The notes under the pieces were generated by a model, which saw only the letters and a list, made by a program, of their open reading frames with translations, made no database searches and was not told the DNA's origin. DNA of 64,000 bases, from positions 291,012-355,011 of the forward strand of contig JANQQL010000005.1 in the NCBI GenBank assembly GCA_028289345.1. Direction: 5' to 3'. Positions 1-64,000 of the stretch are shown here, in pieces; within the stretch, counting starts at the first letter, position 1; each line of letters opens with the position of its first letter. This DNA is from Planctomycetota bacterium (GTDB lineage Bacteria > Planctomycetota > B15-G4 > SIAN01). A program made the translations under genes and the position numbers.

Positions 1-771
1 TCGCTTTTCCGGAGCATCGCTCATGCTCAGGCTGCGCGGGCGGCATTCCAATCGCCGGTCGCACTCGGGACAACGAAGAGTGCGTAGCACCCATGGCTCC
101 GGTTCGAACACCCGACGGCACTTGCGGCAGCTCAGGCACGTGCTGGCTTCCACATCACGCATCTCACGCTCGAAGCCGGCGCCCAGGAACTGCTCCTTCT
201 GGAGGATCTCCGGGATGGAGCGATTGGTTCCGGTGATCTTGTTGTTGCGATGAATGATCAGGATGCGGGCCAGGTCCCGACGCCCGACCCGGCCGGCCGA
301 AAACAGACTCATCAACGTCCAGCGATCGCGTCCCGCCACTCGCTGGCTGACCGGGCCGCTGACCTCGCGGGTTTCGGGCACCGTCGCCGGCGGCTTCCGG
401 CGCTTCGCAGGCACGGGTCGCGGTCGCGATTTCGAGGACCGCCCGGAACTTGGCGTCGACGTTCGCAAAGCCGACGACGATCCCTTGCGTCGACCGCGGC
501 TGTTGGAACCACTGCGCAGGGTCAGTCGGGTCTGGTCGAGCAGGGCCGATTGGCCGGGGCGCAGCTCCACCTTGGTGAGCACCCGGCTCCCGCAGCGGAG
601 ATGGCCGGTCTCGCCCACTTCCTCCAGCCGCACCCGGTCCGCACGAACGAACATCCGCAGACGAGCCCCCTCCCCCCCGTGCATGTGCGCCGAGGGGAAC
701 AGGAACACCCCGTCCCGCAGAGGGATCGTGACCGGCTCGCGGTCCGGTTGCTCAATCTCCAGAAACACCAT
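1..771 (-). CDS. hypothetical protein, 3'-partial (start ATG at 771-769, runs off the window start); globular N-terminal part, basic Ser/Arg/Pro-rich linker, C-terminal CxxC...CxxC zinc-ribbon
   Basis: Manual reverse-strand translation in the frame with codon starts at n=1 mod 3: MVFLEIEQPDREPVTIPLRDG...ILIIHRNNKITGTNRSIPEILQKEQFLGAGFEREMRDVEASTCLSCRKCRRVFEPEPWVLRTLRCPECDRRLECRP... Not in the ORF track because there is no stop inside the window. A TGA lies just upstream at 772-774. Confidence 0.35.
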   Translation of the reverse strand, partial: MVFLEIEQPDREPVTIPLRDGVFLFPSAHMHGGEGARLRMFVRADRVRLEEVGETGHLRCGSRVLTKVELRPGQSALLDQTRLTLRSGSNSRGRRKGSSSALRTSTPSSGRSSKSRPRPVPAKRRKPPATVPETREVSGPVSQRVAGRDRWTLMSLFSAGRVGRRDLARILIIHRNNKITGTNRSIPEILQKEQFLGAGFEREMRDVEASTCLSCRKCRRVFEPEPWVLRTLRCPECDRRLECRPRSLSMSDAPEKR

Positions 772-1308
772 TCAGGAGTCAGCTCCCGCCAGGAATCGAC
801 GAACAGGCGAACCGGACAAGGGGCGAACGGTTCCCCTCCGGCGAACAGATCCCGAACTCTCGATGTGTGGCTCTCGACGTTGCTGCGGCTCAGGCCTGCC
901 GCCAACCTTTCCAGCGAGCATCATGCCGCCCGGTTCGTCCCTGGTAAAGGCAGGCAATAGTTCGGAACTAGATCCAATGATCAAACGCTGCCCACTTCGA
1001 CTTGTGTTCGAAAACCAACGGGGAACAGGAGTTGGGCGAGTTCAGCTCTGAGTCGAGCGCATGCTCCCTCCGACACCGCGGGAATCTCCGCGTCGCCGCA
1101 AGGTCGCCAGAGTGCGCGGTTCTGAAACTGGAGCTGGTGTCGACGCACGGATCCTCTGGCGGAAAATCACGCCCGAGGAGATCCCTGTCCGGAAGTGTGA
1201 GGGGGCGGTTTCGCCGACGCGGCGTGGCCGAGGACAGTGAGGGGAAAGAAGGAGTGGTGAGGGAGAAGTTCGGGGATTCGCCAGGCCCGTGCTCTAGGAC
1301 AGATCCGA

Positions 1309-1324
1309 AACCGAAGCTTCGGTT
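1309..1324. promoter_or_regulatory. 16-bp perfect palindrome AACCGAAGCTTCGGTT in the intergenic region upstream of gltX
   Basis: Read directly: ...agatccgAAACCGAAGCTTCGGTTgccag... It is self-complementary over 16 nt and sits about 180 bp upstream of the gltX start. Confidence 0.25.
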
Positions 1325-1504
1325 GCCAGAGGAAGAGATCCTCCCTCACCACGGCAGGCGACGCTGAAAGCTCCGGCTTGCTCAGGGCCGGGCGAGGCAT
1401 CGCTTGCAGGAATCATTGCGTCATCCGCCGTCAGATCGGTCTGAGGTTTCGCTACACTCCCGCACTTTTTGCGATCGCCCCCCGTCCGGAAGGAAAACTG
1501 GCCC

Positions 1505-2971
1505 ATGCCCACCCCAGCACGCGTTCGCATCGCGCCAAGCCCCACGGGGGACCCCCATGTTGGCACGGCTTATACAGGGCTTTTCAACTGGATGCTGGCG
1601 CGCCAGACCGGCGGCCAGTTCATCCTTCGCATCGAAGACACCGACCGGCAGCGCAGCACCAACGAGTCCGAAGAAGCCATTCTCCGAAGTCTCCGATGGT
1701 TGGGACTGGAATACGACGAAGGACCGGACGTCGAGGGCCCCTACGGCCCCTACCGCCAATCCGAGCGGAGTGAGCTCTACCGCACCCACGTCCGAACCCT
1801 GATCGAGAACGGCAGCGCTTACCCTTGCTTCTGCACCGCCGAACGGCTTTCCGAAATGCGTGCTTTGCAGCGCAAGGAAAAGCGCGACCCGGGTTACGAC
1901 GGACAGTGCCGCAGCATCCCTGCCGACGAAGCTCAGCAACGCATGGACGCCAATGAACCCTACGTCATTCGCCTCAAAGTCGACAAGCAAGGGGCGACGG
2001 TGTTTCAAGACCACCTGCGAGGAGAGATCCGCATTGAGAACCGGACCATCGACGATCAGGTTCTGATGAAGTCCGACGGCTTTCCTACCTACCACCTCGC
2101 CAACGTGGTCGACGATCACCTGATGAAGATCACTCACGTTCTGCGGGCTGAAGAGTGGATCACCTCCACGCCGAAGCACGTGCTGCTGTATCAGGCGTTT
2201 GGCTGGGATCTTCCGGTGTTCTGCCACCTTCCGCTGCTGCGCAACTCGGACAAATCGAAGATCAGCAAGCGCAAGAACCCGACCTCCTTGGACCATTATC
2301 GAGAGAAGGGCTACTTGCCAGAAGCCATGTTGAACTTCCTTGCCCTCATGGGCTTTTCCCCTGCGGAAGGCGAAGGAGAGGAGGTTTTCACCCAGGACGA
2401 GCTGCGCCAAGTCTTTTCCTTGGATCGAATTTCTCTCGGCGGTCCGGTCTTCGACTTGACCAAGCTCGACTGGCTGAACGGCAACTGGATTCGTCGACTC
2501 GATCGAGACGACTTGACCAAGCGGATTCAAGCGGCGATCCCGGAAGGTCCCGCAACTGAAACCGGATTCATTCACTCGGTGTTGCCCCTGGTCCAAGAGC
2601 GAATGAAGACGATCCTCGACTATGCCGACTTGACCGACTTCTTCTTGGCTCCGTCGATTCACCTCACGAATGAATCGTTCCGTCGCGCGAAACTTCCCTC
2701 CGCCGACTTGGTCCGCGCCCTGGAACGTGCTCACGCAATCTTGAGCGAAGTCCCGGATCTAGATCCTGACCGAGATTCGGGACGTTTGCGTGAAGGAGCG
2801 GTGGATCTCGGCCTGAAAGTTGGTGGCTTCTTCATGGCCCTGCGCGTCGCCGTCACCGGAAAGTCTGCCACGCCACCGCTGATCGAATCCATGCAGGTGA
2901 TTGGACGGGATCAGAGCCTGGCGCGCATTCAATCCGCCATCGACTTCTTGCAGAGCGAGTCCGAGCTCTGA
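1505..2971 (+). CDS. gltX: glutamate--tRNA ligase (glutamyl-tRNA synthetase)
   Basis: Class I aaRS HIGH-type motif (PTGDPHVGTA) and KMSKS-like motif (KISKRK); full-length similarity pattern to GluRS. Start taken at the internal ATG 1505 (MPTPARVRIAPSPTG...), preceded by ggaagga. The track ORF begins at 1469. Confidence 0.93.
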   Translation: MPTPARVRIAPSPTGDPHVGTAYTGLFNWMLARQTGGQFILRIEDTDRQRSTNESEEAILRSLRWLGLEYDEGPDVEGPYGPYRQSERSELYRTHVRTLIENGSAYPCFCTAERLSEMRALQRKEKRDPGYDGQCRSIPADEAQQRMDANEPYVIRLKVDKQGATVFQDHLRGEIRIENRTIDDQVLMKSDGFPTYHLANVVDDHLMKITHVLRAEEWITSTPKHVLLYQAFGWDLPVFCHLPLLRNSDKSKISKRKNPTSLDHYREKGYLPEAMLNFLALMGFSPAEGEGEEVFTQDELRQVFSLDRISLGGPVFDLTKLDWLNGNWIRRLDRDDLTKRIQAAIPEGPATETGFIHSVLPLVQERMKTILDYADLTDFFLAPSIHLTNESFRRAKLPSADLVRALERAHAILSEVPDLDPDRDSGRLREGAVDLGLKVGGFFMALRVAVTGKSATPPLIESMQVIGRDQSLARIQSAIDFLQSESEL

Positions 2972-3264
2972 AGCTCCGCTGCCCTGGTTTCCGGCTTGCC
3001 ACCGGGAAATCCCTTCCCCCTCAGAATCCGCGGTAGGAAAAAGACCTGCGTTCCGTCGGGTTGCGCCACCCAGGCTTCAGGGACGGACCGGAGGACCCCG
3101 ATACCTTTCAACGGACCCGAAACGGGGCTCGTCGTGGGGTACGAGCAGTTCCGGGGGGCCATTGGGATTGGGGAAGGGCCACGGTGCGTCCGTTGCAGCC
3201 CGCACAAAAACCAAAGCACGGGGAACGCGCCTCTGGGTTCTCCGTGAGTCTGCGCGTCAAGGCG

Positions 3265-4821
3265 ATGGCATCGACCTTGATCGTGGTGGTTTCCATGTCG
3301 GCCGTGCTCGGCTTCATGGTGGAGAAGATCGCGTTCGACAGCGCGGCCCAATCCCAGATTGCGCGCATCGAGTTCACCCTGAATCAGATGGCAGTGGAAA
3401 ACAGCGACGCGTTCGTCGCTCCCGTCGATGCGGACGAGATCGCCCAGTGCCTCAACAAAGCGGTCGAAGCGCCGGGGGCCGTGTTTGCTGCGGCCTACGA
3501 CGACGGCGGCCAAGTGATTGCATCCGTGCGACGCTCCGGCTACGTCGGCAACCTCCGTCGTCATTTGTCGGAGTTTGGGAGGCACGGGGATCCCGATGTC
3601 TTCGACCCGATTCAAGGAAGTACCGGAATCTTGCTCGAGGAACGGAGGGTGTACGACTCGTCGGCGCAGGGGTCCCCGGCAGGAGCACCCACCGGGTCCG
3701 TCCTGATTGGACACACCCTCACTCCGGTCGAAGAACGGTTCGGCGTCGTTCGACGCAAGATCTGGTGCGTGATCGCTTTGGTCAGCGCGGTGGCTGCCTT
3801 ACTCGCCTGGCTCGCGAGTCAATCCTTGGTCGGCCCGATCCACGAACTCATCGCGGGAACGGTCCGAATCGCTCGCGGAGAGCACACCTACGTGGAGGTC
3901 AAGACCCGAGACGAGCTTCGCCACTTGGCCGACTCCTTCAACTCCATGAGTCGGGACCTGCGGAAATCCCGCTCCCAGCTCGCCGAGCAGAATCGAACCT
4001 TGGAGGACACGGTCCGTCAACGCACGCGCAAACTCAGCGAGGCCTACCAAGAACTCCAGGTCCTCGACAAGATGAAGGACGGTTTCTTGTCCTCGATCTC
4101 CCACGAGTTTCGCACGCCCCTCACCTCCATCCGTGCCTTCACCGAAATCCTCTTGGACCCCGAATTTGACGGCACCGATCGAGACGAGTTTTTGCGCATT
4201 GTCTTGAAGGAAGCGGAACGACTGGAGGGGCTGGTCAACGATGTGATGGATCTGGCCAAGATGGAATCCGGAGAAATGACCTTCCGGTTCAGCCCCACTT
4301 CTCCGGACAAGCCACTGCGAAGCGCTCTGGAATCCGTTCAGGAATTGGCGGCAACCCGCCAGGTCGAATTCGACGTCGAGTTGCCCGATCGACTCCCCGA
4401 TGCTCGCTGGGACTACGCGAAAGTGACCCGGGTCCTGCACGAGCTGTTGGAGAACTCCATTCGGTTCGCGCCATCGGGTTCGACGGTGGAGATCGAGATG
4501 AAGGACCTCGGCAATCGCGCTCGTTTCAGTTTTCGCGACTACGGTCCCGGAATCCCGGCGGACTCCCTGGAAAGCGTGTTTCAGAAGTTTCGGCAGGTGG
4601 GCGAAGGCATCACGGACAAACCCGAAGGTGCCGGACTGGGCCTTCCCATCTGCCGCAAGATCGCCGAGCAGCACGGAGGCTCCGTCCACGCGGAGCTTCC
4701 GGATGGCGTGGGAGCACGAGTCGTGCTTGTGCTCCCTTATGCCCCGCCTCTCCCGCCGGTCAGCAGCACGCACAAGGACTTCGTTCAAGAGGCGACGTCA
4801 CCGATCACCTCGTCTTCGTGA
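3265..4821 (+). CDS. sensor histidine kinase (TM segments, HAMP, HisKA, HATPase_c)
   Basis: H-box SISHEFRTPLTSIRAFTEIL. G-boxes (GPGIPADSLESVFQKF, GAGLGLPICRKIAEQHGG). N-terminal hydrophobic segments (MASTLIVVVSMSAVLGF; IWCVIALVSAVAALLAWLA). Start trimmed to the ATG at 3265. Confidence 0.88.
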   Translation: MASTLIVVVSMSAVLGFMVEKIAFDSAAQSQIARIEFTLNQMAVENSDAFVAPVDADEIAQCLNKAVEAPGAVFAAAYDDGGQVIASVRRSGYVGNLRRHLSEFGRHGDPDVFDPIQGSTGILLEERRVYDSSAQGSPAGAPTGSVLIGHTLTPVEERFGVVRRKIWCVIALVSAVAALLAWLASQSLVGPIHELIAGTVRIARGEHTYVEVKTRDELRHLADSFNSMSRDLRKSRSQLAEQNRTLEDTVRQRTRKLSEAYQELQVLDKMKDGFLSSISHEFRTPLTSIRAFTEILLDPEFDGTDRDEFLRIVLKEAERLEGLVNDVMDLAKMESGEMTFRFSPTSPDKPLRSALESVQELAATRQVEFDVELPDRLPDARWDYAKVTRVLHELLENSIRFAPSGSTVEIEMKDLGNRARFSFRDYGPGIPADSLESVFQKFRQVGEGITDKPEGAGLGLPICRKIAEQHGGSVHAELPDGVGARVVLVLPYAPPLPPVSSTHKDFVQEATSPITSSS

Positions 4822-4964
4822 GTCGGGTGTCCGAAAGATCCTTGCCACGTTGGCTCGCCCCTTCGCCGTTCCATCAAGAGGCCGAGTTGTAACCGCGGCG
4901 GCCCCGCAACGACATTCCTCCCATTCGTGGTCATTGCCGCTGGTTCCACGACCGGCGCTCGAAG

Positions 4965-5747
4965 ATGGAGGAAACCCCAATGCTTGGCCCCTTACTCTTG
5001 GCACTCACTACCTGGTTCGGTGTGGAAGACACGGAATCTGTCGGGGCGACCTCGCCTCCCAGTGCCAAGGCAGCTCTGCAGTCCGCCAGTCAAACGAAAC
5101 GCTCTTCCCACGGGAAGAAGGGCGAAGAAAAGCACGCCGTCTTGAAACAGGCCGCGGCGGAGTACGAAGCTGTGGCCAAGCAGTACCAAGGAACACCCGC
5201 TGCGGAAGCCTGGTTCCGAGCTGGCGAGATCCATCGCACCCTGCGTCAGGTGGAGCGTGCCTCCCATTGTTTCTCCCAAGCCGCCGGACAACGAGACTCC
5301 ACCGAGTTCGCGGCCCGAGCGTGCAACGAACTCGGCCATCTGGAGCGACGCACCAAGAACTATGACTCGGCACTTCAGCACTACGAAAACGTCGAGAAAG
5401 AGTTTCCGGATCAACGCAAAGAAGGAATTCGTTCATTGACTTGGCGAGGCAAGGTTCTGCTCCTGCAGGAGAAGACCGACGCTGCCACAGAGTTGCTCCT
5501 GTCGGTACGAACCCGGTATCCGGAGTTCCCCGTCGAGGCCGTACGCAACGTGGACCTGGTCGCAACCACGTGGATCAAAGCCGGACGGCTGTCAGAGGCT
5601 CGTCAGCTGGTCCAGGAGTGTCTCGAGTCTCTTGGCACCCCGCCGGAAGGCCAATCGGAAGTGGACGCGGAGGTTCAGCGTGCCCTCGATCGGATGAAGG
5701 CCACGGAGCAACTGGAAGCAGCATCGTCGGACTTGTCGCAGAACTGA
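4965..5747 (+). CDS. TPR-like repeat protein with N-terminal signal sequence
   Basis: Hydrophobic N-terminus (MLGPLLLALTTWF); helical TPR-like repeats (AEAWFRAGEIHRTLRQVERASHCFSQAA..., YDSALQHYENVEKEFP...). Confidence 0.55.
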   Translation: MEETPMLGPLLLALTTWFGVEDTESVGATSPPSAKAALQSASQTKRSSHGKKGEEKHAVLKQAAAEYEAVAKQYQGTPAAEAWFRAGEIHRTLRQVERASHCFSQAAGQRDSTEFAARACNELGHLERRTKNYDSALQHYENVEKEFPDQRKEGIRSLTWRGKVLLLQEKTDAATELLLSVRTRYPEFPVEAVRNVDLVATTWIKAGRLSEARQLVQECLESLGTPPEGQSEVDAEVQRALDRMKATEQLEAASSDLSQN

Positions 5748-5905
5748 TTCTCGTCCCCTGAGAACGCCCGCGGATCGGAGAGCCCTTCCCCGTTCCGCGG
5801 GTTATGCGACGGGTCTCCATGAAGTCCGGACCTCGAGTGTTGGACACTCGCAGACCGCGGAAGAAGACTCTCGGCGCTCTTTCGCAGGCCGCTGAAAATG
5901 GCCTG

Positions 5906-6451
5906 CTAGCGAACCATGCTGCGCAAATCCTCCGCAGGAGCGACGATTTGCTCAGGGGTGCCCGGGTCCACGACCAAGACCTCGGCTTGAGGATCTCCGA
6001 GAACCGCAATCAGACAATCTTCCACGGTCAGCACGACAAAAGTGGATCCGCGAGGGACGCGACTGGAGTCCGTGTGGGCCACGATGCTGCGCAGCTTCTT
6101 GACCCCCATTCGAACCGTGCCGTAGGAATAGGTGTGGTTGCCATCGTTCTCGACGGCTCCCGTCTCTCCCTGAAGGCGGGACAGCACTTTGGCGGTCAGC
6201 CCTTCATTGCTGCGAATGCGATCCACCAGGACATAGAGCTGCTTCCGCGGCCCCAAGGAGCGAAGCGCGGATCGACAGTCGACCACCGCGGGGCTCTCCG
6301 GTGGAGCAACGGTTTCCTGCTGCCCCAACGCATGGTCCAGGAAGCGAGGCACCCCGCTGGTGAGGACCCAATACCCCAGGCCGAGCGCGACCAGCGAAGC
6401 CACGGTTCCTTTGGCCGACATGACCTGGATCCTCCACGGGACGAGAGGCAC
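5906..6451 (-). CDS. hypothetical membrane-anchored protein (probable start at MSAKG, 6421)
   Basis: N-terminal TM-like segment VASLVALGLGYWVLTS; non-Arg-biased composition, unlike the overlapping + strand ORF; lies downstream of ugd on the same strand. Confidence 0.4.
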   Translation of the reverse strand: MPLVPWRIQVMSAKGTVASLVALGLGYWVLTSGVPRFLDHALGQQETVAPPESPAVVDCRSALRSLGPRKQLYVLVDRIRSNEGLTAKVLSRLQGETGAVENDGNHTYSYGTVRMGVKKLRSIVAHTDSSRVPRGSTFVVLTVEDCLIAVLGDPQAEVLVVDPGTPEQIVAPAEDLRSMVR

Positions 6452-6601
6452 GGTCCTACCGGATCATCCCGGCAGGGTTCTCCCTTTCCCGATCGACCAA
6501 ACCGATGCCCGACTTGACCGCCGTTCGGCGACCGTCAAGAGGATTGGTGGCTCCGAGGTGGCGAGACCCGGGAAGTGATTTCTCCCGAGACCCGGGTCGG
6601 A

Positions 6602-7909
6602 TCAGGGATTCTTGATCCCGATCCCGTAGTAGGCGAAGCCCTCGGAGCGCATGTGTGCGGGGTCGTACAGGTTGCGACCGTCGAACACGTTGGGAGCCCG
6701 CATCAGGGACTTCAGTTTGTCCAGATCCGGAACGCGGAACTCGTTCCAGTCGGTCACGACGCAGAGTGCGTCGGCACCTTCCACAGCGTCGTACATCTTC
6801 GCGTGGTAGGAAACCTTGTCTCCCAGCACGTCTCGGGTGGCATCGATCGCGATGGGGTCGCTGACCCGAACCGTCACTCCGGAATTCAGGAGCTGATCGA
6901 TCAATACCAGTGCCGGAGCTTCGCGAATGTCGTCGGTATTGGCTTTGAATGCCAATCCCCAGATGGCGACCGTTCGTCCCGAGAGATCTCCCGAGAAGTG
7001 CTTCTCCAGGAAGCGCATCAGGTGCATCTTCTGGTTTTCGTTGACCTCTTCGACGGCTTCCATGATGCGGAACTGGTAGCCGTATTCCCGGGCGGTGGAA
7101 ACCAACGCCTTGGAGTCCTTCGGGAAGCAGCTTCCTCCGTAGCCGACCCCCGGAAACAGGAACGAATGACCAATGCGCGCATCCGTACCAATGCCTTCCC
7201 GGACCTTGTTGACGTCGGCGCCGACCTTCTCGCAAATCTGGGCGATTTCGTTCATGAACGAGATTCGAGTCGCGAGCATCGCGTTGGCCGCATACTTGGT
7301 CAGCTCAGCGCTCAGCACGTCCATGATGATCATCGGATTGCCGGTGCGAACGAACGGCGAGTAAATGCGCTTCATGGTCTCGATGGCGTGGTCGTCGTCG
7401 GCTCCGATGACCACCCGGTCCGGCTTCAGGAAGTCGTTGACCGCCGCCCCCTCCTTGAGGAACTCGGGGTTGGACACCACCAGAATCGGGTGTTCAGAGT
7501 GCTCCTGGGCGGCTGCCTTGACCTTGGCCGCGGTGCCCACCGGCACGGTCGACTTGTCGACGATGATCTTTCGATCGTTGGCCGCCTTGCCAATGCTGCG
7601 GGCCGCTTCGAGGACGTACTGTAGATCGGCCGAACCGTCTTCCCCGGGAGGCGTGCCGACGGCGATGAAGATGACCTCGGATTCTTTCACCGCCTCCTCG
7701 AGGTTGGTGGTGAAGAACAGTCGCCCTTCCGAAGTGTTGCGGGCCACCAAGGTATCGAGACCCGGCTCGTAGATGGGAATCTCCCCCGCGTTCAGACGGC
7801 GGATCTTCTCTTCGACGATGTCCACGCAGGTCACGGTGTTTCCGGTCTCGGCGAGACAGGACCCGGCGACCAGACCGACGTAACCGGTCCCGACGACAGC
7901 AATCTTCAT
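6602..7909 (-). CDS. ugd: UDP-glucose 6-dehydrogenase family (UDP-glucose/GDP-mannose dehydrogenase)
   Basis: N-terminal Rossmann motif MKIAVVGTGYVGLVAG; catalytic GYGGSCFPKD motif. Start trimmed to MKIAV (7909). Confidence 0.88.
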   Translation of the reverse strand: MKIAVVGTGYVGLVAGSCLAETGNTVTCVDIVEEKIRRLNAGEIPIYEPGLDTLVARNTSEGRLFFTTNLEEAVKESEVIFIAVGTPPGEDGSADLQYVLEAARSIGKAANDRKIIVDKSTVPVGTAAKVKAAAQEHSEHPILVVSNPEFLKEGAAVNDFLKPDRVVIGADDDHAIETMKRIYSPFVRTGNPMIIMDVLSAELTKYAANAMLATRISFMNEIAQICEKVGADVNKVREGIGTDARIGHSFLFPGVGYGGSCFPKDSKALVSTAREYGYQFRIMEAVEEVNENQKMHLMRFLEKHFSGDLSGRTVAIWGLAFKANTDDIREAPALVLIDQLLNSGVTVRVSDPIAIDATRDVLGDKVSYHAKMYDAVEGADALCVVTDWNEFRVPDLDKLKSLMRAPNVFDGRNLYDPAHMRSEGFAYYGIGIKNP

Positions 7910-8456
7910 GCGACTTCCGTCCTTCCAGGGGCTTGGCGGCCCAGCAAGAGTCTTCGCCTCCCCAGGGGAGGCCACCACGTTGATGTCGGGAAAAAGGCCC
8001 CGAGAGGCTTAGCAGGCCGTTGAAAAAGTCTTCCGGCGGCGCCGTCAGTATCGAGGCCACCGACTCGCCTGCGGCCCGACTCCTCGACCCAAACGAAAAT
8101 CCCCCGGACGGTCACCCGAGGCCTCCTTTGACCGCCTGCGGACAGGCCGTTCCAAGAAGTCCTTCGGCTCAGGATCGGACGTTCTGGCCGATCTCGCCAC
8201 GGCTTTCCCGACAGCTTTCTCCGGGAGGCAGCGGACCTTCGCCGGCAAGACACCGCCAGCGAGGGGGAGCGAACCGCGATGTTCGGACACTCCCCGGAGA
8301 GGGGGACTGCGGCTTTATAGGAGCTGCCAGCCAGCGATTCCACTCCCGGTCGGCGGGCTCTCCTGCCCAGCCGCCGATTGCCGAAGAAAAGGGGATGTCC
8401 GGCTGCCGGGATACGATGCGCCGGACACCCCATTCTCGGCCCAAGGAGACCTGGTC

Positions 8457-9122
8457 ATGGCACGAGCGCTTGGTTCGCTTTCCTGGTTTGCCCCGTCGTC
8501 CCTCGCGGTTACTGCGTTGCTGGCCCCCGGATGCGCCTCGGCACCGCCAGAACCGGAACCGCAACCAGCCGCCACCATCGATCCACGAACGGAGCACGAA
8601 CTCGAGGTGACACGTGCTCTGGTCCAGAAGGCAGAAATGGAAGCCCGCAGCTTCGACGTGGAAGCGTCCCAGCGGGTGAGCCAAGCCAAAGCCAAGCTCG
8701 ACATGGCCAAACGCGAATTGAACGACTTCCTCGAACGCGCAGCCCCCCATCGGCTCGCCGAAGCACGACTTCGGTTGCAGGAAGCCAAAGACAGCGCTCA
8801 GGAAGCCGCCGAGGAACTGGAACAGATCGAGCTCATGTACGAGGGTCAGGATCTCGACGATCGGACCGCCGAGTTTGTCGTCCAACGCGGCCGACGGCAC
8901 GCCGAACGTCAGGCCGAGTGGCTGAAACTCGAAGAGCAGGCGCTCGTGTCCCTCGAACGCCACGAGCTGCCCCTCGACAAGATGAGCCTCGAGCTCGCGA
9001 TTCAAGAAGCCGAGTCCGAGTTTGCTGCGGCACAACGGGAACGGGAAATCGGCCAGTTGGAAAAGAAGATCGCGGTCTTAGAAGCCGAGGGAGAACTCGC
9101 GGAGCTCGGAGCGGCGAAATGA
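8457..9122 (+). CDS. coiled-coil lipoprotein, hypothetical
   Basis: Lipobox-like LLAPGCAS after a hydrophobic leader; the remainder is a long charged heptad-rich helix. Its stop overlaps the next gene start (ATGA at 9119-9122). Confidence 0.6.
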   Translation: MARALGSLSWFAPSSLAVTALLAPGCASAPPEPEPQPAATIDPRTEHELEVTRALVQKAEMEARSFDVEASQRVSQAKAKLDMAKRELNDFLERAAPHRLAEARLRLQEAKDSAQEAAEELEQIELMYEGQDLDDRTAEFVVQRGRRHAERQAEWLKLEEQALVSLERHELPLDKMSLELAIQEAESEFAAAQREREIGQLEKKIAVLEAEGELAELGAAK

Positions 9123-10270
9123 ACCGGGCGTGGGGCGCGATCCTGGTTGTCGCCTTCTGCGGCTCGCTCGGTTCCGTGTCAGTGGCTGCACCGGCCGAAG
9201 CCGATCCCGTGCGCACCGCGATGCAACGGGGCGTGAGCTACTTGCTCGAATCCCAGAACTCGGACGGCTCCTGGGGCGGGTTCCGGAACTCGACCTTCAC
9301 CAGCGGTTTCGCCAACCCGGCGACCTATCACTGCTGGCAGGTGGGAACCACGGCACTGGTGGCCCAGACGCTGATGAAGTGGGGAACCGGACACTCCGCA
9401 GACCATGCCTTGGACCGGGGACTTCACTACTTGGTGAATCACTCTCGATTGGTACGGCCCGCCGAGTGGGATGTCGACAACAACTGGGGCTTGCTGTACG
9501 GCTTGAACACCTTGGCCCTGGCGATGCAGGATCGACGCTACGCCGGTTCGTCCAAGTACGCGACCTTGCAGCGGGCCGCGCAAGACATGGTGTACCAGTT
9601 GCAACGCTACCAGTCGCCTCGCGGGGGCTGGGGCTACTACGCGTCCGCCCAAGCAGGATGGCGGCCTGACTGGGCCACCTCCTTCACGACCGCGGTGGGC
9701 GTCATCGCCCTGGTCCAGGCCAAGAAAGCCGGCTTGGAAGTGGACGAGAAAATGTTCGTCGCGGCCGTGCGTGCCGTCGAAAGCAGCCGACTCCCCAATG
9801 GGGCCTACGAATACGATGTGCGGGCCGTCCCTCGCCATCTGTCCGGAGAGTCCATCAATCAGGTGAAGGGCTCCCTGGGCCGAGTCCAAATTTGCAACTA
9901 TGCCCTGCTCCTCGCCAAAGGAAGGCTCGCCGAAGGAGTCCTGGCAACCGGCATGGAACAGTTCTTTCAGCACCACAAGTTCCTGGCCGTGGCACGCAAC
10001 AAGCCGATCCCCCACGAAGCCTACTACGGCAACGCGGCGTACTTCTATCTGTTCGGGCACTACTACGCGTCGCTGGCCCTGTCCGAGCTGCCGTTCGAGG
10101 AACGGCGTCGATGGACTTCCCGGCTGCAGGAGGCAGTGCTCGTGTGTCAGCAGTCCGACGGGTCGATGTGGGACTTCTGGCTCGCGAGCAACACCAAGCC
10201 CTACGGCACGGCGTTCGGAGTTCTCGCCCTAGGAAACACGTTGGCGCCGGCTTCCCCGGCGGCGGAATGA
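9119..10270 (+). CDS. secreted prenyltransferase/squalene-oxidase repeat protein (terpene cyclase-like alpha/alpha toroid)
   Basis: Signal peptide MNRAWGAILVVAFCGSLGSVSVAAP. Repeated xDGSWGG / GGWGYY motifs (QNSDGSWGGF, SPRGGWGYYA, QQSDGSMWDF) typical of SQHop-cyclase / prenyltransferase repeats. The 630-aa track ORF 8378..10270 is a read-through of two genes. Confidence 0.7.
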   Translation: MNRAWGAILVVAFCGSLGSVSVAAPAEADPVRTAMQRGVSYLLESQNSDGSWGGFRNSTFTSGFANPATYHCWQVGTTALVAQTLMKWGTGHSADHALDRGLHYLVNHSRLVRPAEWDVDNNWGLLYGLNTLALAMQDRRYAGSSKYATLQRAAQDMVYQLQRYQSPRGGWGYYASAQAGWRPDWATSFTTAVGVIALVQAKKAGLEVDEKMFVAAVRAVESSRLPNGAYEYDVRAVPRHLSGESINQVKGSLGRVQICNYALLLAKGRLAEGVLATGMEQFFQHHKFLAVARNKPIPHEAYYGNAAYFYLFGHYYASLALSELPFEERRRWTSRLQEAVLVCQQSDGSMWDFWLASNTKPYGTAFGVLALGNTLAPASPAAE

Positions 10271-10339
10271 CGCAGCTCCTTGGTTCGTCGCTGTTTGGGC
10301 AGGGACCGCGACTTCCGATCGACAGAGTGGTTTCCACGT

Positions 10340-11251
10340 TCAAGGTTTCTCTTCCTGCGTTGACTCACGCTCGTGATGCTTGACCATCAAAACAGGAGAG
10401 AACTCGCGCCGGATCACCCGCTCGGCAGTACTTCCCAAGAGCAGATGGCGGAACCCGGAACGTCCGGACACTCCGAGAACGACCAGGTCCGGCTTCACCT
10501 TTTCAAGGGATGAGAGGACTTCGAAACTCGGGTCGGTGTGCTCCCGTGTCACCAGTTCCCACGGCACCCCACAAGCGTCGAGACCGACGTCCTGGACGAG
10601 TCGCTGAATTCGGGGGAGATTCGAGGAGCCCTTCGAATCCGCGCGTCTCACAGAATTGAGGTTGAACCACGGCAGGCGATTCACGTGCAGGACTTTGAGC
10701 GCCGCCGACTCGATCCGCGCGAGGCGCGCCGCTTCCTGAAGGACTGTTCCCGAGACCGGTGACAAGTCCACGCAGGCGACAACCGTCGTCGCCGCCGCCG
10801 GCGCCGGCGACGGAACCAAGAGAACGCTGGCAGGTACCAGTGCGGCGGAACGGGTCGCCAAGCTTCCCACTCCATCGTCCGCCCGACCCCGACAACCCAA
10901 AACCACGAGATCCGCAGACACCATCCGCGAAACGGTCGCAATCTCTTGAATCGGAGCCCCGACGCGAACCTCCCAGTCGACGGCCTGCGGAAGATCCAGA
11001 CCTGCCGTGGCCTGCTCCAAGCACTGGATCATCTCTCGAGTCAAGAAATCTCGCATACTCGACTCGAGTGCTCCGGTCGAGCGGGCCACTTCACCAATCG
11101 CACTTTTGTCGATCACATGGACCACGTGCAACCGCGACTCGGCGTTTCTTGCCAAACGAACGGCCCAGTCAATGGCCACCTCGGAGCCCGGAGAGAAGTC
11201 GACTCCCACAAGGATGTTTCGAATTTGCTGCATGTTTGCGGATACCTCCAT
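10340..11251 (-). CDS. universal stress protein, tandem UspA domains
   Basis: Two Usp-like halves (ILVGVDFSPGS...HVVHVID...LVVLGCRGR ; VVACVDLSP...LVVLGVSGRSGFRHLLLGSTAERVIRR). Start at MEVSANMQQI (11251). Confidence 0.8.
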   Translation of the reverse strand: MEVSANMQQIRNILVGVDFSPGSEVAIDWAVRLARNAESRLHVVHVIDKSAIGEVARSTGALESSMRDFLTREMIQCLEQATAGLDLPQAVDWEVRVGAPIQEIATVSRMVSADLVVLGCRGRADDGVGSLATRSAALVPASVLLVPSPAPAAATTVVACVDLSPVSGTVLQEAARLARIESAALKVLHVNRLPWFNLNSVRRADSKGSSNLPRIQRLVQDVGLDACGVPWELVTREHTDPSFEVLSSLEKVKPDLVVLGVSGRSGFRHLLLGSTAERVIRREFSPVLMVKHHERESTQEEKP

Positions 11252-11449
11252 CCATTCCGCAGCAAGGCCAGTGCCAGCAACCGAGTTCGCAGGCAGGGCG
11301 AGGCGACCGGTCCCGCGAGCAATCCGCAATCCGCGGGGACTTTCCCAAAGCGCTGGGAATCGTTTCACGATTGCGGCTTCGGATCCTGGCCTCGAGACCG
11401 GCACGGCGAATGACTCTCGAAACGCCGAGTCGGAAGTTGGGTCGAGTCC

Positions 11450-13060
11450 TTAGCCGGCGGGACCTCGCCACGGCAACAGCAAACGGAACTCGGCTCCCCC
11501 CTCCATGCTGCGGGTGGCTTCCAGCGTTCCGTTGTGGGCTTGGGCGATTTCTCGGCAAACGGCGAGGCCCATGCCGGTTCCTTCCGGCTTCGTTGTTTCA
11601 AACATCTGGAACGGATCCAAGGAGGGATCAAGCCCGGGTCCCGAATCCCGAACAGTGATGCAAAGCGAACCAGCTTCTGCGAACGCACTCAACACAACCT
11701 TGCCGGATTCTTTCAAGGCTTCGAGGGCATTCTTGACCAAGTTGTCGAGCACTCGACGGAGCTTACTCACGTCCGCACGCAACTTGGGCATTCCTGGCTC
11801 GACCTCCACGGCCCACGCAGTGTTCTGCTGCTTTGCCACGCTTTCCCACTGACTCGCAACTTCGTCAAGGAACTGATCCACATCGACCTGACTCAACGAG
11901 AGGCGCTGACTCCGCAAGAAGTCGCGAAACTCCATCATCATGGCATCCAAATGCCGACCCGTCGCGAGAACGTTCTCCGCAGGCTCCAAAATCTCACTTG
12001 TCCCGCTTCGCTTTGCTCGACGAACGAGAAGTTGAGTCTGCATCAACAGACCGGCTAGAGGGTTGCCCAGGTCATGGACGATTTTTGCGGTGATCGCTCC
12101 AATGTCGGCCAGCCGGGACTGATCGTTCGCCGACTTCTCGAACTCCCGCAACTTTCGCTCGGCCAACGTCTCGCGAGTGACGTCGTGGACAAAGCCCTGA
12201 AGCGACATGGACTCGCCCCCCAAGGACGGCAATCCCACGCCTCGCTCCCAGACGATCTTCTCCTTGCCCCCGGCGGCAACAATCCGATAGCGCAACTCGA
12301 AAACATTGCCTCGCCCGATGGCAAGCTGAATCTCGTTCCAAACTCGCTCTTGGTCCTCCGGATGAATGACGTCTCGTCCATAGGAAACGCCTCGAGACAA
12401 AAATGTCGTCGAGCGATGACCAGTCAACTGCAAGCACCCATCGCTGACGAACTGCATCGTCCAATCCCGGTCATTCCAACAGCGATAGGCCATCCCCGGT
12501 AGATGGGAGAGGAGAGCGACCAGGACCTGATGGGTGTCGAGTTCTTCGCGCGCTGTCTCCAGCTCGCACTCAGCTGCCTTTCGCGCCCGGACGTCGCGAA
12601 CCGCGCACAGGGCATAGGTTTGCCCGGAGATGGTCACGGGACTCAAACTGATCTCGACCGCGACTTCCACGTTGTCTTTGCGAACGGCGAACAGCGTGAG
12701 GCCTCCCCCCATGGGACGCAAAGTCGGCTGCTTGAAATACATCTTCCGGTGATCCATGTGCTCCGAGCGAAAGCGGGGGGCGACGAGTCGCTCGACCAAC
12801 TCCCCGACGAGTTCGTCTCTCGTGTAGCCGAACAATGACTCCGCGTGCTGGTTGGTCAGAGCGATCACCCCCTCCGCATCGACCAACAACAGGGCATCGG
12901 GAACCGCCTCGAAGAAAGACAGAAAATCTCGGTCCTGCCAGGAGGGGGTTGGAGAGTCGAGTGAGGCCATCTTGATCGATCCGCTCCTCGGGAAATCGTT
13001 CCCATCTCGAGGCAAATTTACCATCCCATTCGCGGCACGCGTCGCAAGCTGGGGAGCCAT
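11450..13060 (-). CDS. PAS-domain sensor histidine kinase (cytoplasmic)
   Basis: PAS-like segments (LLLVDAEGVIALTNQHAESLFGYTRDELVG...). H-box region HDLGNPLAGLLMQTQLL; HATPase motifs (DNLVKNALEAL, RDSGPGLDP, GTGMGLAVCREIAQAHNG). No TM segment seen. Confidence 0.85.
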   Translation of the reverse strand: MAPQLATRAANGMVNLPRDGNDFPRSGSIKMASLDSPTPSWQDRDFLSFFEAVPDALLLVDAEGVIALTNQHAESLFGYTRDELVGELVERLVAPRFRSEHMDHRKMYFKQPTLRPMGGGLTLFAVRKDNVEVAVEISLSPVTISGQTYALCAVRDVRARKAAECELETAREELDTHQVLVALLSHLPGMAYRCWNDRDWTMQFVSDGCLQLTGHRSTTFLSRGVSYGRDVIHPEDQERVWNEIQLAIGRGNVFELRYRIVAAGGKEKIVWERGVGLPSLGGESMSLQGFVHDVTRETLAERKLREFEKSANDQSRLADIGAITAKIVHDLGNPLAGLLMQTQLLVRRAKRSGTSEILEPAENVLATGRHLDAMMMEFRDFLRSQRLSLSQVDVDQFLDEVASQWESVAKQQNTAWAVEVEPGMPKLRADVSKLRRVLDNLVKNALEALKESGKVVLSAFAEAGSLCITVRDSGPGLDPSLDPFQMFETTKPEGTGMGLAVCREIAQAHNGTLEATRSMEGGAEFRLLLPWRGPAG

Positions 13061-13173
13061 TGGGCCCAGCTTCCCTCACCGCGCGCCCGCGGGCACCTCT
13101 TTTGCGCAGGAATCCACCATCCAGTGAACTGCTTTCAAGAGTCATGCGAGTCCATCGCAAAGGAGAAACCGGG

Positions 13174-14085
13174 ATGTCCTCTCAGATCTTGCTTCCCACG
13201 GATTTGTCCGATCTTTCCTGGAAAGCGCTTCCCCACGCGGTCGATCTGACCGAACGACTCGGCGCCCAGCTACACGTAATCGCCGTCATTGAAGAGATGC
13301 GAGGGGGAGCGTTCCATCCCTACCCGGCGATGGAGATTCCCGCGTACACCCAGTACCTCGAGGATTTGCGTGGATCAACACTGGCGGCCGTTCACGAGAA
13401 GCTCGGGAGTTTTTCAGAAAACTGCACCATCTCCGTCCGCGACGCAGTCAGCGCCGCGAAAGACATCGTGCAGTACACTCAAGAATGCAACGTCGACATG
13501 GTCGTCATGGCGACCCATGGCCGGACTGGCCTGCAGCGGTTCTTGTTGGGAAGTACGACGGAACAGGTGCTGCGAACCTGCCCCGTTCCTGTGCTCTCAA
13601 TCCCGGCAAGAAGTCCCGATCCGGAACGCCCCCTCGGGATTCAGCGAGTTTTGTTCCCAACGGACCGTTCCGAAGCTTCTTGGTCCGCGTTCCCGAAAGC
13701 CCTCGATCTGGCGAAAACCTACGACGCCCAACTCACTGTCCTCTCGGTGATCGAGGAACCCTATTACCTCGCCCCGATGGGACCCACCGCAACCAGACCG
13801 GAACTCCTGAAAGAAGTCCGCCCCAGGGTTCTGAAGTCCATCCACGAGAAGCTGGAGCAGATGAACTTGCCGGGAGAGGTACCGGTCGAGATCGTCCAGT
13901 CGACCCAACCCGCCGAAGCAGTGGTCCAGTTCGCCGAAGAACGGGACATCGGACTCATGGTGATGGCCACCCAGGGGAGGACTGGGTTCGATCGAATGCT
14001 CATCGGCAGCACTGCCGAACGCATCGTGCGACTCTCAGAGATCCCCGTGCTGACGGTCCGAGGCCAGAAGGAATCGAAATCATGA
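13174..14085 (+). CDS. universal stress protein, tandem UspA domains
   Basis: MSSQILLPTDLSDLS...VVMATHGRTGLQRFLLGSTTEQVLRTCPVPVL, then a second copy ...MVMATQGRTGFDRMLIGSTAERIVR. ATG at 13174 preceded by aggagaaacc. Confidence 0.85.
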   Translation: MSSQILLPTDLSDLSWKALPHAVDLTERLGAQLHVIAVIEEMRGGAFHPYPAMEIPAYTQYLEDLRGSTLAAVHEKLGSFSENCTISVRDAVSAAKDIVQYTQECNVDMVVMATHGRTGLQRFLLGSTTEQVLRTCPVPVLSIPARSPDPERPLGIQRVLFPTDRSEASWSAFPKALDLAKTYDAQLTVLSVIEEPYYLAPMGPTATRPELLKEVRPRVLKSIHEKLEQMNLPGEVPVEIVQSTQPAEAVVQFAEERDIGLMVMATQGRTGFDRMLIGSTAERIVRLSEIPVLTVRGQKESKS

Positions 14086-14522
14086 TTCTCCGACACATTC
14101 TTCTGACGACCGACCTTTCTCCGCAAGCCGAGCAAGCCTTCGATCCGGTCGCCTCGCTGGCTCGGCGGATGGAAGCGAAAGTGACGTTGATCTACGCAGT
14201 CCCGGAGCTTGACGTGGCGCCTCACGGAGAGGTGATGGATGAATCGACCCCCCGCGTGGCCCACAAGATCACGGAAGCCACGGCCGCCCTCGAAGCGGTC
14301 AAGAAGAAGCTGTCTGAGAGTCTGGAAGTCGAAGTCATCGCTGTCCCGGCCCAACATGCAGCGAAAGCAATCGTCGACTACGCGAAGCAGCACGATGTAG
14401 ACCTGATCGCCATGGCAACCCACGGCCGCGGTGCAATCGGACGGACATTCCTGGGAAGCGTCGCGACCGAGGTCCTCAAGTCAGCGAACGCTCCCGTGCT
14501 CTGCTTTCCTCCGAAGTCGTGA
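14082..14522 (+). CDS. universal stress protein, single UspA domain
   Basis: MILRHILLTTDLSPQAE...LIAMATHGRGAIGRTFLGSVATEVLKSANAPVL. Start overlaps the preceding stop (ATGA at 14082-14085). Confidence 0.8.
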   Translation: MILRHILLTTDLSPQAEQAFDPVASLARRMEAKVTLIYAVPELDVAPHGEVMDESTPRVAHKITEATAALEAVKKKLSESLEVEVIAVPAQHAAKAIVDYAKQHDVDLIAMATHGRGAIGRTFLGSVATEVLKSANAPVLCFPPKS

Positions 14523-16408
14523 CGACCAATCCTCCCCAACAAAAGCGCCCCCGGCGAATCTTCCCGTTTCGCAGGTGGTGGGCCCTCCTCATCGCGATTT
14601 GGGCAGTGTGGCTGATGCAGTCCGTGACCAACGGCGCCGCGGACCGGGTGATCCCCTACAACGAGTTCAAACAACACTTGAGCGAGGGCTCGATCCAGCG
14701 CTGCACCATCGAAGAGGGTCGAATCCGAGGCTGGATCCGGGGCGATGAAGAAACCTCGGCCATTGAAGAGTCGTCGGCAGACGACCAGGGAACTCCTTTC
14801 GAAACCGTTCGACTCGAGGACCCAGACCTCGTCCGCGAGCTTCAGGACGCAGGCGTCGAGTACCGAGCGATTCCTCCCGATCCTTGGGGAGCGTTGTGGG
14901 TCTGGATTCTCCCGGTGGGCTTGATCTTCGCCTGGATCTTCTTGCTCCGATCGATGGGGGGACCGGGCACCCAGGCGGCGACGTTCGGCAAGAGCAAGGC
15001 CCGGATTGTTCCTGAGAAAAGCATCTCCGTGAACTTCAACGACGTCGCGGGGTGCGAAGAGGCCAAGTCCGACCTCAAAGAGATCGTGGACTTCTTGCAG
15101 TCACCCAAACGCTTCACCGCTTTGGGCGCGAGAATCCCCAAAGGGGTGTTGCTGGTTGGCCCTCCGGGAACGGGCAAGACACTCCTGGCTCGTGCCGTGG
15201 CCGGCCAGGCGTCCGTCCCTTTCTTCTCGATCAGCGGGAGCGAGTTCGTGGAGATGTTTGTGGGCGTCGGTGCTGCCCGAGTCCGTGATCTCTTCGAGAA
15301 GGCCAAGGCGAAGGCACCCTGTCTCATTTTTGTGGACGAACTTGACGCCATTGGCCGCCAACGGGGGGTGCAATTCGGCGCGGTCAACGACGAACGCGAG
15401 CAGACGCTGAATCAACTCTTGGTCGAGCTGGATGGGTTCGAAGCGAATTCCGGCGTCATCCTCTTGGCCGCAACGAACCGCCCTGACGTGCTCGATCGAG
15501 CCCTCCTGCGCCCCGGTCGTTTCGATCGACAAGTGATCTTGGACACCCCGGATCTCTCGGGACGCGAGGCGATCCTGGTGGTCCATGCCGCCGGCAAACC
15601 GATGGCGAGCGACGTCGACCTCCAGCGAGTGGCAAGGGCGACCCCAGGCTTCACCGGTGCAGACCTGGCGAACACGATCAACGAAGCGGCGCTGCTCGCA
15701 GCCAGGCGATCTCACCAAGAGATCTCTGCGGCAGACCTGGATGACGCGATCGAGAAAGTCGTGGCCGGTCCCGAGCGCAAGAGTCGACGTCTTTCGGAAC
15801 GGGAGAAGCGTCGGGTCGCTTACCACGAAGCCGGACACGCCCTCGTCGCCATTCACTCGAAACACCCGGACCCCGTCCGCAAGATCAGTATCGTGCCGAG
15901 GGGCAAGGCGGCCCTGGGCTACACCCTGCAAACCCCGGAATCAGAAGCCTTCCTCCAAACTCGCTCCGAGATCCTGACCCGAGTCCAGGGACTACTCGGC
16001 GGCCGCGCGGCGGAAGAACTACTCGCGGGAGATGTTTCCACCGGGGCTCAGAACGACCTCGAGCGAGCCACGGCGCTGATTCGCCAAATGATCGGTGTCC
16101 ATGGAATGGGCAGCCGAGTGGGCTTGCTCCACTGCGCTCGCCCCGATCATCCAAGGTACCTCACTCCGACGGGGGTCGGGTGGACCCGAGACTGCTCCGA
16201 GGCAACGGCTCGTGCCATCGACCAAGAGGCCTCCGAGCTTCTCCAGGAGGCCTACGAGGCCGCCCGGGAACTCCTGACCGCGCACCAAGAAGAACTGGAA
16301 GCCCTTGCTCGCGACCTCCTCGAGACCGAAACCCTGGACCGCGAACGAATCGACGAGATCCTGTCCGCCGCAACGAACCGTGGCAGCGTTCGAGACGGCA
16401 TCTGCTGA
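14519..16408 (+). CDS. ftsH: ATP-dependent zinc metalloprotease FtsH
   Basis: N-terminal TMs; AAA Walker [17 protein letters not shown]; Walker [10 protein letters not shown]; second region of homology; zinc site HEAGHAL. GTG start at 14519 overlaps the Usp stop (GTGA). Confidence 0.93.
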
Positions 16409-16578
16409 GACCTTCCCGGCGACGCGGGAAACCCTCCCCGCTTGCGAGGAACATTCCTCGCAGAGTGCTCGCAGTCGCCGATGAGCTTGGGAGGCCTCGG
16501 ACGAGAAGAGAGGACGGAACGACGTTTGCGGATGTCACTTCCGTATGGAAATCACCAACCTTCCCGAGGAGGTGTGTC

Positions 16579-17070
16579 ATGAAGACGGTTCCATTCGAAC
16601 AGGTGCGAGTCAAGGACGTGATGACCCCGGCACCAATCTGCGTGACCGGTCCCACCGATCTTCAGGAACTTGCAAGCATCTTCGAGGACAACGGCATTTC
16701 CGGCGCTCCCGTATTGGACACGCAGAATCAGGTGGTAGGCGTCGTCTCGAAGACGGATCTGATCACTCGCTGCCTGGAACACACGGCGGGCGTTGCGGCC
16801 GGCGATACTCTTTCGGTCTTCTCGGGCCTTGCCGCGGGAACCGGCTCTTCCCTGGACCCCGAAAGCCTCGGCAGTGTCCAGGATTTCATGACCACGGATC
16901 CCGTCACGGCAACCGCTGACGAAGCAGTCGTTGAAGTCGCAAGGCGCATGGCTGCGGAGCGTGTTCACCGTGTCGTTGTGGTGGACGACCGACAACGGGC
17001 CATTGGGATCGTCACCACACTCGACGTGTTGGACGCCGTTCCTGCCTGCGTGACCTCGGAAACCGAGTGA
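16579..17070 (+). CDS. CBS-domain pair protein
   Basis: Two CBS-like repeats (VKDVMTPAPICVTGPTDLQELASIFEDNGISGAPVLD ; VQDFMTTDPVTATADEAVVEVARRMAAERVHRVVVVDD). ATG at 16579 after gaggaggtg. Confidence 0.85.
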   Translation: MKTVPFEQVRVKDVMTPAPICVTGPTDLQELASIFEDNGISGAPVLDTQNQVVGVVSKTDLITRCLEHTAGVAAGDTLSVFSGLAAGTGSSLDPESLGSVQDFMTTDPVTATADEAVVEVARRMAAERVHRVVVVDDRQRAIGIVTTLDVLDAVPACVTSETE

Positions 17071-17082
17071 GGTTCGAGTTCG

Positions 17083-17694
17083 ATGAGCTCTTCGCAACGG
17101 TCGTTCTCCGCTGTGAAGCAGTCTGGCGAGGGTGCCGCACGAATGCTGCAAGGCCGCGCTGCCAGGAGGTTTGGAGCCGCGGAACGGAGCCGCGTCACGG
17201 CGGTGAACAGTCACCATCACGTGCTTGGCACCCTCGCCCCCGTCGGGGCAAAGCGACTGCAGCAAGGGGATCGCTGCCACGAATTCGTTTGCGGTACTCC
17301 GACGCCCTGTTCCCAGTGTCCGGTTGGGAAGTGTGGTCGAGAGGAGTTACTCCGGGGACCCGGAACCTACGCGTTTCTGGATCGCGTCAGACCACAAGTC
17401 TATGACCTGGTGGAAGTATCGACCGCCTCAGCGATGGGTGCAGACCAACAATTCGTTTGCTCGCGATCACGATTGAACGAAATCACCGGACAGTTGCTCG
17501 AAGACCTCACACACAGGGCTTTTGCGTCTCGGGTTGGAATTCACTTGGAAACGGTGGCCAACAAACTCCAAGGAGTTTCCTGCCTCTTGGACACAGCCCG
17601 CACCCAGCCCATTCCTGCCGAGAAGCGGGGGGTGGCGCAACGAGATCTTCGCAGGGCTTGGGACCTGCTCACCCACCTCACTCGGACTCCTTGA
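17083..17694 (+). CDS. hypothetical Cys/His-containing protein
   Basis: ORF 13 nt downstream of the CBS gene, same strand. Contains HHHV...CHEFVCGTPTPCSQCPVGKCG. No recognisable family. Confidence 0.35.
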   Translation: MSSSQRSFSAVKQSGEGAARMLQGRAARRFGAAERSRVTAVNSHHHVLGTLAPVGAKRLQQGDRCHEFVCGTPTPCSQCPVGKCGREELLRGPGTYAFLDRVRPQVYDLVEVSTASAMGADQQFVCSRSRLNEITGQLLEDLTHRAFASRVGIHLETVANKLQGVSCLLDTARTQPIPAEKRGVAQRDLRRAWDLLTHLTRTP

Positions 17695-17766
17695 ATTCAA
17701 CCCACGGCCCGATGGTCAGTGGATGAGTTTCGCACGGAGTCGTTGTTCGAAGTGGCGAACGATCCG

Positions 17767-19215
17767 TCAATCGGATCCGGATGCCTCCGCGGCGGACGAG
17801 TTCGACTTCTTCCGAGTGCGAATCCATCGAGTCAAGCCGTACTTCTTGACCCAGTAGCGCACTTGGTCGCGATGGATGCCGAGCATGCTGGCAGCACCGC
17901 TCTTGTTGCCGGCGCACTTCACCAAAGCCTGATCCAGAAGGTCCTTGATCAGGTCTTCGAGAATCAAACCCTGATCGGGAATGGTCAGCAGGTGTTCCCC
18001 CGAACCAGCTTGGGAGACTCGGGGGGCTCCGCGAATCTCGCGCGGCAGATCTCCCACCCCCAGCCGCTCGTTCCTGGCCAAGAGGACCGCTCGTTCGACG
18101 CAGTTGCGCAGCTCGCGAACATTGCCAGGCCAGTCGTATCGGCCCAGTAATGTCATCGCTTCGGCGTCGAACCCACGGCTCACTTTGCGCAACTCGGTGG
18201 CAAAGTACTCGGTGAAGTGGGAGACCAAATCACGCACGTCCTCGCGTCGCTCACGCAATGGCGGGATCTCGATCGGGATCACGTTCAACCGGTAGTAAAG
18301 GTCGCTGCGGAACGTGCCTTCCTCAATGGCCTTGGAAAGATCGCGGTTGGTCGCGGCGATGACGCGCACGTCCACTTGAATCTCCCGCAGTCCACCAACC
18401 CGACGAAACGTCTTCGATTCCAGGAACCGCAATAGCTTGCCCTGCAAGCTTTGTGGCATGTCCCCGATCTCGTCGAGAAAGATGGTGCCTCCCTGCGCTT
18501 CCTCAAATAACCCACGCTTGGCTTGTTTGGCGTCGGTGAACGCTCCTTTTTCGTGACCGAACAGCTCGCTTTCCAGCAACGCTTCCGGGAGCGCCGTGCA
18601 GGTGATATTGAGGAACGGGGCGTCGGTCTCTGGACTCGCAAAGTGAATTGCGCGCGCCACCAAGTCTTTGCCGGTCCCGCTCTCGCCCCGGATCAGAATG
18701 GTCTGGGCACCACTTCGGGACACCCGCTCCAGGAAGTCGCGGAGCTCGTTCATGGCCGGACTGCCACCGATGAGGTTGTCGATGCCGGAGCTGGCTCGGT
18801 CCTTGGCGCGAACCCGGGCCATTTGAGAGCGCAACGACACGTTCTCCAGGACTCGATCGGCGAGCAGCACCATCTCGTCCAGGTCGAACGGTTTGATCAG
18901 ATAGTCGGCAGCGCCGGCCTTCATGGCCCGAACGGCGTCTTCGATCGAAGCAAACGCCGTCATCATGATGACCGCCGCCGGGGACTGGTTCTTTCGGAGT
19001 TCCTCGAGAAGGGCCAGCCCCGTTCCATCCCCCAACCGATGGTCGAGAAGGATCAGCGCGAAGTCTGTTTCCGCGATGCGCTTGCGAGCGACCCCCACCC
19101 CATCGGCGGTGGTGACGCGAACGCCCTCTTCCGCGAATCGCTCCTGCAAAGCGCTTCGGATCGACAGCTCGTCGTCGACGATCAGGACCGGGCGACCTTT
19201 CAGGTGCTTGCTCAT
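17767..19215 (-). CDS. sigma-54-dependent Fis-family response regulator (REC + AAA+ sigma54 activator + HTH)
   Basis: REC LIVDDELSIRSALQERF...LILLDHRLGDGTGL. Walker A GESGTGKDLVARAIH. GAFTDA; ESELFGHEKGAFT region. C-terminal Fis-type HTH (AASMLGIHRDQVRYWVKKYG). Confidence 0.9.
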   Translation of the reverse strand: MSKHLKGRPVLIVDDELSIRSALQERFAEEGVRVTTADGVGVARKRIAETDFALILLDHRLGDGTGLALLEELRKNQSPAAVIMMTAFASIEDAVRAMKAGAADYLIKPFDLDEMVLLADRVLENVSLRSQMARVRAKDRASSGIDNLIGGSPAMNELRDFLERVSRSGAQTILIRGESGTGKDLVARAIHFASPETDAPFLNITCTALPEALLESELFGHEKGAFTDAKQAKRGLFEEAQGGTIFLDEIGDMPQSLQGKLLRFLESKTFRRVGGLREIQVDVRVIAATNRDLSKAIEEGTFRSDLYYRLNVIPIEIPPLRERREDVRDLVSHFTEYFATELRKVSRGFDAEAMTLLGRYDWPGNVRELRNCVERAVLLARNERLGVGDLPREIRGAPRVSQAGSGEHLLTIPDQGLILEDLIKDLLDQALVKCAGNKSGAASMLGIHRDQVRYWVKKYGLTRWIRTRKKSNSSAAEASGSD

Positions 19216-19275
19216 GGCAACGAGTCTCCTCGATAAGTGCGGATTCCAAGCATTAGCGGGGGAGATCTACCACCG

Positions 19276-19299
19276 AGAGTGGGAAATATACCCCACTCT
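19276..19299. promoter_or_regulatory. inverted repeat AGAGTGGG-(aaatatac)-CCCACTCT in the divergent intergenic region between the sigma-54 activator and the secreted-protein/ECF operon
   Basis: Read directly: 8-bp perfect arms around an 8-nt A/T-rich spacer; the only A/T-rich patch in a 283-bp GC-rich intergenic region. Confidence 0.3.
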
Positions 19300-19498
19300 C
19301 CAGCCGGCAGACCGGTGCTCAACCCGGCGCTTCCTGATGAAAAGCAAGTGCCGATCCCGGACGTCTCGCCCACGCAAATTCCTGGCGGATTTCTTCGGAA
19401 ACTTGGCCGCCGCCGGAAAGACAGGAGCAGATGTCAGCACCGGTGCCTGATTCGGTCACACGCTCCCTCTCTCTTCTTCTCCTTTCGAGGATTCGACC

Positions 19499-20740
19499 AT
19501 GCGCCCCTGGACCTCCGTCTCCCTGGCCCTGACCCTCCTTGCCATCGCCCCTGAGAGCTGGGGACAACTCAGCATCGACAACCGTTGCAAGGCGTATCGC
19601 GGTCACAACTCGATCGAGTTCATCGCCCCGATGCCCACGGAAGAGGTGCCGGTGTTCCATGGGCCCATGCCCGCTGCCTGGCACGTCATTCTGGAAATGG
19701 CACTCGAGCAAGACGTCGTGATGCCGACTCGGATCTTCGAAGGCCAGTACCTTCCGTCCCCGGGCATCAGCGTTGCAGTTCCCACCGACCTGAATGGCAA
19801 CGGAACTCTCGGCGACCGCCACCCGGCATTTCCCGACTTGGTTCTGTCAATGGATGACGACCTGATGGTCGCTGGCGTGGTCCTGCCAGGGGGAACGAAC
19901 CTGGCCAGCTTTGTCGAGCTGATCGGCAGCGAGATCGAGCACGGTGGCGAACAAAGCACCACGGTTTCCTGGATCGTCGACGCCGGCTTCACCATCATCG
20001 ACACCAACGGAGACGGCGCCACGGTTTTGTTTGCAGCCGTCGGAAATGCAAGGGACACGGTCACGGTCACCCACGGCTTTGACCCGGTGTACCAACCTTG
20101 CAGCCTTCCAAGCACTCCGACCACGACCCTGTTCACCGCCGACTGGATCAGCACCATTGACCGGGACGTGCTGACCTCCGACGGGCGAGAGGCTTTCTTC
20201 GTCGGCTACGAGGTCCGCATTCCCTGCTACTTCGATTCGAGCACGACGCCCCCCACTCCGATCCCCTTGGATCCGATTCCCGGGCCGGGTTTTGGGGGGA
20301 TGGTCGTCACCGGAAACTTTCCCCTGGTGCCGGGTCCGGGCCCCCACCCGTCGTGGCCCACGGTCTACCTCACGTTCAGTGACGACTACTTCGACGTGGC
20401 CACGGGTTCCGGGGTCGGCGGCGGCATCGTCACGGGGGGAACCTGCGCAACGATCTATGGGGTCACGGGGCCGAACCTGGCCTTCGCCTTCGAGCAGGCC
20501 AGCGTTTCCGCGTGGTACGGCGTCGATGGGGTGCCGAACCTGGCCCCGGGAACCGTGGCGGATGATCAGCTCATCTACCGGTTCACCATGATCGGCGACG
20601 GCATGATCATCGATTCCGACATCCTGCCCCGCGAAATGATGATCACGGCGACGGTGGAGACCGAGTGCAATCTGTTCTCGATCACCAACACCCGGGTCAA
20701 GCACAAGCGCAAGATCCAAACTCCGAATCCCAATCCCTGA
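19499..20740 (+). CDS. secreted hypothetical protein (Gly/Pro/Thr-rich, no recognised domain)
   Basis: Signal peptide MRPWTSVSLALTLLAIAPESWGQ; 43 nt upstream of the ECF sigma gene on the same strand. Confidence 0.6.
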   Translation: MRPWTSVSLALTLLAIAPESWGQLSIDNRCKAYRGHNSIEFIAPMPTEEVPVFHGPMPAAWHVILEMALEQDVVMPTRIFEGQYLPSPGISVAVPTDLNGNGTLGDRHPAFPDLVLSMDDDLMVAGVVLPGGTNLASFVELIGSEIEHGGEQSTTVSWIVDAGFTIIDTNGDGATVLFAAVGNARDTVTVTHGFDPVYQPCSLPSTPTTTLFTADWISTIDRDVLTSDGREAFFVGYEVRIPCYFDSSTTPPTPIPLDPIPGPGFGGMVVTGNFPLVPGPGPHPSWPTVYLTFSDDYFDVATGSGVGGGIVTGGTCATIYGVTGPNLAFAFEQASVSAWYGVDGVPNLAPGTVADDQLIYRFTMIGDGMIIDSDILPREMMITATVETECNLFSITNTRVKHKRKIQTPNPNP

Positions 20741-20782
20741 TCCGAGCGAAGCACCCCCGGGGGATTGAGCTATTGACGCTCC

Positions 20783-21277
20783 ATGACCCTGGACTGGCAA
20801 TCGTTCTTGAAGCGCTACGGCCCCCTGGCTCGCAACATGGCTCGGGGACTGGGCTGCCGGGAGGAGGATGCCGACGATCTGATCCAGGAGGCGTGTGCCA
20901 GTTTGTGGCGCGTGCTCGAGGAGACGCCCTCCCGGATCGAGGGGGAGAGTCACATGCGCAACTACTTTTTGAAAGCCGTCAGGAACCTCTCCCTCCGCAT
21001 TCGGCGTCGCCCGACACCCGCCAACATGGACGATCTTGCGGCCCCCTCGCCCCCGACCCACGACGAACCTCCCCCGTGGGAATCCATGGCCCAAGCCATC
21101 CAACGACTCTCCGCCAAGGAGCAGGACCTGCTCCGACGCCGCTACAGCCGCAGCCAAACCTTCGCCGAGATCGAACGAGAACTCGGCATCCCCGTGTCCA
21201 CCTTGCATTCCCGCCAAGAGCGCATCCTTTCGAAACTTCGTCGAGCGCTGAATCGATGTCAGGAGGCGGACCCGTGA
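20783..21277 (+). CDS. ECF (sigma-70 family, group IV) RNA polymerase sigma factor
   Basis: Region 2 (DADDLIQEACASLWR) and region 4 HTH (QTFAEIERELGIPVSTLHSRQERILSKLRRAL). Confidence 0.85.
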   Translation: MTLDWQSFLKRYGPLARNMARGLGCREEDADDLIQEACASLWRVLEETPSRIEGESHMRNYFLKAVRNLSLRIRRRPTPANMDDLAAPSPPTHDEPPPWESMAQAIQRLSAKEQDLLRRRYSRSQTFAEIERELGIPVSTLHSRQERILSKLRRALNRCQEADP

Positions 21278-21978
21278 ACACCCACTTGGAACGGGACTCT
21301 CTATCGCGCCTCGCCGCGGGGGAACTCGATGCCGAAGAGTCGATGATCGCTCTGAAGCACGTGGAAACGTGCTCCGAGTGTGCCCGAGAACTCGACTTCT
21401 TGGCAGACCTGGTGGCAGCAGTCGATGACCAGTCTCAGTCCGGGACCTCGGCCATCGAGGCCAGGGAACCGACGACACACTCCCGAATGCTGGTCCCGGC
21501 GTTGGCGCTGTTCGTGGTGGTCATCGCGGCTCGGCTGGTCTTGAGAATTCCCGAACCCGTGCTGCCCTCGGTGCACCCCGAGGCGCCGGCCTACTACAGA
21601 GTCGCCCTCCTGGCCGACGACGATTCGCCGAAGGCTCGACTCGATCGAGCCATGACGCCGTATCGAGAAGCAGATTTTGTGACCGCCGTGAAGACATTGA
21701 CGGAATTCTTGGTCCAAGAGCCAGGACACGCACTGGCGCGTTTCTACCGCGGCGTTTGTCACCAGCAATTGCACGACTACAGCTCAGCCCGACGGGATTT
21801 CTTGGCAGCTCAGGAAACCAGCGAGGGATTTCTCCAACGCCACGCCCGATGGCGTCTCGCCCAGGTGGCGATTCAACAAGACGATCCCGATCGGGCTCGA
21901 GAATTGTTGGGGCAACTCGTTCAAGAAGGTCGAGAATTCTCTCTGAATGCGGAGCAGCTTCTTCAAGACCTCCCGTGA
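21274..21978 (+). CDS. anti-sigma factor, ZAS-type (HxxxCxxC) with one TM helix and an extracytoplasmic TPR-like domain
   Basis: GTG 21274 overlaps the sigma stop (GTGA). Motif KHVETCSECAREL; TM MLVPALALFVVVIAARLVL; C-terminal helical repeat region. An alternative start at the internal ATG (MIALKH...) is possible. Confidence 0.65.
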   Translation: MNTHLERDSLSRLAAGELDAEESMIALKHVETCSECARELDFLADLVAAVDDQSQSGTSAIEAREPTTHSRMLVPALALFVVVIAARLVLRIPEPVLPSVHPEAPAYYRVALLADDDSPKARLDRAMTPYREADFVTAVKTLTEFLVQEPGHALARFYRGVCHQQLHDYSSARRDFLAAQETSEGFLQRHARWRLAQVAIQQDDPDRARELLGQLVQEGREFSLNAEQLLQDLP

Positions 21979-24965
21979 TGGACCCAATCGGCCTCGGCTC
22001 CTTCCTTGTCATTGCGCTGCAGACTCCCGCGGACGCTCTCGCGGCGGTCTCCGTCGAGGAGATGATCCGACAGCGCTCTTGCGACTCTTTGCAACGTTGG
22101 GCCGAGAATCGCCCTTGGGATGTGGCGGATCTGTGCGCCAGCCGGGTACGCGGAATTCTCCAAGCGGCCGCTGACCGAGACTCCTTCGTCGAAGATGCAT
22201 TTCGCGAGCAGGCCTGGTTCCTGATCGACTGCTTGACCGAAGCCCCGGCCCCCGAATGGCTGGCTCTGACCCTGGAATGGGACGACGATCAGCTCCGCGA
22301 GGTGCATGAACTTGGTCGCCAACTTCCCGGCTTGGACCACCAGACACTCGCCGGGTGGCAGGAACGGGCGGAGTCCTTGAACGCACTGCCGCTATTCGAG
22401 TACCGACTGAGTCGGTTGGCCAACCGACTGTTCCAAGAAGGACACCGGTCTCTCGCTGACGAACTGGCCGAACAACTGCTGTTCGTCGCGGAAGACGTCG
22501 AAAGCGGATTGACCCTCGCGTGGAGTTTGCATTGGCTGGCCCGGGTCTCCTGGCGACGCGGTGATTTCGAGGAGTCCCAAGAACGATTTCAACGCTCGCG
22601 CTCGCTGTGGCAGGCTCTCGACGACGACCGGGAGGCCTGCTTGGTGTTGCAAGAGCTGTCGTCACTGCAGTTGGTCACCGGGGACCTGACAGGAGCGCTG
22701 CAGTCGTCCCAGGATGCGCTGCAGGAGGCCCATCGCTTGACCGATTGGGACACCCTTCAGCGAGCGGTGGAGATTCAAGCCTCCATCCTGCAGGAGCTGG
22801 GGGAACCCGCTGCGGCTTATCGAGCGCTGCTGTCTCTCGACGAGGTGGGCCAAGGTCGGGAGTCCGAGCCAGAAACACGAGCGCGCCGAGAGCTGATGCG
22901 CGGCACGATTCTCTCCGACCTGGGTCAAGAGACCTTGGCGGAACAAGCGCTGCAACGGGCGGCCGCGGCCGCGGCTCATCCCTCCGCGGTGAACGCCGCT
23001 CCCGAACTCGCCTGGGAAGTTCAGCTTTCGCTCGGCCTCCTCCTCGGAGATCTGGGACACACCGAGGCGGCTCTCTCTACCCTGCAAACCGCCGAGAAAG
23101 GGTTCCTGGCCGGAGAAGACCCCCGGGGCGCCGCATGGGCCTGGAAGAACCGCGGCTGGGTCCTGCAGCGAGCGGGGCGATTCGAGGAAGCCATGGAGTG
23201 GTTCGCCCGAGCCACGGATTACGGCAAAGAGCACTCGCTGCCCTTCCTGGAAGGCTGGTGTGCCTTGGGCCAGGCCGAATGCGCCGTGGATCTTGGCGAG
23301 CTTCCAGAGTCCTTTGGCCCGTGGCTGCAAGTCGCGCAGGAACGCGGCCGGCAACTCGATGACAATCATTTGCGATGGCGCACGTCGGCGGCATTCGCCG
23401 AAGGCTGCCTTCTCCGAGGGGATCTCGAGGAAGCTCTGATCCATCTCCGCTTGGCGGTGAAGCGTCTCGAATCGCTGCGACAGAACCTCGAAGTTCCGAC
23501 CCTCATGACCCACTTTTTGCGACATCGCGCCGATCCCTACCGACGGGCCGCGTCGGTGGCCGCAAGACTCGGCTCCCACCAGGAGTCGTTTCGCTACGCG
23601 GACTTGCTGTGCGGAAGAATCCTCGCGGAAAGCCGGTCCCGGCAGGAATCTCCGGTCTCATTCTCGAAAGCTGTCTCCCAACTGAGACGCCAAGAGAAGG
23701 AGCTCGTGGCCAAGCGCCGCGACCCGGCGACGGACCAAGGGGCGCTCGACTCCGAACTGGTCACGATCCGACATGCTCTCCGAGAAGCTCTGGTCCGCGA
23801 CGAACTCCAAGCCCCTCGCCAATTCGCGCTCCGAGGACTCTCGGTCCATTCGGTGGACTGCTCCCGACTCCAAGAACGGATTGGTGAACTCCCTTTCGAA
23901 ACACTCATCGAATACTTGGTTCTTGATGACAAGACTCTGGTCTACGAAGTCCGCGAGGACGACTTTCGCGTCCACACCTTGGACATTGGTCGAACCGAGC
24001 TGAAACGGCTGGTGGCGCGCTTGCGAGAACCGATCGAGAAATTGCGTGCCGGACAGATTGACCTGGCCCACTTGGGTTTCGATGGGCAGGCTGCTCGCGA
24101 ACTCTACGAACGCCTGGTCGGTCCCTTGCGCGAACGATGGGGCTCTCGCGTGGCCATCGTTCCTGACGGTCCCCTATGGTCCGTTCCCTTCGATGCACTC
24201 GTCACAGCGGGAAAGCCAGGCCCCCTCGAAATCCGTCGACCATTCTCCCATTTGCAGCCCCTGCAGTTCCTGGCCGAAGAACTCGTGATCTCCATCGTTC
24301 CTGCGGCCGCCGTGCTGGCTTGGCCACCGTCAACCCCGCCTGTTCCGCCACAGACGGTGCCCCCTTCCACGGCGAGACGAAACACGATCGGGTATTCGTC
24401 CAGCCACCGGCAGCCGACACTGCCGCCCCTTGTCCCATCGACGGAGGCTTCTTTCTCGCCACCAGTCCTTCACTTCGCACCGGCGACGAGGCAGGACATT
24501 CTTGGCACCGCCGGTCAGGCTCGTGTCCTGCACTTCTTCGCTCACGGTTTCATCGATCGAGACGTGCCACAGAACTCTCACCTCCTGTTTAGGGATGAAC
24601 AAGGTCGACCGGACCCACTTCGGTCCTGGGAGATCGAGCGACTGCCACTGACGGCGGACTTGACGATCCTGTCCGCTTGTCACAGCGGCGAAGGGGCTTA
24701 TCTGCCGGGAGAAGGCCTCTTGGGATTGACTCGAAGTTTTCTCCTGGCGGGATCTCGGAGAGTGGTTGCAAGCCTGTGGGCCGTGGAAGAAGAGTCGACG
24801 CTGCGTCTCCTGGAACTCTTCCAAGAGGCCCTCGCCAGGGGCATGGAACCTGGGCAAGCACTTCAGCGCGCCAAGCTCGAGCTGCGTCGAACCATGGATC
24901 CGCGGGGCTTCTCTCTGGCTCACCCCTATTTCTGGGCGGGCTGGGTGCTGCACACCGCCGGTTGA
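21978..24965 (+). CDS. TPR-repeat / CHAT-domain (caspase-like protease) protein
   Basis: ATG 21978 overlaps the anti-sigma stop (TGATG). Long N-terminal TPR-like helical array; C-terminal CHAT signature with His (ARVLHFFAHGFID, about 24521-24550) and Cys (LTILSACHSGEGAY, about 24671-24696). The 5' part of the 1069-aa track ORF is out of context, since it overlaps the anti-sigma gene. Confidence 0.85.
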   Translation: MDPIGLGSFLVIALQTPADALAAVSVEEMIRQRSCDSLQRWAENRPWDVADLCASRVRGILQAAADRDSFVEDAFREQAWFLIDCLTEAPAPEWLALTLEWDDDQLREVHELGRQLPGLDHQTLAGWQERAESLNALPLFEYRLSRLANRLFQEGHRSLADELAEQLLFVAEDVESGLTLAWSLHWLARVSWRRGDFEESQERFQRSRSLWQALDDDREACLVLQELSSLQLVTGDLTGALQSSQDALQEAHRLTDWDTLQRAVEIQASILQELGEPAAAYRALLSLDEVGQGRESEPETRARRELMRGTILSDLGQETLAEQALQRAAAAAAHPSAVNAAPELAWEVQLSLGLLLGDLGHTEAALSTLQTAEKGFLAGEDPRGAAWAWKNRGWVLQRAGRFEEAMEWFARATDYGKEHSLPFLEGWCALGQAECAVDLGELPESFGPWLQVAQERGRQLDDNHLRWRTSAAFAEGCLLRGDLEEALIHLRLAVKRLESLRQNLEVPTLMTHFLRHRADPYRRAASVAARLGSHQESFRYADLLCGRILAESRSRQESPVSFSKAVSQLRRQEKELVAKRRDPATDQGALDSELVTIRHALREALVRDELQAPRQFALRGLSVHSVDCSRLQERIGELPFETLIEYLVLDDKTLVYEVREDDFRVHTLDIGRTELKRLVARLREPIEKLRAGQIDLAHLGFDGQAARELYERLVGPLRERWGSRVAIVPDGPLWSVPFDALVTAGKPGPLEIRRPFSHLQPLQFLAEELVISIVPAAAVLAWPPSTPPVPPQTVPPSTARRNTIGYSSSHRQPTLPPLVPSTEASFSPPVLHFAPATRQDILGTAGQARVLHFFAHGFIDRDVPQNSHLLFRDEQGRPDPLRSWEIERLPLTADLTILSACHSGEGAYLPGEGLLGLTRSFLLAGSRRVVASLWAVEEESTLRLLELFQEALARGMEPGQALQRAKLELRRTMDPRGFSLAHPYFWAGWVLHTAG

Positions 24966-25076
24966 TGCCACCCCAGGCACCTGGCGGAATGACAAGACCG
25001 CCGCCGCTGGTTAGCCTCTCCATTCGCGGCAGAATGCCGATCACCCGAGCCAAGAAGTGTCCTCAGGAAACCGGAT

Positions 25077-25868
25077 TTGCAAATCACCCGAAGTCGTCCG
25101 GAGCGGGGCAACAAACTCTTGATGCTGTTGGGGAGTGAACGGACCGGTTCGAACCTCCTCGAGAGCTTGCTCAACAACCACCCGGACATCCTTTGCCTGG
25201 GCGAGGTGTTCAAGTTTGGAGCCGGTCGGAGCGCCGTCCGTTTCAAGAAACTCGCCGCCTTGGAGCCGGCGCCGGCGATTCAGGGAGCCCTTCTTCAGGA
25301 CCCGCGTCTGGGATTGGACGACCCGTTTCAATTCATTCGCGTGGCCCGGGCGGAAGACGCAGGTCCTCTCCAGGTTGTGGGATTTCGGGTGTTCTACAAC
25401 CATCTCCCGGGAAGGATGCCGTGGTTCAAGCTGCGCTTTCAACCGGGTCTCCACGTGGTTCACCTCGTGCGCCACAATCTGCTTGCACAGCTTTATTCAC
25501 TCCAGCGAGCGTTGAAAACTCAGGTCTGGGTCGTTCGCGAAAGCCCTCAGGGAACGGTCCCCGTCGAGATCCCCTATGACAAATGTCGTCGGTTTTTTGA
25601 AAAGCGCTCGCGAGAGGTGAGTCTGTTCCGACGCTTGTTCGCGGGCCGGCGCTACTTCGAGCTTTCTTTCGAGCACCTGGTGAACCCGGAGAAACAGCCA
25701 GCTCGACTCGAGGCCCTGCAGCAATTCCTTGGCCTCTCCGCCAAACCGCTGGTTTCCTCGCACCGTCGCTTGAACACCACCCCTTTGCCGCGGTGCATCG
25801 CCAACTACGACGAGCTGCGCGCACGCTTTCAGGGAACCCGCTGGGCGGAGTTGTTTCCCGCCGAGTGA
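25077..25868 (+). CDS. sulfotransferase-family protein
   Basis: PAPS-binding 5'-PSB-like motif LGSERTGSNLLESLLNNHP near the N-terminus, resembling a bacterial sulfotransferase; about 260 aa. Confidence 0.65.
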   Translation: MQITRSRPERGNKLLMLLGSERTGSNLLESLLNNHPDILCLGEVFKFGAGRSAVRFKKLAALEPAPAIQGALLQDPRLGLDDPFQFIRVARAEDAGPLQVVGFRVFYNHLPGRMPWFKLRFQPGLHVVHLVRHNLLAQLYSLQRALKTQVWVVRESPQGTVPVEIPYDKCRRFFEKRSREVSLFRRLFAGRRYFELSFEHLVNPEKQPARLEALQQFLGLSAKPLVSSHRRLNTTPLPRCIANYDELRARFQGTRWAELFPAE

Positions 25869-25990
25869 CGGCGGCGCCCGTTCCGGGGGAAGACGCCGGC
25901 GGCAGCGGCGGTCGATCCGGGGTAACGTGCGCTGGGCGGCCTCAGACTCGAGCTCGCGGACCCCGAGCGACGGAGGATGCGGTGGCGGAC

Positions 25991-26416
25991 AACAAAACCA
26001 AGAAAAACCGCAAGAGCGTTCGCAAGTTCCTGGACGCGGTCGAGCCCGAGCATCGCCGCAAGGACGCCTGGGAACTCTGCAAGCTCATGGAGAGCCTGAC
26101 GGGGGAAAAGCCTTGCCTGTGGGGTGACAGCATCGTCGGCTTCGGTGACTACCACTACGAGTACCAAAGCGGACGAAAAGGAGAGTGGTTTCTTTCCGGA
26201 TTCTCCCCCCGCAAAGCCAGCTTGACTCTGTACATCATGGCCGGCTTCTCCCTTTACGATGACCTCATGGATAAGCTGGGCAAGTTCAAGACAGGCCGGT
26301 CCTGTCTCTACGTCAATCGCCTGAATGACATCGACCGCAAAGTGCTGCGCCGCCTGATCAAGGCCTCGGTGAGCCAGATGCGGAAGCTCGACAAGAAGAA
26401 TCGAGGAGGAAGGTAA
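25991..26416 (+). CDS. DUF1801 (YdhG-like) domain protein
   Basis: ...VRKFLDAVEPEHRRKDAWELCKLMESLTGEKPCLWGDSIVGFGDYHYEY...ASLTLYIMAGF pattern. No in-frame ATG upstream, so the start is taken at the GTG at 25991. Confidence 0.6.
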   Translation, partial: NKTKKNRKSVRKFLDAVEPEHRRKDAWELCKLMESLTGEKPCLWGDSIVGFGDYHYEYQSGRKGEWFLSGFSPRKASLTLYIMAGFSLYDDLMDKLGKFKTGRSCLYVNRLNDIDRKVLRRLIKASVSQMRKLDKKNRGGR

Positions 26417-26419
26417 GCA

Positions 26420-27028
26420 ATGAAGGAATGGAATGGATGGGCGGTGGCCCTGCTGTCGGCGGGATGCCTCCTGGGCTGTCAGACGACCCAGGAGCCCGCG
26501 GCCGCGCCGGAAATGTCCATGGAAGAGATGCAGGCCATGATGATGGAGCTCGCCGCTCCGAGTTCCGGTCACGACCGCCTGAAGTCCATGGCGGGTTCAT
26601 TCGCGGCGAAAACCAAGATGTGGATGGTCCCCGGAGCCCCGGTCCAGGAAAGCGAAGGCACGATGACCAGCGAGTGGATCCTCGGCGGCCGCTTCTTACA
26701 AAGCAAGTTCGAAGGCACCATGATGGGCATGGGATTCGAGGGAGTGTCCTTGCTGGGTTACAACAACGGCACCGGGAACTACGAGGGGGTCTGGGTGGAC
26801 TCGGCCGGCACCGTCATGATGCCGCGCAGCATCGGCACCGCGGATGTCTCCGGCAAAGTGATCACCTTCTCCCGAGAGGTCGACAACATGGTGCCTGGCC
26901 AGACCGAAACCATGCGCGAGGTCATGACCGTCATTGATCACGACAACCACAAATTCGAGATGTTCCGGATCGGCCCCGATGGATCCGAATTCAAGACACT
27001 CGAGATCCAGTACACCCGCAACCCCTGA
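26420..27028 (+). CDS. DUF1579-family lipoprotein
   Basis: Lipobox LLSAGCLLGC; Met-rich; WILGGRFLQSKFEG...GYNNGTGNYEGVWVDSAG pattern of DUF1579. Confidence 0.7.
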   Translation: MKEWNGWAVALLSAGCLLGCQTTQEPAAAPEMSMEEMQAMMMELAAPSSGHDRLKSMAGSFAAKTKMWMVPGAPVQESEGTMTSEWILGGRFLQSKFEGTMMGMGFEGVSLLGYNNGTGNYEGVWVDSAGTVMMPRSIGTADVSGKVITFSREVDNMVPGQTETMREVMTVIDHDNHKFEMFRIGPDGSEFKTLEIQYTRNP

Positions 27029-27119
27029 ACTCGCACGAAGCCTGCCGGTCCCATGAGTGGGCGGCACGTTTCCAAAACCCTCATGGGGCAACCATGCGCC
27101 CCAATCAAGGAGAGACCCG

Positions 27120-27566
27120 ATGAAGAAGCTGTTTCTCTTGGCCCCCGCGTTGGTCTTCGTGGCTTTCGCCCTGCCGCGTGTCGGTAGCGACGAGAAAGCC
27201 GTCCACCAAGCCGTCCTCGACTACGTCGAAGGCGTGTACGACTGCAAGCCCGAGCGCATGGAGCGCGCCGTTCATGAGAAGCTCCACAAGTTCGGCTTCG
27301 CCCAGCGTGGGGAAGACAAGACCTACCGCGAACTTCCCATGACCTACGAAGAGCTGGTCCATCTCTGCAAGGATTACAACAAGGACGGCCGCATCCCTGC
27401 CGACGCCCCCAAGGAGATCGAAATCCTCGATCTCCTTGACCAAACGGCGGCTGTCAAACTCACCGCCTTCTGGGGAATCGACTACATGCACCTCGCCAAG
27501 TACGACGGTCAGTGGAAGATCGTCCAGGTCCTGTGGCAAACCGTTCCGAAGTCGTCGGCGGAGTAG
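27120..27566 (+). CDS. secreted NTF2-like / SnoaL-like small protein
   Basis: Signal peptide MKKLFLLAPALVFVAFA; about 130-aa body (VHQAVLDYVEGVYDC...FWGIDYMHLAKYDGQWKIVQVLW). ATG 27120 after aaggagag. Confidence 0.6.
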   Translation: MKKLFLLAPALVFVAFALPRVGSDEKAVHQAVLDYVEGVYDCKPERMERAVHEKLHKFGFAQRGEDKTYRELPMTYEELVHLCKDYNKDGRIPADAPKEIEILDLLDQTAAVKLTAFWGIDYMHLAKYDGQWKIVQVLWQTVPKSSAE

Positions 27567-27890
27567 TTGCAAACACGCCGGCTCATCGAGAGCCGTCGAC
27601 AACGAAGCGTTTCGGGTCGCTTCTTCGCAACAATCTCAGCCCCGGGCTGCCTCATGCAGCTCGGGGCTGTTTCTTTGGCGCACGGATTTCGTCGATCCAG
27701 GAGACCCACGGAAGCCATTGCCAGGCGGGATCCATTGGAACAAGTCATCCTCGTCGTCGCGAGCGCCTCGGGGCTCTGACACCACCTGGCCGCCAGAGCG
27801 TCTGCGACCGGTTCCGTCCACAACCGTAAGTTCGTCAATGGTCGGCAAACCGGCGGGATCTGGCATGCCCGAAAAAGCTAAGATCCGGGC

Positions 27891-30494
27891 ATGCGATCGA
27901 TTCGCACACTCCCTAGGGCGAGGTCCTGGCTCGCGCGCGCTCTGATCGCGATGAGTTTGATGGGGACGCCGGTCCACGCCCAGCAAGCAGTGGTGGAAGA
28001 CACCGATCGCCGGCTGCAACAAATCGAGCAGCCAAGCGTCGAACAGCTGGACCTGCTCCTCGACAAGTGCTGGGCGCTACTTTCGGTCAACGTTCCCGAC
28101 GCGATTGAGCTCTCCCGTCACACCGCCCAGCTGGCCGCCAGCATGGATCACCCGGATCGCCAGGCGATCGCCGTGGCCTGCGAAGCTCGAGGGATCGTCA
28201 AGCGGTCGGGTCGGGAGGCAGCCGACATTTTGATGCGCCAAGCCGACCAGCTCATGCCAACCGACGCTTCGGCGGCGGCTCGCTGTCGGCTTTCCCTTCT
28301 CAAAGTCGGACTGCTTCACATCAACAGCGAGTACGGAGAGTCGGCCGCAGAGTTGGCCGCCGCCCGCTCCCTCGCGGAAGAGTCTGGAGATTCCACTCTG
28401 CGAGCGCGGTCCCTCATCGAGCTGGCAGAACTCATCCATGCTTCCGATCTGAGCATTCCTCCCGAGGAATCCCTGGACCTGATCGAGGGCCTCCTGGAGG
28501 TGGCGAACTCCGCCGAGTGTCGGCTTTGGCTGCAGACCCAACGCGCCTATCAACTCGATGTGGGAGGTCACGAAGCCAAGGCCCTCGATCTTCAGCACCA
28601 GTCACTCACCGAGGCCCAACGAATCGGCGATCGAATCGCGACCCTCAGCATCTTGCACTGGTTCCTCGGACGCAGCTGGCACTACTCCGATTACGAGGAA
28701 GCCCTGCGCTACGCCAACGATTACCTCGCGTGCGCGCAGCGGCTCGAAGACCGCGAGTTCATCGCCGTCGGCTACGACTCCGTCGCTTGGACCTACCTCA
28801 TGGCCGGCGAGCATGAGAAGGCGGAGACCTACGTCAACCTCGCCCTGGAGACGGCCACGAAGCTCGGGCTCATCGAGTTGGAACTCACGATTCGCGAGTC
28901 GGCGCTGGAACTCGCCACCGCTCGCGGCAACGAATCAGACCTCTTGCACCATTCCCAGCGATACTCAGAGCTCCGCTCCCACTTCACCACGGGAGTTGGG
29001 TCCCACGAAAACGAGCGCGCCCGCGCATTGTTGACGGATCTCCGATCGCAGATCCGGAACCGACTTGACCAATCTCTCGCCCGCGAAGAGGCTCTCCGCA
29101 AAGACAAGGAGTCCAGTGAGAAGCGCGCGCGGCTCTTTGCTCGCATCGCGGCGATCGCCGCGTTCTTCACGATTTCGGGGATCTCCCTGCTGCTCTACCT
29201 CGGCAAGCGACGCGCGGAACGCATGCACCAGCGGCTCCAGGAGGAAATCCTCAAGAACCAGCAGCACGAAGATGCTCGACGGTCCCTGGAACAGCGCATG
29301 GGACAGTTGGAACGCCTCGAGAGCGTCGGCCTGTTGGCAGCCGGGATCGCCCACGACTTCAACAACATTCTCTCGGCGATCGGGGGAAACGCGGAACTCC
29401 TGCGCGAGGTGGTCGCCCCGGGGACGACCGAGCGAGAGGCGCTGGACTGCATCACTGCGTCGTCCCAACGCGCGGCGGCACTCTGCAGCAAGATGCTGGA
29501 CTACTCCGCCAAGGCTCCGCTCGACAAAGCCCCCTGCGAGCTGAACAGTCTGGTCGCGGACGCCTTCGTTCTGATGAAAGCAGGAGTCAGTGACTCCGTC
29601 CACTTGGAGTTCGTGCCGTCCCCAGCCCCCGTGATGGTGGAAGTGGATCGGGCGACGATCGAACAAGTCCTCGTCAATCTGGTCACCAATGCTCGCGACA
29701 CCGGGGAGGCTTCGAACATCAGCGTTCGCGTTGGTCGACAAACGGTGACGGCGCGATCCATGGCTGACGGGTTTTGGTCCGGTTCCTTGCGTCATCCCGG
29801 CAGTCACGCCTTTCTCGAAGTCACCGACAATGGACCGGGCATCTCCGAAGAGCAGCTCTCAAGGATCTTCGACCCGTTCTTCACCACCAAGTTTGCCGGT
29901 CGTGGCCTGGGGCTCTCTGCGGCGTACGGCATTGTCACCGGACACCAAGGCGTCATTCAGGTCGAGAGCCAGTCGGGTCAAGGGTCGACCTTTCGAGTTT
30001 TCTTGCCGGAGAACTCCCGAGAGGAACGCCGATCTTCCGAGGAGCAGGCCCCGCTTCCTTCGGCTCCTCCCCCCGAAATGCGACCGGGAACGGCATTGAT
30101 CGTGGACGATGAAGAAAGCGTCTTGCGTTTCCTGACCCTCGCTTTGAAGCGGCGGCACTGGGAAGTCGCCAGCGCACGCTCTGCCGCAGAAGCAATGCAG
30201 ACCCTGTCCGAGTCGAGCCAGCCCATCGACCTGCTACTGCTTGACTTGAGCATGCCTGAGCACGACGGACTGGAAGTCCTCCAGCACTTGCACCAACAGA
30301 CCGAGAGGCCACACGTGGTCTTGATGAGCGGTCACGGAGATCGCGTGATTCGCGAGCGACTGAACGGCGAACCGGTCGACGGAATTCTCCGCAAGCCATT
30401 CACCCTAGAGCACCTGGACCGAGCCATCGCCTCGGCCCGGGCCCCTCGACACGACACCGAAGAGTCGCTTCCGGTCGCTCCTTCCCATTCGTAG
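27891..30494 (+). CDS. hybrid sensor histidine kinase / response regulator with large extracytoplasmic helical (TPR-like) sensor
   Basis: Signal peptide, about 400-aa helical region, TM (LFARIAAIAAFFTISGISLLLYLG), HisKA (GIAHDFNNILSAIGG), HATPase (DNGPGISEEQLSRIFDPFFTTK; GRGLGLSAAYGIVTGHQG), C-terminal REC (ALIVDDEESVLRFL...DLLLLDLSMPEHDG). Confidence 0.9.
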   Translation: MRSIRTLPRARSWLARALIAMSLMGTPVHAQQAVVEDTDRRLQQIEQPSVEQLDLLLDKCWALLSVNVPDAIELSRHTAQLAASMDHPDRQAIAVACEARGIVKRSGREAADILMRQADQLMPTDASAAARCRLSLLKVGLLHINSEYGESAAELAAARSLAEESGDSTLRARSLIELAELIHASDLSIPPEESLDLIEGLLEVANSAECRLWLQTQRAYQLDVGGHEAKALDLQHQSLTEAQRIGDRIATLSILHWFLGRSWHYSDYEEALRYANDYLACAQRLEDREFIAVGYDSVAWTYLMAGEHEKAETYVNLALETATKLGLIELELTIRESALELATARGNESDLLHHSQRYSELRSHFTTGVGSHENERARALLTDLRSQIRNRLDQSLAREEALRKDKESSEKRARLFARIAAIAAFFTISGISLLLYLGKRRAERMHQRLQEEILKNQQHEDARRSLEQRMGQLERLESVGLLAAGIAHDFNNILSAIGGNAELLREVVAPGTTEREALDCITASSQRAAALCSKMLDYSAKAPLDKAPCELNSLVADAFVLMKAGVSDSVHLEFVPSPAPVMVEVDRATIEQVLVNLVTNARDTGEASNISVRVGRQTVTARSMADGFWSGSLRHPGSHAFLEVTDNGPGISEEQLSRIFDPFFTTKFAGRGLGLSAAYGIVTGHQGVIQVESQSGQGSTFRVFLPENSREERRSSEEQAPLPSAPPPEMRPGTALIVDDEESVLRFLTLALKRRHWEVASARSAAEAMQTLSESSQPIDLLLLDLSMPEHDGLEVLQHLHQQTERPHVVLMSGHGDRVIRERLNGEPVDGILRKPFTLEHLDRAIASARAPRHDTEESLPVAPSHS

Positions 30495-30524
30495 CAGCTC
30501 CACCGCGCTCCGAGAACCTGTTCC

Positions 30525-32531
30525 ATGAAAGACGTCTTCGCGCGATTTGCCACCGCGGTCACCGCCGCAGGACTTCAACTCGGAATCGGACTTCTCCTCC
30601 TCTTCCCGATCCTGCATGAGTCAGCCACGACGAGCTTTGACGTGCTCCTCACCGGAGCCGCTCTCCTGGTCACTGGGATTGGCTCACGCTGGAATCCGAG
30701 CCGTCGAACCGCCATTCGTGTTTTGGCGGGAACCCTGCTTGCCTTCGTGTCGGTCCAGCTCTTGGTGGTGACCAACCACACCTGCGAAATGGCCAACGAC
30801 TTCAGCATCCAGTGGCGGACGGCGGTGACCTTCGCCACCAAGGGGGCGAGTCTTCCCAACCTTCTCCAGGAACAACGCGCCCTGCCCTTCTACTACCCCC
30901 TCGCTTCCATTTTCGGAGGCAGCGACGCGGTCTTCCAGACAGCCAACGTCGTCATGACCACTCTGACCTGGCTGATGACCGTCTGGATTGCCCGGCGCCT
31001 GTTTGGTTGGAGCGGCGCGGCAAAGACGGGGATCCTTCTGACTTTCGCTTTCGAGCCCTACGTGGCCAACAACATTGCCACTCACGATCTTCTGGGCGCT
31101 TGGGGAATCCTCCTGTTCCTTCTCCTACTCACTGAGTTCGATCATGCGAAGAGCAAAGGAACAATCTCTCTTGCGAAGACCCTCGTTCTGGCCATCTCCG
31201 CCGCGCTTGTGGTGTCTTGGACCCATTGGCAACGAGGAACAGGCCTCTACGGAATCGGTATCTTGGCCCTGTACGGCCTCGGGGGAGTCATTCCCGTCTC
31301 GCCCCACCGCCGCTCGCGAATCGTGTTCGCCAGCCTTTCACTCTTTTTCGTTTTCGTCACTCTGGGAGCCATCGATCGGGCCGGATGGAACGCACCCAGA
31401 ACCAACACGAAGACTCTGTTGTCGTTCAGCGGCTACGACGGAGGAGGACGCTTCCGCGACAAGATCCTCGCGTCGCGGGCGATCAACGCGCTGAGACCAG
31501 AGGATGCCGAACGGCTCAGCAAGGTCCTTTTTCTCGAGACGCTCCGCACGGGACCGGTCGACAAGTACGAGAACTACCTGGGCGCCGCCACCCATTTGCT
31601 TCGTTTCGGCAAAGAAAGCAACTGGTACCTGACCACCGAGGACTCAGGGCGACACCTTTCGGTCCGTTCGCTTCGTACTGTTTATGACGGTGTCCGATCG
31701 GTGATGACACCGACTCTTTGGGCACTGCTGATCCTTGCCTCTGTCCTCGTGCTGAAGAATCCGAGGAATGCTCTCGAGGGTCGATGGATGCCCTACTGGG
31801 TGGTGGCACTCCACTTGTTTCTTCTGGGCGCTTTGGCAGAGAACCAACCTCGGTACTCCTACTTCGTGGTCTTCCTCGCCGCGATCTATGTTGGTTGTCC
31901 CTGGATGGCAGAACTGTTCTCGAAAAAGGCGGACATTCCGGACTCGCCACGAAGCGACCTGCGAATCGCCACGCCTCGCTGGCTCCTCGCCTCCCTCACC
32001 GTGGTCCTGCTCGTTTTCGTCGGCCATCGGACCGCGAGCGCCCTCCACGACGTGTCCCTGGTGAACTTTCACCGGCTGACCATCTCCACGGATCCTTCGA
32101 TGCCACGGGATCTGGACGCCGTCGAACGTTTCGGAGTGGTGGTTCGTCAGAACTCCTTGAGAGTTCGACACCCGTCGGACACGAGCCCAGAGCAGCCCCT
32201 CGTCTTCTCCGGAGAGGTGCTCGCGAAATCGGACCACCACTCCCAACTGCGATTCCTTGTCGAAACCGGGCCGAGACGAAATCGTTTTGGCAAGCGGATG
32301 GATTTGAAGGGAGAACCGTTTCAGAACTCACCCGGCCGATCGATGCAGCTAGTTCTCGATGGTCAGGTGCGCAAGACCATCGATCTCTCCGGCGAGTTTT
32401 CCAACGACCGGATCGTCGTGAACGACGTCACCCCCGGCAGCCACGAGTTCGAACTCCGTTTCCAGTTTGGAACGATGACCAGCGATCCGGACAGCGTGGA
32501 AACCGTGATTTCCTTCCTGGGGATCTACTGA
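30525..32531 (+). CDS. large polytopic membrane protein (at least 10 predicted TM helices) with C-terminal soluble domain; possible GT-C-type glycosyltransferase
   Basis: Successive hydrophobic segments across the first about 450 aa; no confident family call. Confidence 0.55.
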   Translation: MKDVFARFATAVTAAGLQLGIGLLLLFPILHESATTSFDVLLTGAALLVTGIGSRWNPSRRTAIRVLAGTLLAFVSVQLLVVTNHTCEMANDFSIQWRTAVTFATKGASLPNLLQEQRALPFYYPLASIFGGSDAVFQTANVVMTTLTWLMTVWIARRLFGWSGAAKTGILLTFAFEPYVANNIATHDLLGAWGILLFLLLLTEFDHAKSKGTISLAKTLVLAISAALVVSWTHWQRGTGLYGIGILALYGLGGVIPVSPHRRSRIVFASLSLFFVFVTLGAIDRAGWNAPRTNTKTLLSFSGYDGGGRFRDKILASRAINALRPEDAERLSKVLFLETLRTGPVDKYENYLGAATHLLRFGKESNWYLTTEDSGRHLSVRSLRTVYDGVRSVMTPTLWALLILASVLVLKNPRNALEGRWMPYWVVALHLFLLGALAENQPRYSYFVVFLAAIYVGCPWMAELFSKKADIPDSPRSDLRIATPRWLLASLTVVLLVFVGHRTASALHDVSLVNFHRLTISTDPSMPRDLDAVERFGVVVRQNSLRVRHPSDTSPEQPLVFSGEVLAKSDHHSQLRFLVETGPRRNRFGKRMDLKGEPFQNSPGRSMQLVLDGQVRKTIDLSGEFSNDRIVVNDVTPGSHEFELRFQFGTMTSDPDSVETVISFLGIY

Positions 32532-32570
32532 ACGATCAGGACAGTCCGAGCCCTCCCATCCACGGCTCAT

Positions 32571-34124
32571 TCAGCGCTTCCGCGGCCGAACCTCTGCCCA
32601 ATCGAGCACGCGATTCTCTTCCGCCCAGCGCTCGTAGAGCTCGACGAGCTGGGCGACTCGTTCCGGGTTCTCGGACGCAAGATCGCGACGCTCCGTGGGA
32701 TCAAGTGCCAGATCGTAGAGATGCCAGTCCTTGCGAAAGGGAGCCACCAGTTTCCACCGGCCGAATCGCACCGCACGATTCCCTTCGTGCTCCCAGAACA
32801 GCGGCTCGTTCCGCGAGAAAGACTGCCCGCCGAAGAGGGGCCTCAGGCTTTGACCCGGCTCTTCCCCGGGATCTGCCCCCGCCGCCTCGAACAATGTCGG
32901 CGCCAAATCGATGAGGTGGACCGGAGCGCGTACCAGTCGGCCCGGTTCCTGGATTCCCGCCGGCCAATGCATGATGCACGGCGTTGCAATCCCTCCCTCG
33001 AACACCTGGTGCTTGAAACCGCGAAAGGGGGTGTTGGAAACACTTGCCCACCGACCTCCGTAGCTGGCGAACAGATCGGGGGAACCCAACGCCCCCTCCC
33101 CCCGCGTGATTCCATTCGCCCCACCCTCCGCACTGGCACCGTTGTCCGAGAGAAACATGACAAGGGTGTTTTCGAGAATGCCTTGCTTCTCGAAGCTCTC
33201 GATGAGCCGGCCGATCTGTTGGTCCAGTTCGTGGACCTGGGCCGCGTAGTACGCCATGCGAAGCCCGTGGTCTTCCGAGTCTTCGGCCTCCAAATGAGAA
33301 GGCTCCAGAGGGCTCGGCTCGGTGTCCTTCGGGACCAGACCCAGCTCTTTCAACCGTTCCATTCGGGCACTCCGAACCGCAAGCCATCCCTTCTGATAGG
33401 TCGTCGAGTACAGGTCCACGTGGTCAGCTTGGGCCTGCAGAGGCCAGTGGGGAGCGGAGTAAGCCACGTACAAGAAGAATGGTCGAGCTTCCTGGACACA
33501 CTCCTCGACAAGTTCCAAGGCCACGTCTGTGAACTGCTCGGTGGCCCACCACTCTCCTTCGTGCAAGACCGGTTCGCCGTCGAACTCGAAGCCGCTGGCC
33601 GCTCGATGTCCGTGAGGGCCGGCTCGCGTCCCGAAGAAACGATCGAAACCGTGGCTGCAAGGGTCCGTGCGCAGATGCCACTTGCCCACCAACATCGTGG
33701 AGTAACCCTGGGCTCGCAGGCCCTTCGGAATCGTGGGGGTCGACTTGTTCAGACGGCCGCGATACCCCGACGGCGTGAGGCTCCGGACCGTCCAGCCCAC
33801 CCCCACTTCGTGGGGATACTGGCCAGTGATCAATGACGCGCGAGTCGGCGAACAGCGGCCACAGTTGTAGAAGTTGGTGAAACGAAGTCCCTGGCCTGCC
33901 AGGCGATCGAGATTCGGAGTCTGGATTTCTCCCCCGTAGCAACCAAGGTCCGAGTATCCGAGGTCATCCGCGAGCAACACCACGAAGTTCGGCTTTGAAG
34001 GGGAGCTGCCGTATGCCAGAGACGAACAAACCACAGAAAGAGCAAGGAGAGCCTGGACAGCTCGTGGAGCAGTCCGCGACCCTCGACGGCGGATCTCGGC
34101 TGAATCCCTCGCTGTCTCGCTCAT
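32571..34124 (-). CDS. arylsulfatase (sulfatase family, formylglycine-dependent)
   Basis: VVLLADDLGYSDLGCYGG; CSPTRASLITGQYPHEVG (C-x-P-x-R sulfatase signature); signal-like leader RTAPRAVQALLALSVVCSSLAYG. Start trimmed to MSETAR (34124). Confidence 0.85.
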   Translation of the reverse strand: MSETARDSAEIRRRGSRTAPRAVQALLALSVVCSSLAYGSSPSKPNFVVLLADDLGYSDLGCYGGEIQTPNLDRLAGQGLRFTNFYNCGRCSPTRASLITGQYPHEVGVGWTVRSLTPSGYRGRLNKSTPTIPKGLRAQGYSTMLVGKWHLRTDPCSHGFDRFFGTRAGPHGHRAASGFEFDGEPVLHEGEWWATEQFTDVALELVEECVQEARPFFLYVAYSAPHWPLQAQADHVDLYSTTYQKGWLAVRSARMERLKELGLVPKDTEPSPLEPSHLEAEDSEDHGLRMAYYAAQVHELDQQIGRLIESFEKQGILENTLVMFLSDNGASAEGGANGITRGEGALGSPDLFASYGGRWASVSNTPFRGFKHQVFEGGIATPCIMHWPAGIQEPGRLVRAPVHLIDLAPTLFEAAGADPGEEPGQSLRPLFGGQSFSRNEPLFWEHEGNRAVRFGRWKLVAPFRKDWHLYDLALDPTERRDLASENPERVAQLVELYERWAEENRVLDWAEVRPRKR

Positions 34125-34267
34125 CGATCCCTTCTCCTGATCGGGATGGCCCGCGGTTCTTGACGACTTGGCAGGAGCCAGACGGGAATTCCGAATCGCT
34201 GGCTGGCGCTGGACAGGATATCGAAGAAACTGTTCGACTCCGATCATCTGCCGACAGGAGGCCTGAG

Positions 34268-34813
34268 ATGCGGAAACGACCAATTGTGGGAGTGATGGGA
34301 TCTGGCTCTCTCAGTCACGATGCCGCTGCTTCGGAGTTGGGGAGCTTCCTGGCCACCCGCGCAGTCCACTTGCTGACGGGAGGAGGGGGTGGGGTCATGA
34401 CCAGCGTGAGCAAGGCGTTCTCCCTTTGCAAACCGCGCCTCGGCTGCGTGATCGGCGTGCTGCCATGCGCCAGTCAAGAACAACCGACCATGCCGAAACC
34501 GGGATACCCCAATGACTGGATCGAAATCCCCATCCACACCCACCTGCCTCTGAGCGGCCTTCAGGGAAGAGACTTGGCGTCTCGAAATCACATCAACGTC
34601 TTGTCCTCAGACGTCGTCATCTCGCTTCCCGGCAGTGAAGGCACGCGAAGCGAGATTGATCTTGCGTTGGACTACGGACGGCCAGTCATTGCCTATCTGC
34701 CCCACGACCTGGAGTTTCCCAAGCTTCCCTCCAAGGTGTCCGTGGCCACCGATCTCCCCTCGCTCGAGCGATTCCTCGATGAGCACTTGCCACAGCCTCA
34801 GGATGGGCAGTGA
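34268..34813 (+). CDS. SLOG/LOG-like Rossmann-fold protein (TIGR00725-type, lysine-decarboxylase-like family)
   Basis: PIVGVMGSGS...HLLTGGGGGVMTSVSKAF...ISLPGSEGTRSEIDLAL matches the GGGxGxM and PGGxGTxxE signatures of LOG/TIGR00725. ATG 34268 after aggagg; divergent from the sulfatase. Confidence 0.65.
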   Translation: MRKRPIVGVMGSGSLSHDAAASELGSFLATRAVHLLTGGGGGVMTSVSKAFSLCKPRLGCVIGVLPCASQEQPTMPKPGYPNDWIEIPIHTHLPLSGLQGRDLASRNHINVLSSDVVISLPGSEGTRSEIDLALDYGRPVIAYLPHDLEFPKLPSKVSVATDLPSLERFLDEHLPQPQDGQ

Positions 34814-34921
34814 CGCTTCCACCTTGATTGCCAAGGAGTCGCCGGACGTTGCAATTTCTCACATTGTGCGTCGCTTCATTGGTGACTACTCTCTGCCCAT
34901 GTCAGCCCAAAGGGAGATGTC

Positions 34922-37900
34922 ATGGATTGGATAGCCAAGCAGATTCAATCAGTCCGAGACGGGGCGAGTACCAGACTCGATCTATGGGACGAAGAGCTGA
35001 CAGAGCTGCCGAATGAAGTACTGTCTCTCCACAAGCTCGAATATCTCAGGGTAAGGTCGGGCAAGCTTCGCACGATTCCCTCTGAGCTAGCAAAGCTCCC
35101 CAATCTCAAGAGTGTCGACCTATTCGGCAACCCCATCGAGTCTCTGGTCGATCTCCCGGGGTTACACCTGGATGTCGAGCCCTATCTCTCCTGCGTTTCG
35201 AGCATCTCTCCAGAAAATGTGCACGGGCTGTGGCTCGGCCCGTCTCCTTTCATTAGTTACAGTCTTCTCGAGAAGCTTGCCAACCTCCGACGACTCGACC
35301 TAAGCCGGCGGGATCGGTTCGCGTACAAGACCGGCCTCAACAAACCCGGCCCTTTGCGAAAGTTGTTCGCTTGGCTGAAATCCGCGAACGAGATCCTCAG
35401 CCGCCTCGAAACTTTGGAGATCGCGTACGCGAAACTCGATCGTCTTCCCCTAGTCATCCGGCAATTAAGCCAACTAAAGAAGCTCAACTTAGACGGCAAT
35501 CCTCTTCACCGGTTTCCAAACATCTCGAGGCTTCGAGAACTGTTCGCCTTGCGTCTCTCCGACACCGGGATCAGAGAGGTGCCGGACAAGCTGTGCCGTC
35601 TCACGGAACTTCGAAATCTTGACCTCTCCTTCAACGACCTAGTCAAACTTCCAAACGACATCGGTCGGCTAACCAAACTCTCGAGTCTGGTCCTCGAATC
35701 CAACAACCTCGAGAGAATCCCCAGCTCAGTTCGGAAGCTCAAGAAACTCACATTCCTGGATCTTTCCGACAACCCACTAGCGGAATTTCCGCGGGAGATA
35801 TTTTCTCTCAGTAACCTTCGCGCCTTGAACATGACATGCGGTCTTGACGACTCGACCTGCCAACGTGGCACTTATCCCTTCGTGCGGACCCGACCGTCTC
35901 AAGCGTCGTTTCAGGAGATCCCACCCCGCATTCTCGAGCTCAAGCAACTCGAAGAGCTGCGTGTTTCCGGACAGCCGATTGAGACGCCACCCCCAGAGGT
36001 CGTCGACCGAGGCCTTGAGGCGATCAAGGACTATTGGAGGCAGCGGGGGGACTCGGGGACCGACTATCTTTGCGAGGCCAAACTGCTGGTCGTCGGCGAA
36101 GGGGGGGCTGGCAAGACCTCCCTCGCCAAGAAAGTCAAAGCTCCGGAAACCAACCTCGACGCAGAAGAGGAGTCGACGGAAGGAATTGAAGTTCTCGAGT
36201 GGACATTCCCCACGGCGCTAAGGGTCACAGAGAACGGCCAACTCAAAACCGTGGAGCGCGACTTCCGGGTCCACATCTGGGATTTCGGGGGTCAGGAGAT
36301 CTACCACGCGACCCATCAGTTTTTCCTGACCCGTCGATCTCTCTACGCCCTTGTCGCCGACAACCGCAAGGAAGACACCGACTTCAACTACTGGCTCAAC
36401 ATTGTCGAGCTATTGAGTGACGGAAGCCCGTTGGTCATCGTCAAGAACGAACGCCAAGACCGACAAAGAGACATTGATGAGGGATCTCTTCATGGCCGGT
36501 TCCGCAATCTCACCCAAGTCGTGGCGACGAACCTGAAAACCAACCGGGGGCTCGACGGCGTCCTCCAACGGTTCCGCGAAGAACTCGAGAAGCTGTCCCA
36601 CGTCGGCACTCCCCTTCCGGCAACGTGGAAGCGGGTGCGAGACGCTCTCGAGAAAGACCCCCGCAACTACATCGAACTCGACGAGTATCTCAGGATCTGC
36701 GAGGTTCATGGGTTCACCCGTCTGGACGACAAGCTTCAGTTGAGTGGATACCTCCACGACCTAGGCATCTTCCTCCACTTCCAAGACGATCCCCTGCTGA
36801 AACGAATCGTCATTCTTCAGCCAAAATGGGGAACGGATGCCGTCTATCGCGTCCTTGACAACGACACGGTCCTTCGAAGACACGGCAGGGTGAGCCGCAA
36901 CGACCTAGAGAACATCTGGGACGAAGAAGCTTACGCATCCATGCGCGACGAGCTGCTGCAACTCATGATGCGATTTCAGCTCCTTTACCCACTTCCCTCG
37001 AAGAACGAGTTCATCGCCCCTCAACTGTTAGGATCCGCACAGCCTGAGTACCCATGGCCGGGGACGGGCAACCTCGTCATTCGCTACCGCTACGAGTTCA
37101 TGCCGAAAGGACTCCTGACGCGGCTCATCGTGGCCGTCCACGACATGATTCAAAGCGAAGGTTTCGTCTGGAAGACGGGAGTCCTCGTCGAGCGAGATGG
37201 GACACGCGCGGAGATCGTCGAGCACTACTCCCAGCGATGCATCGTGGTTCGAATTCACGGGGCTTTTCAACAAGAGCTCGCTGCGGTGATTGACCGAGAG
37301 CTCGAACAGATCCACCGTTCCTTTCCTCCACTCAAGTACGACACTCTCGTCCCCTGCGGATGCACCTTGTGCTCTTCGAGCCCAGACCCCCACCCACACT
37401 CCTACAAGACGCTACGAAAGTTTGCTTGGGATGGACAACCGATCCAGTGCCCCATTAGCTACGAGATGATTGAACCGCGGTCGATCCTCGACCACAAATT
37501 CGTGCGCAACCGCAAGCTGGACATAATCCTCGACACGATCGAAGGCACACTCCGACCGCAACAAGCAGAGCCGGCCGCGGCTGAGTCCCGCGAGGTGCTC
37601 CTGTCCTATGCCTGGAACGGAGGATGTGACACCTTGATCGAAAAACTCGAAAAGTCGTTCCGAGAGCGCGGAATCGAGCTGATCCGCGACCGAAGCGAGA
37701 TGACCTACAAGGACTCGATCCGAGGTTTCATGAAGCGCATCGGCACAGGAAAATGTGTTGTCATCGTCATCAGCAAAGAGTACCTGGAGTCCCCCAACTG
37801 CATGTTCGAACTTACCGAGATCGCCAAACACGGCGAGTTTCGTGATCGAGTGTTTCCCATCGTCCTCTCGGACGCGAAGCTGTTCCATCCGGTCAGTCGG

Positions 37901-38140
37901 TTGAAGTACATCAAGCATTGGGAGTTGCAGATCGCGGACCTTGACGAGGCAATGAAGGAAGTCGAGCAGACAAACTTGGACTCCATTCAGGAAGAGATCA
38001 ATCATTATCGGGAAATCCGGACGACCATTGCCGACCTCACAAATGTGCTTCGCGACATGAATAGCCTCACGACAGAGGATCACATCGACACCGAGTTCGA
38101 AGCACTTCTCAATGCGGTCGACTCGCGGTTACGAACCTGA
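34922..38140 (+). CDS. ROCO-type protein with C-terminal TIR domain: LRR - Roc (Ras-like GTPase) - COR - TIR
   Basis: At least 12 LRRs (LxxLxxLxLxxNxL, e.g. LTELRNLDLSFNDLVKLPNDIGRLTKLSSLVLESNNLERIPSSV). Roc G1 LLVVGEGGAGKTSLAKKV (about 36091-36123) and G3 WDFGGQEIY. COR (LSGYLHDLGIFLHFQDDPLLKRIVILQPKWGTDAVYRVLD). C-terminal TIR (VLLSYAWNGG...KCVVIVISKEYLESPNCMFELTEIAK; Glu codons at 37808-37810 and 37817-37819). GC about 43-55% versus about 65% in flanking regions. Confidence 0.85.
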   Translation: MDWIAKQIQSVRDGASTRLDLWDEELTELPNEVLSLHKLEYLRVRSGKLRTIPSELAKLPNLKSVDLFGNPIESLVDLPGLHLDVEPYLSCVSSISPENVHGLWLGPSPFISYSLLEKLANLRRLDLSRRDRFAYKTGLNKPGPLRKLFAWLKSANEILSRLETLEIAYAKLDRLPLVIRQLSQLKKLNLDGNPLHRFPNISRLRELFALRLSDTGIREVPDKLCRLTELRNLDLSFNDLVKLPNDIGRLTKLSSLVLESNNLERIPSSVRKLKKLTFLDLSDNPLAEFPREIFSLSNLRALNMTCGLDDSTCQRGTYPFVRTRPSQASFQEIPPRILELKQLEELRVSGQPIETPPPEVVDRGLEAIKDYWRQRGDSGTDYLCEAKLLVVGEGGAGKTSLAKKVKAPETNLDAEEESTEGIEVLEWTFPTALRVTENGQLKTVERDFRVHIWDFGGQEIYHATHQFFLTRRSLYALVADNRKEDTDFNYWLNIVELLSDGSPLVIVKNERQDRQRDIDEGSLHGRFRNLTQVVATNLKTNRGLDGVLQRFREELEKLSHVGTPLPATWKRVRDALEKDPRNYIELDEYLRICEVHGFTRLDDKLQLSGYLHDLGIFLHFQDDPLLKRIVILQPKWGTDAVYRVLDNDTVLRRHGRVSRNDLENIWDEEAYASMRDELLQLMMRFQLLYPLPSKNEFIAPQLLGSAQPEYPWPGTGNLVIRYRYEFMPKGLLTRLIVAVHDMIQSEGFVWKTGVLVERDGTRAEIVEHYSQRCIVVRIHGAFQQELAAVIDRELEQIHRSFPPLKYDTLVPCGCTLCSSSPDPHPHSYKTLRKFAWDGQPIQCPISYEMIEPRSILDHKFVRNRKLDIILDTIEGTLRPQQAEPAAAESREVLLSYAWNGGCDTLIEKLEKSFRERGIELIRDRSEMTYKDSIRGFMKRIGTGKCVVIVISKEYLESPNCMFELTEIAKHGEFRDRVFPIVLSDAKLFHPVSRLKYIKHWELQIADLDEAMKEVEQTNLDSIQEEINHYREIRTTIADLTNVLRDMNSLTTEDHIDTEFEALLNAVDSRLRT

Positions 38141-38147
38141 CATTCCT

Positions 38148-39452
38148 TTAGTTGTTCTGATTGTCGAACAAGAAGGCCGTCCCTTCTGCAACGCGCCGAA
38201 GCTGAGCATTCGACCAACTCACGTAGTCCACCAGACCACCACGCTTGTCCAGAAGTGACAGGTTGCCGCCGGAGTTGGGTAAGCGCAGCTTGCCGAGAGT
38301 GGAGCCCTTGAGCCGCAGAGCCCCCCCCGACTCGATCGATCCTTCAACCGTGACTTCCCGACCTTGGCCATCGATGAGCCGCCAGCCGGTGACCGACGTC
38401 TTGCGGTCTCCCCGGTTGTGCAGTGACACCCATTCCCCCGAGGCCTCGGTTCCCTTCGGGTTGATCATGGCGGAAATGATCACAATGCGCCGGGACGCAA
38501 GACCCTCCACTTCGGGTCGATCCTCCGCACTTTCGGTGATCACCGAGTTGCTGGGAACCACCGGAATTCGCTCTGGCAGCGAATGGGCGGTTCGTCGGTT
38601 CGCGGGTACGTTTCGATACAGCAGCGGATTCGCATCGTACAGGGCTTTGCCGAAGTGGATGCCCGTCAGATCCTGCAACTCGCTGATGGTCACCTGGTAG
38701 TTTTGATTGGTCTTGACCTGTTTTCCACCTTTCTTGTCCCGCAACACCTCCGCATCTTGAAAGATCGCAAAGGCCATGACCCCCAACGGCTCTCCCGCGG
38801 GCGCCTCTTTCCGAGCGTAGCAGATCACTTTGAAGAACCCCGACGGCACCCGCGCGGAGTCACTGTCCGAAAGGTTGATGTGTCGGTCCAAGTCTCCATA
38901 GATCGGCCCCGTGAACACCGACAGGCGGTCGTTTGCGTCATCCTTGAACTCCCGCACGATGTCCAGCTCCAATGCTTTCCACTCATCGCGGTTCAGGTTC
39001 TCGTGCTGAAGTGACGAGTTCGTATAGATGAATGTCGCCTTCCCCGCTTTGTCGGACTCGGTGTTGTCCACCCCCCACATGTTGTTGAAACGCATGACCA
39101 TGTGCCCACGGTCGTAGGGATTGGGAATCTTTGCTCCCGATGGGGTCTTTCGGTCCTTGTAGTAGTCATTGTCCAGCTGATGATGACGACCAACATTGGG
39201 ATCATTGCGCCAGCCTCGTTCCCCGTTGCCGGGTGGCTTGGGTTTGAAACGGGACTGATCGATGTTGTAAGCGGAATAGATCAGCTGCCGAGTGTGCTCA
39301 TTCATCAGCACGCTGAAATGCACGTGGTCGGAGTACCGCTCGTCTCTCAAGGAAGCGCTTTTCAGCACGGAGCGTCCGAGCGTGGCATTGACTGTTGGCA
39401 AAGGAACGCGCAGCCCTCCACCAATGAACTCCGGGTCATATCCAATTTGCAT
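38148..39452 (-). CDS. DNA/RNA non-specific endonuclease (Endonuclease_NS, DRGH motif) fused to a C-terminal lamin-tail domain (LTD)
   Basis: HFSVLMNEHTRQLIYSAYNID...; catalytic NPYDRGHMVMRFNN. C-terminus EWVSLHNRGDRKTSVTGWRLIDGQGREVTV...GGNLSLLDKRGGLVDYVSW has the LTD pattern. No signal peptide seen. Convergent with the ROCO-TIR gene, stop-to-stop gap of 7 nt. Confidence 0.8.
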   Translation of the reverse strand: MQIGYDPEFIGGGLRVPLPTVNATLGRSVLKSASLRDERYSDHVHFSVLMNEHTRQLIYSAYNIDQSRFKPKPPGNGERGWRNDPNVGRHHQLDNDYYKDRKTPSGAKIPNPYDRGHMVMRFNNMWGVDNTESDKAGKATFIYTNSSLQHENLNRDEWKALELDIVREFKDDANDRLSVFTGPIYGDLDRHINLSDSDSARVPSGFFKVICYARKEAPAGEPLGVMAFAIFQDAEVLRDKKGGKQVKTNQNYQVTISELQDLTGIHFGKALYDANPLLYRNVPANRRTAHSLPERIPVVPSNSVITESAEDRPEVEGLASRRIVIISAMINPKGTEASGEWVSLHNRGDRKTSVTGWRLIDGQGREVTVEGSIESGGALRLKGSTLGKLRLPNSGGNLSLLDKRGGLVDYVSWSNAQLRRVAEGTAFLFDNQNN

Positions 39453-39778
39453 GACATTCCCTCTCCAGAGGACATGGACTCGCCAGATCCTATCCCCTGC
39501 TCGATTGCAATCGTAGACTTCGCCTTGTCGAGGAGCCGCTCGTCAAGCCATCCGCAACTCATGGTCCTCGCGCCCCCCGACTTCGGCTCGCCCTTGAGTT
39601 CCGACTTGAGGTGACTGCCACCGATTGTAGGGACCCTTTCCGAGCACCCACGTGACGAAGGACATCCGCGTCCACCGTCTGATGGGGCAATGGCCGGAAT
39701 CGCTTTCTTGAGTCCCGATCTGTTGGACGAACTCGAGTACAATCTCCACCGCCCACCATCTTCCACGAAGGATCCCCG

Positions 39779-40912
39779 ATGACGCGTTGCGCTTGGCTGT
39801 TGTCTCTCATGCTCTTCCCGACTGGAGGTTGCCAGGTGTCGCCGGACGTCGAACCACAATGGCTGGGCTTTCGGGGCGGCCCGACTCACCCAGGACGGAG
39901 TGCGAATGCACAACCTCTGGACACGCCGCAGCTCGCGTGGGAGTTCGACACGGGGGGAACGGTCGAGTCCTCGCCGACCATTGTCGAGGGAATCCTCTAC
40001 TGCGGCACCTTTGCCGACCATCTCTTCGCGCTCGATGCGGAGCACGGAACCGAGCGCTGGCGTTTTCCCGTGAAGGGACTGGTGCGTGCTTCCCCTTCGG
40101 TCGCCCATGGCATGGTGTACTTCGGAGCCGATGACAACCGCTTCTACGCCCTCGATGCCCAGACCGGTGCTCTCCGTTGGTCAGTGGAGCTAGGAGGCGG
40201 CGGAGAACAGTCCTCCCCGGCTCTGGTCGATGGCATTTGCTACTTCGGAGCCTTCGATCACGCGGTGTATGCGGTCGACGCTCGCACCGGCGAGCTTCGT
40301 TGGAAGACCATGACAGGCGGGGAAATCCTCTCGTCGCCCGCAGTCGCCGATGGCTTGCTCGCCATTGGATCGCGGGATGGATCGATCTACGGCTTGGACA
40401 CCGCGACCGGGGCCGAACGATTCCGGTTCGTCACGAACGACACCGTCTGGTGTTCGCCGGCGATCGTGAGCGACTTGGTGGTGTGCGGTTCGGATGATGG
40501 CAATGTCTACGGCATCGATGCCCATTCAGGAGCGGAGCGATGGCGTTTTGCAACCGGGGGCACCGTGTTCTCGTCTCCGGCGATCTCCCCGGAGGACGAC
40601 ACGCTCTACATCGGCTCGGACGATCACCACGTCTACGCACTTTCCCTGGCCGATGGGCAGGAGCGCTGGCGCTGCGATCTGGAAGGCCGCGTGCTCGGCA
40701 CTCCCGCCATTGTCGGCAATCACGTCTATGTCGGGGGTGAAGGATCCGGCGGCCCGAAACCCGGAGCACTGTTCGCCATCGACCGGACGAATGGCTCCGT
40801 GGTCTGGCGCTACGAAGTGGGAGCCACGGTTTGGAGCTCTCCCACCGTCATCGGAGACTCCCTTTGGTTTGGCGCCCACGACGGCAAGATTCGCCGGCTC
40901 GTGAACAGGTGA
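39779..40912 (+). CDS. PQQ-like beta-propeller repeat lipoprotein (BamB-like fold)
   Basis: Leader MTRCAWLLSLMLFPTGGC; at least 7 repeats of the GxxYxGxxDxxxYALDAxTGxxRW type. Confidence 0.8.
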   Translation: MTRCAWLLSLMLFPTGGCQVSPDVEPQWLGFRGGPTHPGRSANAQPLDTPQLAWEFDTGGTVESSPTIVEGILYCGTFADHLFALDAEHGTERWRFPVKGLVRASPSVAHGMVYFGADDNRFYALDAQTGALRWSVELGGGGEQSSPALVDGICYFGAFDHAVYAVDARTGELRWKTMTGGEILSSPAVADGLLAIGSRDGSIYGLDTATGAERFRFVTNDTVWCSPAIVSDLVVCGSDDGNVYGIDAHSGAERWRFATGGTVFSSPAISPEDDTLYIGSDDHHVYALSLADGQERWRCDLEGRVLGTPAIVGNHVYVGGEGSGGPKPGALFAIDRTNGSVVWRYEVGATVWSSPTVIGDSLWFGAHDGKIRRLVNR

Positions 40913-41084
40913 CGAACTCGCCTCGACTCCTTCCTTGGAGTTCACGGCCCCTGTGTTCCGAACCGAAACTCCTTGGGTGCTTGTTGGGAATCCCCAAGAA
41001 CAGAGCTCTCACCCGAGATCCACGGACCGAGCCTCGCTGGAGCCGGGGAGCCGTCCCACCCATCACGAAGCCGGACATTTTCCT

Positions 41085-44000
41085 CTACGGTTGAACCACG
41101 GTGAGCGTCAAAGACGATGCTCCAAAACTGGCCTGCAGCTCTAACCCGCCACCCAAGACCAATCCGTTGTAGGTCGAGAAGTCTCCTGAGCGCGACCCGT
41201 AAGTCATGATTTCGAAACTGTCACCGAGCTGGGGCGAGAAACCGTTGATAAGCGTCACATTCAGCGTCCCGTCCAGGGTGACCGTACCGCCGACGACCAG
41301 AACATCGAAGTCTGTCCCGGCGGTCAATCCTCCAATCTCGACCTCCATCTGGGCGCTGGAGGATTGGCTGTAATCACCCGTGAACTCAAGCGTTCCCGGG
41401 GAAAGACCAATGTCCGTGGTCCCCTCGACGTCGCCGCTTCCGGTCACTACGCCAGCCCCCCGAAGGGTCCCGGATTGGATGTCGAGGACGAAACTCCCCA
41501 CATCAAAGTTGCCCCCGTTCAGGAACGTCGTGCCCGCGGTTTGGGTGTAGCCGCCCTGAAGCACCAGGGTGCCAGTTTGGACCTCGACGTCGCCGTCGTT
41601 GCGAAACACGACATTGCTCGGAAACACGGTGTCGCCACTGTCAACGGAACGAAGGAAAGTGCCCGAGTTGTTGAAGGTCGAGCTGCTCCCGGACGCGAAT
41701 CCGAAGTCCGCATCACTCTGCACGTCGAAGGTGGCCCCGGCCAGATTGTTGAACACGGAGCCGTTATTGAGGAACAGATCTCCCGAGCCGGTCATGGTGC
41801 TCGCTCCGGAGTTGTTGAGTGTGCGACCGGTCATGACCTTGTTTTGGCTTCCACCGATGGACAGGTTGCCCGAGGAGGGAATGGTCGTGGTCCCGACCTC
41901 GAGCATGAATCCCCCGTTCCAAATGACCGAGTTTTGGGCACTGATCTCTCCGGTTCCTAGGATGGATCCACCGCTTTGGGTGAGGGTGTTGGTGATGACG
42001 ATGCCATCGATGTCCGTCTCGCCCCCGACCACCTGGAATCCCTCCACGGTGAGATTCACTCCGGCTTCGATCTCGAAGGTCCCCCCAATGGTCCGCCAGT
42101 CACCCAAACCGGAAGCCGAGGTCCCCGGCTGCAAAGTTGCCACAGGATTGACCGAGTTGAACTCAATCGCTGCTCCGGAAGACACGTCGACCCCCCCGGT
42201 GTTGATCCCACCTCCGCGGAGACGGAAAGTGCCAGACTGGATCTCCAAGTTTCCATCGCTGTTGAAAACCAGACTCGCGTCCACTTCGGTCACGTCGGTC
42301 CCCCCGGACTTCCGCACTGTGCCGTCATTGTTGAACGTGGAGGGGGTGCCGGTGAAGAACTCCAGGTCAGCATCGGTCTGAACGTCGAAGGTGGCTCCCG
42401 CGAGATTGTTGAAGACCGCCCCATTGTCGATGAACAGAGAACCGTCTCCAGGAACAGCGACGGTCGCCGAGTTGTTGAACGTCCGTCCACCCCGCAGGAT
42501 CTTCGATCCGGACCCGCCCAAAGTCGCCGCAGACCCTGCGGGCACCGTGGTCGTGCCGGGACCACTCTGAGTTCCGCCGGTCCAGTTCATCGACGACGTC
42601 ACCCGCAGCTCGCCAGCTCCCGAAAGAGTGCCCAAGCTCTGTTCGAAGTTTTCTACATCGACCGGTGTCCCTGTCACGTCCAGGGTTCCGCCGATCAGTC
42701 GACCGTTGCCGTCCCCGCTGATGCTGCTCCCATTGGTCAGTGTGGACGTCCCCGCGGCAAACTCCATTGCGGTCCCGGAGTCGAGGGCGAACGACCCCGA
42801 GTTGCTGCCGCCACCTCGAATCTGAAGGCTCCCGGTTTGCACCTGCACCGTTCCGTCATTGTTAAAGGTGAGATTCACGTCGAAGGAATTGGTTCCCGCA
42901 CCTGCGGACTTGACGAAAGTCCCCGCGTTGTTGAAAGCTCCCGGGGCCCCGGTGAAATGCTCGAACGAGGCGTCGCTTTGGACGTCGAAGGAGGCTCCAG
43001 CCAAGTTGTTGAAGACCGCACCCGAAGAGATGAACAAGTCGCCGCTATCAGTCAGTGTCGCCGAGCCTCCGTGATTGATGGTTCGGCCGGAAGTCAAGTT
43101 CTTGGCTCCGGTGCCGCGGATGGTCAACGTGGCCCCCCCCGAAATGGAGGTCGTCCCGGGACCCGCTTGCTCGCCCCCGGTCCATTCCATGGAATCGTTG
43201 ACGATGAGATTGCCATCGCCCTGGAGTTTCCCTGAAGACTGACGGAACGTATCAACGACCGTACTGCCGTCGTCCGCAAGATTCCCGGCCTCGAGGATCA
43301 ACTGCGTGATCAACAAATCGACGCCACTCGAGACTTCCAAGGTCCCGGAATTCACCCGATACTCCCCGTCTCCGTTGCAGGTCGTGGAGGGGTTGAAGAC
43401 GTACGTCGGGTTCGCAGAAGCAAATTCAATCGCCGTCCCCGTGTCGGAAGTGAAGGACCCCGTGCTGGCCCCTCCTCCGGTGAAACGAAACGAGCCGGAC
43501 TGGACCTGCACCGTCCCATCGTTGTTGAACCTCAGGCCGGCGTCCACATTGGTCGTGTCCGCGCCCGCGGATTTCACCAAGGATCCGCGGTTGTCGAAGG
43601 TCGAGGGCGCCCCGGTGAAGAACTCGAGATCCGCATCGCCCTGAATGTCAAAGGTTGCCCCGGCCAGGTTGTTGAACACCGCTCCGTCGTCGATGAACAA
43701 GCTCCCGGAATCGCTCAGCGTCGTCGTTCCCGAGTTGTCCATGGTCCGCCCGCCTCGAAGAACCTTGGGGGAAGATCCGGAAACGAACAGGTCCGCATCA
43801 CTGCCGATCGTCGTCTTCCCGGACCCGTTTTGCATTCCTCCCGTCCAATTCATGCGATTGCTGATGAGCAGCTCGCCGTTGCCGGTTACGGTTCCCGTGG
43901 ACTGCGAGAAGCTCTCGAACGTGACCGGGTTCCCGGCCACATCCAAGGTGCCTCCGCTGAGCAGAGCCTCGCCGTCACCACTGACGCTTGCTCCGGTGTC

Positions 44001-45005
44001 GAGAATGGAAGTGCCCGAGGCGAAGTCCACCGACGATGAGGAGGAAATCGAAAACATCCCAGAAGAGGTTCCCCCTCCGATCAACTGCAGCGTTCCGCTC
44101 TGGACTTGGACGGTTCCGTCATTGTTGAACGCCAGGTTGACGTCGAACGAGGTATTCGTCCCGCTGGACTTGACGAAGTTCCCCTCGTTGTTGAACTCCC
44201 CAGGAACTCCCGTGAAGTGTTCAAATGCCGCGTCGGATTGCACGTCGAAGCTGGCTCCGGCGAGGTTGTTGAACGTGGCGCCCTCCGAGATGAAGAGAGA
44301 CCCGGTGTCCGTGAGGGTGGTCGAACCCCGGTTGTTCATGGTTCGGCCTCCGGTCAGGTTCTTCGCGGACGAGCTACTCATCTGAAGCGTGGCGGACTCC
44401 CCGATGTTGGTCCGTCCGTTTCCGGTTTGCTCTCCCCCGGTCCAGTTCGCTTGCACGGTGACCAACAAACGATTGCCGCCGGTCACGACCCCTCCGGATT
44501 GGGTGAAGTATTCGACATCGAGTTTCTTGTCAACCAGCAGAGTCCCTTGGGACACACACAGATTGCGGATGGTGGAGACACTCTTCTTGACTTCCAGCTC
44601 CCCCCCGGCGAGTTCGATCGTCTCCGTGCATAGGATCTTGCCCGGTTCCGCCGTGCCCGAAGAGAGAGTGACCGTGACGTCCGCACTGGAACGGTCAATG
44701 ATGACGGTTTGCCCCGGCAGCGGCGGCCCTCCCGTACTCCAATTGCTGCCGTCTTCCCAGATGCCGCTGGAGTTGCTGATCCAAATCGCATCGCCCGAAG
44801 GATCTGGCTCGATCCCGATTCGCGGTTTCTCGATCTGAGATCGGGCCGTGGAACTCCAAGCCAACACGAGAGCGAGCCCCAAGAACCGGGAAGCTCCCTC
44901 GGAGAGAAAACGCTTCAAGCCTCGACGCAACGCGATTGCCACTCTGACCATTTCGAAACCCTCATCCCTTTGCCCTCCGGTCCAGAGCCGTCCCGATGCC
45001 TTCAT
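41085..45005 (-). CDS. giant secreted beta-strand-repeat protein (autotransporter-associated / PATR-type repeats), 1306 aa
   Basis: Signal peptide; about 5 tandem units of about 210 aa, each containing NWTGG...GRT(M/I)N(N/H)xGxxTLTDSGxLFIxxGAVFNNLAGA(S/T)FDVQSDA...FNNDGTVQVQ(S/T)GxL. Confidence 0.8.
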   Translation of the reverse strand: MKASGRLWTGGQRDEGFEMVRVAIALRRGLKRFLSEGASRFLGLALVLAWSSTARSQIEKPRIGIEPDPSGDAIWISNSSGIWEDGSNWSTGGPPLPGQTVIIDRSSADVTVTLSSGTAEPGKILCTETIELAGGELEVKKSVSTIRNLCVSQGTLLVDKKLDVEYFTQSGGVVTGGNRLLVTVQANWTGGEQTGNGRTNIGESATLQMSSSSAKNLTGGRTMNNRGSTTLTDTGSLFISEGATFNNLAGASFDVQSDAAFEHFTGVPGEFNNEGNFVKSSGTNTSFDVNLAFNNDGTVQVQSGTLQLIGGGTSSGMFSISSSSSVDFASGTSILDTGASVSGDGEALLSGGTLDVAGNPVTFESFSQSTGTVTGNGELLISNRMNWTGGMQNGSGKTTIGSDADLFVSGSSPKVLRGGRTMDNSGTTTLSDSGSLFIDDGAVFNNLAGATFDIQGDADLEFFTGAPSTFDNRGSLVKSAGADTTNVDAGLRFNNDGTVQVQSGSFRFTGGGASTGSFTSDTGTAIEFASANPTYVFNPSTTCNGDGEYRVNSGTLEVSSGVDLLITQLILEAGNLADDGSTVVDTFRQSSGKLQGDGNLIVNDSMEWTGGEQAGPGTTSISGGATLTIRGTGAKNLTSGRTINHGGSATLTDSGDLFISSGAVFNNLAGASFDVQSDASFEHFTGAPGAFNNAGTFVKSAGAGTNSFDVNLTFNNDGTVQVQTGSLQIRGGGSNSGSFALDSGTAMEFAAGTSTLTNGSSISGDGNGRLIGGTLDVTGTPVDVENFEQSLGTLSGAGELRVTSSMNWTGGTQSGPGTTTVPAGSAATLGGSGSKILRGGRTFNNSATVAVPGDGSLFIDNGAVFNNLAGATFDVQTDADLEFFTGTPSTFNNDGTVRKSGGTDVTEVDASLVFNSDGNLEIQSGTFRLRGGGINTGGVDVSSGAAIEFNSVNPVATLQPGTSASGLGDWRTIGGTFEIEAGVNLTVEGFQVVGGETDIDGIVITNTLTQSGGSILGTGEISAQNSVIWNGGFMLEVGTTTIPSSGNLSIGGSQNKVMTGRTLNNSGASTMTGSGDLFLNNGSVFNNLAGATFDVQSDADFGFASGSSSTFNNSGTFLRSVDSGDTVFPSNVVFRNDGDVEVQTGTLVLQGGYTQTAGTTFLNGGNFDVGSFVLDIQSGTLRGAGVVTGSGDVEGTTDIGLSPGTLEFTGDYSQSSSAQMEVEIGGLTAGTDFDVLVVGGTVTLDGTLNVTLINGFSPQLGDSFEIMTYGSRSGDFSTYNGLVLGGGLELQASFGASSLTLTVVQP
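41405..44555 (-). repeat. intragenic tandem repeat array (about 5 x about 630 bp) inside the giant repeat protein gene
   Basis: Periodicity seen at the protein level (NWTGG at about aa 188, 400, 615, 830, 1050). DNA-level identity not computed. Confidence 0.6.
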
Positions 45006-45401
45006 TCATCAATGAGCGGACAGGCTCCATCGTCCGAAGGGAACTCGACCCAGCCCGGCACTTACGGACGTCCCGCGCCAATGGATTCCCGTTTCTGAGA
45101 AATCTCCGAGGAATGGACGAGAGCCCAAGGAGGGGTGGCAGCGGGTCGACCAGGGGATCTTCTTGGGAACTCAGACCGCCGGCGAATCAGAGACTTCAAC
45201 GACGAATGCCGGGGCGCAAAGAAACGATCGAGCGCCCAAGGCCCCTTGACCGCTTGTCTAGCAGGCCGGCGACAACGGCCTTGGATCGCCGATCGAGAGA
45301 GCTTTTCGCCTCCGTCAAGGAGTCGAACCCCAGGCGAATCCGTCGCTTCGACGAGGACGCAAGAAGACCCCATCGAGCGCCGGAGGACTGATTGACGGCT
45401 G

Positions 45402-46115
45402 CTAGGCCAGCTCGTCGGAAAGCGAGGAAACAAGGAACAGCAGGCACCCCTTGGTCGTGCTCTGGACTGGGTGATGGCTACCAGCCGCAGCTCGCTGATA
45501 GTCGCCCGCGTGCATCACTTCTTCTCCGACTCTCAGATCGCCTTCCAGCACGAAGCACTCTTCGGGGCCCCCGTGACGGTGGCGCGGATAGGAAGTGCCC
45601 GGCGCCATGCGCACCAGCATCGTGGTTTGGTCACGTTCTCGATCCACGAACAAGCGCCGCGTTTCGACCCCATCGATCCCCGTCGGCTCCCAAGATTGCT
45701 CGCCGCCGCGAACCAAGAACATGGGGTCGGACGCTTGGTCGCCACTCCACTGCTTCCAAACCTGGGGGTTCGGACCATTCTTCGCGCTCCCCAACTCGGG
45801 GCCGGAGCCCGCCGATTCCGACGTCTCCGAATCGGCAACCGACGGCTCCGAGGCCGCAATCTCTGCAAGGAGCCGCTCCTTGATGCGAGGCGGAACGTTG
45901 GTTTCTGGGGTCAGCTCGAGCAACGCCTGAGCCGCCGAGTCGAGCTCCGCGATCGCTTTCCGCATCGCCGAGTCTCCGGAGGCAAGGCGGCGTTCAACGT
46001 CTTGGGCTTGCTCCGGCGACAACCCGCCAGCGACGTACAAGGCTGCCAGCTCTTCGACATCCGGATGCTTTGGCTGGTCGTTCATTTCCCCGGACTCATT
46101 TCGAAGAGACTCCAT
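45402..46115 (-). CDS. anti-sigma factor, ChrR-like with C-terminal cupin domain
   Basis: N-terminal anti-sigma helix (LAALYVAGGLSPEQAQDVERRLASGDSAMRKAIAEL); C-terminal cupin (TTMLVRMAPGTSYPRHRHGGPEECFVLEGDLRVGEEV). The likely start is the internal MNDQ (46085), which removes the overlap with the sigma gene. Confidence 0.75.
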   Translation of the reverse strand: MESLRNESGEMNDQPKHPDVEELAALYVAGGLSPEQAQDVERRLASGDSAMRKAIAELDSAAQALLELTPETNVPPRIKERLLAEIAASEPSVADSETSESAGSGPELGSAKNGPNPQVWKQWSGDQASDPMFLVRGGEQSWEPTGIDGVETRRLFVDRERDQTTMLVRMAPGTSYPRHRHGGPEECFVLEGDLRVGEEVMHAGDYQRAAAGSHHPVQSTTKGCLLFLVSSLSDELA

Positions 46116-46650
46116 CCACCTTGGTCATCGAACCTCGGAGCCGCTGCATACCGCGGCGGATGCGTGTTTTGACGGTTCCCAAGGGTAGGTTTGTTTGACA
46201 AGCAATGTCTTCGTGGGTCAGCCCTCCGAAGTAGGCCGCCAAGATGGCACTTCGTTGCTCTTCGGTCAGCGAGTCCAGGGCCCGATGAGCCGCCGCCGCA
46301 CGCTCCTTCTGTTCGAGCCTCGGGGCGAAATCTCCGACCTTCGCGAGCTGATCCATGCTGTCTGTGGAACCGGGCGCTCGGCTCCGCCGTCGGTGATTGT
46401 CCCGCGCCCGCGATCGAGCGAGTAGTGTCAGCCACCCTCGCACCGAGGCTCGAGCGGGATCGAACTGGCGGGCCCGCTTCCACGCTTCGAGGAAAACGTC
46501 CTGCAACACGTCTTCGGCGGCCTGGTGATCCCTCAACATCCCAACGAGAAGCCCGAACACACGTCGCGAATGGCGATCGTACAGTTGAGAAAACGACGCC
46601 CGGTCGCCCTTCGCCATGCATCGGATCAAGTCTTCGTCGGGTGTGCTCAC
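46096..46650 (-). CDS. ECF RNA polymerase sigma factor
   Basis: Region 2 (AEDVLQDVFLEAWKRARQFD); region 4 HTH (LTHEDIACQTNLPLGTVKTRIRRGMQRLR). Confidence 0.85.
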   Translation of the reverse strand: MSTPDEDLIRCMAKGDRASFSQLYDRHSRRVFGLLVGMLRDHQAAEDVLQDVFLEAWKRARQFDPARASVRGWLTLLARSRARDNHRRRSRAPGSTDSMDQLAKVGDFAPRLEQKERAAAAHRALDSLTEEQRSAILAAYFGGLTHEDIACQTNLPLGTVKTRIRRGMQRLRGSMTKVDGVSSK

Positions 46651-47041
46651 CGAGGGACTCCCAGGGCATGCTCATTCCGGCGGCCCTCGCTCCGGGCCAA
46701 GAACAGCAGGCCACGGGCAACGAGACTGGTCAGAAAGCATAGCCAAGGGGTCTCACGAAGAGCACGAATTGCGGAAACGGCTCTCTCCGGATGGATCGCT
46801 TCCAAGCACCCATGGAGAGGCCACGCGAGGTACGAACGGGCGGCCGGAATGGATTCACCCTTGCCGACTTTTCTCCGATTCTCGCGCGGCTCCCCGGCCG
46901 GCGACTCGCTAGGGAGCCCCGGTTTCAGGGACTCCCAGGCAAGATTGGGAGGCGCGCCTCTCGGCCGGATGATTCATGAAGGCTGTCGGGAGAATGAGTC
47001 AAAGTTGTTTCTGGCGAGGACTTCTGGCGACTTTCACGGAG

Positions 47042-47066
47042 CCGCTCGCCCCCATCGGGCGAGCGG
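47042..47066 (-). terminator. GC-rich hairpin (10-bp stem CCGCTCGCCC / GGGCGAGCGG, 5-nt loop) about 130 nt downstream of the flotillin stop; no U-tract
   Basis: Read directly at 47042-47066; there is no T-rich tract after it. Confidence 0.25.
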
Positions 47067-47198
47067 TGCCTCTGACAATCCGTTGAGGATGGAGCGCATC
47101 GTAAGGACGAAGCCAGAGGCGATGCGCGATTCGTGACCCAACCGTGCTGGCGAACGCAAGCCATTGATCAGGAACCGGGTGACCGTACGAACGTTCTC

Positions 47199-48854
47199 TC
47201 AACGACCTGACTGTTCGTCGGGGCGAGGCTTGTTCTTCTTGCGCGATTCGTCCTTTGGGGGTTCGCCCTTGTCCGCCGCTTCCGCGGAGGAACTGACAGG
47301 CGCGAGCTCCTTCTTGTCCTCGTCCTCGACGCCCACCAACTTGCCGAAGAACTCCGGCATCTCGACTCCGCCGACATCCTTCATCATGCTGAGCATCGGC
47401 GGCAGCGAACCCGCCAGGCCGTTGAGAAATCCGGCAGTCGCGCTGCCCTTCCCGTTCCCATTCCCATTGCCACCGTCCCACACCACCACCTTGTCGAACT
47501 TGATGTTGGAGATCGCCTTGGCCGCGTTCTCAGACAGGGTGTTGAGGTGCTCCAGCATGAGGAGCTGGAAGGCTTCCTGCGATCCGCCGCAGCCTTCCAC
47601 GATCTGCTTCAAACCTTCGGCTTTCTTGGCAAGGATCTCGTACTGCCCCTTCGCCTCCGCTTCGAGTCGAGCAAAGATCGCCTGAGCTTCCCCTTCGGCT
47701 TCGATGCGACGTCGTTCCGCTTCCGCTTCGGCATCCACGATCTGCTTGGCCTTGCTCGCTTTGGCAACGGCTTCGAGTTCGGCACGCTTCTCATGCTCGA
47801 TCTTCGCAGACAACGCCTCGGCCGCCCGAGCGTCTGCCTGGTATTGCGCTTCGCGAACAGCAGCTTCCGCCTCCCGATGGCGGGTTTCCCCCGCCTGATA
47901 GGCATCGGCCTCCTTGATGCGCAAGGTCGCGTTGACTTCGGCGACCTTGGCCTTCGCGAGGTTTTCGCCGGTGACCGCCGAGGCGTTGGCATCCGCCACG
48001 GCGATTCGCATGGATTGCTCTGCTTGCTTGATCTGAGCTTCTCGCTCCAGCGCCGCGGTCTCCTGGCCGACCACCTTTTCCTTTTCGAGCTCGGCCACTC
48101 GCACCGCTTGTTCGCGGTTTGCTTGGGTGGTACCGATTTCCCGGAACTTGTTGGCATTGGCGACTTCCACCGCCCGTTCCTTTTCGGCATCCGCCACACC
48201 AATGGCGCCGCGCTTCTGCTGTTCGGCGACGTCGATCTCGGCCTGCTGGATCGCCTCCGAGGCGGCTTTGCGTCCAATGGCTTCGATGTAACCCGACTCA
48301 TCGGTGATGTCCGTGATGTTCACATTGATGAGCACCAGGCCGATCTTCTCAAGTTCGGGCTCCAGAGACTTTTGCACGGCTTCGAGGAACTTGTCGCGAT
48401 CGCGATTGATGTCCTCGATGCCCATGGAGGCGATCACCTGACGGAGTTGACCAAAGATGATGTCTTCGGCCTGCTTCATGATCTCTTTGGTTTCGAGACC
48501 CAGGAGACGGATCGCTGCGTTCTGCATCGCCACACCGTCCGTGCCCACCGCCACAGTGAACACACTCGGAACGTTGACCCGGATGTTCTCGATGGAAAGC
48601 GCGCCCTTCAGAGGAATCTCGATCTGGATGGGATCCAAGGACAGGTAAGCGAAGTCTTGGAACAGGGGAATGACGAAGGCACCACCACCATGAAGGCAGC
48701 GTGCCGATTGTCCCTGACGGACCTTTCCGTAGATGACCAGGATGCGATTGCTGGGACAGCGCTTGTATCGCTTGATGATGAAAACAAGGAAACCGAGCAG
48801 GACAAGCGTGAGCGCAATGACAATGAGGACGTTGGGGTTCTCAAGCAGAGGCAT
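47199..48854 (-). CDS. flotillin / SPFH (band 7) family protein
   Basis: N-terminal TM (VLIVIALTLVLLGFLVFII), SPFH core, long Ala/Glu/Lys-rich flotillin helical region (EAEAERRRIEAEGEAQAIFARLEAEAKGQYEILAKKAEG), C-terminal GNGNGNGKG tail. Start trimmed to MPLLEN (48854). Confidence 0.9.
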   Translation of the reverse strand: MPLLENPNVLIVIALTLVLLGFLVFIIKRYKRCPSNRILVIYGKVRQGQSARCLHGGGAFVIPLFQDFAYLSLDPIQIEIPLKGALSIENIRVNVPSVFTVAVGTDGVAMQNAAIRLLGLETKEIMKQAEDIIFGQLRQVIASMGIEDINRDRDKFLEAVQKSLEPELEKIGLVLINVNITDITDESGYIEAIGRKAASEAIQQAEIDVAEQQKRGAIGVADAEKERAVEVANANKFREIGTTQANREQAVRVAELEKEKVVGQETAALEREAQIKQAEQSMRIAVADANASAVTGENLAKAKVAEVNATLRIKEADAYQAGETRHREAEAAVREAQYQADARAAEALSAKIEHEKRAELEAVAKASKAKQIVDAEAEAERRRIEAEGEAQAIFARLEAEAKGQYEILAKKAEGLKQIVEGCGGSQEAFQLLMLEHLNTLSENAAKAISNIKFDKVVVWDGGNGNGNGKGSATAGFLNGLAGSLPPMLSMMKDVGGVEMPEFFGKLVGVEDEDKKELAPVSSSAEAADKGEPPKDESRKKNKPRPDEQSGR

Positions 48855-49425
48855 GGATTGACTCGCCTTTCTCCGTGGCAACAACTTCCACGGTCCGGGG
48901 ACCTCGAACGCCGATGATCTGGACCTCTTCGCCCGTCGCGATCTCGGATCCCACCGTGACCGCCCGACATTCGATCGAGCGGCCCTGGACGGCGACGGTC
49001 ACCTTGCCGGCGCCCTTCTTCTGCGCAGGAATGCGGAGGTAGACCCGCGCGGTCGAGCCCACCGCATTCTGCAGCTCGACGTTGCCTTTTCCTTGGAGAG
49101 CCGTCAGCAGAGCCATCAGGTATCCGACCAAGGCGAACGCCGTCAAGCCCGAGGCGATCGCGATGATCAAGGACAGGGTGGAATTGAGCTCCCCGCGACG
49201 GCACGCCATTCCCGCCAGACCAAAGAACGTGAGGAACGCAACGAAGGTCTGAAACGTGAGAGCCTTGGCAAACACATTGCCATGCCCAAAGTCGCCCGGA
49301 TCCACATCCGAGAAATCCGCCCCCGCGTCCGCATCGACGTCCCCGATCCCCAGGATCAGCAACACCGTCTGCGCCACGAGAATGGTGCCCCCCACCACCG
49401 AACACCAGAAAAAGAGCGACTCCAT
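48841..49425 (-). CDS. NfeD-family membrane protein (flotillin partner, YqiJ-like)
   Basis: MESLFFWCSVVGGTILVAQTVLLILGIG...; TM segments plus C-terminal beta domain (GKVTVAVQGRSIECRAVT...EEVQIIGV). Start 49425 after aaggagag; overlaps the flotillin start by 14 nt. Confidence 0.75.
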   Translation of the reverse strand: MESLFFWCSVVGGTILVAQTVLLILGIGDVDADAGADFSDVDPGDFGHGNVFAKALTFQTFVAFLTFFGLAGMACRRGELNSTLSLIIAIASGLTAFALVGYLMALLTALQGKGNVELQNAVGSTARVYLRIPAQKKGAGKVTVAVQGRSIECRAVTVGSEIATGEEVQIIGVRGPRTVEVVATEKGESIHASA

Positions 49426-49828
49426 GGGCTCTCCTTTCCGACTGACATTGGTCCCCCCGATGAACAGCGGGAGTCTCCCCGCAGGCCTCGGAGAGAGCGG
49501 ACCTTCCACGGTCATCCTACGCCCTGGGGTCGGCGGATATTCGAAGGGAAAGGGGGAAATCTGCCCCCTCTGCGTCCTCCCCCCTCTCCTTCCAATCCGA
49601 ACGCAAGTCGACCATCCACACGGCCCTTTCGAGACTCCCGAGGTTGTTGCGGCCCGGGAACCCAACGCTCCAAGGACGCTGTTCCCAAATCTCGACTTTT
49701 CTTGTTCATTCGGGAGCGCGAGGGAGCACGTGCCTGCCGGCGAACGCTGTTTCGCTGGCTCTCCGGACGCTCGGCGCCCGTGACGCCTTGGATCTCGTCG
49801 AGAACCGATCAAGGATGGGAGACTCACC

Positions 49829-51073
49829 ATGGTTCGTTTCGCGTGGACCTGCTGCATGCTCGCCTTTTCAACAACGGTTTCCGCTCAGGTGCACCTGGTC
49901 ACCACAGATGGGAGCGGAGACTTCTCCAACCTTCAGGTGGCGATCGACTCCGTCGGTCCCGGAGCAACCTTGCTCATTGGCTCTGACTTCGAGATCGACG
50001 GAACGTACCGGATCCGATCGTCACTTCAGCTACTGGCCGCCGACGGTGTCTCGCCGACGATCACCGGAGGGCACTCGCGAGAAGTGCCTGGCAAGAACCA
50101 AACGTCGGTGTTCTCCGTCCAGGCGACTCCGGATTCCACGGTGGTCTTCAGCGGGCTCACCATCGTGGGTCGCGACCGCTACGGCCACGGCTTCGGCACC
50201 GATGGCGTCACGGTGTTGACGGCCCGAGAAGTGCTGTTCGATGAAGTTCGCGTCCGAGGTGGGTCGTTGTTTCTCGACTCCTGTGAGATGGGAATCCGAA
50301 CTGGTGACGGCGTCAACTCTTCGAACAACGTGGACCAGTTGATCTTCATGGAGTCGAGCATCTATGCCGGCAGTCCCGCGGCGACGTACGCGAGTGGCTG
50401 CTGTCCCGAGATCCGAGGGGTCGCCGGTGGCACCGCCATTCGCGCAACTGTGGACGTCGACATCCATCACTGGTTCACCGACGCTTTCGCTGGACGCGGC
50501 GGCGATATCTTCTGGGAAGATGGGCTCTGCGGCGGGGCTCTGCCGGGCCCGGAGTACCAAGCCGGCGATGGCGGGCAGATCTGGACCGGCCACGTAATCA
50601 AGGACGAGCCGAGCCTCGGCAGCCACCCCAGCGCCGGGCTCTTGGAGGTCGGAGAAGGCGGGATTCGCCATTGGGATGCCATCGATCACCGCATCGGTCG
50701 CGACGGTCGAGAGGGAGACACCAACTCCGGCCTCTTCACGTTCATCGATCAAAGTTTCTACGTCGACCCTCTCCACGTCGGCGAAGAATTCGTGATGTCC
50801 GAGTTCACCCAGTTCCCATTCGAAGAAGCGGTGATCTACGCCTCGACGGGAATCCAACCCCCCATTCGCGGATACACGAATCCCTGGTTTCTCGGATTCC
50901 TCGGATTCGAATTCGTCGGTCGCTACCCCGTCGACGAGTGGCGTGGCGGGACCGTGTTCTTCACCGCCTCCCTTCCGGATGACCCGTTTCTCGTGGGATC
51001 GACGATGGCGCTGCAGGCGATCATTGATGACGACTACGTGACGAATCCGGTGATGCGGGTGATTCGGGAATGA
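49829..51073 (+). CDS. secreted right-handed parallel beta-helix (pectin-lyase-fold) protein, hypothetical
   Basis: Signal peptide MVRFAWTCCMLAFSTTVSAQ; GSGDFSNLQVAIDSVGPGATLLIGSDF... pattern typical of the PbH1/pectate-lyase fold. Confidence 0.6.
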   Translation: MVRFAWTCCMLAFSTTVSAQVHLVTTDGSGDFSNLQVAIDSVGPGATLLIGSDFEIDGTYRIRSSLQLLAADGVSPTITGGHSREVPGKNQTSVFSVQATPDSTVVFSGLTIVGRDRYGHGFGTDGVTVLTAREVLFDEVRVRGGSLFLDSCEMGIRTGDGVNSSNNVDQLIFMESSIYAGSPAATYASGCCPEIRGVAGGTAIRATVDVDIHHWFTDAFAGRGGDIFWEDGLCGGALPGPEYQAGDGGQIWTGHVIKDEPSLGSHPSAGLLEVGEGGIRHWDAIDHRIGRDGREGDTNSGLFTFIDQSFYVDPLHVGEEFVMSEFTQFPFEEAVIYASTGIQPPIRGYTNPWFLGFLGFEFVGRYPVDEWRGGTVFFTASLPDDPFLVGSTMALQAIIDDDYVTNPVMRVIRE

Positions 51074-51327
51074 TTCGGGGTGGCAGGAAGAGGCAGCCGA
51101 CGGCAGCCCGATTCCATGCTTCGAGAAATGTTGATCAAGGCCAATGGCCGGGTCATACCGACACCTGACCGGTCCTCTTTGTAACGCCGATCGCTGGGGG
51201 GCGATGCGCCCTCCGGCGATCTTTCAAAGTCAATCATCTGGAAGCAACGGGTGGGCAAGGATTCCTGGTTCATCGGCACCGACGCCGATCAACGAAGTCT
51301 CTCAACAGCCCTCAAAAACCCAAACGA

Positions 51328-51818
51328 TCACCATTGCCGGGATTCGCCTCTTTCCGTCAATCGCGCGCCAGCAGAGGCGTCCGAAACGATGAGGGTGGCA
51401 TGAGGAGCGGGATTGCCGGACGTGAGATTCGGCCCGCCGGCCCACACGAAGATCGCGCCGGAATCCGTGTTCGCCGCATCCGCGAGGATGCTCGGGCCGA
51501 CGATGTCGTCGACACCGTCGGCATTGACATCGCCGAACTGCAGGGGGGCGAGAGTGTTGGTCCCACCGAGTCTCATGCTCGCCTCCGGAGCAACGGAAAG
51601 CTCTCCGTCCGGAGCCACGTCCCCGGCAAGACCGGGCCCGCACTCCAGAGAGAGACTGCACCCGCGTTTTGCATCCCACCGCGATCTGCAAGGGAGGCTT
51701 CCAGAATGATCTCGAGCTGCCCATCTCCGGTGAGATCATGAAACGGAATGCCGCTTGTGCCGAGCTGATCGGACGGGACCGCTCCCACAGAATCGTCCTC
51801 GGCCAAAAGAGCGAACAT
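51328..51818 (-). pseudogene. FG-GAP repeat protein remnant, frameshifted (two overlapping ORFs in different frames)
   Basis: ORF 51573..51818 (FHDLTGDGQLEII...GAVSLW) and ORF 51328..51618 (FGDVNADGVDDIV...GAIFVW) each carry an FG-GAP-like repeat in different frames, with no start or signal for the second. Confidence 0.4.
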
Positions 51819-51827
51819 TTGCCTCCG

Positions 51828-52544
51828 CTAAAGAGGAAGACTCAGCACCTGCGGACGAATCTGTTCGTAGAGCTCGTCGACCCAAGGCACCGGTGCCGCG
51901 AGGTCGCTCGGCATCTCCGACTGACGAAAGTCCACCGGGCTGATGATCACCGGCACCCCCCTCCACCCGGCGTCGGCCGCAAGAACGAACAGCTCCTCGA
52001 CCACCTCATCTCCCATCGCCAGGCAACCAATGGACACCTGATCTCCGTGAATCATGATGTCGCCGCCCAAGTCTTGTCTGCCGTCTCGCCCCCCTTGCTG
52101 CCGATCGAATGCGTTGGGATAACTCACACGCAAGGACAGGTGGAAGCGACTGTTCGGGTTGAGGGATTCGATCTCGTAGATTCCTTCCGGAACCTGGCGG
52201 TCGCCTTCTCGGAGTTTGGGACCGAGCGCTCCACTGGCGGCAAGAATGGGATAGGTCAGAGTCCGTCGCCATGACCCGGACGTGTTGGCGGCGTAGACTT
52301 GGAGTTCACGCTCGCTCTTGAACGCCGCAAGAAGAAGTCGATCCGGAGGGTAGTCCACTTCCGCCGCTGCGAAGTGCCCAGCCATTCGCCCGCGAGCGTC
52401 CCGGCCGAACTCGGCGACCCGCGCCGAAACTGTCGATCTTCCCAGAAGTCTCACCTTCACCGTGTGAACCAGGCCCGGTCGTGCGACAAGAACGAGTGTC
52501 CCGATCAGCACGCCGGCGCCGATTGCATACCGTCCGTAAGGCAT
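51828..52544 (-). CDS. L,D-transpeptidase (YkuD/ErfK family), membrane-anchored
   Basis: N-terminal TM (IGAGVLIGTLVLVA); catalytic IMIHGDQVSIGCLAMGD (conserved His and Cys). Start trimmed to MPYGRY (52544). Confidence 0.8.
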   Translation of the reverse strand: MPYGRYAIGAGVLIGTLVLVARPGLVHTVKVRLLGRSTVSARVAEFGRDARGRMAGHFAAAEVDYPPDRLLLAAFKSERELQVYAANTSGSWRRTLTYPILAASGALGPKLREGDRQVPEGIYEIESLNPNSRFHLSLRVSYPNAFDRQQGGRDGRQDLGGDIMIHGDQVSIGCLAMGDEVVEELFVLAADAGWRGVPVIISPVDFRQSEMPSDLAAPVPWVDELYEQIRPQVLSLPL

Positions 52545-52801
52545 AGGCACCTGCTTCGAGCTGAGCTGCGGACGGCGGCAGTTTACGCGGTTTCGGCGAG
52601 AGTCTGATGCGGCGCTGGCTCGCTCCGGGATTCCCTCCCCCTCCCCGAAGTCCCGAGGCCGGCAAGGCCAGAGCTTCCCGAGAAACCGAGGGCACCCAAG
52701 GTCCCCCCTTCCCCACCTGGTAGGCCAGCAACTTTTTCCCCCCTCGATAACCTCCAGCCCCGTCCCCGGTTGAATCGACAGTACGTCCGAAAGGACGTCT
52801 G

Positions 52802-53650
52802 ATGAGCTACCGTCGCGAGGACTACCCGGAAGTCGAGTCCGTTCCTTGGCTCGACCGGCCCGATGCACTCCAGTGCATTGACGAACGATTCAACGCGGGA
52901 GAGATCACCGCGGAGCAAGCAGAGGTGTGCCGCCACTTCCATTTGGAAGGATATGCGACTCTCGGAAGGGTCGTGCCCACGGAAACCTGCGAAGAGATCA
53001 ACACGGACGTCCAGCGGGTGTTCGACCAGTGGAAGCACCTGCCCTTCCAGGAACTTCGTTTCAAATTCCAAGACATGTACCACGAGTCCCCCGCGTCGGT
53101 TCGCGCGTTGAAGCACCCGGATCTGTTGGCTTGGCTGGACCTGCTCCTGGGCCGGCGCATGATCCCGTTCCAAACCCTGAACATGCCGATCAGCTCGCAG
53201 CAAGGCGCCCACTCCGACGCGATTCTCATGAGCACTCAGCCGCCGAACTTCATGTCTGCGGCTTGGATCGCCCTGGAAGACGTGCAGAAGGATGCGGGCC
53301 CCGTCGCGGTCGTGCCCCGCAGCCATCGCTTGCCCTACATCAGTGCCAAAGACATCGGCATCCCCCGAGGCGCCAGCGACGAAGAAGCCGGGGTGATCTA
53401 CGACGAGAAGTACTACGACTTCATGAGCGAGCGTTTCCAGAAAGCCGGACTCTCGCCGGTGCCCTACCTGGGCAAGCAGGGCGAAGTTTTGATCTGGCAC
53501 TCGAACCTCGTGCATGGGGCTTACCACTGCGAACGGGAAGGCACGACTCGGAACAGCTTGATCGTGCACTACTTCGCCGAAGGCGTCGAAACCTACTCAG
53601 ACCTGTGGGAACGCAAGCTCGAGTTCCCCGACGCTCTTGCTCGGGATTGA
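52802..53650 (+). CDS. phytanoyl-CoA dioxygenase (PhyH) family Fe(II)/2-oxoglutarate oxygenase
   Basis: HSD...H pattern (GAHSDAIL ... HSNLVHGAYH) and overall PhyH-like length and context. Confidence 0.75.
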   Translation: MSYRREDYPEVESVPWLDRPDALQCIDERFNAGEITAEQAEVCRHFHLEGYATLGRVVPTETCEEINTDVQRVFDQWKHLPFQELRFKFQDMYHESPASVRALKHPDLLAWLDLLLGRRMIPFQTLNMPISSQQGAHSDAILMSTQPPNFMSAAWIALEDVQKDAGPVAVVPRSHRLPYISAKDIGIPRGASDEEAGVIYDEKYYDFMSERFQKAGLSPVPYLGKQGEVLIWHSNLVHGAYHCEREGTTRNSLIVHYFAEGVETYSDLWERKLEFPDALARD

Positions 53651-53672
53651 CCACCACCACCGACCATCAGAG

Positions 53673-54491
53673 TTACGGCAAGCCCGTCAGCAAGTCCGAA
53701 AGGCGATGCTCACTCCTCAGAAACTGGGTGGGCGAGGTGCCGGTGAATGAGCGAAACTCGCGGACCAGATGAGCCTGGTCGTAACAGCCCACCGCCTGAG
53801 CCACTTGTGACCACCGGGGCTTGGGATTGCTGCGCAAGTGATCAAGGATCCGTTGGAAGCGCACCTGACGGCTGAAGAGCTTGGGAGTCAAGCCGACGCT
53901 CTGGGCGAAGCTGCGGTCCAGGGTTCGGCGACTGGTGGAAAGCTGGCGGGTGAGATCTCCCAATGACATCTGACCGCCGCTGCGACGAATCACTTGCACG
54001 GCAGCCTCTGCCAATCCGTCGATGGGGCCTACCCGATCGCGTTGCTGCAACAACACGGTGTCGGCGATCTTGACCCGCGATGACGCATCCATGGCTTCGG
54101 GAAGCCTTGTTTCCAACTCGTTCAGGACTGGCCGTGCCGACAGCTCCCCGACCTCGACACATTGATCCGTGAGCGGATGCATCGCGTCCCGCAACCATGG
54201 CGAGCATCCAGAGGGGCGAAATCGAATGGCAAACACCGAGATCGGACCGGTGGGCGCGACCCGCATGGCGGCGCGAAGCTGACCGACGACAAAGGTCCGC
54301 GGCTGATGGAGGAGCCCCCCCGACGAGCTGATCTGCTGGTAGGGCGTCCCTAGCTGGAAAATCCACTCTGCGCACCCGTCCGGCACGATGGTCTCGACGT
54401 TGCCAGGCTCCGGCTGGGGATCTTCGAGCACCCAGTAGCACTGGATGTACCGGGCGAGATGCAGACTGGGGGCAAACTCTCGATAGTCCAT
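53673..54491 (-). CDS. AraC-family transcriptional regulator
   Basis: C-terminal double HTH (TRQLSTSRRTLDRSFAQSVGLTPKLFSRQVRFQ...HLVREFRSFTGTSPTQFLRS). Confidence 0.85.
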   Translation of the reverse strand: MDYREFAPSLHLARYIQCYWVLEDPQPEPGNVETIVPDGCAEWIFQLGTPYQQISSSGGLLHQPRTFVVGQLRAAMRVAPTGPISVFAIRFRPSGCSPWLRDAMHPLTDQCVEVGELSARPVLNELETRLPEAMDASSRVKIADTVLLQQRDRVGPIDGLAEAAVQVIRRSGGQMSLGDLTRQLSTSRRTLDRSFAQSVGLTPKLFSRQVRFQRILDHLRSNPKPRWSQVAQAVGCYDQAHLVREFRSFTGTSPTQFLRSEHRLSDLLTGLP

Positions 54492-54683
54492 GGAGCCTCA
54501 GAGATAGGAACCGGCGACGCGACCATGATAGCCCGCGATCCCTCGCAGGGTGGATCTCACCAGGGTGCGGATTGACCGGGTTCGAAGCAGTTGTGGCGCG
54601 TTTTTCCAAGCGCACCTGCCGGGGGTGACCTACTCTTTTCGCCGCTAGAGAGTCTCTCGAAACCCCGATCCCGAAAGCACTTC

Positions 54684-55226
54684 ATGAAGACCCGCTTCCG
54701 CCTCTTGATCCTCGGCCTGTCGTCCAGCTTCCTGGCATTCGCGGGGACCCTGCAATTGTTTCCCAGTGCCATCGCCAACCCGGCCTCATTCAACGCCGAC
54801 TCGGTTCCGGCCAGCGTCGACGACCTCGCCTGGATGAGCGGTCGCTGGATCCGCGAGGACAAAGGCCAGTTCCTCGAAGAAACCTGGACCGAACCAGAAG
54901 GGGACGCTTTGGTCGGCATGTTTCGTTGGGCTCGCCAAGGCAAGTTCTGGTTGTACGAGCTGATGTCCATCGAAGAGGAGAACGGTTCCTTGGTGTTCCG
55001 GCTGCGCCACTTCAATCGTGGCCTGGAACCATGGGCCTCGGAAGCCTCGGGTCCGCTCACCTACCCACTCGCTTCTCTCGAAGAGAACAAAGTGGTGTTC
55101 GAGAACCCGGAACGCGACTCCCCCCGCCGCTTCGTCTATGAGCGCAACGATGAACAACTCACCATCAAGATGCAGGGCGAGTCCGAGGCTGGTGGTGACG
55201 TCTTCCGTTTCGATCTGGTGCCGTAG
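54684..55226 (+). CDS. secreted hypothetical protein (lipocalin-like / DUF6265-type)
   Basis: Signal peptide MKTRFRLLILGLSSSFLAFAG; about 155-aa body; divergent from the AraC gene. Confidence 0.5.
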   Translation: MKTRFRLLILGLSSSFLAFAGTLQLFPSAIANPASFNADSVPASVDDLAWMSGRWIREDKGQFLEETWTEPEGDALVGMFRWARQGKFWLYELMSIEEENGSLVFRLRHFNRGLEPWASEASGPLTYPLASLEENKVVFENPERDSPRRFVYERNDEQLTIKMQGESEAGGDVFRFDLVP

Positions 55227-55232
55227 CCGAAA

Positions 55233-56477
55233 TCATCCATCGACCCACTCGGTCTTTGGTCTCGCATCCTCAGGAAGGGCTGGGTTTGTAAGGACGCCCA
55301 CATCCGCTGGCGTCTCGCCGCCCCACGGAGGCAGGGTGAACGAGAAGGTGCTCCCTTTTCCGACCACGCTGGTCGCCTGAACGCGGCCCCCATGGGCTTC
55401 CACCAAACGGCGCACGACGGCGAGCCCCAGACCGGCACCACCCGTGAGACGATCGCGGGCTCGATCGCGGCGATAGAAGCGTTCGAAGATCCTCGTCAGA
55501 TCCTGGGAGGGAATTCCCGAACCGGTGTCTGCAACGGAGACCTTTACAAAGTCTCCCACCATTCTTCCGGTGACGGTGATCTCCCCCTCCGGCGGGGTGT
55601 GGTGCCACGCGTTCTCGATCAGGTTGCCCAGAACCTGGCGGAGACGAGCGGGATCGGCATCCACCCGCGGTACTTTCCCGTATGCCAACCGAACTCTTGC
55701 CCGAGTCGCTCCGCGAATCTCCAAAGAAGCCAGCAGAGCGTCGGTCTCTCGCTCCAGATCGAGCGGCATTCGATTCAAGCGCAGCTCTCCTGCGTCGGCC
55801 AGTGCCACATCTTGCAGGTCTTGAACAATGTTCTCGAGTTGTCGGAGGTTGTCGTGCAGATGGGAAAGGGTCTGTGGCGAGGCTGCCAACAGCCCGTCTT
55901 GCATCGCTTCGGTTTGAGCACGAAGAGCCGTCAACGGCGTACGTAGCTCGTGAGACACGTCACTCAAGAGATGGCGGCGTCGTTTCTCTTGGCTCGCCAG
56001 CTGCTGGACGAGCTGCTGGAATGACAACTCCAACTCGGCCACTTCCGAGATTCCTCCCACTTGCAGGCGCGGGAGAGGCTCTCCGCGACGCAGGCGTCGG
56101 GTTGCCACGGTGAGATGGTGCAACGGATCAACGATTCCACGAGACAACCAAACGGTGGCGAGGCCGGCCAGGATCAAGATTCCAAACAGAGAAATGCCTA
56201 GCGTTTGGTCGAACTTCCACTGGGCTTCCTCGTGGCGATGCAATGGCTCCAACGCCGGGGGATTGAGCGAGAGACTCTCCTCGGTTTCCCGATGCCAGCG
56301 ATCTCCGGCAACCAGAAACGAGAATCCTTCGGACGCCGCGCGGCGCGACACCCAGGCCACAGTTCCCGCGACCACAACACAGCAGAGTCCGATGGTCAGG
56401 AACAATCGTGTCCGAAGACTCAAAGCCCGAGAAGGGCCACCCAGCCATTCGGTGATCTTCCTGAGACGAGACATCAC
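55233..56477 (-). CDS. sensor histidine kinase (two TM, HAMP, HisKA, HATPase)
   Basis: H-box LSDVSHELRTPLTALRAQTE; N-box GNLIENAWHH; G-boxes (DTGSGIPSQDLTRIFERFYR; GGAGLGLAVVRRLVEAHGG). Confidence 0.9.
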   Translation of the reverse strand: MMSRLRKITEWLGGPSRALSLRTRLFLTIGLCCVVVAGTVAWVSRRAASEGFSFLVAGDRWHRETEESLSLNPPALEPLHRHEEAQWKFDQTLGISLFGILILAGLATVWLSRGIVDPLHHLTVATRRLRRGEPLPRLQVGGISEVAELELSFQQLVQQLASQEKRRRHLLSDVSHELRTPLTALRAQTEAMQDGLLAASPQTLSHLHDNLRQLENIVQDLQDVALADAGELRLNRMPLDLERETDALLASLEIRGATRARVRLAYGKVPRVDADPARLRQVLGNLIENAWHHTPPEGEITVTGRMVGDFVKVSVADTGSGIPSQDLTRIFERFYRRDRARDRLTGGAGLGLAVVRRLVEAHGGRVQATSVVGKGSTFSFTLPPWGGETPADVGVLTNPALPEDARPKTEWVDG

Positions 56478-57163
56478 GGCCGAGTCAATCGATAACCGAA
56501 GCCGACGACAGTATGCACGTAGTGATCTTGGACTCCTGCAGCGGCGAGCTTGCGGCGCAAGTTGCCGACGTGCGCATCCACGGTTCTTAGATTTCCGTCA
56601 AAGCGCCGGCTCATCCCGTCCACCAGTTGGTCTCGACTGAAGACGCGGAGGGGCTGCCTCATCAAGGACTCGAGGATCCGAAACTCGGTTGCCGTGAGTG
56701 GAACCGGTCGACCCGCCACCCGCAACGATCGGGAATCCAGGTCCATTTCGAGTTCACCGACCCTCCAAGACCGGGAATCGACCACGGGCCGCACACGCCT
56801 CCACAGGGCTTGCACCCTTCGGACGACCTCCCGAGGACTGAACGGCTTGCAAACGTAATCATCCGCTCCCAAGTCAAACCCTTGAATGCGATCCTCTTCC
56901 AGGGTTCTCGCACTGAGGAGAAGAATCGGCACCCGGGACGTTTCGCGGAGCCGTCGACAGACGGTCCACCCATCCATGCCCGGCAACATCAAATCTAACA
57001 GCACCACATCGGGGCATCGTCGAGTCGCAAGGTCTAGGCCGTCATCACCTCGACGCGCCTCCAAAACTTCAAAGCCCTTTTCTTCCAGATACAAACGCAG
57101 CACACGGCGAGTCTCGCAGTGGTCCTCAACCAAGAGAACTCGGGGAGCGGGGGCATTCTTCAT
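56474..57163 (-). CDS. OmpR-family response regulator (REC + winged helix)
   Basis: VLLVEDHCETRRVL...VVLLDLMLPGMDG...; C-terminal wHTH (TATEFRILESLMRQPLRVFSRDQL). 4-nt overlap with the downstream HK gene. Confidence 0.9.
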   Translation of the reverse strand: MKNAPAPRVLLVEDHCETRRVLRLYLEEKGFEVLEARRGDDGLDLATRRCPDVVLLDLMLPGMDGWTVCRRLRETSRVPILLLSARTLEEDRIQGFDLGADDYVCKPFSPREVVRRVQALWRRVRPVVDSRSWRVGELEMDLDSRSLRVAGRPVPLTATEFRILESLMRQPLRVFSRDQLVDGMSRRFDGNLRTVDAHVGNLRRKLAAAGVQDHYVHTVVGFGYRLTRP

Positions 57164-57208
57164 GACAAATTGGGTACGGACCTCCTGGCTCTGCGTTGGA
57201 GGAAGGGA

Positions 57209-58735
57209 TTACTCGGGAAGAAAAGCGATCCGTCGTCGAGAGTAGTCGAACACCAGGTCATACAGTCGTAGCAGCCCCCCTCCAATCAATCCGGTCGTCG
57301 CCGGATCGTCCTCGCCGTCGTCCCCGAGTCCAAAGACCGTCGGAGAATCGCGAAAGCCATCGCCGGCGACCTCAAACCAGTCGAGGGGCGCCACCGTGTG
57401 GGTGAAGCTGCCCCCCGCCCCCTCGCTTGTCGTCCCCTTCACTTGGCGCTCCGCGAGCAGGCCAAGCCTCCGAGTCGCTCCCGCGAAGAAGAACACCGGC
57501 ATCCCGGCCGCACCCGTATCGACCATGAACAAGCCCTCTCGATCGCCGGTGAAGCGCGCCTTGATCCAGGGGACGTGTTGATGGAGCCACAGTCGCTCCC
57601 AATCGAGCCCCTCTCGCGAGTATTCGTCGAAGTCGTAGAGGGCGACTTTGCCTTCCCGTGGATCGAGTTCGACCAAGCAGCGAATGAGCACGTCCCAACC
57701 AATCACACCAACGACCTCTTCCATGTCGCGGTCGAATGGCTCGCGATCAGGAGTCTCGGTCAACCAGAAGTTTTCGATGGAGAGAGGCCCCAGCTGAAAT
57801 GTCGACGCTTGGCGAAACCTGGTCTCGGTCACCTCTCCGCCAAGTCCTGTGAAGCCCGTCTTCCCTGCCGCCGTCAGCTTCAAACGCTCCGCCACGGAAG
57901 CCGACAGACCGGTAAACCCGGCGCCCGTGTCGAACAAGAACAGGCCGACGTCCTCTCCGTTGATCAAGGGGCGCACATAGAGGCGCTTGGAACGAGACAT
58001 CACCACCTCGACCGAGGGATCCATCACCGGATCGACGAAGCTGTCATCGAGGGGTGCGGGCATGTCAAGGGACAACGACTTCCATTCGGTGATCTCGGCG
58101 GAGCCGGAGGAAAGTTCATAGCCATGGCCGGCGGAAAGCTGGGAGCGAATGGAAGTGGCAATGGTCACACCGTCAACGACCACGTAGTCGGCATACTCCA
58201 CCACGAGCTCCCCCGTCCCATCGGGGATACGCAACCTCCGCGGCAAAAAGTCGGTCGGATCGAGTTCGACTCGGACCACAAGACTTCCGTTCTCACAGCG
58301 AACAGTGACGATCTTGGCAAGGTCTCCCGGAGAGGAGACTTCGAGATGGACCGGAGCTTCGGGATGGAGCCAGTACCCGGAGTGCACCCAGGCCCGAAGC
58401 AGCAAAGACTCTTTCCCCGAAAGCTGCACCGGGTATGGCCCGGAGCGAAAGTCTCTCTGCCACACTTCTGACCCGTCGAAAACCGTTTCCAGCGACAGCG
58501 GGGCGCGGCACATCGCGCGAAATGTGCCGTCAGAGCCATGCATGAACAGAAACTCTGCTTTCTCCCCTTGGGACACGCCATGCCCAGTGACTTGCAGCAC
58601 CCTGTCAGACGATAGGGAAGAGAACCCGCTACTTTCGCGGGCTCGGGAAACCAGGACCTCGGAATCGGCAAGGGCTGCGGAGGCCCATCCCAACAAAAGC
58701 CACGGCAAGCAGAGGGAAATCTTTCGAAGTCTCAT
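57209..58735 (-). CDS. secreted protein with two retropepsin-like aspartyl protease domains
   Basis: Signal peptide MRLRKISLCLPWLLLGWASAALA; two D-T-G-A active-site motifs (LFLFDTGAGFTGLS ; LFMVDTGAAGMPVFF). Confidence 0.6.
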   Translation of the reverse strand: MRLRKISLCLPWLLLGWASAALADSEVLVSRARESSGFSSLSSDRVLQVTGHGVSQGEKAEFLFMHGSDGTFRAMCRAPLSLETVFDGSEVWQRDFRSGPYPVQLSGKESLLLRAWVHSGYWLHPEAPVHLEVSSPGDLAKIVTVRCENGSLVVRVELDPTDFLPRRLRIPDGTGELVVEYADYVVVDGVTIATSIRSQLSAGHGYELSSGSAEITEWKSLSLDMPAPLDDSFVDPVMDPSVEVVMSRSKRLYVRPLINGEDVGLFLFDTGAGFTGLSASVAERLKLTAAGKTGFTGLGGEVTETRFRQASTFQLGPLSIENFWLTETPDREPFDRDMEEVVGVIGWDVLIRCLVELDPREGKVALYDFDEYSREGLDWERLWLHQHVPWIKARFTGDREGLFMVDTGAAGMPVFFFAGATRRLGLLAERQVKGTTSEGAGGSFTHTVAPLDWFEVAGDGFRDSPTVFGLGDDGEDDPATTGLIGGGLLRLYDLVFDYSRRRIAFLPE

Positions 58736-58895
58736 TGTTCTCTCCGGTTCGGGATATCCACGGCAGCAGCCGTCCTAACCCACCGGTTCGAAGATCCTTC
58801 GAAGACCTTTCGGGACACCAGAATTCGTTGCGGGTAGACCCCGGGGACATCAGCAAGAAACGCGCCGCAGGGTTGACAAGCGAGAATCGCGGCAA

Positions 58896-59120
58896 TCACC
58901 GACCGCGAGCGGCACCATCCTCCGGACGACACTCCCCGGACTTCGACTCGCCCTCAACCACGTATCCTTCACATTGAACCACTGGCTGGTGCGGGTAGCG
59001 AGAGTACTTCGGGTCCGTCCGCGAGGCCTGGCACAACAGGAATCGTGACCCCGTCCCGGACACCACCTCCTGCTTGTGCGCGCAGCTCTCGCAAAGGCTG
59101 GAGCGAAATCCGAAGTTCAT
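58896..59120 (-). CDS. small Cys-rich protein (CxxC...C...C), hypothetical; translationally coupled to the upstream CPXCG gene
   Basis: MNFGFRSSLCESCAHKQEV...FLLCQ...VVQCEGYV; the start ATG overlaps the upstream stop (ATGA at 59120-59117 on the reverse strand). Confidence 0.4.
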   Translation of the reverse strand: MNFGFRSSLCESCAHKQEVVSGTGSRFLLCQASRTDPKYSRYPHQPVVQCEGYVVEGESKSGECRPEDGAARGR

Positions 59121-59299
59121 TCCAGCTCCGCCCAGACGCGGGGTCCGTGGGCTTCGTCCATGGCGACATGCACCACATGGGCCCGACAGCACACGGGGCA
59201 GTCTTCGACGTACTCCTGCTCGTTGCCCGCGGAGAGATCGAGGGGAATCACGATCTCCTCTCCGCAAGACTCACAAACGTAGCTGGCTTCGTCGTTCAT
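59117..59299 (-). CDS. CPXCG-motif zinc-ribbon small protein
   Basis: MNDEASYVCESCGEEIVIPLDLSAGNEQEYVEDCPVCCRAHVVHV; two Cys pairs (CESCG ... CPVCC). Confidence 0.55.
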   Translation of the reverse strand: MNDEASYVCESCGEEIVIPLDLSAGNEQEYVEDCPVCCRAHVVHVAMDEAHGPRVWAELE

Positions 59300-59330
59300 C
59301 AGCGCAACGTCAAATCCGCGAGGGCCCGGC

Positions 59331-59774
59331 TCACTTTTCATAGAGCTCGATGGTGTTGCCATCGGGATCGCGGCAGGCACCGTGCACTCGACCCTCTTGG
59401 TCCGACAGCTCCCCTTCCTGGCGCCCGCCCAAAGAGGTGGCCAGGTCGATCACATCCTGGACGTCCTCGACCACGATGCCGAGCTGATGGGATGGAAAGT
59501 CCTCGAAATCCACTTCCTTGCGCAGCGGAACGAACTTCAGGGTCAGATCCCCAAGTTCTCCGAATCGCGACTCGAGGCCGAAGGTGTCGACTTCTCGGAA
59601 TGAAACCCCGAAGGCCTGGGAGTAGAAATTCACCATCGCGTCCATTCGATGCACGCGGAAGGCGACGGTCGTGACCTCCGAAACACTTGCCTCCGGCTTC
59701 TCCCCGTCCGCCCTCGACTGGTACGCCAAGAACAGGACAGCAACGAGCGTGGGAAGGAGTAGCGCTTTGCCCAT
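59331..59774 (-). CDS. VOC-family (glyoxalase/bleomycin-resistance fold) protein with signal peptide
   Basis: MGKALLLPTLVAVLFLAYQSRA; ...AFRVHRMDAMVNFYSQAFGVSF...GIVVEDVQDVIDLATSLGG...RDPDGNTIELYE. Confidence 0.7.
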   Translation of the reverse strand: MGKALLLPTLVAVLFLAYQSRADGEKPEASVSEVTTVAFRVHRMDAMVNFYSQAFGVSFREVDTFGLESRFGELGDLTLKFVPLRKEVDFEDFPSHQLGIVVEDVQDVIDLATSLGGRQEGELSDQEGRVHGACRDPDGNTIELYEK

Positions 59775-60020
59775 GATCTCTCTCCACAAGACTTCGATGA
59801 CACGAACGGGCCTGGAAAACCCACCAGGGCTCCACCGACGTTCCCCGAGGACTTCGAAGCCGGTGGAATCTCTCGGGGTCCGTTTCGACGAAGTCCTTCG
59901 CCTGCGGCTTTTCCCGGGACCTCGAAGCAACGATGATAGCGGCGCGACGAGACGCGAGGAGCAGGGCACGGCAATCCCACGGCCGGTGCGCTTGTCGAAC
60001 GCGTACCCTTGTGAGAGTCC

Positions 60021-61091
60021 TTGTCGATGACCGGACTCCACGCCGACCCCCTTTCTGGCAGCCAAAGAATGGAACTCTCCCGCCCCACCATGTCCTGCAC
60101 GCCTCCGGTCTGGGCCCGGGGAGGGCACTCCCAGACGCTCCTCGGTCACCTCCTGCCAAGCTCGACCCCGCAGCTGCGATCCGTCCCTCAGCAACTGCAC
60201 CGAATCCGCTTGCCGGACGGGGACTCGCTCGTCGCCTGGCACTGCCGCGGAAAGAGCAACGTACAAGTGCTGCTGCTTCACGGATTGGGTGGTGACGCGC
60301 GGTCGGACTACATCCGCCGCACGGCGGATGCCTGCCTGCAAGAAGGACACTCGGTCCTGGCTCTGAATCATCGCGGCTGCGGAGCCGGACACGGGCTGGC
60401 CCGCGGCGCCTATCACTCGGGCCGTGCCGACGACGTTTCGGCCGCGCTCGCATTCGGCCGACAGCTCGAACCCGAATCCCGTCAGCTGGCCATCGGCTTC
60501 TCGTTGAGTGGCAACGCGGTTTTGCTGCTGCTCGGCAAGCACATGCAACCGGCACCCGACTTCGCCATCGCGGTCAATCCTCCCATCGACCTGGCTCGTT
60601 GCTCCGAACGCATCTCTTGGTGGAGCAACCGAATGTATGACCTACGCTTCGTCTACCGATGCCGGCGCGCTTTGGAAGAACGAGTGAGCGCGGGGTTGGT
60701 TAAGCCCGGCACTCGAATTCCGCCGCTCGCCACTTTGCGCGATGTCGACGAACTCTACACGGCTCCGGCTGGTGGCTTTGCCGACGCCAACGACTACTAT
60801 CGCCGCTGTTCCGCCAAACCCCTTCTCTCGAAGATCAACACTCCAACGGTCATCCTCACCGCAAAAGACGACCCCTTCGTGCCCGTCGAAGATTTCGAAA
60901 CCGCCGATCTCTCCAGCCAGGTGTTTCTGCACATGGAGCCAACCGGGGGTCATATGGGCTACCTGTCGAAACACTCCACCCCTCTCGGCACCCGGCGCTG
61001 GTTGGACTACGCGCTGATCTCGTACGTTCGACAACTGGTCGCTCAAGAGTCCCCCCAGGAATTGGCGGCCGCAGCGGCAGCGGGCTCGTAG
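60021..61091 (+). CDS. alpha/beta-fold hydrolase (YheT-like)
   Basis: VLLLHGLGGDARSDY...; nucleophile elbow AIGFSLSGNAV; the C-terminal part carries the Asp and His positions. Confidence 0.8.
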   Translation: MSMTGLHADPLSGSQRMELSRPTMSCTPPVWARGGHSQTLLGHLLPSSTPQLRSVPQQLHRIRLPDGDSLVAWHCRGKSNVQVLLLHGLGGDARSDYIRRTADACLQEGHSVLALNHRGCGAGHGLARGAYHSGRADDVSAALAFGRQLEPESRQLAIGFSLSGNAVLLLLGKHMQPAPDFAIAVNPPIDLARCSERISWWSNRMYDLRFVYRCRRALEERVSAGLVKPGTRIPPLATLRDVDELYTAPAGGFADANDYYRRCSAKPLLSKINTPTVILTAKDDPFVPVEDFETADLSSQVFLHMEPTGGHMGYLSKHSTPLGTRRWLDYALISYVRQLVAQESPQELAAAAAAGS

Positions 61092-61096
61092 CCGCC

Positions 61097-62053
61097 ATGC
61101 GAATCGCCAGCCTGCTTCCTTCCGCAACAGAGATGGTCTGCGCCGTCGGAGCACGCGATCATCTGGTGGGTGTGTCCCACGAGTGCGACTTTCCACCCGG
61201 ATTGGATGGCGTTCCGTCCCTGACCCGACCGCGCTCAACCATGCCCCAAGGAAGTGGCGCGATCGATCAGGCGGTGCGAGAGATCCTGAAGAACGCCGTG
61301 TCCGTGTACGAGGTCGACGTGGACCGCTTGCGGGCTGCAAAGCCGGACCTCATCGTCACCCAAACTCTTTGCGAGGTGTGTGCCGTCTCGACCCATGACG
61401 TGCAGCGAGCGTTGCGGGAACTGGCAGGAGAAGACGTCGCCGTGGTGAGCCTCGAACCCACTCGACTCGCCGACGTCTGGCAAGACCTGCGGCGCGTGGG
61501 AGAAGCCACCGACCGCCTCGAGGCCGGAAACGCGGCGGCGGAGCAGCTCGAGGAACGAGTGGCCCACATCGGACGCCGATCCCAAGCAACCAACCCGGGC
61601 CGTCCGGGAGTGCTGACGATCGAGTGGCTCGACCCGGTGATGATTGGGGGCCTTTGGATGCCCGAACTCGTGGAACTGGCAGGCGGCAGCCCTTTGGTCA
61701 CCGAGACCGGACAACACGCGCCGACCCTCGACCGCGAGGCGCTGGAATCGCTGGACCCCGAGGTCGTCCTGATCAAACCCTGTGGTTACTCCCTGGACCA
61801 AACTCAGCGGGAGCTCCCGCTGCTACGTGCCGCGTTGCCGCCCCACTGGCGCGCCGTGACCGAAGGCCACGTCTTTCTCACCGACGGCAACGCCTACTTC
61901 AATCGCCCGGGACCGCGACTCGTGGAGTCTCTCGAAATCCTCGCGGCATGCGTGCACCCAGACGCCTTTCCCGACCTCGTCGATCGCCACCGCGAGGCAC
62001 TGCGGGTCCTGGATCCTCAAGGCCAGATCCAAGACTTTCCCCCTCCCCGCTGA
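61097..62053 (+). CDS. periplasmic substrate-binding protein, cobalamin/siderophore (BtuF-like, class III) family
   Basis: MRIASLLPSATEMVCAVGARDHLVGVSHECDFPP...PDLIVTQTLCEVC...VVLIKPCGY pattern of B12-binding PBPs. No permease or ATPase adjacent. Confidence 0.7.
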   Translation: MRIASLLPSATEMVCAVGARDHLVGVSHECDFPPGLDGVPSLTRPRSTMPQGSGAIDQAVREILKNAVSVYEVDVDRLRAAKPDLIVTQTLCEVCAVSTHDVQRALRELAGEDVAVVSLEPTRLADVWQDLRRVGEATDRLEAGNAAAEQLEERVAHIGRRSQATNPGRPGVLTIEWLDPVMIGGLWMPELVELAGGSPLVTETGQHAPTLDREALESLDPEVVLIKPCGYSLDQTQRELPLLRAALPPHWRAVTEGHVFLTDGNAYFNRPGPRLVESLEILAACVHPDAFPDLVDRHREALRVLDPQGQIQDFPPPR

Positions 62054-62068
62054 GAACCCGCGGGCCGG

Positions 62069-62782
62069 TTACTTTCCGGCGGGGGTTTCGTTTTCCTCCT
62101 GGCAATCCCCGGCACGCAGAGCGCCCAGTTTGCTCCAGACTTCGTGATCGAATGGTTGTGGGGACAACAACACGAACCAAGCCGTCCGATCCGAGTCCGA
62201 ACAAAGCCAACTCGCCGCTTTCCAGTTCAGCTTGACCGGCTTCTGAGTGACGAACGGGTCGACCCAGTCCACGACCCCGTGATAGTGGCGCGCATCCTCT
62301 CCGGATTCCGGGACCCACGCGCCGCGGCGATCGGGGAGATCCTCGACGGCGTCCACTTCTTCCAACGCGACCGAGACCTCCGCTTCCCCGCTGGCCTCCT
62401 TCTCGGCAACCGCCTGGTACAACCCCGCGAAGTAGTCGATCAGGTCTTCGCGCAGGCTCTCCGGTTCGAGCTCGGGACTCTCGTCCAACCACCAGACGAA
62501 AGCGTAGGTGAAGTACATCTCCGAGTCGGCGTCGTACATGCCCGGGGAGAACCGCAGCTCTTCTCGTCCGCGGTAGGGAATCTCTGGGGCGAAGCCAAGC
62601 GGGAACGGAATGACTTCTGGTCGCCAGTCCTCGGGCGCTTCCTGGAACAGGGTCGCAGGAGCGGCCACTTCCTCGGCCTTTTCCTGCGCCGCCATCAAGC
62701 TCGACCAGCAGTAGGTCCACAAAATCCATGAGGTCATCGAGACACGCTCCTCGGGGGAGACGAAAATTCCTCCATTGGCCAT
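62069..62782 (-). CDS. hypothetical acidic protein (probable start MTSWILW at 62737)
   Basis: ORF with non-biased, Asp/Glu/Trp-rich composition; no family recognised. Confidence 0.45.
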   Translation of the reverse strand: MANGGIFVSPEERVSMTSWILWTYCWSSLMAAQEKAEEVAAPATLFQEAPEDWRPEVIPFPLGFAPEIPYRGREELRFSPGMYDADSEMYFTYAFVWWLDESPELEPESLREDLIDYFAGLYQAVAEKEASGEAEVSVALEEVDAVEDLPDRRGAWVPESGEDARHYHGVVDWVDPFVTQKPVKLNWKAASWLCSDSDRTAWFVLLSPQPFDHEVWSKLGALRAGDCQEENETPAGK

Positions 62783-62897
62783 CCGAGGCCTATTTCAACG
62801 GCCGACTAGTGTATCTTCCGAGAGTCGATCCTCCGATGTCACCCGACTTTTCCGAACTGCTTCCCCGACCGCTCGAGACTCGCCGGACCATGGCTTC

Positions 62898-64000
62898 ATG
62901 AAAACCGAAGGAGGAGAACCCTCCCCAGTCGACCGGTCCGCGGATCCGCTCCTCGACTACGCGCGGCTGGAGCGATCATTGCGGGATCTGACCGACAGCA
63001 ATGTCCTGGGCGGAGCCGAGGGTCACTACGCCGAGGCGCAGCAAGCGGCGCAGAGCCTGTTCCACAATCCGGCTGTCTGCGGCAACCGCGCTCTCGAAAC
63101 TCCGTTGGCGGCCACTCTCGATCACATCGAGAGCGAGGCGCGCGAGTTGTTCGACGTCGCGACAGAAGAAGCCGAAGGAACGGGGGCACGGCTCATTCAC
63201 TTGCGATTCTGCTCGCGTCTCCTGCGTCGTTTGACGCGAGTGGTGTCGGGCCGCACGCTGCGCGACGAGACCCCGTTCCTCCTGGCCGAGATCCAGAATC
63301 TCGAAAGCACTTTGCCCGGCGCGGAGGACCAGGAAGAAGAAACCGCGGTCACCAAAGACGACTTACAAGATCGGGGCACTCGGCTGCGACTTCAGGTCAT
63401 GAACGGGGCAGTGGAGCGCAAGCTTCGCGAAGCTCGCCGCATCCAGCAGGTCACCCTGGCCTCGGCTCCGGCGGCCTATCGAGTCGCCTGCCGGCTGCGG
63501 GTCACGCGCCACAAGATCGACACCCAGAAGCGCTCTGCTTCCGACGAAACCATCGCCCAGATCGATCCGGTGCTGGGGGAACTGGATTCCGAACGACGGC
63601 GCCTGGAACACCTTGCCTTTTCCCAAATCGAAGCTGGCGCACCCCAAGAGACCCTACGTGCGCTGGTCGAGATGGCGCGGCCACTCATTCGGGAACTCGA
63701 TGAAGCACGGATCGCGTCCTTCGAAACTCGTGAGGTCGCAGAGCTGGAGTTCCTCTCCCAGCTCGCGGACGAGGGCCATCGCCTTCGCTTGACATTGAAA
63801 GCGTGGCGCAAAAAAGCTGCGGGCGACAAAACCGGGGATGACCAATCCGATCTCGCCACCGAAGCACGACGAGTGCATCGGCGGCTGCGCCGGCACACTC
63901 GCAGAGTCCGCAACCTGGTCTCGGACCGAACCTTGGCCCGGCGCCTGGATCGCCTGTTCGGACCGCGCATGGTGCGTTGGTGGGAGTCGTTCGTCTTTTG
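62898..64000 (+). CDS. hypothetical alpha-helical, Arg/His-rich protein, 3'-partial (possibly CHAD-like)
   Basis: Manual translation from ATG 62898 stays open to the window end: MKTEGGEPSPVDRSADPLLDYARLERSLRDL...VHRRLRRHTRRVRNLVSDRTLARRLDRLFGPRMVRWWESFVF. Absent from the ORF track because there is no stop in the window. The family call is weak. Confidence 0.4.
   Translation, partial: MKTEGGEPSPVDRSADPLLDYARLERSLRDLTDSNVLGGAEGHYAEAQQAAQSLFHNPAVCGNRALETPLAATLDHIESEARELFDVATEEAEGTGARLIHLRFCSRLLRRLTRVVSGRTLRDETPFLLAEIQNLESTLPGAEDQEEETAVTKDDLQDRGTRLRLQVMNGAVERKLREARRIQQVTLASAPAAYRVACRLRVTRHKIDTQKRSASDETIAQIDPVLGELDSERRRLEHLAFSQIEAGAPQETLRALVEMARPLIRELDEARIASFETREVAELEFLSQLADEGHRLRLTLKAWRKKAAGDKTGDDQSDLATEARRVHRRLRRHTRRVRNLVSDRTLARRLDRLFGPRMVRWWESFVF

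Follow-up and report, generated by a model that had tools for sequence, protein, structure and literature searches.

Canonical anti-sigma proteolysis is represented by the sigmaE-RseA-RseB system of E. coli, where DegS and then RseP act on the anti-sigma factor, and by RsiW of B. subtilis with PrsW. Two described systems link a caspase-like TPR-CHAT protease to this type of control. In M. xanthus, the ECF sigma factor DdvS is paired with DdvA, an anti-sigma factor composed of a ZAS domain, a TM segment and periplasmic TPR-CHAT (PMC6061681, PMC11506125; PDB 8ROT, 8RW5). The TPR-CHAT module constitutes the periplasmic domain, its removal exposes DdvA to RseP, and self-cleavage in trans by the CHAT domain is a proposal that still has the status of a hypothesis (PMC11506125). 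Fused DdvA-like proteins have been reported only in Myxococcota and in one Comamonas. In the type III-E craspase, in turn, Cas7-11/gRAMP is accompanied by the TPR-CHAT protein Csx29, by Csx30, Csx31 and CASP-sigma, and Csx29 cleaves Csx30, an inhibitor of the ECF-like sigma factor, whereby the inhibition is relieved (PMC10028731). Type III CRISPR systems contribute two further cases to this circle of comparisons, the CalpL-CalpT-CalpS cascade and the SAVED-CHAT/PCaspase/PCc-sigma cascade (as cited in bioRxiv 10.1101/2023.06.23.546230).

With respect to the window, i.e. the whole stretch of 64 kb that was analysed, four plus-strand open reading frames (19499-20740, 20783-21277, 21274-21978 and 21978-24965) form a cassette that comprises the following features.

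19376..19393, plus strand: A/T-containing element, AAATTCC ... GGATTTC, a GAAwTCC-like box ~10-20 nt before the -35-like box
19396..19420, plus strand: bipartite promoter-like element with CGGAAAC and GGAAAG on either side of a 12-nt G+C-rich spacer; candidate autoregulated ECF promoter
19499..20740, plus strand: gene 1, an exported all-beta protein of 413 aa whose family is unannotated, with a predicted signal peptide at ~residues 1-23 (19499-19567)
20783..21277, plus strand: ECF (group IV) sigma factor, 164 aa (Sigma70_r2, Sigma70_r4, TIGR02937)
20798-21010, plus strand: sigma2, ~residues 6-76
21083-21250, plus strand: sigma4, ~residues 101-156
21274..21978, plus strand: single-pass anti-sigma factor, 234 aa (TM segment, TPR match, zinc motif)
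21274-21423, plus strand: anti-sigma N-terminal domain, residues 1-50, holding H4-x24-H29-x3-C33-x2-C36
21487-21543, plus strand: anti-sigma TM helix, residues 72-90, mean hydropathy 2.65 over 19 residues
21544-21975, plus strand: predicted periplasmic linker and TPR ectodomain of the anti-sigma factor, residues 91-234
21978..24965, plus strand: predicted exported TPR-CHAT caspase-like protease, 995 aa (PF12770, AF2, Foldseek)
21978-22037, plus strand: signal-peptide-like N-terminus of the TPR-CHAT protein, residues 1-20
22335-23837, plus strand: TPR superhelix, ~residues 120-620
23895-24962, plus strand: CHAT domain, ~residues 640-995, with the PF12770 match at residues 705-991
Residues 789-834 of the TPR-CHAT protein: disordered Pro-rich loop
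24543-24545, plus strand: predicted catalytic His856 (in FFAHG)
24678-24680, plus strand: predicted catalytic Cys901 (in SACHSG)

An independent gene caller placed the same four boundaries on an identical public contig, L001 (522-1763, 1806-2300, 2297-3001 and 3001-5988, where the numbering equals the window position minus 18977). The sigma stop codon TGA (21275-21277) overlaps the GTG start of the anti-sigma gene at 21274, with AGGAGG located 7 nt 5' of this GTG, and the anti-sigma stop codon TGA (21976-21978) overlaps the ATG of the TPR-CHAT gene at 21978 to give TGATG. The original prediction of four co-directional genes with GTGA and TGATG overlaps was thus correct in all its coordinates, and the motifs HVETCSEC, FFAHG and SACHSG that it had named are all present in the window. 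Neither a sigma70-type promoter nor a plus-strand terminator could be found inside the cassette.

The same gene order is repeated in 15 further partial or complete loci (L002-L010, L012-L014, L016, L017), wherever the contig is long enough, most of them labelled as Planctomycetota MAGs, while regulator identity between the window and its orthologs is only 33-43% and the flanking genes differ from locus to locus. An ATGA or GTGA overlap between the sigma and anti-sigma genes occurs in all 13 loci examined, and in 10 of the 11 loci examined the anti-sigma gene either overlaps the CHAT gene or is separated from it by at most 7 nt, which suggests stoichiometric co-production. Such a recurring arrangement is far beyond chance, and the view of a tightly coupled four-gene unit is upheld. 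A frameshift artefact was considered as the origin of the split between anti-sigma and CHAT genes and was rejected, the two reading frames being different in all loci. The cassette is best read as a self-contained extracytoplasmic signalling unit.

A search for an ECF-type promoter had been suggested both upstream of 19499 and upstream of 20783; a candidate exists at the former position (19396-19420), and none was found at the latter. The pattern yCGGAAA-N12-14-GGAAR lies 37-103 nt 5' of the gene 1 ATG in all 13 cassette loci, in most of which a GAAwTCC-type box precedes the CGGAAA box by 10-22 nt. By chance, the strict pattern would be expected ~1.8 times per 64 kb (both strands) and ~0.003 times in 220 nt of upstream sequence. 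Each locus has a single copy at the position 5' of gene 1 and none upstream of the sigma gene, nor was the pattern found before the orphan gene 1 copy in L011. Although the second box, GGAAR, departs from the canonical ECF -10 element (cGT), we infer that the 19396-19420 element may be the promoter recognised by the cassette's own sigma factor.

The sigma factor consists of only two domains in its 164 aa, matching Sigma70_r2 (E = 4e-8) and Sigma70_r4 (E = 4.5e-8), and scores 70.3 bits against TIGR02937 (cut-off 42.9). Among the NCBIfam subfamily and equivalog models none was reached at cut-off, the best being SigE-fam_strep with 52.9 (cut-off 141.6), and, among proteins of solved structure, SigL, R. 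sphaeroides RpoE and CnrH come closest (E ~1e-4). Its orthologs are 40-41% identical. In the anti-sigma factor, HVETCSEC provides H29, C33 and C36, with H4 as a fourth ligand at ZAS spacing, so that the window protein follows the ZAS pattern H/C-x23-26-H-x3-C-x2-C; the match to Pfam zf-HC2 is weak (20.0 bits, under the cut-off of 22.2), and a Pfam TPR match covers residues 130-221. The zinc- or redox-type motif previously proposed is hence real in the window, but HxxxCxxC is found in only four of 13 orthologous anti-sigma factors and is missing from the other nine. It does therefore not define the family, and the loss of the cysteines in these nine sequences argues against redox as the general input. 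Across the 13 aligned orthologs, conservation extends to ELDFLADL, to the TM segment and to the TPR of the ectodomain. The family comprises 46 clusters of 142-283 aa (142 aa being a partial sequence, otherwise 219-283 aa), in none of which a CHAT fusion was found.

For the TPR-CHAT protein, the match to PF12770 is strong (E = 2e-45, 155.8 bits, cut-off 24), with TPRs located N-terminal to the CHAT domain, and an AF2 model (pLDDT 82, pTM 0.80) shows a TPR superhelix followed by CHAT. Foldseek ranks Csx29, DdvA and separase at the top, each at probability 1.0. Orthologs are 33-36% identical. H856 and C901, which align with the catalytic HG and AC motifs of Csx29, are kept in all eight full-length orthologs and are invariant in 15 sequences of A7. 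The caspase-like dyad that had been proposed is consequently retained, so that the loss of Cys and His from orthologs, which would have refuted the original prediction, is not observed; the strict conservation of the dyad implies that catalysis probably matters.

The N-terminus of gene 1 is a predicted export signal. That of the TPR-CHAT protein has the same mean hydropathy as the gene 1 signal peptide (2.51 over 11 residues), with an acidic n-region (MDP...) in the window protein, and hydrophobic N-termini are present in the 10 TPR-CHAT orthologs examined as well as in L002 as called. Both export signals had been missed earlier. As the anti-sigma TPR follows the TM segment, any interaction or proteolysis amongst these proteins would be periplasmic. 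Conservation within the cassette is highest for gene 1, with 53-62% identity in a three-locus alignment in which the sigma and anti-sigma factors reach 34-41%.

Of six more distantly related TPR-CHAT proteins (local alignments at 24-41% identity, for three of them 25-27% over ~80% of the query), five adjoin an ECF sigma factor and an anti-sigma factor, three in the same order; one distant locus has a convergent CHAT gene that is not co-transcribed. The CHAT proteins of these trios have signal or lipobox N-termini, and gene 1 was not found in them. Their anti-sigma ectodomains gave no TPR Pfam match and appear beta-rich by eye, as opposed to the TPR ectodomain of the Planctomycetota cassette, so that a single shared recognition mode is not evident. 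Genes for a sigma54 activator, a sulfotransferase, DUF proteins and a histidine kinase neighbour the cassette in the window.

The original prediction held that the protease is either a controlled output or itself processes the anti-sigma factor. These remain the right pair of hypotheses, and processing now has precedents in DdvA (PMC11506125) and craspase (PMC10028731). The reading that we tentatively put first, at not quite an even chance, is that the TPR-CHAT protein acts in trans as sensor or site-1 protease of the anti-sigma factor, the two being a two-polypeptide functional analogue of DdvA. The protein would reside in the periplasm together with the anti-sigma ectodomain, held by TPR-TPR or TPR-linker contacts. 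A cue from the envelope or from an invader, for which gene 1 may serve in sensing, would lead the caspase-like site of the protein to cut the anti-sigma factor in its juxtamembrane region or ectodomain (the site-1 step), a site-2 protease of the RseP type and cytoplasmic proteases would clear the remainder, and the freed sigma factor would transcribe its own operon from 19396-19420, yielding more gene 1 product, sigma, anti-sigma and protease. Arguing for such cleavage are the conserved order with its overlaps, the dyad, the predicted periplasmic side of both proteins, the restriction of the promoter-like element to the position before gene 1, the fold match to Csx29, DdvA and separase, the DdvA and Csx29 precedents, and the distant CHAT relatives that adjoin sigma and anti-sigma genes. 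To be counted against it are the hypothetical status of DdvA self-cleavage, a CHAT profile that misses DdvA, the differing ectodomains and the one convergent CHAT gene in distant loci, the acidic n-region of the CHAT signal peptide, the non-canonical GGAAR box and co-transcription of sigma and protease, which fits a role as output equally well.

It is common for ECF operons to include output genes of their own. A possible, though rather doubtful, alternative is that the TPR ectodomain is the sensor, that generic proteases inactivate the anti-sigma factor, and that the TPR-CHAT protein and gene 1 are the sigma-induced regulon, serving as periplasmic effectors, e.g. in the degradation or processing of proteins of the envelope or of foreign origin, or in the processing of gene 1 itself. 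The sole conserved promoter-like element would drive all four genes, and the conservation of gene 1 above sigma, anti-sigma and CHAT protein is as expected of an effector; likewise, anti-sigma ectodomains vary among the distant trios while the CHAT neighbour persists, and one distant locus has the CHAT gene in convergent orientation. However, the start-stop overlap of anti-sigma and CHAT genes in most loci suggests a fixed stoichiometry instead of a bulk effector, fused DdvA and craspase both place TPR-CHAT upstream of sigma release, and the link between CHAT, sigma and anti-sigma outlasts the absence of gene 1 from the distant trios.

The same translational coupling suggests a 1:1 complex, which would also suit a shield or co-inhibitor: the TPR-CHAT protein might bind the anti-sigma ectodomain and sterically block site-1 and site-2 proteases, as do the periplasmic domain of DdvA and RseB on RseA, until a signal lifts the shield by auto-proteolysis, gene 1 cleavage or dissociation and not by cutting of the anti-sigma factor. 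That DdvA without TPR-CHAT becomes an RseP substrate (PMC11506125) indicates a protective role of this domain, and in the model the Pro-rich loop 789-834 beside the active site could be a self-cleavage site. Strict conservation of the dyad, however, speaks for catalysis. We consider a shield, a model difficult to tell from trans-cleavage, unlikely.

That the cassette might, by analogy with CRISPR- and CBASS-linked CHAT proteases, be an anti-phage or abortive-infection module with the protease as toxic effector is highly improbable: every known link between CHAT and sigma comes from a defence context, two distant trios adjoin CHAT-SIR2, nSTAND-WD40, C25 peptidase and toxin-antitoxin genes, and the cassette flanks vary between genomes, but PADLOC gave no match for gene 1, anti-sigma or CHAT protein and only weak, non-specific CARF-model matches for the sigma factor (E = 3e-4 to 3e-3), the 64 kb around the cassette hold neither a CRISPR array nor tandem repeats, defence genes are missing from its immediate flanks in the window, in L016 and in L017 (a ROCO-TIR gene lies ~10 kb downstream in the window), and export from the cytoplasm is predicted for the protease.

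Returning to trans-cleavage by the TPR-CHAT protein, the cassette shares with RseA- and RsiW-type systems an ECF sigma factor held (here presumably) by a single-pass anti-sigma factor, an operon that is autoregulated there and may be so here and, as proposed here, a periplasmic site-1 cut followed by site-2 intramembrane cleavage that a periplasmic accessory can modulate. The canonical site-1 enzyme is a serine protease or metalloprotease encoded elsewhere, whereas the enzyme proposed here would be a cysteine protease of the caspase fold whose gene belongs to the operon and is coupled in translation to that of the presumed substrate. With the CalpL and SAVED-CHAT cascades, it would have in common a protease dedicated to the sigma or anti-sigma partner of the same locus; those cascades are cytoplasmic, activated by cyclic oligoadenylate and serve CRISPR immunity, whereas the cassette is without a SAVED or CARF sensor.

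In craspase as in the cassette, the gene of a TPR-CHAT protease is linked to those of an ECF-type sigma factor and a sigma inhibitor, and Csx29 heads both the structural matches (8eey_B, E = 2.6e-13) and the sequence-profile matches (E ~4e-4). Yet Csx29 is cytoplasmic and activated by RNA-bound Cas7-11, in contrast to a protease with a predicted export signal, and the inhibitor is Csx30 there and a classical membrane anti-sigma factor here. Membership in the Csx29/craspase family was rejected, given the missing PADLOC match, the unrelated neighbours and the lack of cas genes and of a CRISPR array in the window; the type III-E system is indeed absent, as had been stated. Regarding TPR-CHAT proteins as Csx29-type partners was too narrow, as DdvA fuses TPR-CHAT to a ZAS anti-sigma factor and Csx29 in its turn targets the inhibitor of an ECF sigma factor.

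In layout, the cassette resembles DdvS-DdvA. In both, the ECF sigma factor is co-transcribed (a prediction here) with a single-pass anti-sigma factor whose N-terminus forms a (zinc) anti-sigma domain, and the periplasmic side (again predicted here) carries a large module of TPR and CHAT that includes a His/Cys dyad. The operon is autoregulated in M. xanthus and may be so here. From end to end, the model of the window protein agrees with DdvA (Foldseek E = 1e-11 to 5e-11, probability 1.0). DdvA-type features are a CHAT domain without the three-helix active-site motif and a dimeric arrow-shaped assembly. Neither phmmer nor profile searches, started from the CHAT protein, CHAT domain, anti-sigma or sigma factor, detected sequence homology to DdvA or DdvS; the CHAT-domain profile detects only Csx29-type proteins (E ~4e-4), and 8ROT and 8RW5 were recovered by fold comparison only. 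The resemblance is therefore architectural and not that of a close homolog. Unlike the single polypeptide DdvA, anti-sigma factor (234 aa) and TPR-CHAT protein (995 aa) are separate genes in every locus, the anti-sigma factor keeps a small TPR ectodomain of its own, an additional conserved secreted protein, gene 1, heads the operon, a CBASS or CRISPR regulon is absent, and the phylum is Planctomycetota. In sum, the cassette looks like a two-piece version of DdvA, the one known anti-sigma factor with such a protease.

Four genes on the + strand of the window code for a secreted protein (gene 1), an ECF sigma factor, an anti-sigma factor and a caspase-like TPR-CHAT protein, in this order:

19499-20740, + strand, gene 1, ORF of 413 aa
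20783-21277, + strand, ECF sigma factor, ORF of 164 aa
21274-21978, + strand, anti-sigma factor, ORF of 234 aa
21978-24965, + strand, TPR-CHAT protein, ORF of 995 aa

An ORF scan and an independent gene caller run on the identical public contig (Logan SRR20820731) both reproduced these boundaries as originally predicted. The two overlaps of the prediction are likewise present, the sigma TGA overlapping the anti-sigma GTG at 21274, which is preceded by AGGAGG, and the anti-sigma stop overlapping the TPR-CHAT ATG (21978) as TGATG. Neither a sigma70-type promoter nor a + strand terminator was found within the operon, and an Rfam scan of 17-27 kb of the window gave no match. The sigma factor belongs to the ECF type (Pfam Sigma70_r2 and Sigma70_r4; NCBIfam TIGR02937 with 70 bits vs a cut-off of 42.9). 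According to Pfam, the anti-sigma factor has TPRs and a zf-HC2 match below threshold; its HVETCSEC motif corresponds to H29/C33/C36, with H4 at ZAS spacing, and the expected transmembrane helix is one strong segment at residues 72-90. In the 995-aa protein a CHAT domain (Pfam, E = 2e-45) lies downstream of the TPRs and contains the proposed catalytic dyad as H856 (FFAHG) and C901 (SACHSG).

Relatives of gene 1 form 58 clusters, all unannotated and mostly of about 410-430 aa, at 50-65% identity (the window's own copy being at 100%). A gene 1 profile scan of species-representative genomes yielded 11 loci, nine in MAGs labelled Planctomycetota or Planctomycetaceae and two in one MAG labelled 'bacterium'; the closest gene 1 relatives of the source organism are in Planctomycetota MAGs. 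Close relatives of the TPR-CHAT protein are few, and the closest two (36% and 35% identity) both reside in the same four-gene order. Searched with HMMs of the window's families, every sufficiently long locus (L002-L010, L012-L014) was found to keep the order gene 1, sigma, anti-sigma, CHAT, and two additional cassette loci (L016, L017) were found via anti-sigma look-ups. When flanking ORFs were compared all against all, nothing but these four genes proved common to the loci, which makes the cassette the conserved unit. The sigma/anti-sigma overlap (ATGA or GTGA) is found in 13/13 loci. Between anti-sigma and CHAT genes there is an overlap or a gap of at most 7 nt in 10 of 11 loci checked, and the gene calls of L016 and L017 give an overlap of 4 nt. 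As the His/Cys dyad is kept in 8/8 full-length CHAT orthologs and is invariant in a 15-sequence alignment including distant relatives, the objection that these residues might not be conserved fails. In one cassette locus (L004, 12510-15643) the CHAT gene is split into at least four overlapping ORFs, reflecting either assembly frameshifts or a decaying copy.

The 46 clusters of the anti-sigma family range from 142 aa, a partial sequence, to 283 aa, and none is fused to a CHAT domain. A frameshifted fusion of the kind seen in DdvA, the anti-sigma factor of the Myxococcus xanthus DdvS-DdvA pair, is ruled out by the split in all loci, the uniformly short anti-sigma factors and the hydrophobic N-terminus that the CHAT protein has of its own.

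Elsewhere in the window, a 1072-aa bacterial ROCO GTPase-TIR fusion with LRR, Roc, COR-A, COR-B and C-terminal TIR domains is encoded at 34922-38140 (+), in a stretch with a G + C content of 0.57-0.58 vs about 0.61; because of this lower content it is a candidate for an immunity-type gene gained by horizontal transfer. It is directly followed in the same low-GC stretch by a fusion of Endonuclease_NS (a non-specific endonuclease) with a lamin-tail domain at 38148-39452 (-). At a Pfam threshold of E <= 1e-5, three large ORFs are without a match: 41085-45005 (-; 1306 aa), 30525-32531 (+; 668 aa) and 8378-10270 (+; 630 aa).

Upstream of gene 1 lies a bipartite promoter-like element:

19396-19420, + strand, bipartite promoter-like element, pattern yCGGAAA-N12-14-GGAAR

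It occurs with a G+C-rich spacer, and with a second box of the form GGAAR(G), 37-103 nt before the gene 1 ATG in 13/13 cassette loci, while the remainder of the 220 nt upstream of gene 1 is unalignable between loci; in most of the 13, a GAAwTCC-like box is located 10-22 nt further upstream. Since about 1.8 matches to the strict pattern are expected per 64 kb on both strands, its recurrence at one position in all 13 loci is not due to chance. By the same expectation the sole other + strand match in the window, at 4548-4574 (CGGAAT...GGAAAG) inside the ORF 3061-4821, is probably fortuitous. Each locus has one copy, at the gene 1 position. Of the two ECF-type promoters sought, upstream of 19499 and of 20783, only the former thus has a candidate; with no second copy of the motif before the sigma gene and a gap to gene 1 of only about 40 nt, an internal promoter was rejected. 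The element is also absent upstream of an orphan gene 1 that lacks sigma, anti-sigma and CHAT genes (L011). Its first box resembles an ECF -35 box (GGAAC/AAc) and its second differs from the usual cGT of the -10 box; by comparison, DdvS promoters read GTAA-N16-CGT. We read the element at 19396-19420 as a candidate autoregulated promoter of the operon.

Other forms of control were rejected. Sigma54 control by the divergent NtrC-type activator gene (17767-19215) is at odds with its lack of conservation beside the cassette in other loci, and by eye the conserved element is unlike the GG-N10-GC of sigma54 promoters. In the window an out-of-frame ATG directly follows the purine-rich second box, but a leader peptide is dismissed because one cassette locus (L003) has no start codon between this box and the gene 1 ATG. 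A C/T tract precedes the gene 1 ATG at 19459-19498 and in the equivalent 40 nt of L006, L008, L009, L010 and L012, so that 6/14 loci reach at least 70% pyrimidines, as do 1.2% of 40-mers drawn at random from these loci; no obvious Shine-Dalgarno sequence is present in the 40-nt gene 1 leader.

Gene 1 itself codes for a compact and highly conserved secreted family without annotation, which has a clear genetic handle. Its single-chain AF2 model (pLDDT 85, pTM 0.85) is all-beta and has no meaningful structural neighbours beyond single Ig-like sandwiches. The family is tiny: 1.84 billion representatives include just three full-length clusters at 50% identity. More distant matches, sometimes beside CHRD domains, were set aside, since all that they have in common with gene 1 is a subdomain of some 90 residues (residues ~80-170, 19736-20008), which has the acidic, calcium-site-like pattern PTDLNGDGxLGDxHPAxP ... 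VDxNGD. The orphan copy (7110-8342 of L011) is a second gene 1 in the MAG (JAUIEE010000151) that also harbours cassette locus L007, and near it lies a gene for a 672-aa ECF sigma factor whose long C-terminal extension carries a CarboxypepD_reg domain.

A classic Sec signal peptide is found at the N-terminus of 14/14 gene 1 copies. The CHAT N-termini (10 orthologs, and L002 as called) consist of 10-15 hydrophobic residues followed by polar ones, often QEP or AQ, and several, among them L005, L008 and L013, are textbook signal peptides; in the window the h-region hydropathy of the CHAT protein is 2.51 vs 2.53 for gene 1, and its n-region is acidic. Since the anti-sigma domain can hold the sigma factor only in the cytoplasm, the TPR ectodomain of the anti-sigma factor (residues 91-234) should be periplasmic. 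Taken together with the export signals of the other two, this predicts that TPR-CHAT protein, anti-sigma ectodomain and gene 1 product meet outside the cytoplasm.

The ELDFLADL motif, the transmembrane helix and the ectodomain are conserved in all 13 anti-sigma factors aligned. The full set of zinc ligands, in contrast, is found in only four (the window, L002, L004 and L005), the other nine having neither HxxxCxxC nor any Cys at those positions. The zinc motif therefore stands for the window, whereas a thiol- or zinc-based redox switch is ruled out as the general signal of the family. Directly before the TPR ectodomain, residues 104-113 (21583-21612) form a conserved juxtamembrane P-x-[YFW]-[LV]-x-x-x-L-R motif, a candidate docking or cleavage segment. 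All 12 orthologs keep its L-R, mostly after E; the window has L-L there.

The single-chain AF2 model of the TPR-CHAT protein (pLDDT 82, pTM 0.80) consists of a TPR superhelix (~120-620) and the CHAT domain (640-995), with the first 115 residues of low confidence and a disordered Pro-rich loop (789-834). Foldseek against the PDB ranks Csx29, the protease of the type III-E CRISPR craspase, first (8eey_B, E = 2.6e-13), followed by DdvA (8rw5, 1.2e-11; 8rot_A, 4.5e-11) and separase, all with probability 1.0 and with low TM-scores, as expected since solenoids are flexible. A profile of the CHAT domain matched only Csx29-type proteins (E ~4e-4) and separase (0.05) and did not find DdvA; nor did single-sequence or anti-sigma profile searches find DdvA or DdvS.

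Beyond the clade, six distant TPR-CHAT relatives were sampled (24-41% identity in local alignments), a small sample biased towards relatives of the query. In three of their loci (L018, L020, L022) genes for ECF sigma factor, anti-sigma factor and TPR-CHAT protein follow one another in this order, with a zf-HC2 match in the anti-sigma factors of L018 and L020; in L019 a sigma factor and a transmembrane protein are encoded 2 kb from the TPR-CHAT gene, and in L021 an adjacent sigma/anti-sigma pair is convergent to it. Only the Streptomyces locus (L023) lacks such neighbours. The CHAT proteins of these loci have signal or lipobox N-termini, the anti-sigma ectodomains are without a TPR Pfam match and appear beta-rich by eye, and gene 1 is absent. 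Gene 1 is also absent at a locus found through a distant anti-sigma member (L015), where sigma and zf-HC2/TPR anti-sigma genes are followed by one for a TPR_12-rich protein that runs off the contig. The sample of six suggests that genes for ECF sigma factor, anti-sigma factor and exported TPR-CHAT protein recur as a trio. Two trio loci have a conflict-system-like setting: CHAT-SIR2 and nSTAND-WD40 genes lie downstream of the trio in L018 (8393-13156), and in L020 (4328-4971, 8318-12417) a PhD/PIN toxin-antitoxin pair lies between the anti-sigma and CHAT genes. L020 further encodes another CHAT protein and, like the ddvS-ddvA operon, a C25 peptidase.

The analysis shows the gene order and coupling, the conserved dyad and cis element, the fold class and the recurrence of the trio, and it predicts the topology; whether and how the proteins touch, what the protease cuts, which signal is sensed and which sigma factor reads the element is inference. 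In the reading that we favour, at somewhat less than even odds, the exported TPR-CHAT protein would be dedicated to the anti-sigma factor as its partner in the periplasm and would cut it in trans, as both sensor and site-1 protease. A site-2 cleavage would then release the sigma factor for positive autoregulation from the element at 19396-19420, and gene 1 would act as a clade-specific co-sensor or as the main output. The main rival, that protease and gene 1 are merely outputs, is less likely, and a shield model is improbable. Least probable is an immune-effector model; a Csx29, CRISPR or other defence system was rejected, as there are no cas genes and no repeats and PADLOC gave only weak CARF-model matches (to the sigma factor).

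With slightly more reserve, we propose that the trio represents a widespread class of three-component ECF switches, so far undescribed, in which a separate exported TPR-CHAT protein would be dedicated to a single-pass anti-sigma factor and serve in trans, in the periplasm, as its signal-activated site-1 protease or sensor. To this the Planctomycetota cassette would add gene 1, a new family of secreted proteins, as co-sensor or output, and DdvA would be a rare fusion within a design that is commonly split. For DdvA, a protein in which enzyme and presumed substrate are one chain, it has been proposed that the periplasmic, caspase-like CHAT module starts the proteolysis of the anti-sigma factor; as the two-gene version parts them, trans-cleavage becomes directly testable. 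Should the link seen in five of the six distant relatives prove to be genome-wide, caspase-fold proteases would rank with DegS, Prc and PrsW as a general class of site-1 proteases in ECF signalling, and a role could be predicted for many unannotated 'CHAT domain-containing TPR proteins'.

Full-text literature searches turned up no account of an exported TPR-CHAT protein encoded apart from the anti-sigma factor that it partners; CHAT goes unmentioned in the main text of the ECF reclassification paper. An association of caspase, ECF sigma factor and TPR (DUF1822) has been noted in conflict systems (PMC8195603), and type III CRISPR systems are known to link proteases to sigma factors, as in CalpL/T/S and SAVED-CHAT/PCaspase/PCc-sigma (cited in bioRxiv 10.1101/2023.06.23.546230). 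In craspase, Csx30, which binds and inhibits an ECF-like sigma factor, is cut by Csx29 (PMC10028731). DdvA combines ZAS domain, transmembrane helix and periplasmic TPR-CHAT in a single chain, becomes an RseP substrate without its TPR-CHAT part, and is a dimer for which trans self-cleavage has been proposed as the site-1 step, still as a hypothesis; the search for fused homologs gave Myxococcota and one Comamonas only (PMC11506125). The cassette would work like DdvA, from which it is set apart by the lack of both fusion and sequence homology, and it differs from Csx29 by its CRISPR-free context.

What the first reader, a model, noticed from the sequence alone, without database searches (positions are those of the whole stretch)
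34900..39460. Compositional island: about 4.5 kb at about 43-57% GC embedded in about 63-68% GC flanks
I counted GC on several 60-nt lines. ROCO lines gave 43-55% and nuclease lines 53-57%, against 62-70% on the flanking lines I counted (PQQ, CHAT). The island holds exactly the two convergent genes and has no flanking transposase, integrase or tRNA. This points to horizontal acquisition of the pair as a unit, as is typical of defence islands.
Basis: seen in the sequence. Interest (0 to 1): 0.55.

Follow-up and report, generated by a model that had tools for sequence, protein, structure and literature searches.

The report
Modest GC dip from protein composition
A real but small drop in GC content covers two neighbouring accessory genes (a Roco-type GTPase with a TIR domain, and a non-specific nuclease); most of it comes from the amino acids these proteins use, not from foreign DNA that arrived recently as one block, so the finding is ordinary.

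Summary
The dip is real but about half as deep as reported. Positions 34900-39460 are 56.2% GC against 61.6% for the rest of the window. It is the only significant low-GC segment in the 64 kb (34472-39520).

About 79% of the deficit lies at codon positions 1 and 2. GC3 is 0.690 (ROCO) and 0.716 (nuclease) against 0.730 in the background. Each protein's sequence combined with host codon usage predicts its GC to within 1 point. The dinucleotide signature is not deviant. Homologues of both genes show the same dip in other high-GC genomes.

The genes are:
- an LRR-Roc-COR-TIR protein (34922-38140, +) with intact GTPase motifs and the TIR catalytic Glu;
- an Endonuclease_NS + lamin-tail-domain nuclease (38148-39452, -) with an intact DRGH/Asn/Glu site.

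The pair is not a conserved unit. None of 80 Roco loci carries this nuclease, and none of five nuclease-homologue contexts carries a Roco or TIR gene.

The host is a planctomycete. The nuclease's nearest relatives (69-74% identity) are gammaproteobacterial, which indicates an older, separate transfer. There are no mobility genes, tRNAs or known defence genes nearby.

LRR-Roc-COR-TIR proteins have already been predicted to be single-protein immune sensors.

Verdict: ordinary; the horizontal-transfer reading is only partly right.

The parts
34472..39520 (.). The only statistically significant low-GC segment of the window (56.2% GC against 61.6% elsewhere)
   Evidence: Maximum-scoring segment of 29.9 nats (block-level 28.6), against a null maximum of 8.8 in 200 block permutations. 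Sliding-window profiles agree.
34922..38140 (+). Gene for a 1072-aa LRR-Roc-COR-A-COR-B-TIR protein (a Roco / AP-GTPase family protein with a C-terminal TIR effector). GC 55.8%, GC2 0.373, GC3 0.690.
   Evidence: Pfam: COR-A 3.7e-44, COR-B 6.5e-29, Roc 9.1e-23, LRR_14 1.9e-20, TIR_2 4e-11. PDB matches to Chlorobium tepidum Roco (6hlu, 8r4b, 3dpu) at 1e-60 over aa 351-811. Composition.
34979..35956 (+). Leucine-rich repeat region (about aa 20-345), the presumed sensor. It contains the deepest GC minimum (about 52% at 35450-35900).
   Evidence: LRR_14, LRR_8 and LRR_4 hits. SHOC-2 and LRR-receptor PDB hits over aa 154-318. GC profile. Leu is 14.1% against 9.7% in the background.
36080..36451 (+). 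Roc GTPase domain (aa 387-510) with P-loop GEGGAGKT and switch II DFGGQE
   Evidence: Pfam Roc. G392, G395, G397, K398, T399 and D454-E459 are invariant in 29 homologues.
36617..37492 (+). COR-A (aa 566-703) and COR-B (aa 717-857), the dimerisation and coupling module
   Evidence: Pfam PF16095 and PF25497. PDB Roco matches.
37595..37921 (+). TIR domain (aa 892-1000). The putative catalytic Glu963 lies in the motif SPNCMFELTEI.
   Evidence: TIR_2 4e-11 and TIR 1.2e-4. Alignment to the Roq1 TIR places E963 on the second Glu of WCLEEL. E963 is invariant in 29 homologues.
38148..39452 (-). Gene for a 434-aa DNA/RNA non-specific endonuclease with a C-terminal lamin tail domain. Convergent with the Roco gene, with 7 bp between the stop codons. 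GC 57.7%, GC2 0.420, GC3 0.716.
   Evidence: Pfam Endonuclease_NS 5.1e-32 (aa 39-272) and LTD 7.6e-9 (aa 320-414). D114, H117, N154 and E162 are invariant and G116 is at least 95% conserved in 110 homologues. Sequence read.
38637..39338 (-). Endonuclease_NS catalytic domain (aa 39-272) with the DRGH motif at aa 114-117
38211..38495 (-). Lamin tail domain (aa 320-414)
34268..34813 (+). Upstream neighbour: a 181-aa stand-alone SLOG/LOG-like protein (SLOG cluster 4) on the same strand as the Roco gene, 108 bp upstream. Its composition is background-like, so it is not part of the dip. A functional link is untested.
   Evidence: Pfam LDcluster4 4.4e-28. TIGR00725 2e-15, below the cutoff. GC 0.601, GC2 0.473, GC3 0.698. 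No homologue in 80 Roco loci.

Best explanation
The GC trough marks two unrelated accessory genes that lie side by side. Both encode proteins poor in Ala and Gly and rich in residues encoded by AT-rich codons (Leu, Ile, Lys and Glu in the Roco protein; Asn, Lys and Tyr in the nuclease). This lowers GC at codon positions 1 and 2. Synonymous sites are essentially host-like. It is not a recently imported block.

Gene 1 is a self-contained LRR-Roc-COR-TIR protein. The inferred mechanism is that the LRR region senses a ligand, probably from an invader. The Roc-COR GTPase acts as the conformational and oligomerisation switch. The C-terminal TIR domain then hydrolyses NAD+ or makes an ADP-ribose-derived signal, giving growth arrest or abortive infection.

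Gene 2 is an independent sugar-non-specific beta-beta-alpha-metal nuclease with a lamin tail domain. It belongs to a tight family found mostly in marine Pseudomonadota. It entered this planctomycete lineage by an older inter-phylum transfer, and its codon usage now matches the host. Its role is probably nucleic-acid degradation or scavenging rather than partnership with the Roco protein.

Shown here: the composition decomposition, the domain architectures, the intact catalytic motifs, the lack of conserved pairing, and the phyletic affinities. Inferred: ligand sensing, NADase output and the physiological roles.
For: **Composition**
- The deficit splits 20% / 59% / 21% over codon positions 1 / 2 / 3.
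- In the Roco protein Ala is 4.6% against 9.4%, Gly 5.0% against 9.3% and Leu 14.1% against 9.7%. Its Gly+Ala+Arg+Pro fraction (0.232) is below the minimum of 26 background genes.
- GC expected from the amino-acid sequence plus host codon usage is 0.567 and 0.579; observed values are 0.558 and 0.577. The residuals are z -0.6 and -0.1.
- Dinucleotide delta* is 41.7, against 38.4 +/- 14.5 for other windows; 40 of 101 are at least as deviant.

**Family property**
- Roco homologues in hosts above 55% GC average 6.3 points below their flanks (9 of 10 negative), with GC2 of 0.27-0.45 across the family.
- Nuclease homologues are 3.0-4.5 points below their flanks in four hosts above 55% GC.

**Architecture and motifs:**

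**Independence of the two genes**
- tblastn of the window nuclease and SLOG protein against 80 Roco loci gave no hits.
- Pfam on 123 neighbours of 19 Roco-TIR loci did not list Endonuclease_NS among the 25 most recurrent families.
- Downstream neighbours are heterogeneous housekeeping genes such as FmdE, cytochrome c, a hydrolase, UPRTase and MutS.
- Five nuclease-homologue contexts lack any Roco or TIR gene.

**Phyletic evidence**
- All named GluRS hits are Planctomycetota, with a best identity of 68%.
- The nuclease's nearest relatives are P0127 (74%, on a contig whose neighbours are annotated Gammaproteobacteria) and P0129 (69%, a Gammaproteobacteria MAG). These three sequences cluster together.

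**Literature:** LRR-AP-GTPase-COR proteins with C-terminal TIR and other effectors are described as predicted single-protein counter-invader systems (PMC8195603, section 15).
Against: - The Roco gene's GC3 is 4 points below the background, its synonymous-codon log-likelihood is at z -1.5, and the island's tetranucleotide correlation is on the low side (0.892 against 0.924 +/- 0.021; 8 of 101 windows are lower). A faint residual foreign signal therefore cannot be excluded.
- The background is only 26 genes from one 64-kb window.
- Two other Roco-TIR loci do have nuclease-type neighbours. In a Thermoanaerobaculia genome a Trypsin-PLD gene is convergent and 3 bp away. In a Planctomycetota MAG a Trypsin-Endonuclease_NS gene lies about 5 kb away in a TIR-rich cluster. 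A loose functional link between Roco-TIR and nucleases is therefore not ruled out.
- The nuclease has no recognisable N-terminal signal peptide, which fits poorly with an extracellular scavenging role.
- No biochemical or genetic data exist for either protein.
Confidence: 0.72

Rival explanations
1. One reading: the Roco-TIR gene and the nuclease were acquired together, fairly recently, as a two-gene defence cassette. On this view the low GC reflects a lower-GC donor.
For: - The low-GC segment coincides with the two genes.
- The genes are tightly packed, with 7 bp between the stop codons.
- TIR and nuclease domains are both common in defence systems.
- Both genes are singletons at 90% identity and patchily distributed.
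Against: - GC3 and codon usage are host-like, and 79% of the deficit is at positions 1 and 2.
- The dinucleotide signature is not deviant.
- The pairing was absent from 80 Roco loci and 5 nuclease contexts.
- The nearest relatives differ: Pseudomonadota at 69-74% for the nuclease, against Acidobacteriota, Myxococcota, Cyanobacteria and others at about 50% for the Roco protein.
- The genes are convergent, so they are not one operon.
- There is no integrase, tRNA or significant flanking repeat.
- PADLOC gives no system-level hits.
Confidence: 0.08
2. The three adjacent genes form one TIR-signalling immune system of Thoeris-like logic. The Roco-gated TIR would make an ADP-ribose-derived signal, which is bound or processed by the stand-alone SLOG protein and/or activates the LTD nuclease as the killing effector.
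For: - The SLOG gene lies 108 bp upstream on the same strand as the TIR gene.
- SLOG is the cADPR-sensing domain of the type I Thoeris effector (bioRxiv 10.64898/2025.12.03.692087, read).
- A Planctomycetota MAG has a Roco-TIR gene in a cluster with TIR-SLOG and Trypsin-Endonuclease_NS genes.
- A Thermoanaerobaculia Roco-TIR gene is convergent with a Trypsin-PLD gene.
Against: - No homologue of this SLOG protein or this nuclease lies next to any of 80 Roco loci, and LDcluster4 is not among the recurrent neighbour families.
- The nuclease family has no recognisable sensor domain for a nucleotide signal, and it occurs alone in five unrelated contexts.
- The SLOG protein carries a LOG-type PGxxGTxxE-like motif and looks like a housekeeping LOG/TIGR00725-like enzyme.
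- PADLOC gives no hit for the SLOG protein or the nuclease.
Confidence: 0.07
3. The dip is a fossil of ancient transfer from a lower-GC donor. Synonymous sites have drifted to host values, but the slower-evolving amino-acid composition (positions 1 and 2) still reflects the donor.
For: - The Roco gene's GC3 is slightly low (0.690 against 0.730) and the tetranucleotide correlation is slightly low.
- Many Roco-TIR homologues live in low-GC cyanobacteria.
- The family is patchily distributed across phyla at about 45-50% identity.
Against: - Low GC2 is a property of the whole Roco family, even in hosts at 70% GC or above (GC2 0.43-0.45 in Actinoplanes and Paractinoplanes). The same holds for the nuclease family (GC2 0.37-0.42).
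- The amino-acid bias follows from the fold: LRR motifs are Leu- and Asn-rich.
- The nuclease's nearest relatives sit in hosts of 55-65% GC.
Confidence: 0.13

Closest known systems
Prokaryotic LRR-AP-GTPase(Roc)-COR proteins with C-terminal effector domains, predicted counter-invader systems (Kaur, Iyer, Burroughs and Aravind, eLife 2021, PMC8195603)
   Same: The domain order is the same: N-terminal LRRs, Roc GTPase, COR, then a C-terminal effector. TIR is explicitly listed among the 24 or more effector domains. The gene is stand-alone and has variable neighbours.
   Different: Nothing architectural differs. This copy is about 50% identical to its nearest relatives and sits in a planctomycete. 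The family's immune role is a prediction and has not been tested experimentally; I found no paper linking Roco proteins to anti-phage activity.
Chlorobium tepidum Roco protein (LRR-Roc-COR; PDB 6hlu, 8r4b, 3dpu), the bacterial LRRK2 homologue
   Same: The Roc-COR tandem aligns at E about 1e-60 over aa 351-811. The P-loop and switch II are conserved.
   Different: The CtRoco structures were matched here only over the Roc-COR region, and no TIR effector was seen in those matches. The window protein adds a TIR domain with the catalytic Glu and an alpha-helical tail of about 70 aa.
Plant TIR-NLR receptors (for example Roq1 and RPP1) and bacterial TIR NADases / Thoeris ThsB
   Same: The TIR domain aligns with the Roq1, RPP1 and L6 TIRs, including the catalytic Glu of the WCxxEL motif. 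The overall logic is the same: an LRR sensor, a nucleotide-dependent switch and a TIR output.
   Different: The switch is a Ras-like GTPase with COR, not a STAND ATPase. The order is LRR first and TIR last, the reverse of plant TNLs. There is no ThsA-type effector, and PADLOC finds no Thoeris-system match.
Serratia / Anabaena NucA / EndoG family of sugar-non-specific beta-beta-alpha-metal nucleases (Pfam PF01223)
   Same: Endonuclease_NS domain at 5e-32. The DRGH histidine, the metal-binding Asn and the Glu eight residues later are invariant across 110 homologues.
   Different: It carries a C-terminal lamin tail domain and has no obvious signal peptide. No PDB sequence relative reaches E<=1e-3. 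It forms a tight family of about 435 aa, mostly in marine Pseudomonadota and Bacteroidota.
LTD-containing extracellular nucleases such as Shewanella ExeM (PMC6085458)
   Same: A lamin tail domain is fused to a nuclease. In ExeM the LTD contributes to full DNase activity and is associated with secreted or membrane-linked hydrolases.
   Different: ExeM has an N-terminal signal peptide, an N-terminal LTD and an EEP-type nuclease. Here the nuclease is of the Endonuclease_NS type, the LTD is C-terminal and no signal peptide is visible.

Membership tests
Roco protein family | Roc (Ras-like GTPase) domain immediately followed by a COR domain | tested here: met
   Pfam Roc 9.1e-23, COR-A 3.7e-44, COR-B 6.5e-29 in order. 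Matches C. tepidum Roco structures at 1e-60.
Roco protein family | Intact GTP-binding motifs (P-loop GxxxxGK[ST], switch II DxxGQ) | tested here: met
   GEGGAGKT at aa 392-399 and DFGGQE at aa 454-459, invariant in 29 homologues
Roco protein family | GTP binding and hydrolysis, nucleotide-dependent dimerisation | not testable with these tools
   Needs biochemistry
Predicted AP-GTPase counter-invader systems (PMC8195603) | N-terminal LRRs + AP-GTPase + COR + variable C-terminal effector such as TIR | tested here: met
   Architecture. Description read.
Catalytic TIR (NADase / cyclase) domains | TIR fold with a conserved catalytic glutamate | tested here: met
   TIR_2 4e-11. E963 aligns with the Roq1 WCLEEL Glu and is invariant.
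Catalytic TIR (NADase / cyclase) domains | NAD+ cleavage or signal production | not testable with these tools
   Needs an enzyme assay
Thoeris defence system | ThsB-type TIR gene adjacent to a ThsA-type effector (SIR2-SLOG, Macro-TM, caspase-like, etc.) | tested here: not met
   PADLOC gives only weak TIR-domain hits (5e-5 to 2e-3) and none for the neighbours. The adjacent SLOG protein has no effector domain.
Endonuclease_NS (Serratia nuclease / NucA / EndoG) family | Beta-beta-alpha-metal active site: DRGH His, metal-binding Asn, downstream Glu | tested here: met
   D114, H117, N154 and E162 invariant and G116 at least 95% conserved in 110 homologues. Pfam 5.1e-32.
Recently acquired genomic island | Atypical synonymous codon usage, GC3 or oligonucleotide signature | tested here: not met
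   GC3 z -1.3 and -0.3. GC residual after amino-acid correction z -0.6 and -0.1. delta* average; tetranucleotide correlation only mildly low.
Recently acquired genomic island | Mobility hallmarks: flanking tRNA, integrase or transposase, direct repeats | tested here: not met
   No tRNA. No Rfam hits. No mobility domains among the window ORFs scanned. Only a chance-level 16-nt repeat.
Recently acquired genomic island | Absent from the syntenic site in close relatives | tested here: inconclusive
   The nearest PQQ-gene relatives (66-72% identity; L093-L097) share no neighbouring genes with the window. All window proteins looked up are singletons at 90% identity apart from two start-codon variants of the 1306-aa protein.
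Defence island | Clustering with other known defence genes | tested here: not met
   PADLOC on 17 proteins or ORFs between 19.5 and 51 kb gives nothing beyond weak TIR and receiver-domain hits.
Conserved two-gene system (Roco-TIR + nuclease) | Recurrent adjacency of the two families across genomes | tested here: not met
   0 of 80 Roco loci. Endonuclease_NS is not a recurrent neighbour family at 19 Roco-TIR loci. 0 of 5 nuclease contexts.

The most novel reading that the evidence does not exclude
The SLOG gene, the Roco-TIR gene and the LTD nuclease work together as a so-far undescribed GTPase-gated TIR signalling system. The Roco switch would license the TIR domain to make a nucleotide signal, which then controls a non-specific nuclease. 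The two other Roco-TIR loci with nuclease-type neighbours (Trypsin-PLD, Trypsin-Endonuclease_NS) would be variants of the same theme.
Probability: 0.07. Interest if true: 0.6.

Novelty: new member of a known kind. Interest (0 to 1): 0.15.

Why it matters
The main lesson is methodological. A GC dip over a gene is not evidence of foreign origin unless it shows at synonymous sites. Here the dip largely disappears once amino-acid composition is accounted for, and it recurs wherever these protein families sit in GC-rich genomes.

The biology is modest. The window adds one planctomycete copy of the widespread LRR-Roc-COR-TIR family. That family is a bacterial counterpart of plant TIR-NLR receptors, built on an LRRK2-like GTPase, and its predicted immune role still has no experimental test. 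The window also holds a clear case of a nuclease shared between Gammaproteobacteria and Planctomycetota. Neither result changes current understanding.

Tried and rejected
1. **Empty-site and synteny test.** A metagenome scan anchored on the adjacent PQQ beta-propeller gene gave relatives at 66-72% identity on long contigs (L093, L094, L096, L097). None of 17 window proteins other than PQQ was a syntenic neighbour, so no empty site could be defined.
2. **Source genome.** Exact-sequence look-ups recovered only the source genome itself.
3. **Flanking repeats.** I looked for att-like direct repeats. The only candidate is a 15/16 match (34834-34849 and 39834-39849), which is at about chance expectation and has its right copy inside the PQQ gene.
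4. **RNA genes.** tRNA and Rfam scans of the whole window found nothing.
5. **Defence and phage libraries.** PADLOC gave only weak TIR hits. PHROGs matched only the LRR and TIR regions, in families of unknown function. The nuclease has no relative in viral contigs.
6. **Transcription signals.** The promoter and terminator scan of 33900-40100 found nothing above shuffle expectation.
7. **Nuclease structures.** A PDB sequence search found no hit at E<=1e-3.
8. **SLOG literature.** The search for the SLOG cluster-4 family returned nothing relevant.
9. **CHAT flank.** The 1306-aa gene next to PQQ is a secreted repeat protein, not a CHAT protein.

Full report

Yes, but it is smaller than stated. 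Positions 34900-39460 are 56.2% GC and the rest of the window is 61.6%. This is the lowest 4.5-kb window of the 64 kb (sliding mean 61.0%, sd 1.3%). A maximum-scoring-segment search finds one significant low-GC segment, 34472-39520. Its score is 29.9 nats at base level. On 100-bp blocks it scores 28.6, against a maximum of 8.8 in 200 block permutations; the next best segment scores 5.9.

Island 60-nt lines average 56.2% (range 45-70%) and flank lines 60.8% (range 48-73%). The trough covers two convergent ORFs, 34922-38140 (+) and 38148-39452 (-), with 7 bp between their stop codons. The upstream SLOG gene (34268-34813) has background composition: GC 0.601, GC2 0.473, GC3 0.698.

**2. Where does the deficit come from?**

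I used 26 clean background genes from the window: GC1 0.636, GC2 0.478, GC3 0.730.

| Gene | GC1 | GC2 | GC3 |
|---|---|---|---|
| Background (26 genes) | 0.636 | 0.478 | 0.730 |
| Roco gene | 0.610 | 0.373 | 0.690 |
| Nuclease gene | 0.594 | 0.420 | 0.716 |

- Of the combined deficit, 20% is at position 1, 59% at position 2 and 21% at position 3.
- The Roco protein has half the background Ala and Gly (4.6% and 5.0% against 9.4% and 9.3%). It has excess Leu (14.1% against 9.7%), Lys, Ile and Glu. Its Gly+Ala+Arg+Pro fraction (0.232) is below the lowest background gene (0.267).
- I predicted each gene's GC from its amino-acid sequence and the synonymous codon usage of the other genes. The prediction is 0.567 and 0.579; the observed values are 0.558 and 0.577. 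The residuals are z -0.6 and -0.1. The GC3 residuals are z -1.3 and -0.3, and the synonymous-choice log-likelihoods are z -1.5 and -0.4.
- The Karlin dinucleotide distance of the island from the rest is 41.7, against 38.4 +/- 14.5 for other windows of the same size (40 of 101 are at least as deviant). The tetranucleotide correlation is mildly low: 0.892 against 0.924 +/- 0.021, with 8 of 101 lower.
- The most deviant oligonucleotide signature in the window belongs to the neighbouring 1306-aa repeat-protein gene, not to the island.

**3. Is the dip a property of the protein families?**

Yes.
- In 55 loci with Roco homologues, GC2 is 0.27-0.45 everywhere. In the ten hosts above 55% GC, the gene averages 6.3 points below its flanks, and nine of the ten are negative.
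- Nuclease homologues in four hosts above 55% GC are 3.0-4.5 points below their flanks, with GC2 of 0.37-0.42 and a GC3 that differs from host to host (0.62-0.87).

**4. What are the genes?**

*Gene 1 (1072 aa)* is LRR - Roc - COR-A - COR-B - TIR_2.
- Its Roc-COR tandem matches the Chlorobium tepidum Roco structures at about 1e-60.
- The P-loop (GEGGAGKT, aa 392-399) and switch II (DFGGQE, aa 454-459) are invariant in 29 homologues. So is E963 in the TIR motif SPNCMFELTEI.
- E963 aligns with the second Glu of WCLEEL in the Roq1 TIR. I take that residue to be the catalytic glutamate of plant TIR NADases; this rests on my own knowledge of the family.
- About 5000 homologues were scored. The closest are about 50% identical and are spread over Acidobacteriota, Myxococcota, Cyanobacteria, Gemmatimonadota and Planctomycetota.

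*Gene 2 (434 aa)* is Endonuclease_NS plus a lamin tail domain.
- D114, H117, N154 and E162 are invariant and G116 is at least 95% conserved in 110 homologues.
- No N-terminal hydrophobic signal is visible in the sequence.
- It belongs to a tight family of about 435 aa. All named members are Pseudomonadota or Bacteroidota.

**5. Is the pair a unit?**

No evidence supports this.
- tblastn of the window nuclease (whole protein, catalytic part and LTD) and of the SLOG protein against 80 Roco loci with up to 10-kb flanks gave no hit.
- Pfam on 123 ORFs within 4 kb of 19 Roco-TIR genes did not list Endonuclease_NS among the recurrent families.
- Ten immediate downstream neighbours are unrelated housekeeping genes or have no Pfam match: FmdE, cytochrome c, an alpha/beta hydrolase, DUF4335, a TPR protein, UPRTase, MutS and three with no hit.
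- Five separate contexts of nuclease homologues (62-74% identity) contain metabolic genes, a VapBC pair or transporters, but no Roco or TIR gene.
- There are two partial exceptions. A Thermoanaerobaculia Roco-TIR gene is convergent with a Trypsin-PLD gene 3 bp away. A Planctomycetota MAG has a Roco-TIR gene inside a TIR-rich cluster that includes TIR-SLOG and Trypsin-Endonuclease_NS genes. These keep a loose Roco-TIR/nuclease link possible but do not involve this nuclease family.

**6. Horizontal transfer**

- The host is a planctomycete. Every named GluRS hit is Planctomycetota, and the best hit anywhere is only 68% identical. DUF1579 and a sulfatase are also present in the window, which I regard as typical of planctomycetes.
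- The nuclease is 74% identical to P0127. The neighbours of P0127 on its contig are identical, or at least 90% identical, to proteins annotated as Gammaproteobacteria.
- The nuclease is 69% identical to P0129 from a Gammaproteobacteria MAG. The three sequences cluster together.
- A nuclease closer to gammaproteobacterial proteins than the host's GluRS is to any known relative indicates inter-phylum transfer. Its GC3 now matches the host, so the transfer is not recent, or the donor had a similar GC.
- The Roco-TIR gene has different phyletic neighbours. Independent acquisition is therefore the simplest reading.
- Mobility hallmarks are absent: no tRNA, no Rfam hit, no integrase or transposase domains among the window ORFs scanned, and no significant flanking repeat.
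- PADLOC finds no known defence gene between 19.5 and 51 kb.
- The synteny test failed for lack of close relatives.

**7. Mechanism**

This part is inferred. The Roco-TIR protein is most likely a single-chain sensor, switch and effector. The LRRs bind a trigger. The Roc-COR GTPase cycle controls the oligomeric state, as shown for CtRoco (PMC5714945 and PMC11052575, abstracts listed). The TIR domain then consumes NAD+ or produces an ADP-ribose-derived signal.

This architecture, including TIR as one of more than 24 alternative C-terminal effectors, has already been described as a predicted counter-invader system (PMC8195603). I found no experimental test linking Roco proteins to phage defence.

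The nuclease is most likely an independent non-specific DNase/RNase. LTD fusions are known from extracellular nucleases such as ExeM (PMC6085458). The missing signal peptide leaves its location open.

**8. Verdict**

It is not supported by composition, not as a unit, and not as part of a defence island.
- This is a new member of a known kind, and the interest is low.

Noticed in passing
window 41085-45005 (-): A 1306-aa protein with an N-terminal signal-like hydrophobic stretch and long Gly/Ser/Thr/Asn-rich repeats (recurring FNNxGT...GG units), with no Pfam, PADLOC or PHROG match. Windows covering it have the most deviant di- and tetranucleotide signature of the 64 kb (delta* up to 79; tetranucleotide correlation down to 0.83). 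GC1 0.538 and GC2 0.520 are unusual.
   Followed up: partly
window 21756-24965 (+): A TPR-CHAT protein of 1069 aa (CHAT 2.5e-45), preceded by two ORFs (19499-20740 and 20665-21978) that are unannotated or carry only TPR matches. No PADLOC hit.
   Followed up: partly
L019, L026, L027, L041, L092 (Nostoc loci), within 4 kb of the Roco-TIR homologue: Among neighbours of Roco-TIR homologues, the most recurrent families are glutamine-dependent NAD synthase (CN_hydrolase + NAD_synthase, 5 members), NUDIX/NrtR-type regulators (3) and a cytidylyltransferase-like gene (3). From the matching gene layouts I assign these to the five Nostoc loci, but per-locus Pfam results were not returned. A putative NADase next to NAD synthesis and salvage genes is suggestive, but these are orthologous loci of one genus and so count as one observation.
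   Followed up: no
L012 / L014 (Planctomycetota MAG JACRIP010000601), 1-19000: A Roco-TIR homologue is embedded in a dense TIR-rich cluster: Pentapeptide-TIR, TIR-SLOG (LD_cluster2), Trypsin_2, Peptidase_S8, two further TIR_2 genes, Trypsin-Endonuclease_NS and Trypsin-Exo_endo_phos.
   Followed up: partly
L010 / L011 / L013 (Thermoanaerobaculia MAG DASPMO010000105): A Roco-TIR homologue is convergent with a 940-aa Trypsin_2-PLDc_2 gene, with 3 bp between them. A Uma2 gene and a receiver-domain-CAP12/PCTIR_TIR gene follow. The arrangement has the same geometry as the window pair but a different nuclease type.
   Followed up: partly
window 34268-34813 (+): A stand-alone SLOG cluster-4 / LOG-like protein (with GGGGGVM and PGSEGTRSE motifs) lies 108 bp upstream of the TIR-bearing gene on the same strand. 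Its composition is native. Contexts of its homologues could not be examined.
   Followed up: partly
L134 / L135, just downstream of the nuclease homologue P0143: In one genome the nuclease homologue is followed directly by a VapB-VapC (PIN) toxin-antitoxin pair. This hints at a variable, accessory neighbourhood there too.
   Followed up: no
window 45402-46650 (-): A ChrR-type cupin anti-sigma factor gene and an ECF sigma factor gene whose ORFs overlap by 20 nt, followed further downstream by a Band 7/SPFH protein gene. These are ordinary regulatory genes and show that the surroundings are chromosomal housekeeping.
   Followed up: no

Follow-up and report, generated by a model that had tools for sequence, protein, structure and literature searches.

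What might a Roco protein do when it ends in a TIR domain? Prokaryotic Roco proteins serve as structural models for LRRK2, the Parkinson's disease kinase, and their physiological role is unknown. The question is raised by one gene within a 64-kb stretch of planctomycete DNA (the whole of which is called the window here), whose product had been read as leucine-rich repeats (LRRs), a Roc GTPase, a COR domain and a C-terminal TIR domain, and had been put forward as a plausible new immune-like sensor. I argue that this protein, called ROCO-TIR below, is probably a self-contained, GTP-gated cytoplasmic LRR/Roc(AP-GTPase)/COR sensor whose TIR domain, resembling those of plant TIR-NLRs (TNLs), would cleave NAD+. 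Whether it is a true immune receptor is a separate matter, on which I am more tentative.

Architecture of the protein

The gene is complete (Table 1). Its start codon is the first one downstream of a stop, with a Shine-Dalgarno-like GGGAG about 6 nt to its 5' side, and an identical protein comes from an independent gene call, in a second assembly that carries the same sequence (Logan contig L001). The window contains a single copy. The order of four modules set out in the original prediction holds good when examined by Pfam, AlphaFold models and fold searches, which give LRR, Roc, COR-A, COR-B, a disordered linker and TIR in that order. Pfam finds LRR, Roc, COR-A, COR-B and TIR_2, every match exceeding its curated cut-off, and all the strings quoted in the prediction are present in the translation (GEGGAGKTS, DFGGQ, LLSYAWNGG at residues 893-901, and VIVISKEYLESPNCMFELTEI, which includes Glu963). 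Two AlphaFold models support the domains (pLDDT 85; 85.4 for the full-length model). The best matches of the full-length model in the PDB are the LRR-Roc-COR structure of CtRoco (6hlu; Foldseek E 2.6e-36), LRRK1, LRRK2 and MbRoco2.

Table 1. Positions in the window of the ROCO-TIR gene, its parts and the gene upstream
Feature	Position	Strand	Basis or remark
SLOG (LDcluster4) gene, 181 aa	34268..34813	+	108 bp upstream of ROCO-TIR
Complete ROCO-TIR gene, 1072 aa plus stop	34922..38140	+	ORF list and translation, Pfam domains
N-terminal LRR solenoid, residues ~15-350, ~14 repeats	34964..35971	+	Pfam and AlphaFold
Roc (Ras of complex) GTPase, residues 385-560	36074..36601	+	Pfam, PDB sequence matches
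P-loop (G1) GEGGAGKTS, residues 392-400	36095..36121	+	
Switch I Thr419 (G2)	36176..36178	+	
Switch II DFGGQ (G3), residues 454-458	36281..36295	+	
Atypical G4 NERQD	36446..36460	+	
COR-A, residues 566-703	36617..37030	+	Pfam 3.7e-44; fold match to CtRoco and MbRoco2 RocCOR
COR-B, residues 717-857	37070..37492	+	Pfam 6.5e-29
COR-B cysteine cluster, Cys812/Cys814/Cys817/Cys843	37355..37450	+	Family-specific
Disordered linker between COR-B and TIR, residues 863-887, variable length	37508..37582	+	pLDDT below 50
TIR with long C-terminal helices, residues 889-1072	37586..38137	+	
Candidate catalytic Glu963 in TIR	37808..37810	+	

At least 12 LRRs had been predicted, and the AlphaFold model has 14 short LRR beta-strands. 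Pfam LRR_14, LRR_8 and LRR_4 cover residues ~20-313 (E 2e-20 to 5e-18). The solenoid is presumably the sensor, or a regulatory domain. It is the least conserved module, with a mean identity of 33% compared with 64-66% for Roc and COR-A (111-113 homologues), a divergence that would be expected of a sensor under diversification.

The LRRs also bear sub-threshold NCBIfam matches to XopAC, XopAE, XopL and internalins, and the weaker structural matches of the TIR domain include BtpA/TcpB and PdTIR. Such resemblances would suit a secreted LRR/TIR virulence effector directed against eukaryotic TIR signalling, like TcpB/BtpA or the LRR type III effectors of Xanthomonas. The NCBIfam scores, however, fall far short of their curated thresholds (105 bits where 450 is required, to give one case) and are confined to the LRRs. 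By inspection, the N-terminus (MDWIAKQIQSVRDG...) lacks a hydrophobic segment resembling a signal peptide, and no secretion-system genes were seen near the gene in the window. The named relatives come from environmental and from free-living bacteria, lichen-associated Nostoc among them, and I know of no secreted effector with a central Roc-COR switch. The idea of a secreted effector is scarcely credible, and I reject it.

The Roc-COR switch

The switch at the center of the protein was predicted to be Roc-COR rather than NB-ARC or NACHT, and Pfam and the fold matches agree. Roc is matched at residues 387-510 (E 9e-23), while neither Pfam nor the fold search matches NB-ARC, NACHT or any other STAND domain in the protein. 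Among PDB sequences searched with phmmer, those closest to Roc are from the biochemically studied MbRoco2 (4wnr; 8e-29) and CtRoco (7e-24), the comparison on which the mechanism proposed below draws, followed by LRRK2 (1e-13). GEGGAGKT, Thr419 and DFGGQ, representing G1 to G3, are invariant among 114 homologues, and switch II with the helix after it is nearly identical to that of CtRoco and MbRoco2 (WDFGGQEI.HA.HQFF).

G4 is atypical. It reads NEKQD in 98 of the 114 homologues and NEKQ- in 105, and the NERQD of the window protein (K to R) is unique among them. CtRoco carries NKID at this place, and NERQD could be NKxD plus a one-residue insertion. Since it departs from NKxD, the guanine specificity of Roc is only putative.

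The predicted COR domain is recognized by Pfam and Foldseek as COR-A plus COR-B, directly C-terminal to Roc. RocCOR structures are matched at TM 0.7-0.85 (0.85 for 4wnr), and the COR-B profile matches the COR of CtRoco at about 1e-11. The four-cysteine cluster in COR-B is 99% conserved among 114 homologues, invariant in another alignment of homologues, and absent from CtRoco within the aligned stretch. According to a review of the family (PMC6337361), prokaryotic Roco proteins cycle between monomer and dimer in a nucleotide-dependent manner, dimerization taking place through COR, and in CtRoco it is the C-terminal half of COR that plays this role. The linker that follows COR-B is essentially unalignable across homologues. 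A disordered tether of 25 residues ahead of TIR, as modeled, would fit activation of that domain by proximity.

The TIR domain

TIR_2 is matched by Pfam at residues 892-1000 (E 4e-11). The fold is that of a TIR domain (flavodoxin-like), and the closest solved structures are the TIRs of plant TNLs; bacterial TIR NADase defence proteins are also among the structural matches. A glutamate had been predicted at the position where TIR NAD+-hydrolases have their catalytic residue, and so it is: Cys960-Met-Phe-Glu963-Leu, in the alpha-C helix, aligns with Cys83-Leu-Glu-Glu86-Leu of Roq1, and Glu963 is invariant among 114 homologues. Glu86 of Roq1 is catalytic, and its mutation abolishes the hypersensitive response (Roq1 structure paper). 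The tryptophan of the plant TIR motif WCLxEL, four residues before the catalytic Glu, gives way here to Asn or Ser. PADLOC has no model for ROCO-TIR. At the level of the TIR domain its matches are weak (SAVED_TIR, PDC-S66 and bSEFIR; E 5e-5 to 2e-3), and none of its ThsB models match.

A family already catalogued

How new is such a protein? Full-text literature searches found no experimentally characterized bacterial ROCO-TIR, just as the original prediction had supposed. The claim that the sensor is new does not survive. Kaur, Iyer, Burroughs and Aravind (2021, eLife 10:e70394, PMC8195603, Fig. 6D) described prokaryotic proteins of the LRR/AP-GTPase/COR type, for which TIR is one of at least 24 possible C-terminal effectors, and predicted that the class acts against invaders, a prediction made by comparative genomics without experiment. 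The architecture is moreover widespread. TIR_2 is present in all but one of the best 120 protein clusters, most of them full length and 42-54% identical, and COR-B and TIR are encoded at all of the best 80 genome loci, thus at no fewer than 80, spanning Cyanobacteria, Acidobacteriota, Planctomycetota, Myxococcota and Actinomycetota. The closest other sequence among the matches listed is at most 54% identical to the window protein, which is a divergent member of a class already catalogued computationally. Its uncultured source can be placed only in a deep PVC-type lineage, since FtsH shows no more than 63% identity to its nearest relatives and the few matches with names are from Gemmataceae, Planctomycetota and Verrucomicrobiota.

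The best clusters and loci come mainly from filamentous cyanobacteria, myxobacteria, Actinoplanes, Planctomycetota and Acidobacteriota, and five assemblies have two loci apiece among the best 80. The modules also occur in other combinations. A Roc-COR chassis 56% identical to this one but with a non-TIR C-terminus is found on a mobilizable Nostoc plasmid, beside genes for ParA, PIN and integrase, and Chondrinema plasmids encode the same TIR subtype (42-46% identical) within TIR-TIR and TIR-FGE-sulfatase proteins. Multiple copies, shuffled modules with swapped effectors, and plasmid-borne relatives are typical hallmarks of conflict systems.

The GC content of the gene is 0.557, compared with 0.612 for the window, and its GC3 is 0.69, compared with 0.67-0.75 in its neighbors. 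Since GC3 matches that of the neighbors, the low overall GC most likely comes from amino-acid composition, and recent horizontal acquisition is not evident. An origin from phage or prophage is rejected: tblastn over 50,697 phage records gave no match to ROCO-TIR, and a search of IMG/VR gave one weak match, to COR-B only.

Does the protein act alone?

In the window, ROCO-TIR is accompanied by genes for a histidine kinase, a sulfatase, a SLOG protein, a nuclease and a PQQ propeller, in a chromosomal context where genes for two-component signalling and metabolism predominate. PADLOC gave one weak partial match among nine neighbors, to the histidine kinase, and none to the other eight. A survey of 150 representatives of neighbor families from 80 homologue loci found a heterogeneous collection, with no recurrent partner gene. 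The most frequent family is Response_reg, and no family occurs at more than 19 of 81 loci, those 19 appearing to be syntenic loci of the Nostoc group. Neighbors this heterogeneous indicate a single-gene system. The original prediction had looked to the surroundings of homologues for defence islands. No consistent island is found there, which tells in part against an immune role, and defence genes do occur sporadically, at some loci. By both PADLOC and the survey, a defence-island context is rejected.

One neighbor invites a closer look. The SLOG gene is adjacent and co-directional, and there is no + strand terminator in the gap between it and ROCO-TIR. SLOG is the signal-binding domain of ThsA in Thoeris, and at five cyanobacterial loci ROCO-TIR is followed downstream by a DUF6174 gene and then, 1-2 kb from ROCO-TIR, by an LDcluster4 gene. 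Could the two genes form a Thoeris-like system, with ROCO-TIR producing an ADPR-derived signal for the SLOG protein to sense or process? I consider this quite improbable. The pairing is unconserved from both sides. LDcluster4 genes are found at 6 of 81 ROCO-TIR loci (flanks up to 10 kb), and the five from cyanobacteria look like one syntenic lineage, because they have a gene order in common. Starting from SLOG, neither a ROCO protein nor a TIR of this type was found at any of 83 loci with close relatives of the window SLOG (0.5 Mb in all, 40 loci of at least 5 kb). The SLOGs of the cyanobacteria fall into another subclade: they share 37-38% identity with that of the window and lack two insertions. 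The window SLOG is a single-domain, stand-alone protein of the TIGR00725 or 'molybdenum cofactor carrier' type, carries no effector domain, and fails to match the ThsA model of PADLOC. Its nearest relatives (55-60% identity) adjoin GGACT, carA or hydrogenase genes. On these grounds, and with the TIR of ROCO-TIR matching no ThsB model, the Thoeris-like pairing is rejected; the SLOG gene is an incidental neighbor of housekeeping type, outside the ROCO-TIR system.

A proposed mechanism

I propose that ROCO-TIR works as follows. The rapidly evolving LRR solenoid would bind a trigger or lift autoinhibition, and this event would alter the nucleotide state of Roc. That state would be coupled through COR-B, as in CtRoco, to a transition between monomer and dimer (or a higher-order form). 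TIR domains on their flexible tethers would thereby be brought together, and a composite active site around Glu963 would cleave NAD+. As there is no conserved partner gene, the simplest output would be depletion of NAD+, or an ADPR-derived product, made by the protein itself and acting without help. The outcome would be growth arrest or death of the infected or stressed cell. The trigger, the dependence on GTP, the oligomeric switch, the NADase activity and the immune (anti-phage or anti-invader) role are all predicted parts of this scheme.

One step does not follow easily. The GTP form of CtRoco is a monomer, and TIR domains as a rule require two or more head-to-tail pairs. By analogy, a dimer-to-monomer switch like that of CtRoco would count against a simple assembly of TIR domains upon GTP loading.

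Is the protein, then, a true immune receptor, one whose plant-like TIR NADase is gated by a Ras-like Roc-COR module instead of a STAND ATPase, by way of an oligomeric state that changes with the bound nucleotide? I regard it as a serious possibility, short of probable. Counted against the proposed scheme as a whole are the lack of a recognizable defence island at the window locus, the sporadic occurrence of defence genes at homologue loci, the lack of a PADLOC model for the protein, the native-like GC3, the atypical G4 and the replacement of the plant tryptophan ahead of the catalytic Glu.

Another role may be imagined, that of a switch governing stress responses, differentiation, kin discrimination or programmed cell death in bacteria with complex lifestyles, where TIR would be the synthase of an NAD-derived messenger or a scaffold. 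The surrounding genes for two-component signalling and metabolism, the prominence of Response_reg at homologue loci, the groups of bacteria in which the family is concentrated, the native-like GC3 and the lack of a recognizable defence island in the window or at most homologue loci are all in keeping with it. An invariant glutamate at the catalytic position, however, argues against TIR as a pure scaffold, no conserved downstream receptor gene is found at homologue loci, and hypervariable LRRs, multiple copies in some assemblies, swapped effectors and relatives on plasmids are what conflict systems typically show. I judge a non-immune switch unlikely, though deserving of attention. The preferred reading remains the self-contained sensor with a TIR that would cleave NAD+.

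Comparison with known systems

The AP-GTPase (Roc)-COR class of Kaur et al. (2021; PMC8195603) has the same layout: a rapidly evolving N-terminal LRR, then AP-GTPase/Roc and COR, and at the C-terminus an effector that varies. The window protein fits all the features stated for the class and shows no architectural difference from it, being distinguished by its divergent sequence (at most 54% identity) and its NERQD G4. The order LRR-Roc-COR and the fold are common also to CtRoco of Chlorobium tepidum and Roco2 of Methanosarcina barkeri (MbRoco2), the models for LRRK2. Their solved structures have no TIR, whereas the family considered here adds a linker and TIR, the COR-B cysteines and a non-canonical G4. 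The prokaryotic Roco proteins known in 2019 were all of the simple LRR-Roc-COR type, according to a review of that year that never mentions TIR and considers control of an output domain by the Roc-COR nucleotide cycle to be still debated (PMC6337361).

Likeness to Thoeris (ThsB, a TIR protein, plus ThsA, either SIR2-SLOG or TM-Macro) consists of a TIR gene beside a SLOG gene in the window; there is no ThsB-type TIR and no ThsA effector in a conserved operon. In SPARTA (TIR-APAZ/Ago), TIR-SAVED, TIR-STING and Cat1, a sensor triggers oligomerization of a TIR NADase, which by analogy would be the output expected here too. The bacterial TIR defences and the STAND sensors Avs and bNACHT rely on Argonaute, SAVED, STING, CARF or a STAND ATPase, where ROCO-TIR has Roc-COR, and the sequence likeness of ROCO-TIR to the bacterial TIR NADase defences is confined to the TIR core. 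To my knowledge, none of these defences or sensors uses a Roc-COR GTPase.

The original prediction likened the protein to plant TNLs, Avs and bNACHT. Their logic of sensor, switch and effector is indeed shared, but ROCO-TIR has no STAND NTPase, and the likeness stops at that logic. In the plant TIR-NLRs (Roq1, RPP1, RPS4, L6 and RUN1), TIR is N-terminal rather than C-terminal and only about 20% identical to that of ROCO-TIR, and the switch is the STAND ATPase NB-ARC in place of a Ras-like GTPase with COR as dimerizer. Plant TIR-NLRs form a tetrameric resistosome, and the products of their TIRs signal to EDS1 heterodimers; no equivalent of this partner was seen for ROCO-TIR.

If ROCO-TIR is an immune receptor, it would be the first TIR receptor switched by a GTPase, joining those gated by STAND, Argonaute, SAVED and CARF, and a bacterial model for reading the output of an LRRK2-type Roc-COR module directly, as cleavage of NAD+. 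A family with a predicted TIR NADase output offers a simple enzymatic read-out of the Roc-COR switch, and its value lies in experiments on the ROCO-TIR family, of which the window gene is one divergent example. Such a receptor would also tie bacterial conflict systems more firmly, in evolutionary terms, to the TIRs of plant TNLs, the closest solved structures to its own.

Architecture of the protein

The reading frame opens with the first ATG that follows a stop codon and has a GGGAG motif in front. In an independent assembly of this organism (Logan SRR20820731, locus L001) a gene caller predicts an identical protein. All peptide strings quoted in the original prediction occur in the translation, and the P-loop and DFGGQ motifs were recovered on re-translation. 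The order of modules, leucine-rich repeats (LRR) followed by Roc, COR and TIR, was called correctly: a search with Pfam profiles gives every one of these families above its curated threshold (Table). AlphaFold, supplied with 73 homologues, models the full-length protein with a mean pLDDT of 85.4 and 14 LRR strands. Here the sole long disordered stretch, residues 863-887, lies between COR-B and TIR. The model's top PDB matches are the LRR-Roc-COR crystal structure of Chlorobium tepidum Roco, CtRoco (6hlu, E 2.6e-36), LRRK1, and LRRK2, with the RocCOR of Methanosarcina barkeri Roco2, MbRoco2, also among them (TM 0.85). Some close relatives (P0011 and P0082, 1275 and 1345 aa) carry two tandem Roc-COR modules per polypeptide.

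Table. Coordinates of the ROCO-TIR gene, its domains and motifs, its neighbours, and related plasmid genes
Feature	Position (nt)	Strand	Size or residues	Remarks
FtsH gene	14519..16408	+		
TPR-CHAT (caspase-like protease) protein	21756..24965	+	1069 aa	
TPR hybrid histidine kinase				neighbour
668-aa protein	30525..32531	+	668 aa	no significant Pfam or PADLOC family
Sulfatase		opposite to ROCO-TIR		neighbour
SLOG/LDcluster4 gene	34268..34813	+	181 aa	AGGAGG ribosome-binding site
ROCO-TIR gene	34922..38140	+	1072 aa	
LRR families			~20-313	Pfam
Roc			387-510	Pfam 9e-23
Roc G4 motif NERQD	36446..36460	+	509-513	alignment with CtRoco NKID
COR-A			566-703	Pfam 3.7e-44
COR-B			717-857	Pfam 6.5e-29
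COR-B cysteines (CxCxxC...C)	37355..37450	+	812, 814, 817, 843	alignments
TIR_2			892-1000	Pfam 4e-11
Endonuclease_NS and lamin-tail-domain (LTD) protein	38148..39452	-	434 aa	convergent with ROCO-TIR
PQQ beta-propeller				neighbour
Orphan	41085..45005	-	1306 aa	no significant Pfam or PADLOC family
TIR-TIR or TIR-FGE-sulfatase protein	L165 5998..7716			Chondrinema litorale plasmid
TIR-FGE-sulfatase protein	L166 5974..7788			Chondrinema litorale plasmid
LRR-Roc-COR protein	L167 5257..7902			Nostoc sp. ATCC 53789 plasmid pNsp_i, mobilizable, 40-kb

A widespread class

There is no shortage of similar proteins. The protein database holds 4985 relatives at E <= 1e-10, named only "COR domain-containing protein" and the like, from Corallococcus, Nostoc, Aliinostoc, Adonisia, Thermoanaerobaculia, Bryobacteraceae, Pyrinomonadaceae, Longimicrobium, and Planctomycetes, among other sources. 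Of the best 120 clusters only one lacks TIR_2; identities are 42-60%, mostly over the full length. A COR-B plus TIR profile, run against one genome for each GTDB species, confirmed at least 582 loci with relatives of COR-B and/or TIR, of which the best 80 all span both. Among the matches listed, the closest is 49% identical and the window's own genome does not appear.

The 2019 Roco review lists every prokaryotic Roco protein as plain LRR-Roc-COR and nowhere mentions TIR (PMC6337361). The decisive precedent for the class is Kaur et al. 2021 (PMC8195603), a comparative-genomic prediction that LRR/AP-GTPase/COR proteins of prokaryotes, with TIR as one possible C-terminal effector, counter invaders. 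The literature searched yielded no experimental study of any bacterial ROCO-TIR, in keeping with the original remark of no known characterised example. Because there is this precedent and no experimental work was found, the class counts as known from computation only. The protein of the window is a divergent new member of it. The sensor-switch-effector anatomy read from the sequence stands; the newness suggested for it does not, the class being widespread and previously predicted.

The GTPase and COR-B

The Roc domain is nearest to those of MbRoco2 (8e-29) and CtRoco (7e-24), the two prokaryotic Roco proteins studied biochemically, followed by LRRK2 (1e-13). ROCO-TIR homologues keep the P-loop GEGGAGKT, Thr419, and DFGGQ without exception. 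Where CtRoco has NKID as its G4 motif, the window protein reads NERQD. In the family NEKQD is the consensus (98 of 114 homologues, with NEKQ common to 105), and among these the change of K to R is unique to the window protein. The motif could be NKxD with a one-residue insertion, and the nucleotide specificity of the domain may depart from that of canonical GTPases.

COR-B contributes four cysteines that are invariant in a 73-sequence alignment and 99% conserved among the 114 homologues. CtRoco, over the stretch that aligns, lacks them. They may mark an insert that binds zinc, within the half of COR responsible for dimerisation.

The TIR domain

A profile of the C-terminal region finds the TIR domains of plant TNLs first (L6 at 4.5e-10, then RPV1, Roq1, RUN1, SNC1, and RPP1), with bacterial PdTIR, BtpA, AbTir, and Cat1 ranking only later. 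The original prediction placed a glutamate at the catalytic position of TIR NADases. A pairwise HMMER alignment bears this out, setting Cys960-Met-Phe-Glu963-Leu against Cys83-Leu-Glu-Glu86-Leu of the plant TIR-NLR Roq1, whose Glu86 is the catalytic glutamate, its mutation abolishing the hypersensitive response (Roq1 structure paper). Glu963 is invariant in the 114 homologues. In plant TIRs a Trp lies four residues ahead of the catalytic Glu, whereas ROCO-TIR proteins have Asn or Ser there.

A gene without a conserved partner

In Thoeris, ThsA senses its signal through SLOG, and so a partnership between TIR and SLOG was examined. The window does have a Thoeris-like look: a SLOG gene lies 108 bp upstream of ROCO-TIR on the same strand. 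Neighbours were counted in 81 loci, the window plus the best 80 of at least 582 relatives. With flanks of up to 10 kb, an LDcluster4 gene occurs in six, the window and five cyanobacterial loci (L003, L025, L040, L043, L046). The latter share one arrangement, ROCO-TIR followed on the same strand by DUF6174 (164 aa) and then SLOG (e.g. L040 8006..13014). Their SLOG proteins fall in another subclade, sharing 37-38% identity with that of the window and missing two insertions. The window SLOG is of the stand-alone TIGR00725 or "molybdenum cofactor carrier" family, which is very large (2442 matches), and goes unrecognized by PADLOC. Its closest relatives adjoin GGACT, carA or hydrogenase genes, and neither ROCO nor this TIR type is found in 83 loci (0.5 Mb in all) that carry close relatives. 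A Thoeris-style pairing is rejected, since it is conserved from neither the ROCO-TIR side (6/81) nor the SLOG side (0/83). Because of these counts, the separate subclade, and the lack of a PADLOC match, the adjacency in the window is judged incidental. The cyanobacterial recurrence is minor and may represent either a functional trio peculiar to one lineage or simply conserved gene order.

The stop codon of the Endonuclease_NS-LTD gene falls 7 bp past that of ROCO-TIR; none of the other 80 loci has a related gene next to ROCO-TIR. The 668-aa neighbour is the only member of its 90%-identity cluster in a collection of 15 billion proteins. About 10 kb upstream of ROCO-TIR is a TPR-CHAT protein, whose architecture is likewise characteristic of predicted conflict or cell-death systems in bacteria. 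Even the best matches to FtsH do not exceed 63% identity, and the few that are named are Gemmataceae, Planctomycetota, and Verrucomicrobiota, from which the source bacterium appears to belong to a deep-branching PVC-type lineage.

A survey of homologue neighbourhoods for defence islands had been suggested; across the 81 loci it gives no consistent island. PADLOC returns one weak partial match across nine window neighbours and just weak TIR-level matches to the ROCO-TIR protein itself. With all ORFs clustered, no neighbour family recurs in more than 19 of the 81 loci, and those 19 are apparently syntenic Nostoc-group loci. Among 150 neighbour-family representatives, defence matches are sporadic (SAVED_TIR 3, ThsB-like 2, mad2 2, and one each of DpdF, Cas12f/TnpB-like, and PsyrT), and the Pfam families seen most often are Response_reg (5), TIR_2 (3), and NUDIX (2). 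The gene's GC3 of 0.69 resembles that of its neighbours. No match was found by tblastn in 50,697 phage records, and IMG/VR gave a single weak one. With defence matches sporadic, no widely shared neighbour, native-like GC3, and no phage match, ROCO-TIR is a stand-alone cellular gene without a consistent defence-island signature.

Hallmarks of a conflict system are present in the family: a diverged LRR, duplicate copies, and module shuffling on plasmids. No other module has diverged nearly as far as the LRR, which is 33% identical to homologues vs 64% for Roc, 66% for COR-A, 46% for COR-B, and 53% for TIR. Five assemblies each have two copies (best 80 of at least 582 loci). The pNsp_i protein, its gene adjoined by ParA, PIN, and integrase genes, is 56% identical in Roc-COR and ends in about 160 non-TIR residues assigned to no family. 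The window's TIR subtype recurs at 42-46% identity in the Chondrinema litorale plasmid proteins.

A proposed mechanism

I propose, as the best-supported view, that ROCO-TIR is a self-contained sensor-switch-effector protein, possibly with an immune role. The LRR would sense a trigger, shifting the nucleotide state of Roc, presumably in a GTP-dependent manner. COR-B would couple this change to an altered oligomeric state, as COR does in CtRoco (PMC6337361). The flexibly tethered TIR domains would then meet, leading to Glu963-dependent cleavage of NAD+. There is no conserved partner, and so the more parsimonious output would be depletion of NAD+ by ROCO-TIR itself, rather than a diffusible signal. 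GTP-bound CtRoco is monomeric and TIR activation normally requires assembly, a difficulty for the switch as proposed. The family would render the output of a Roc-COR switch directly assayable.
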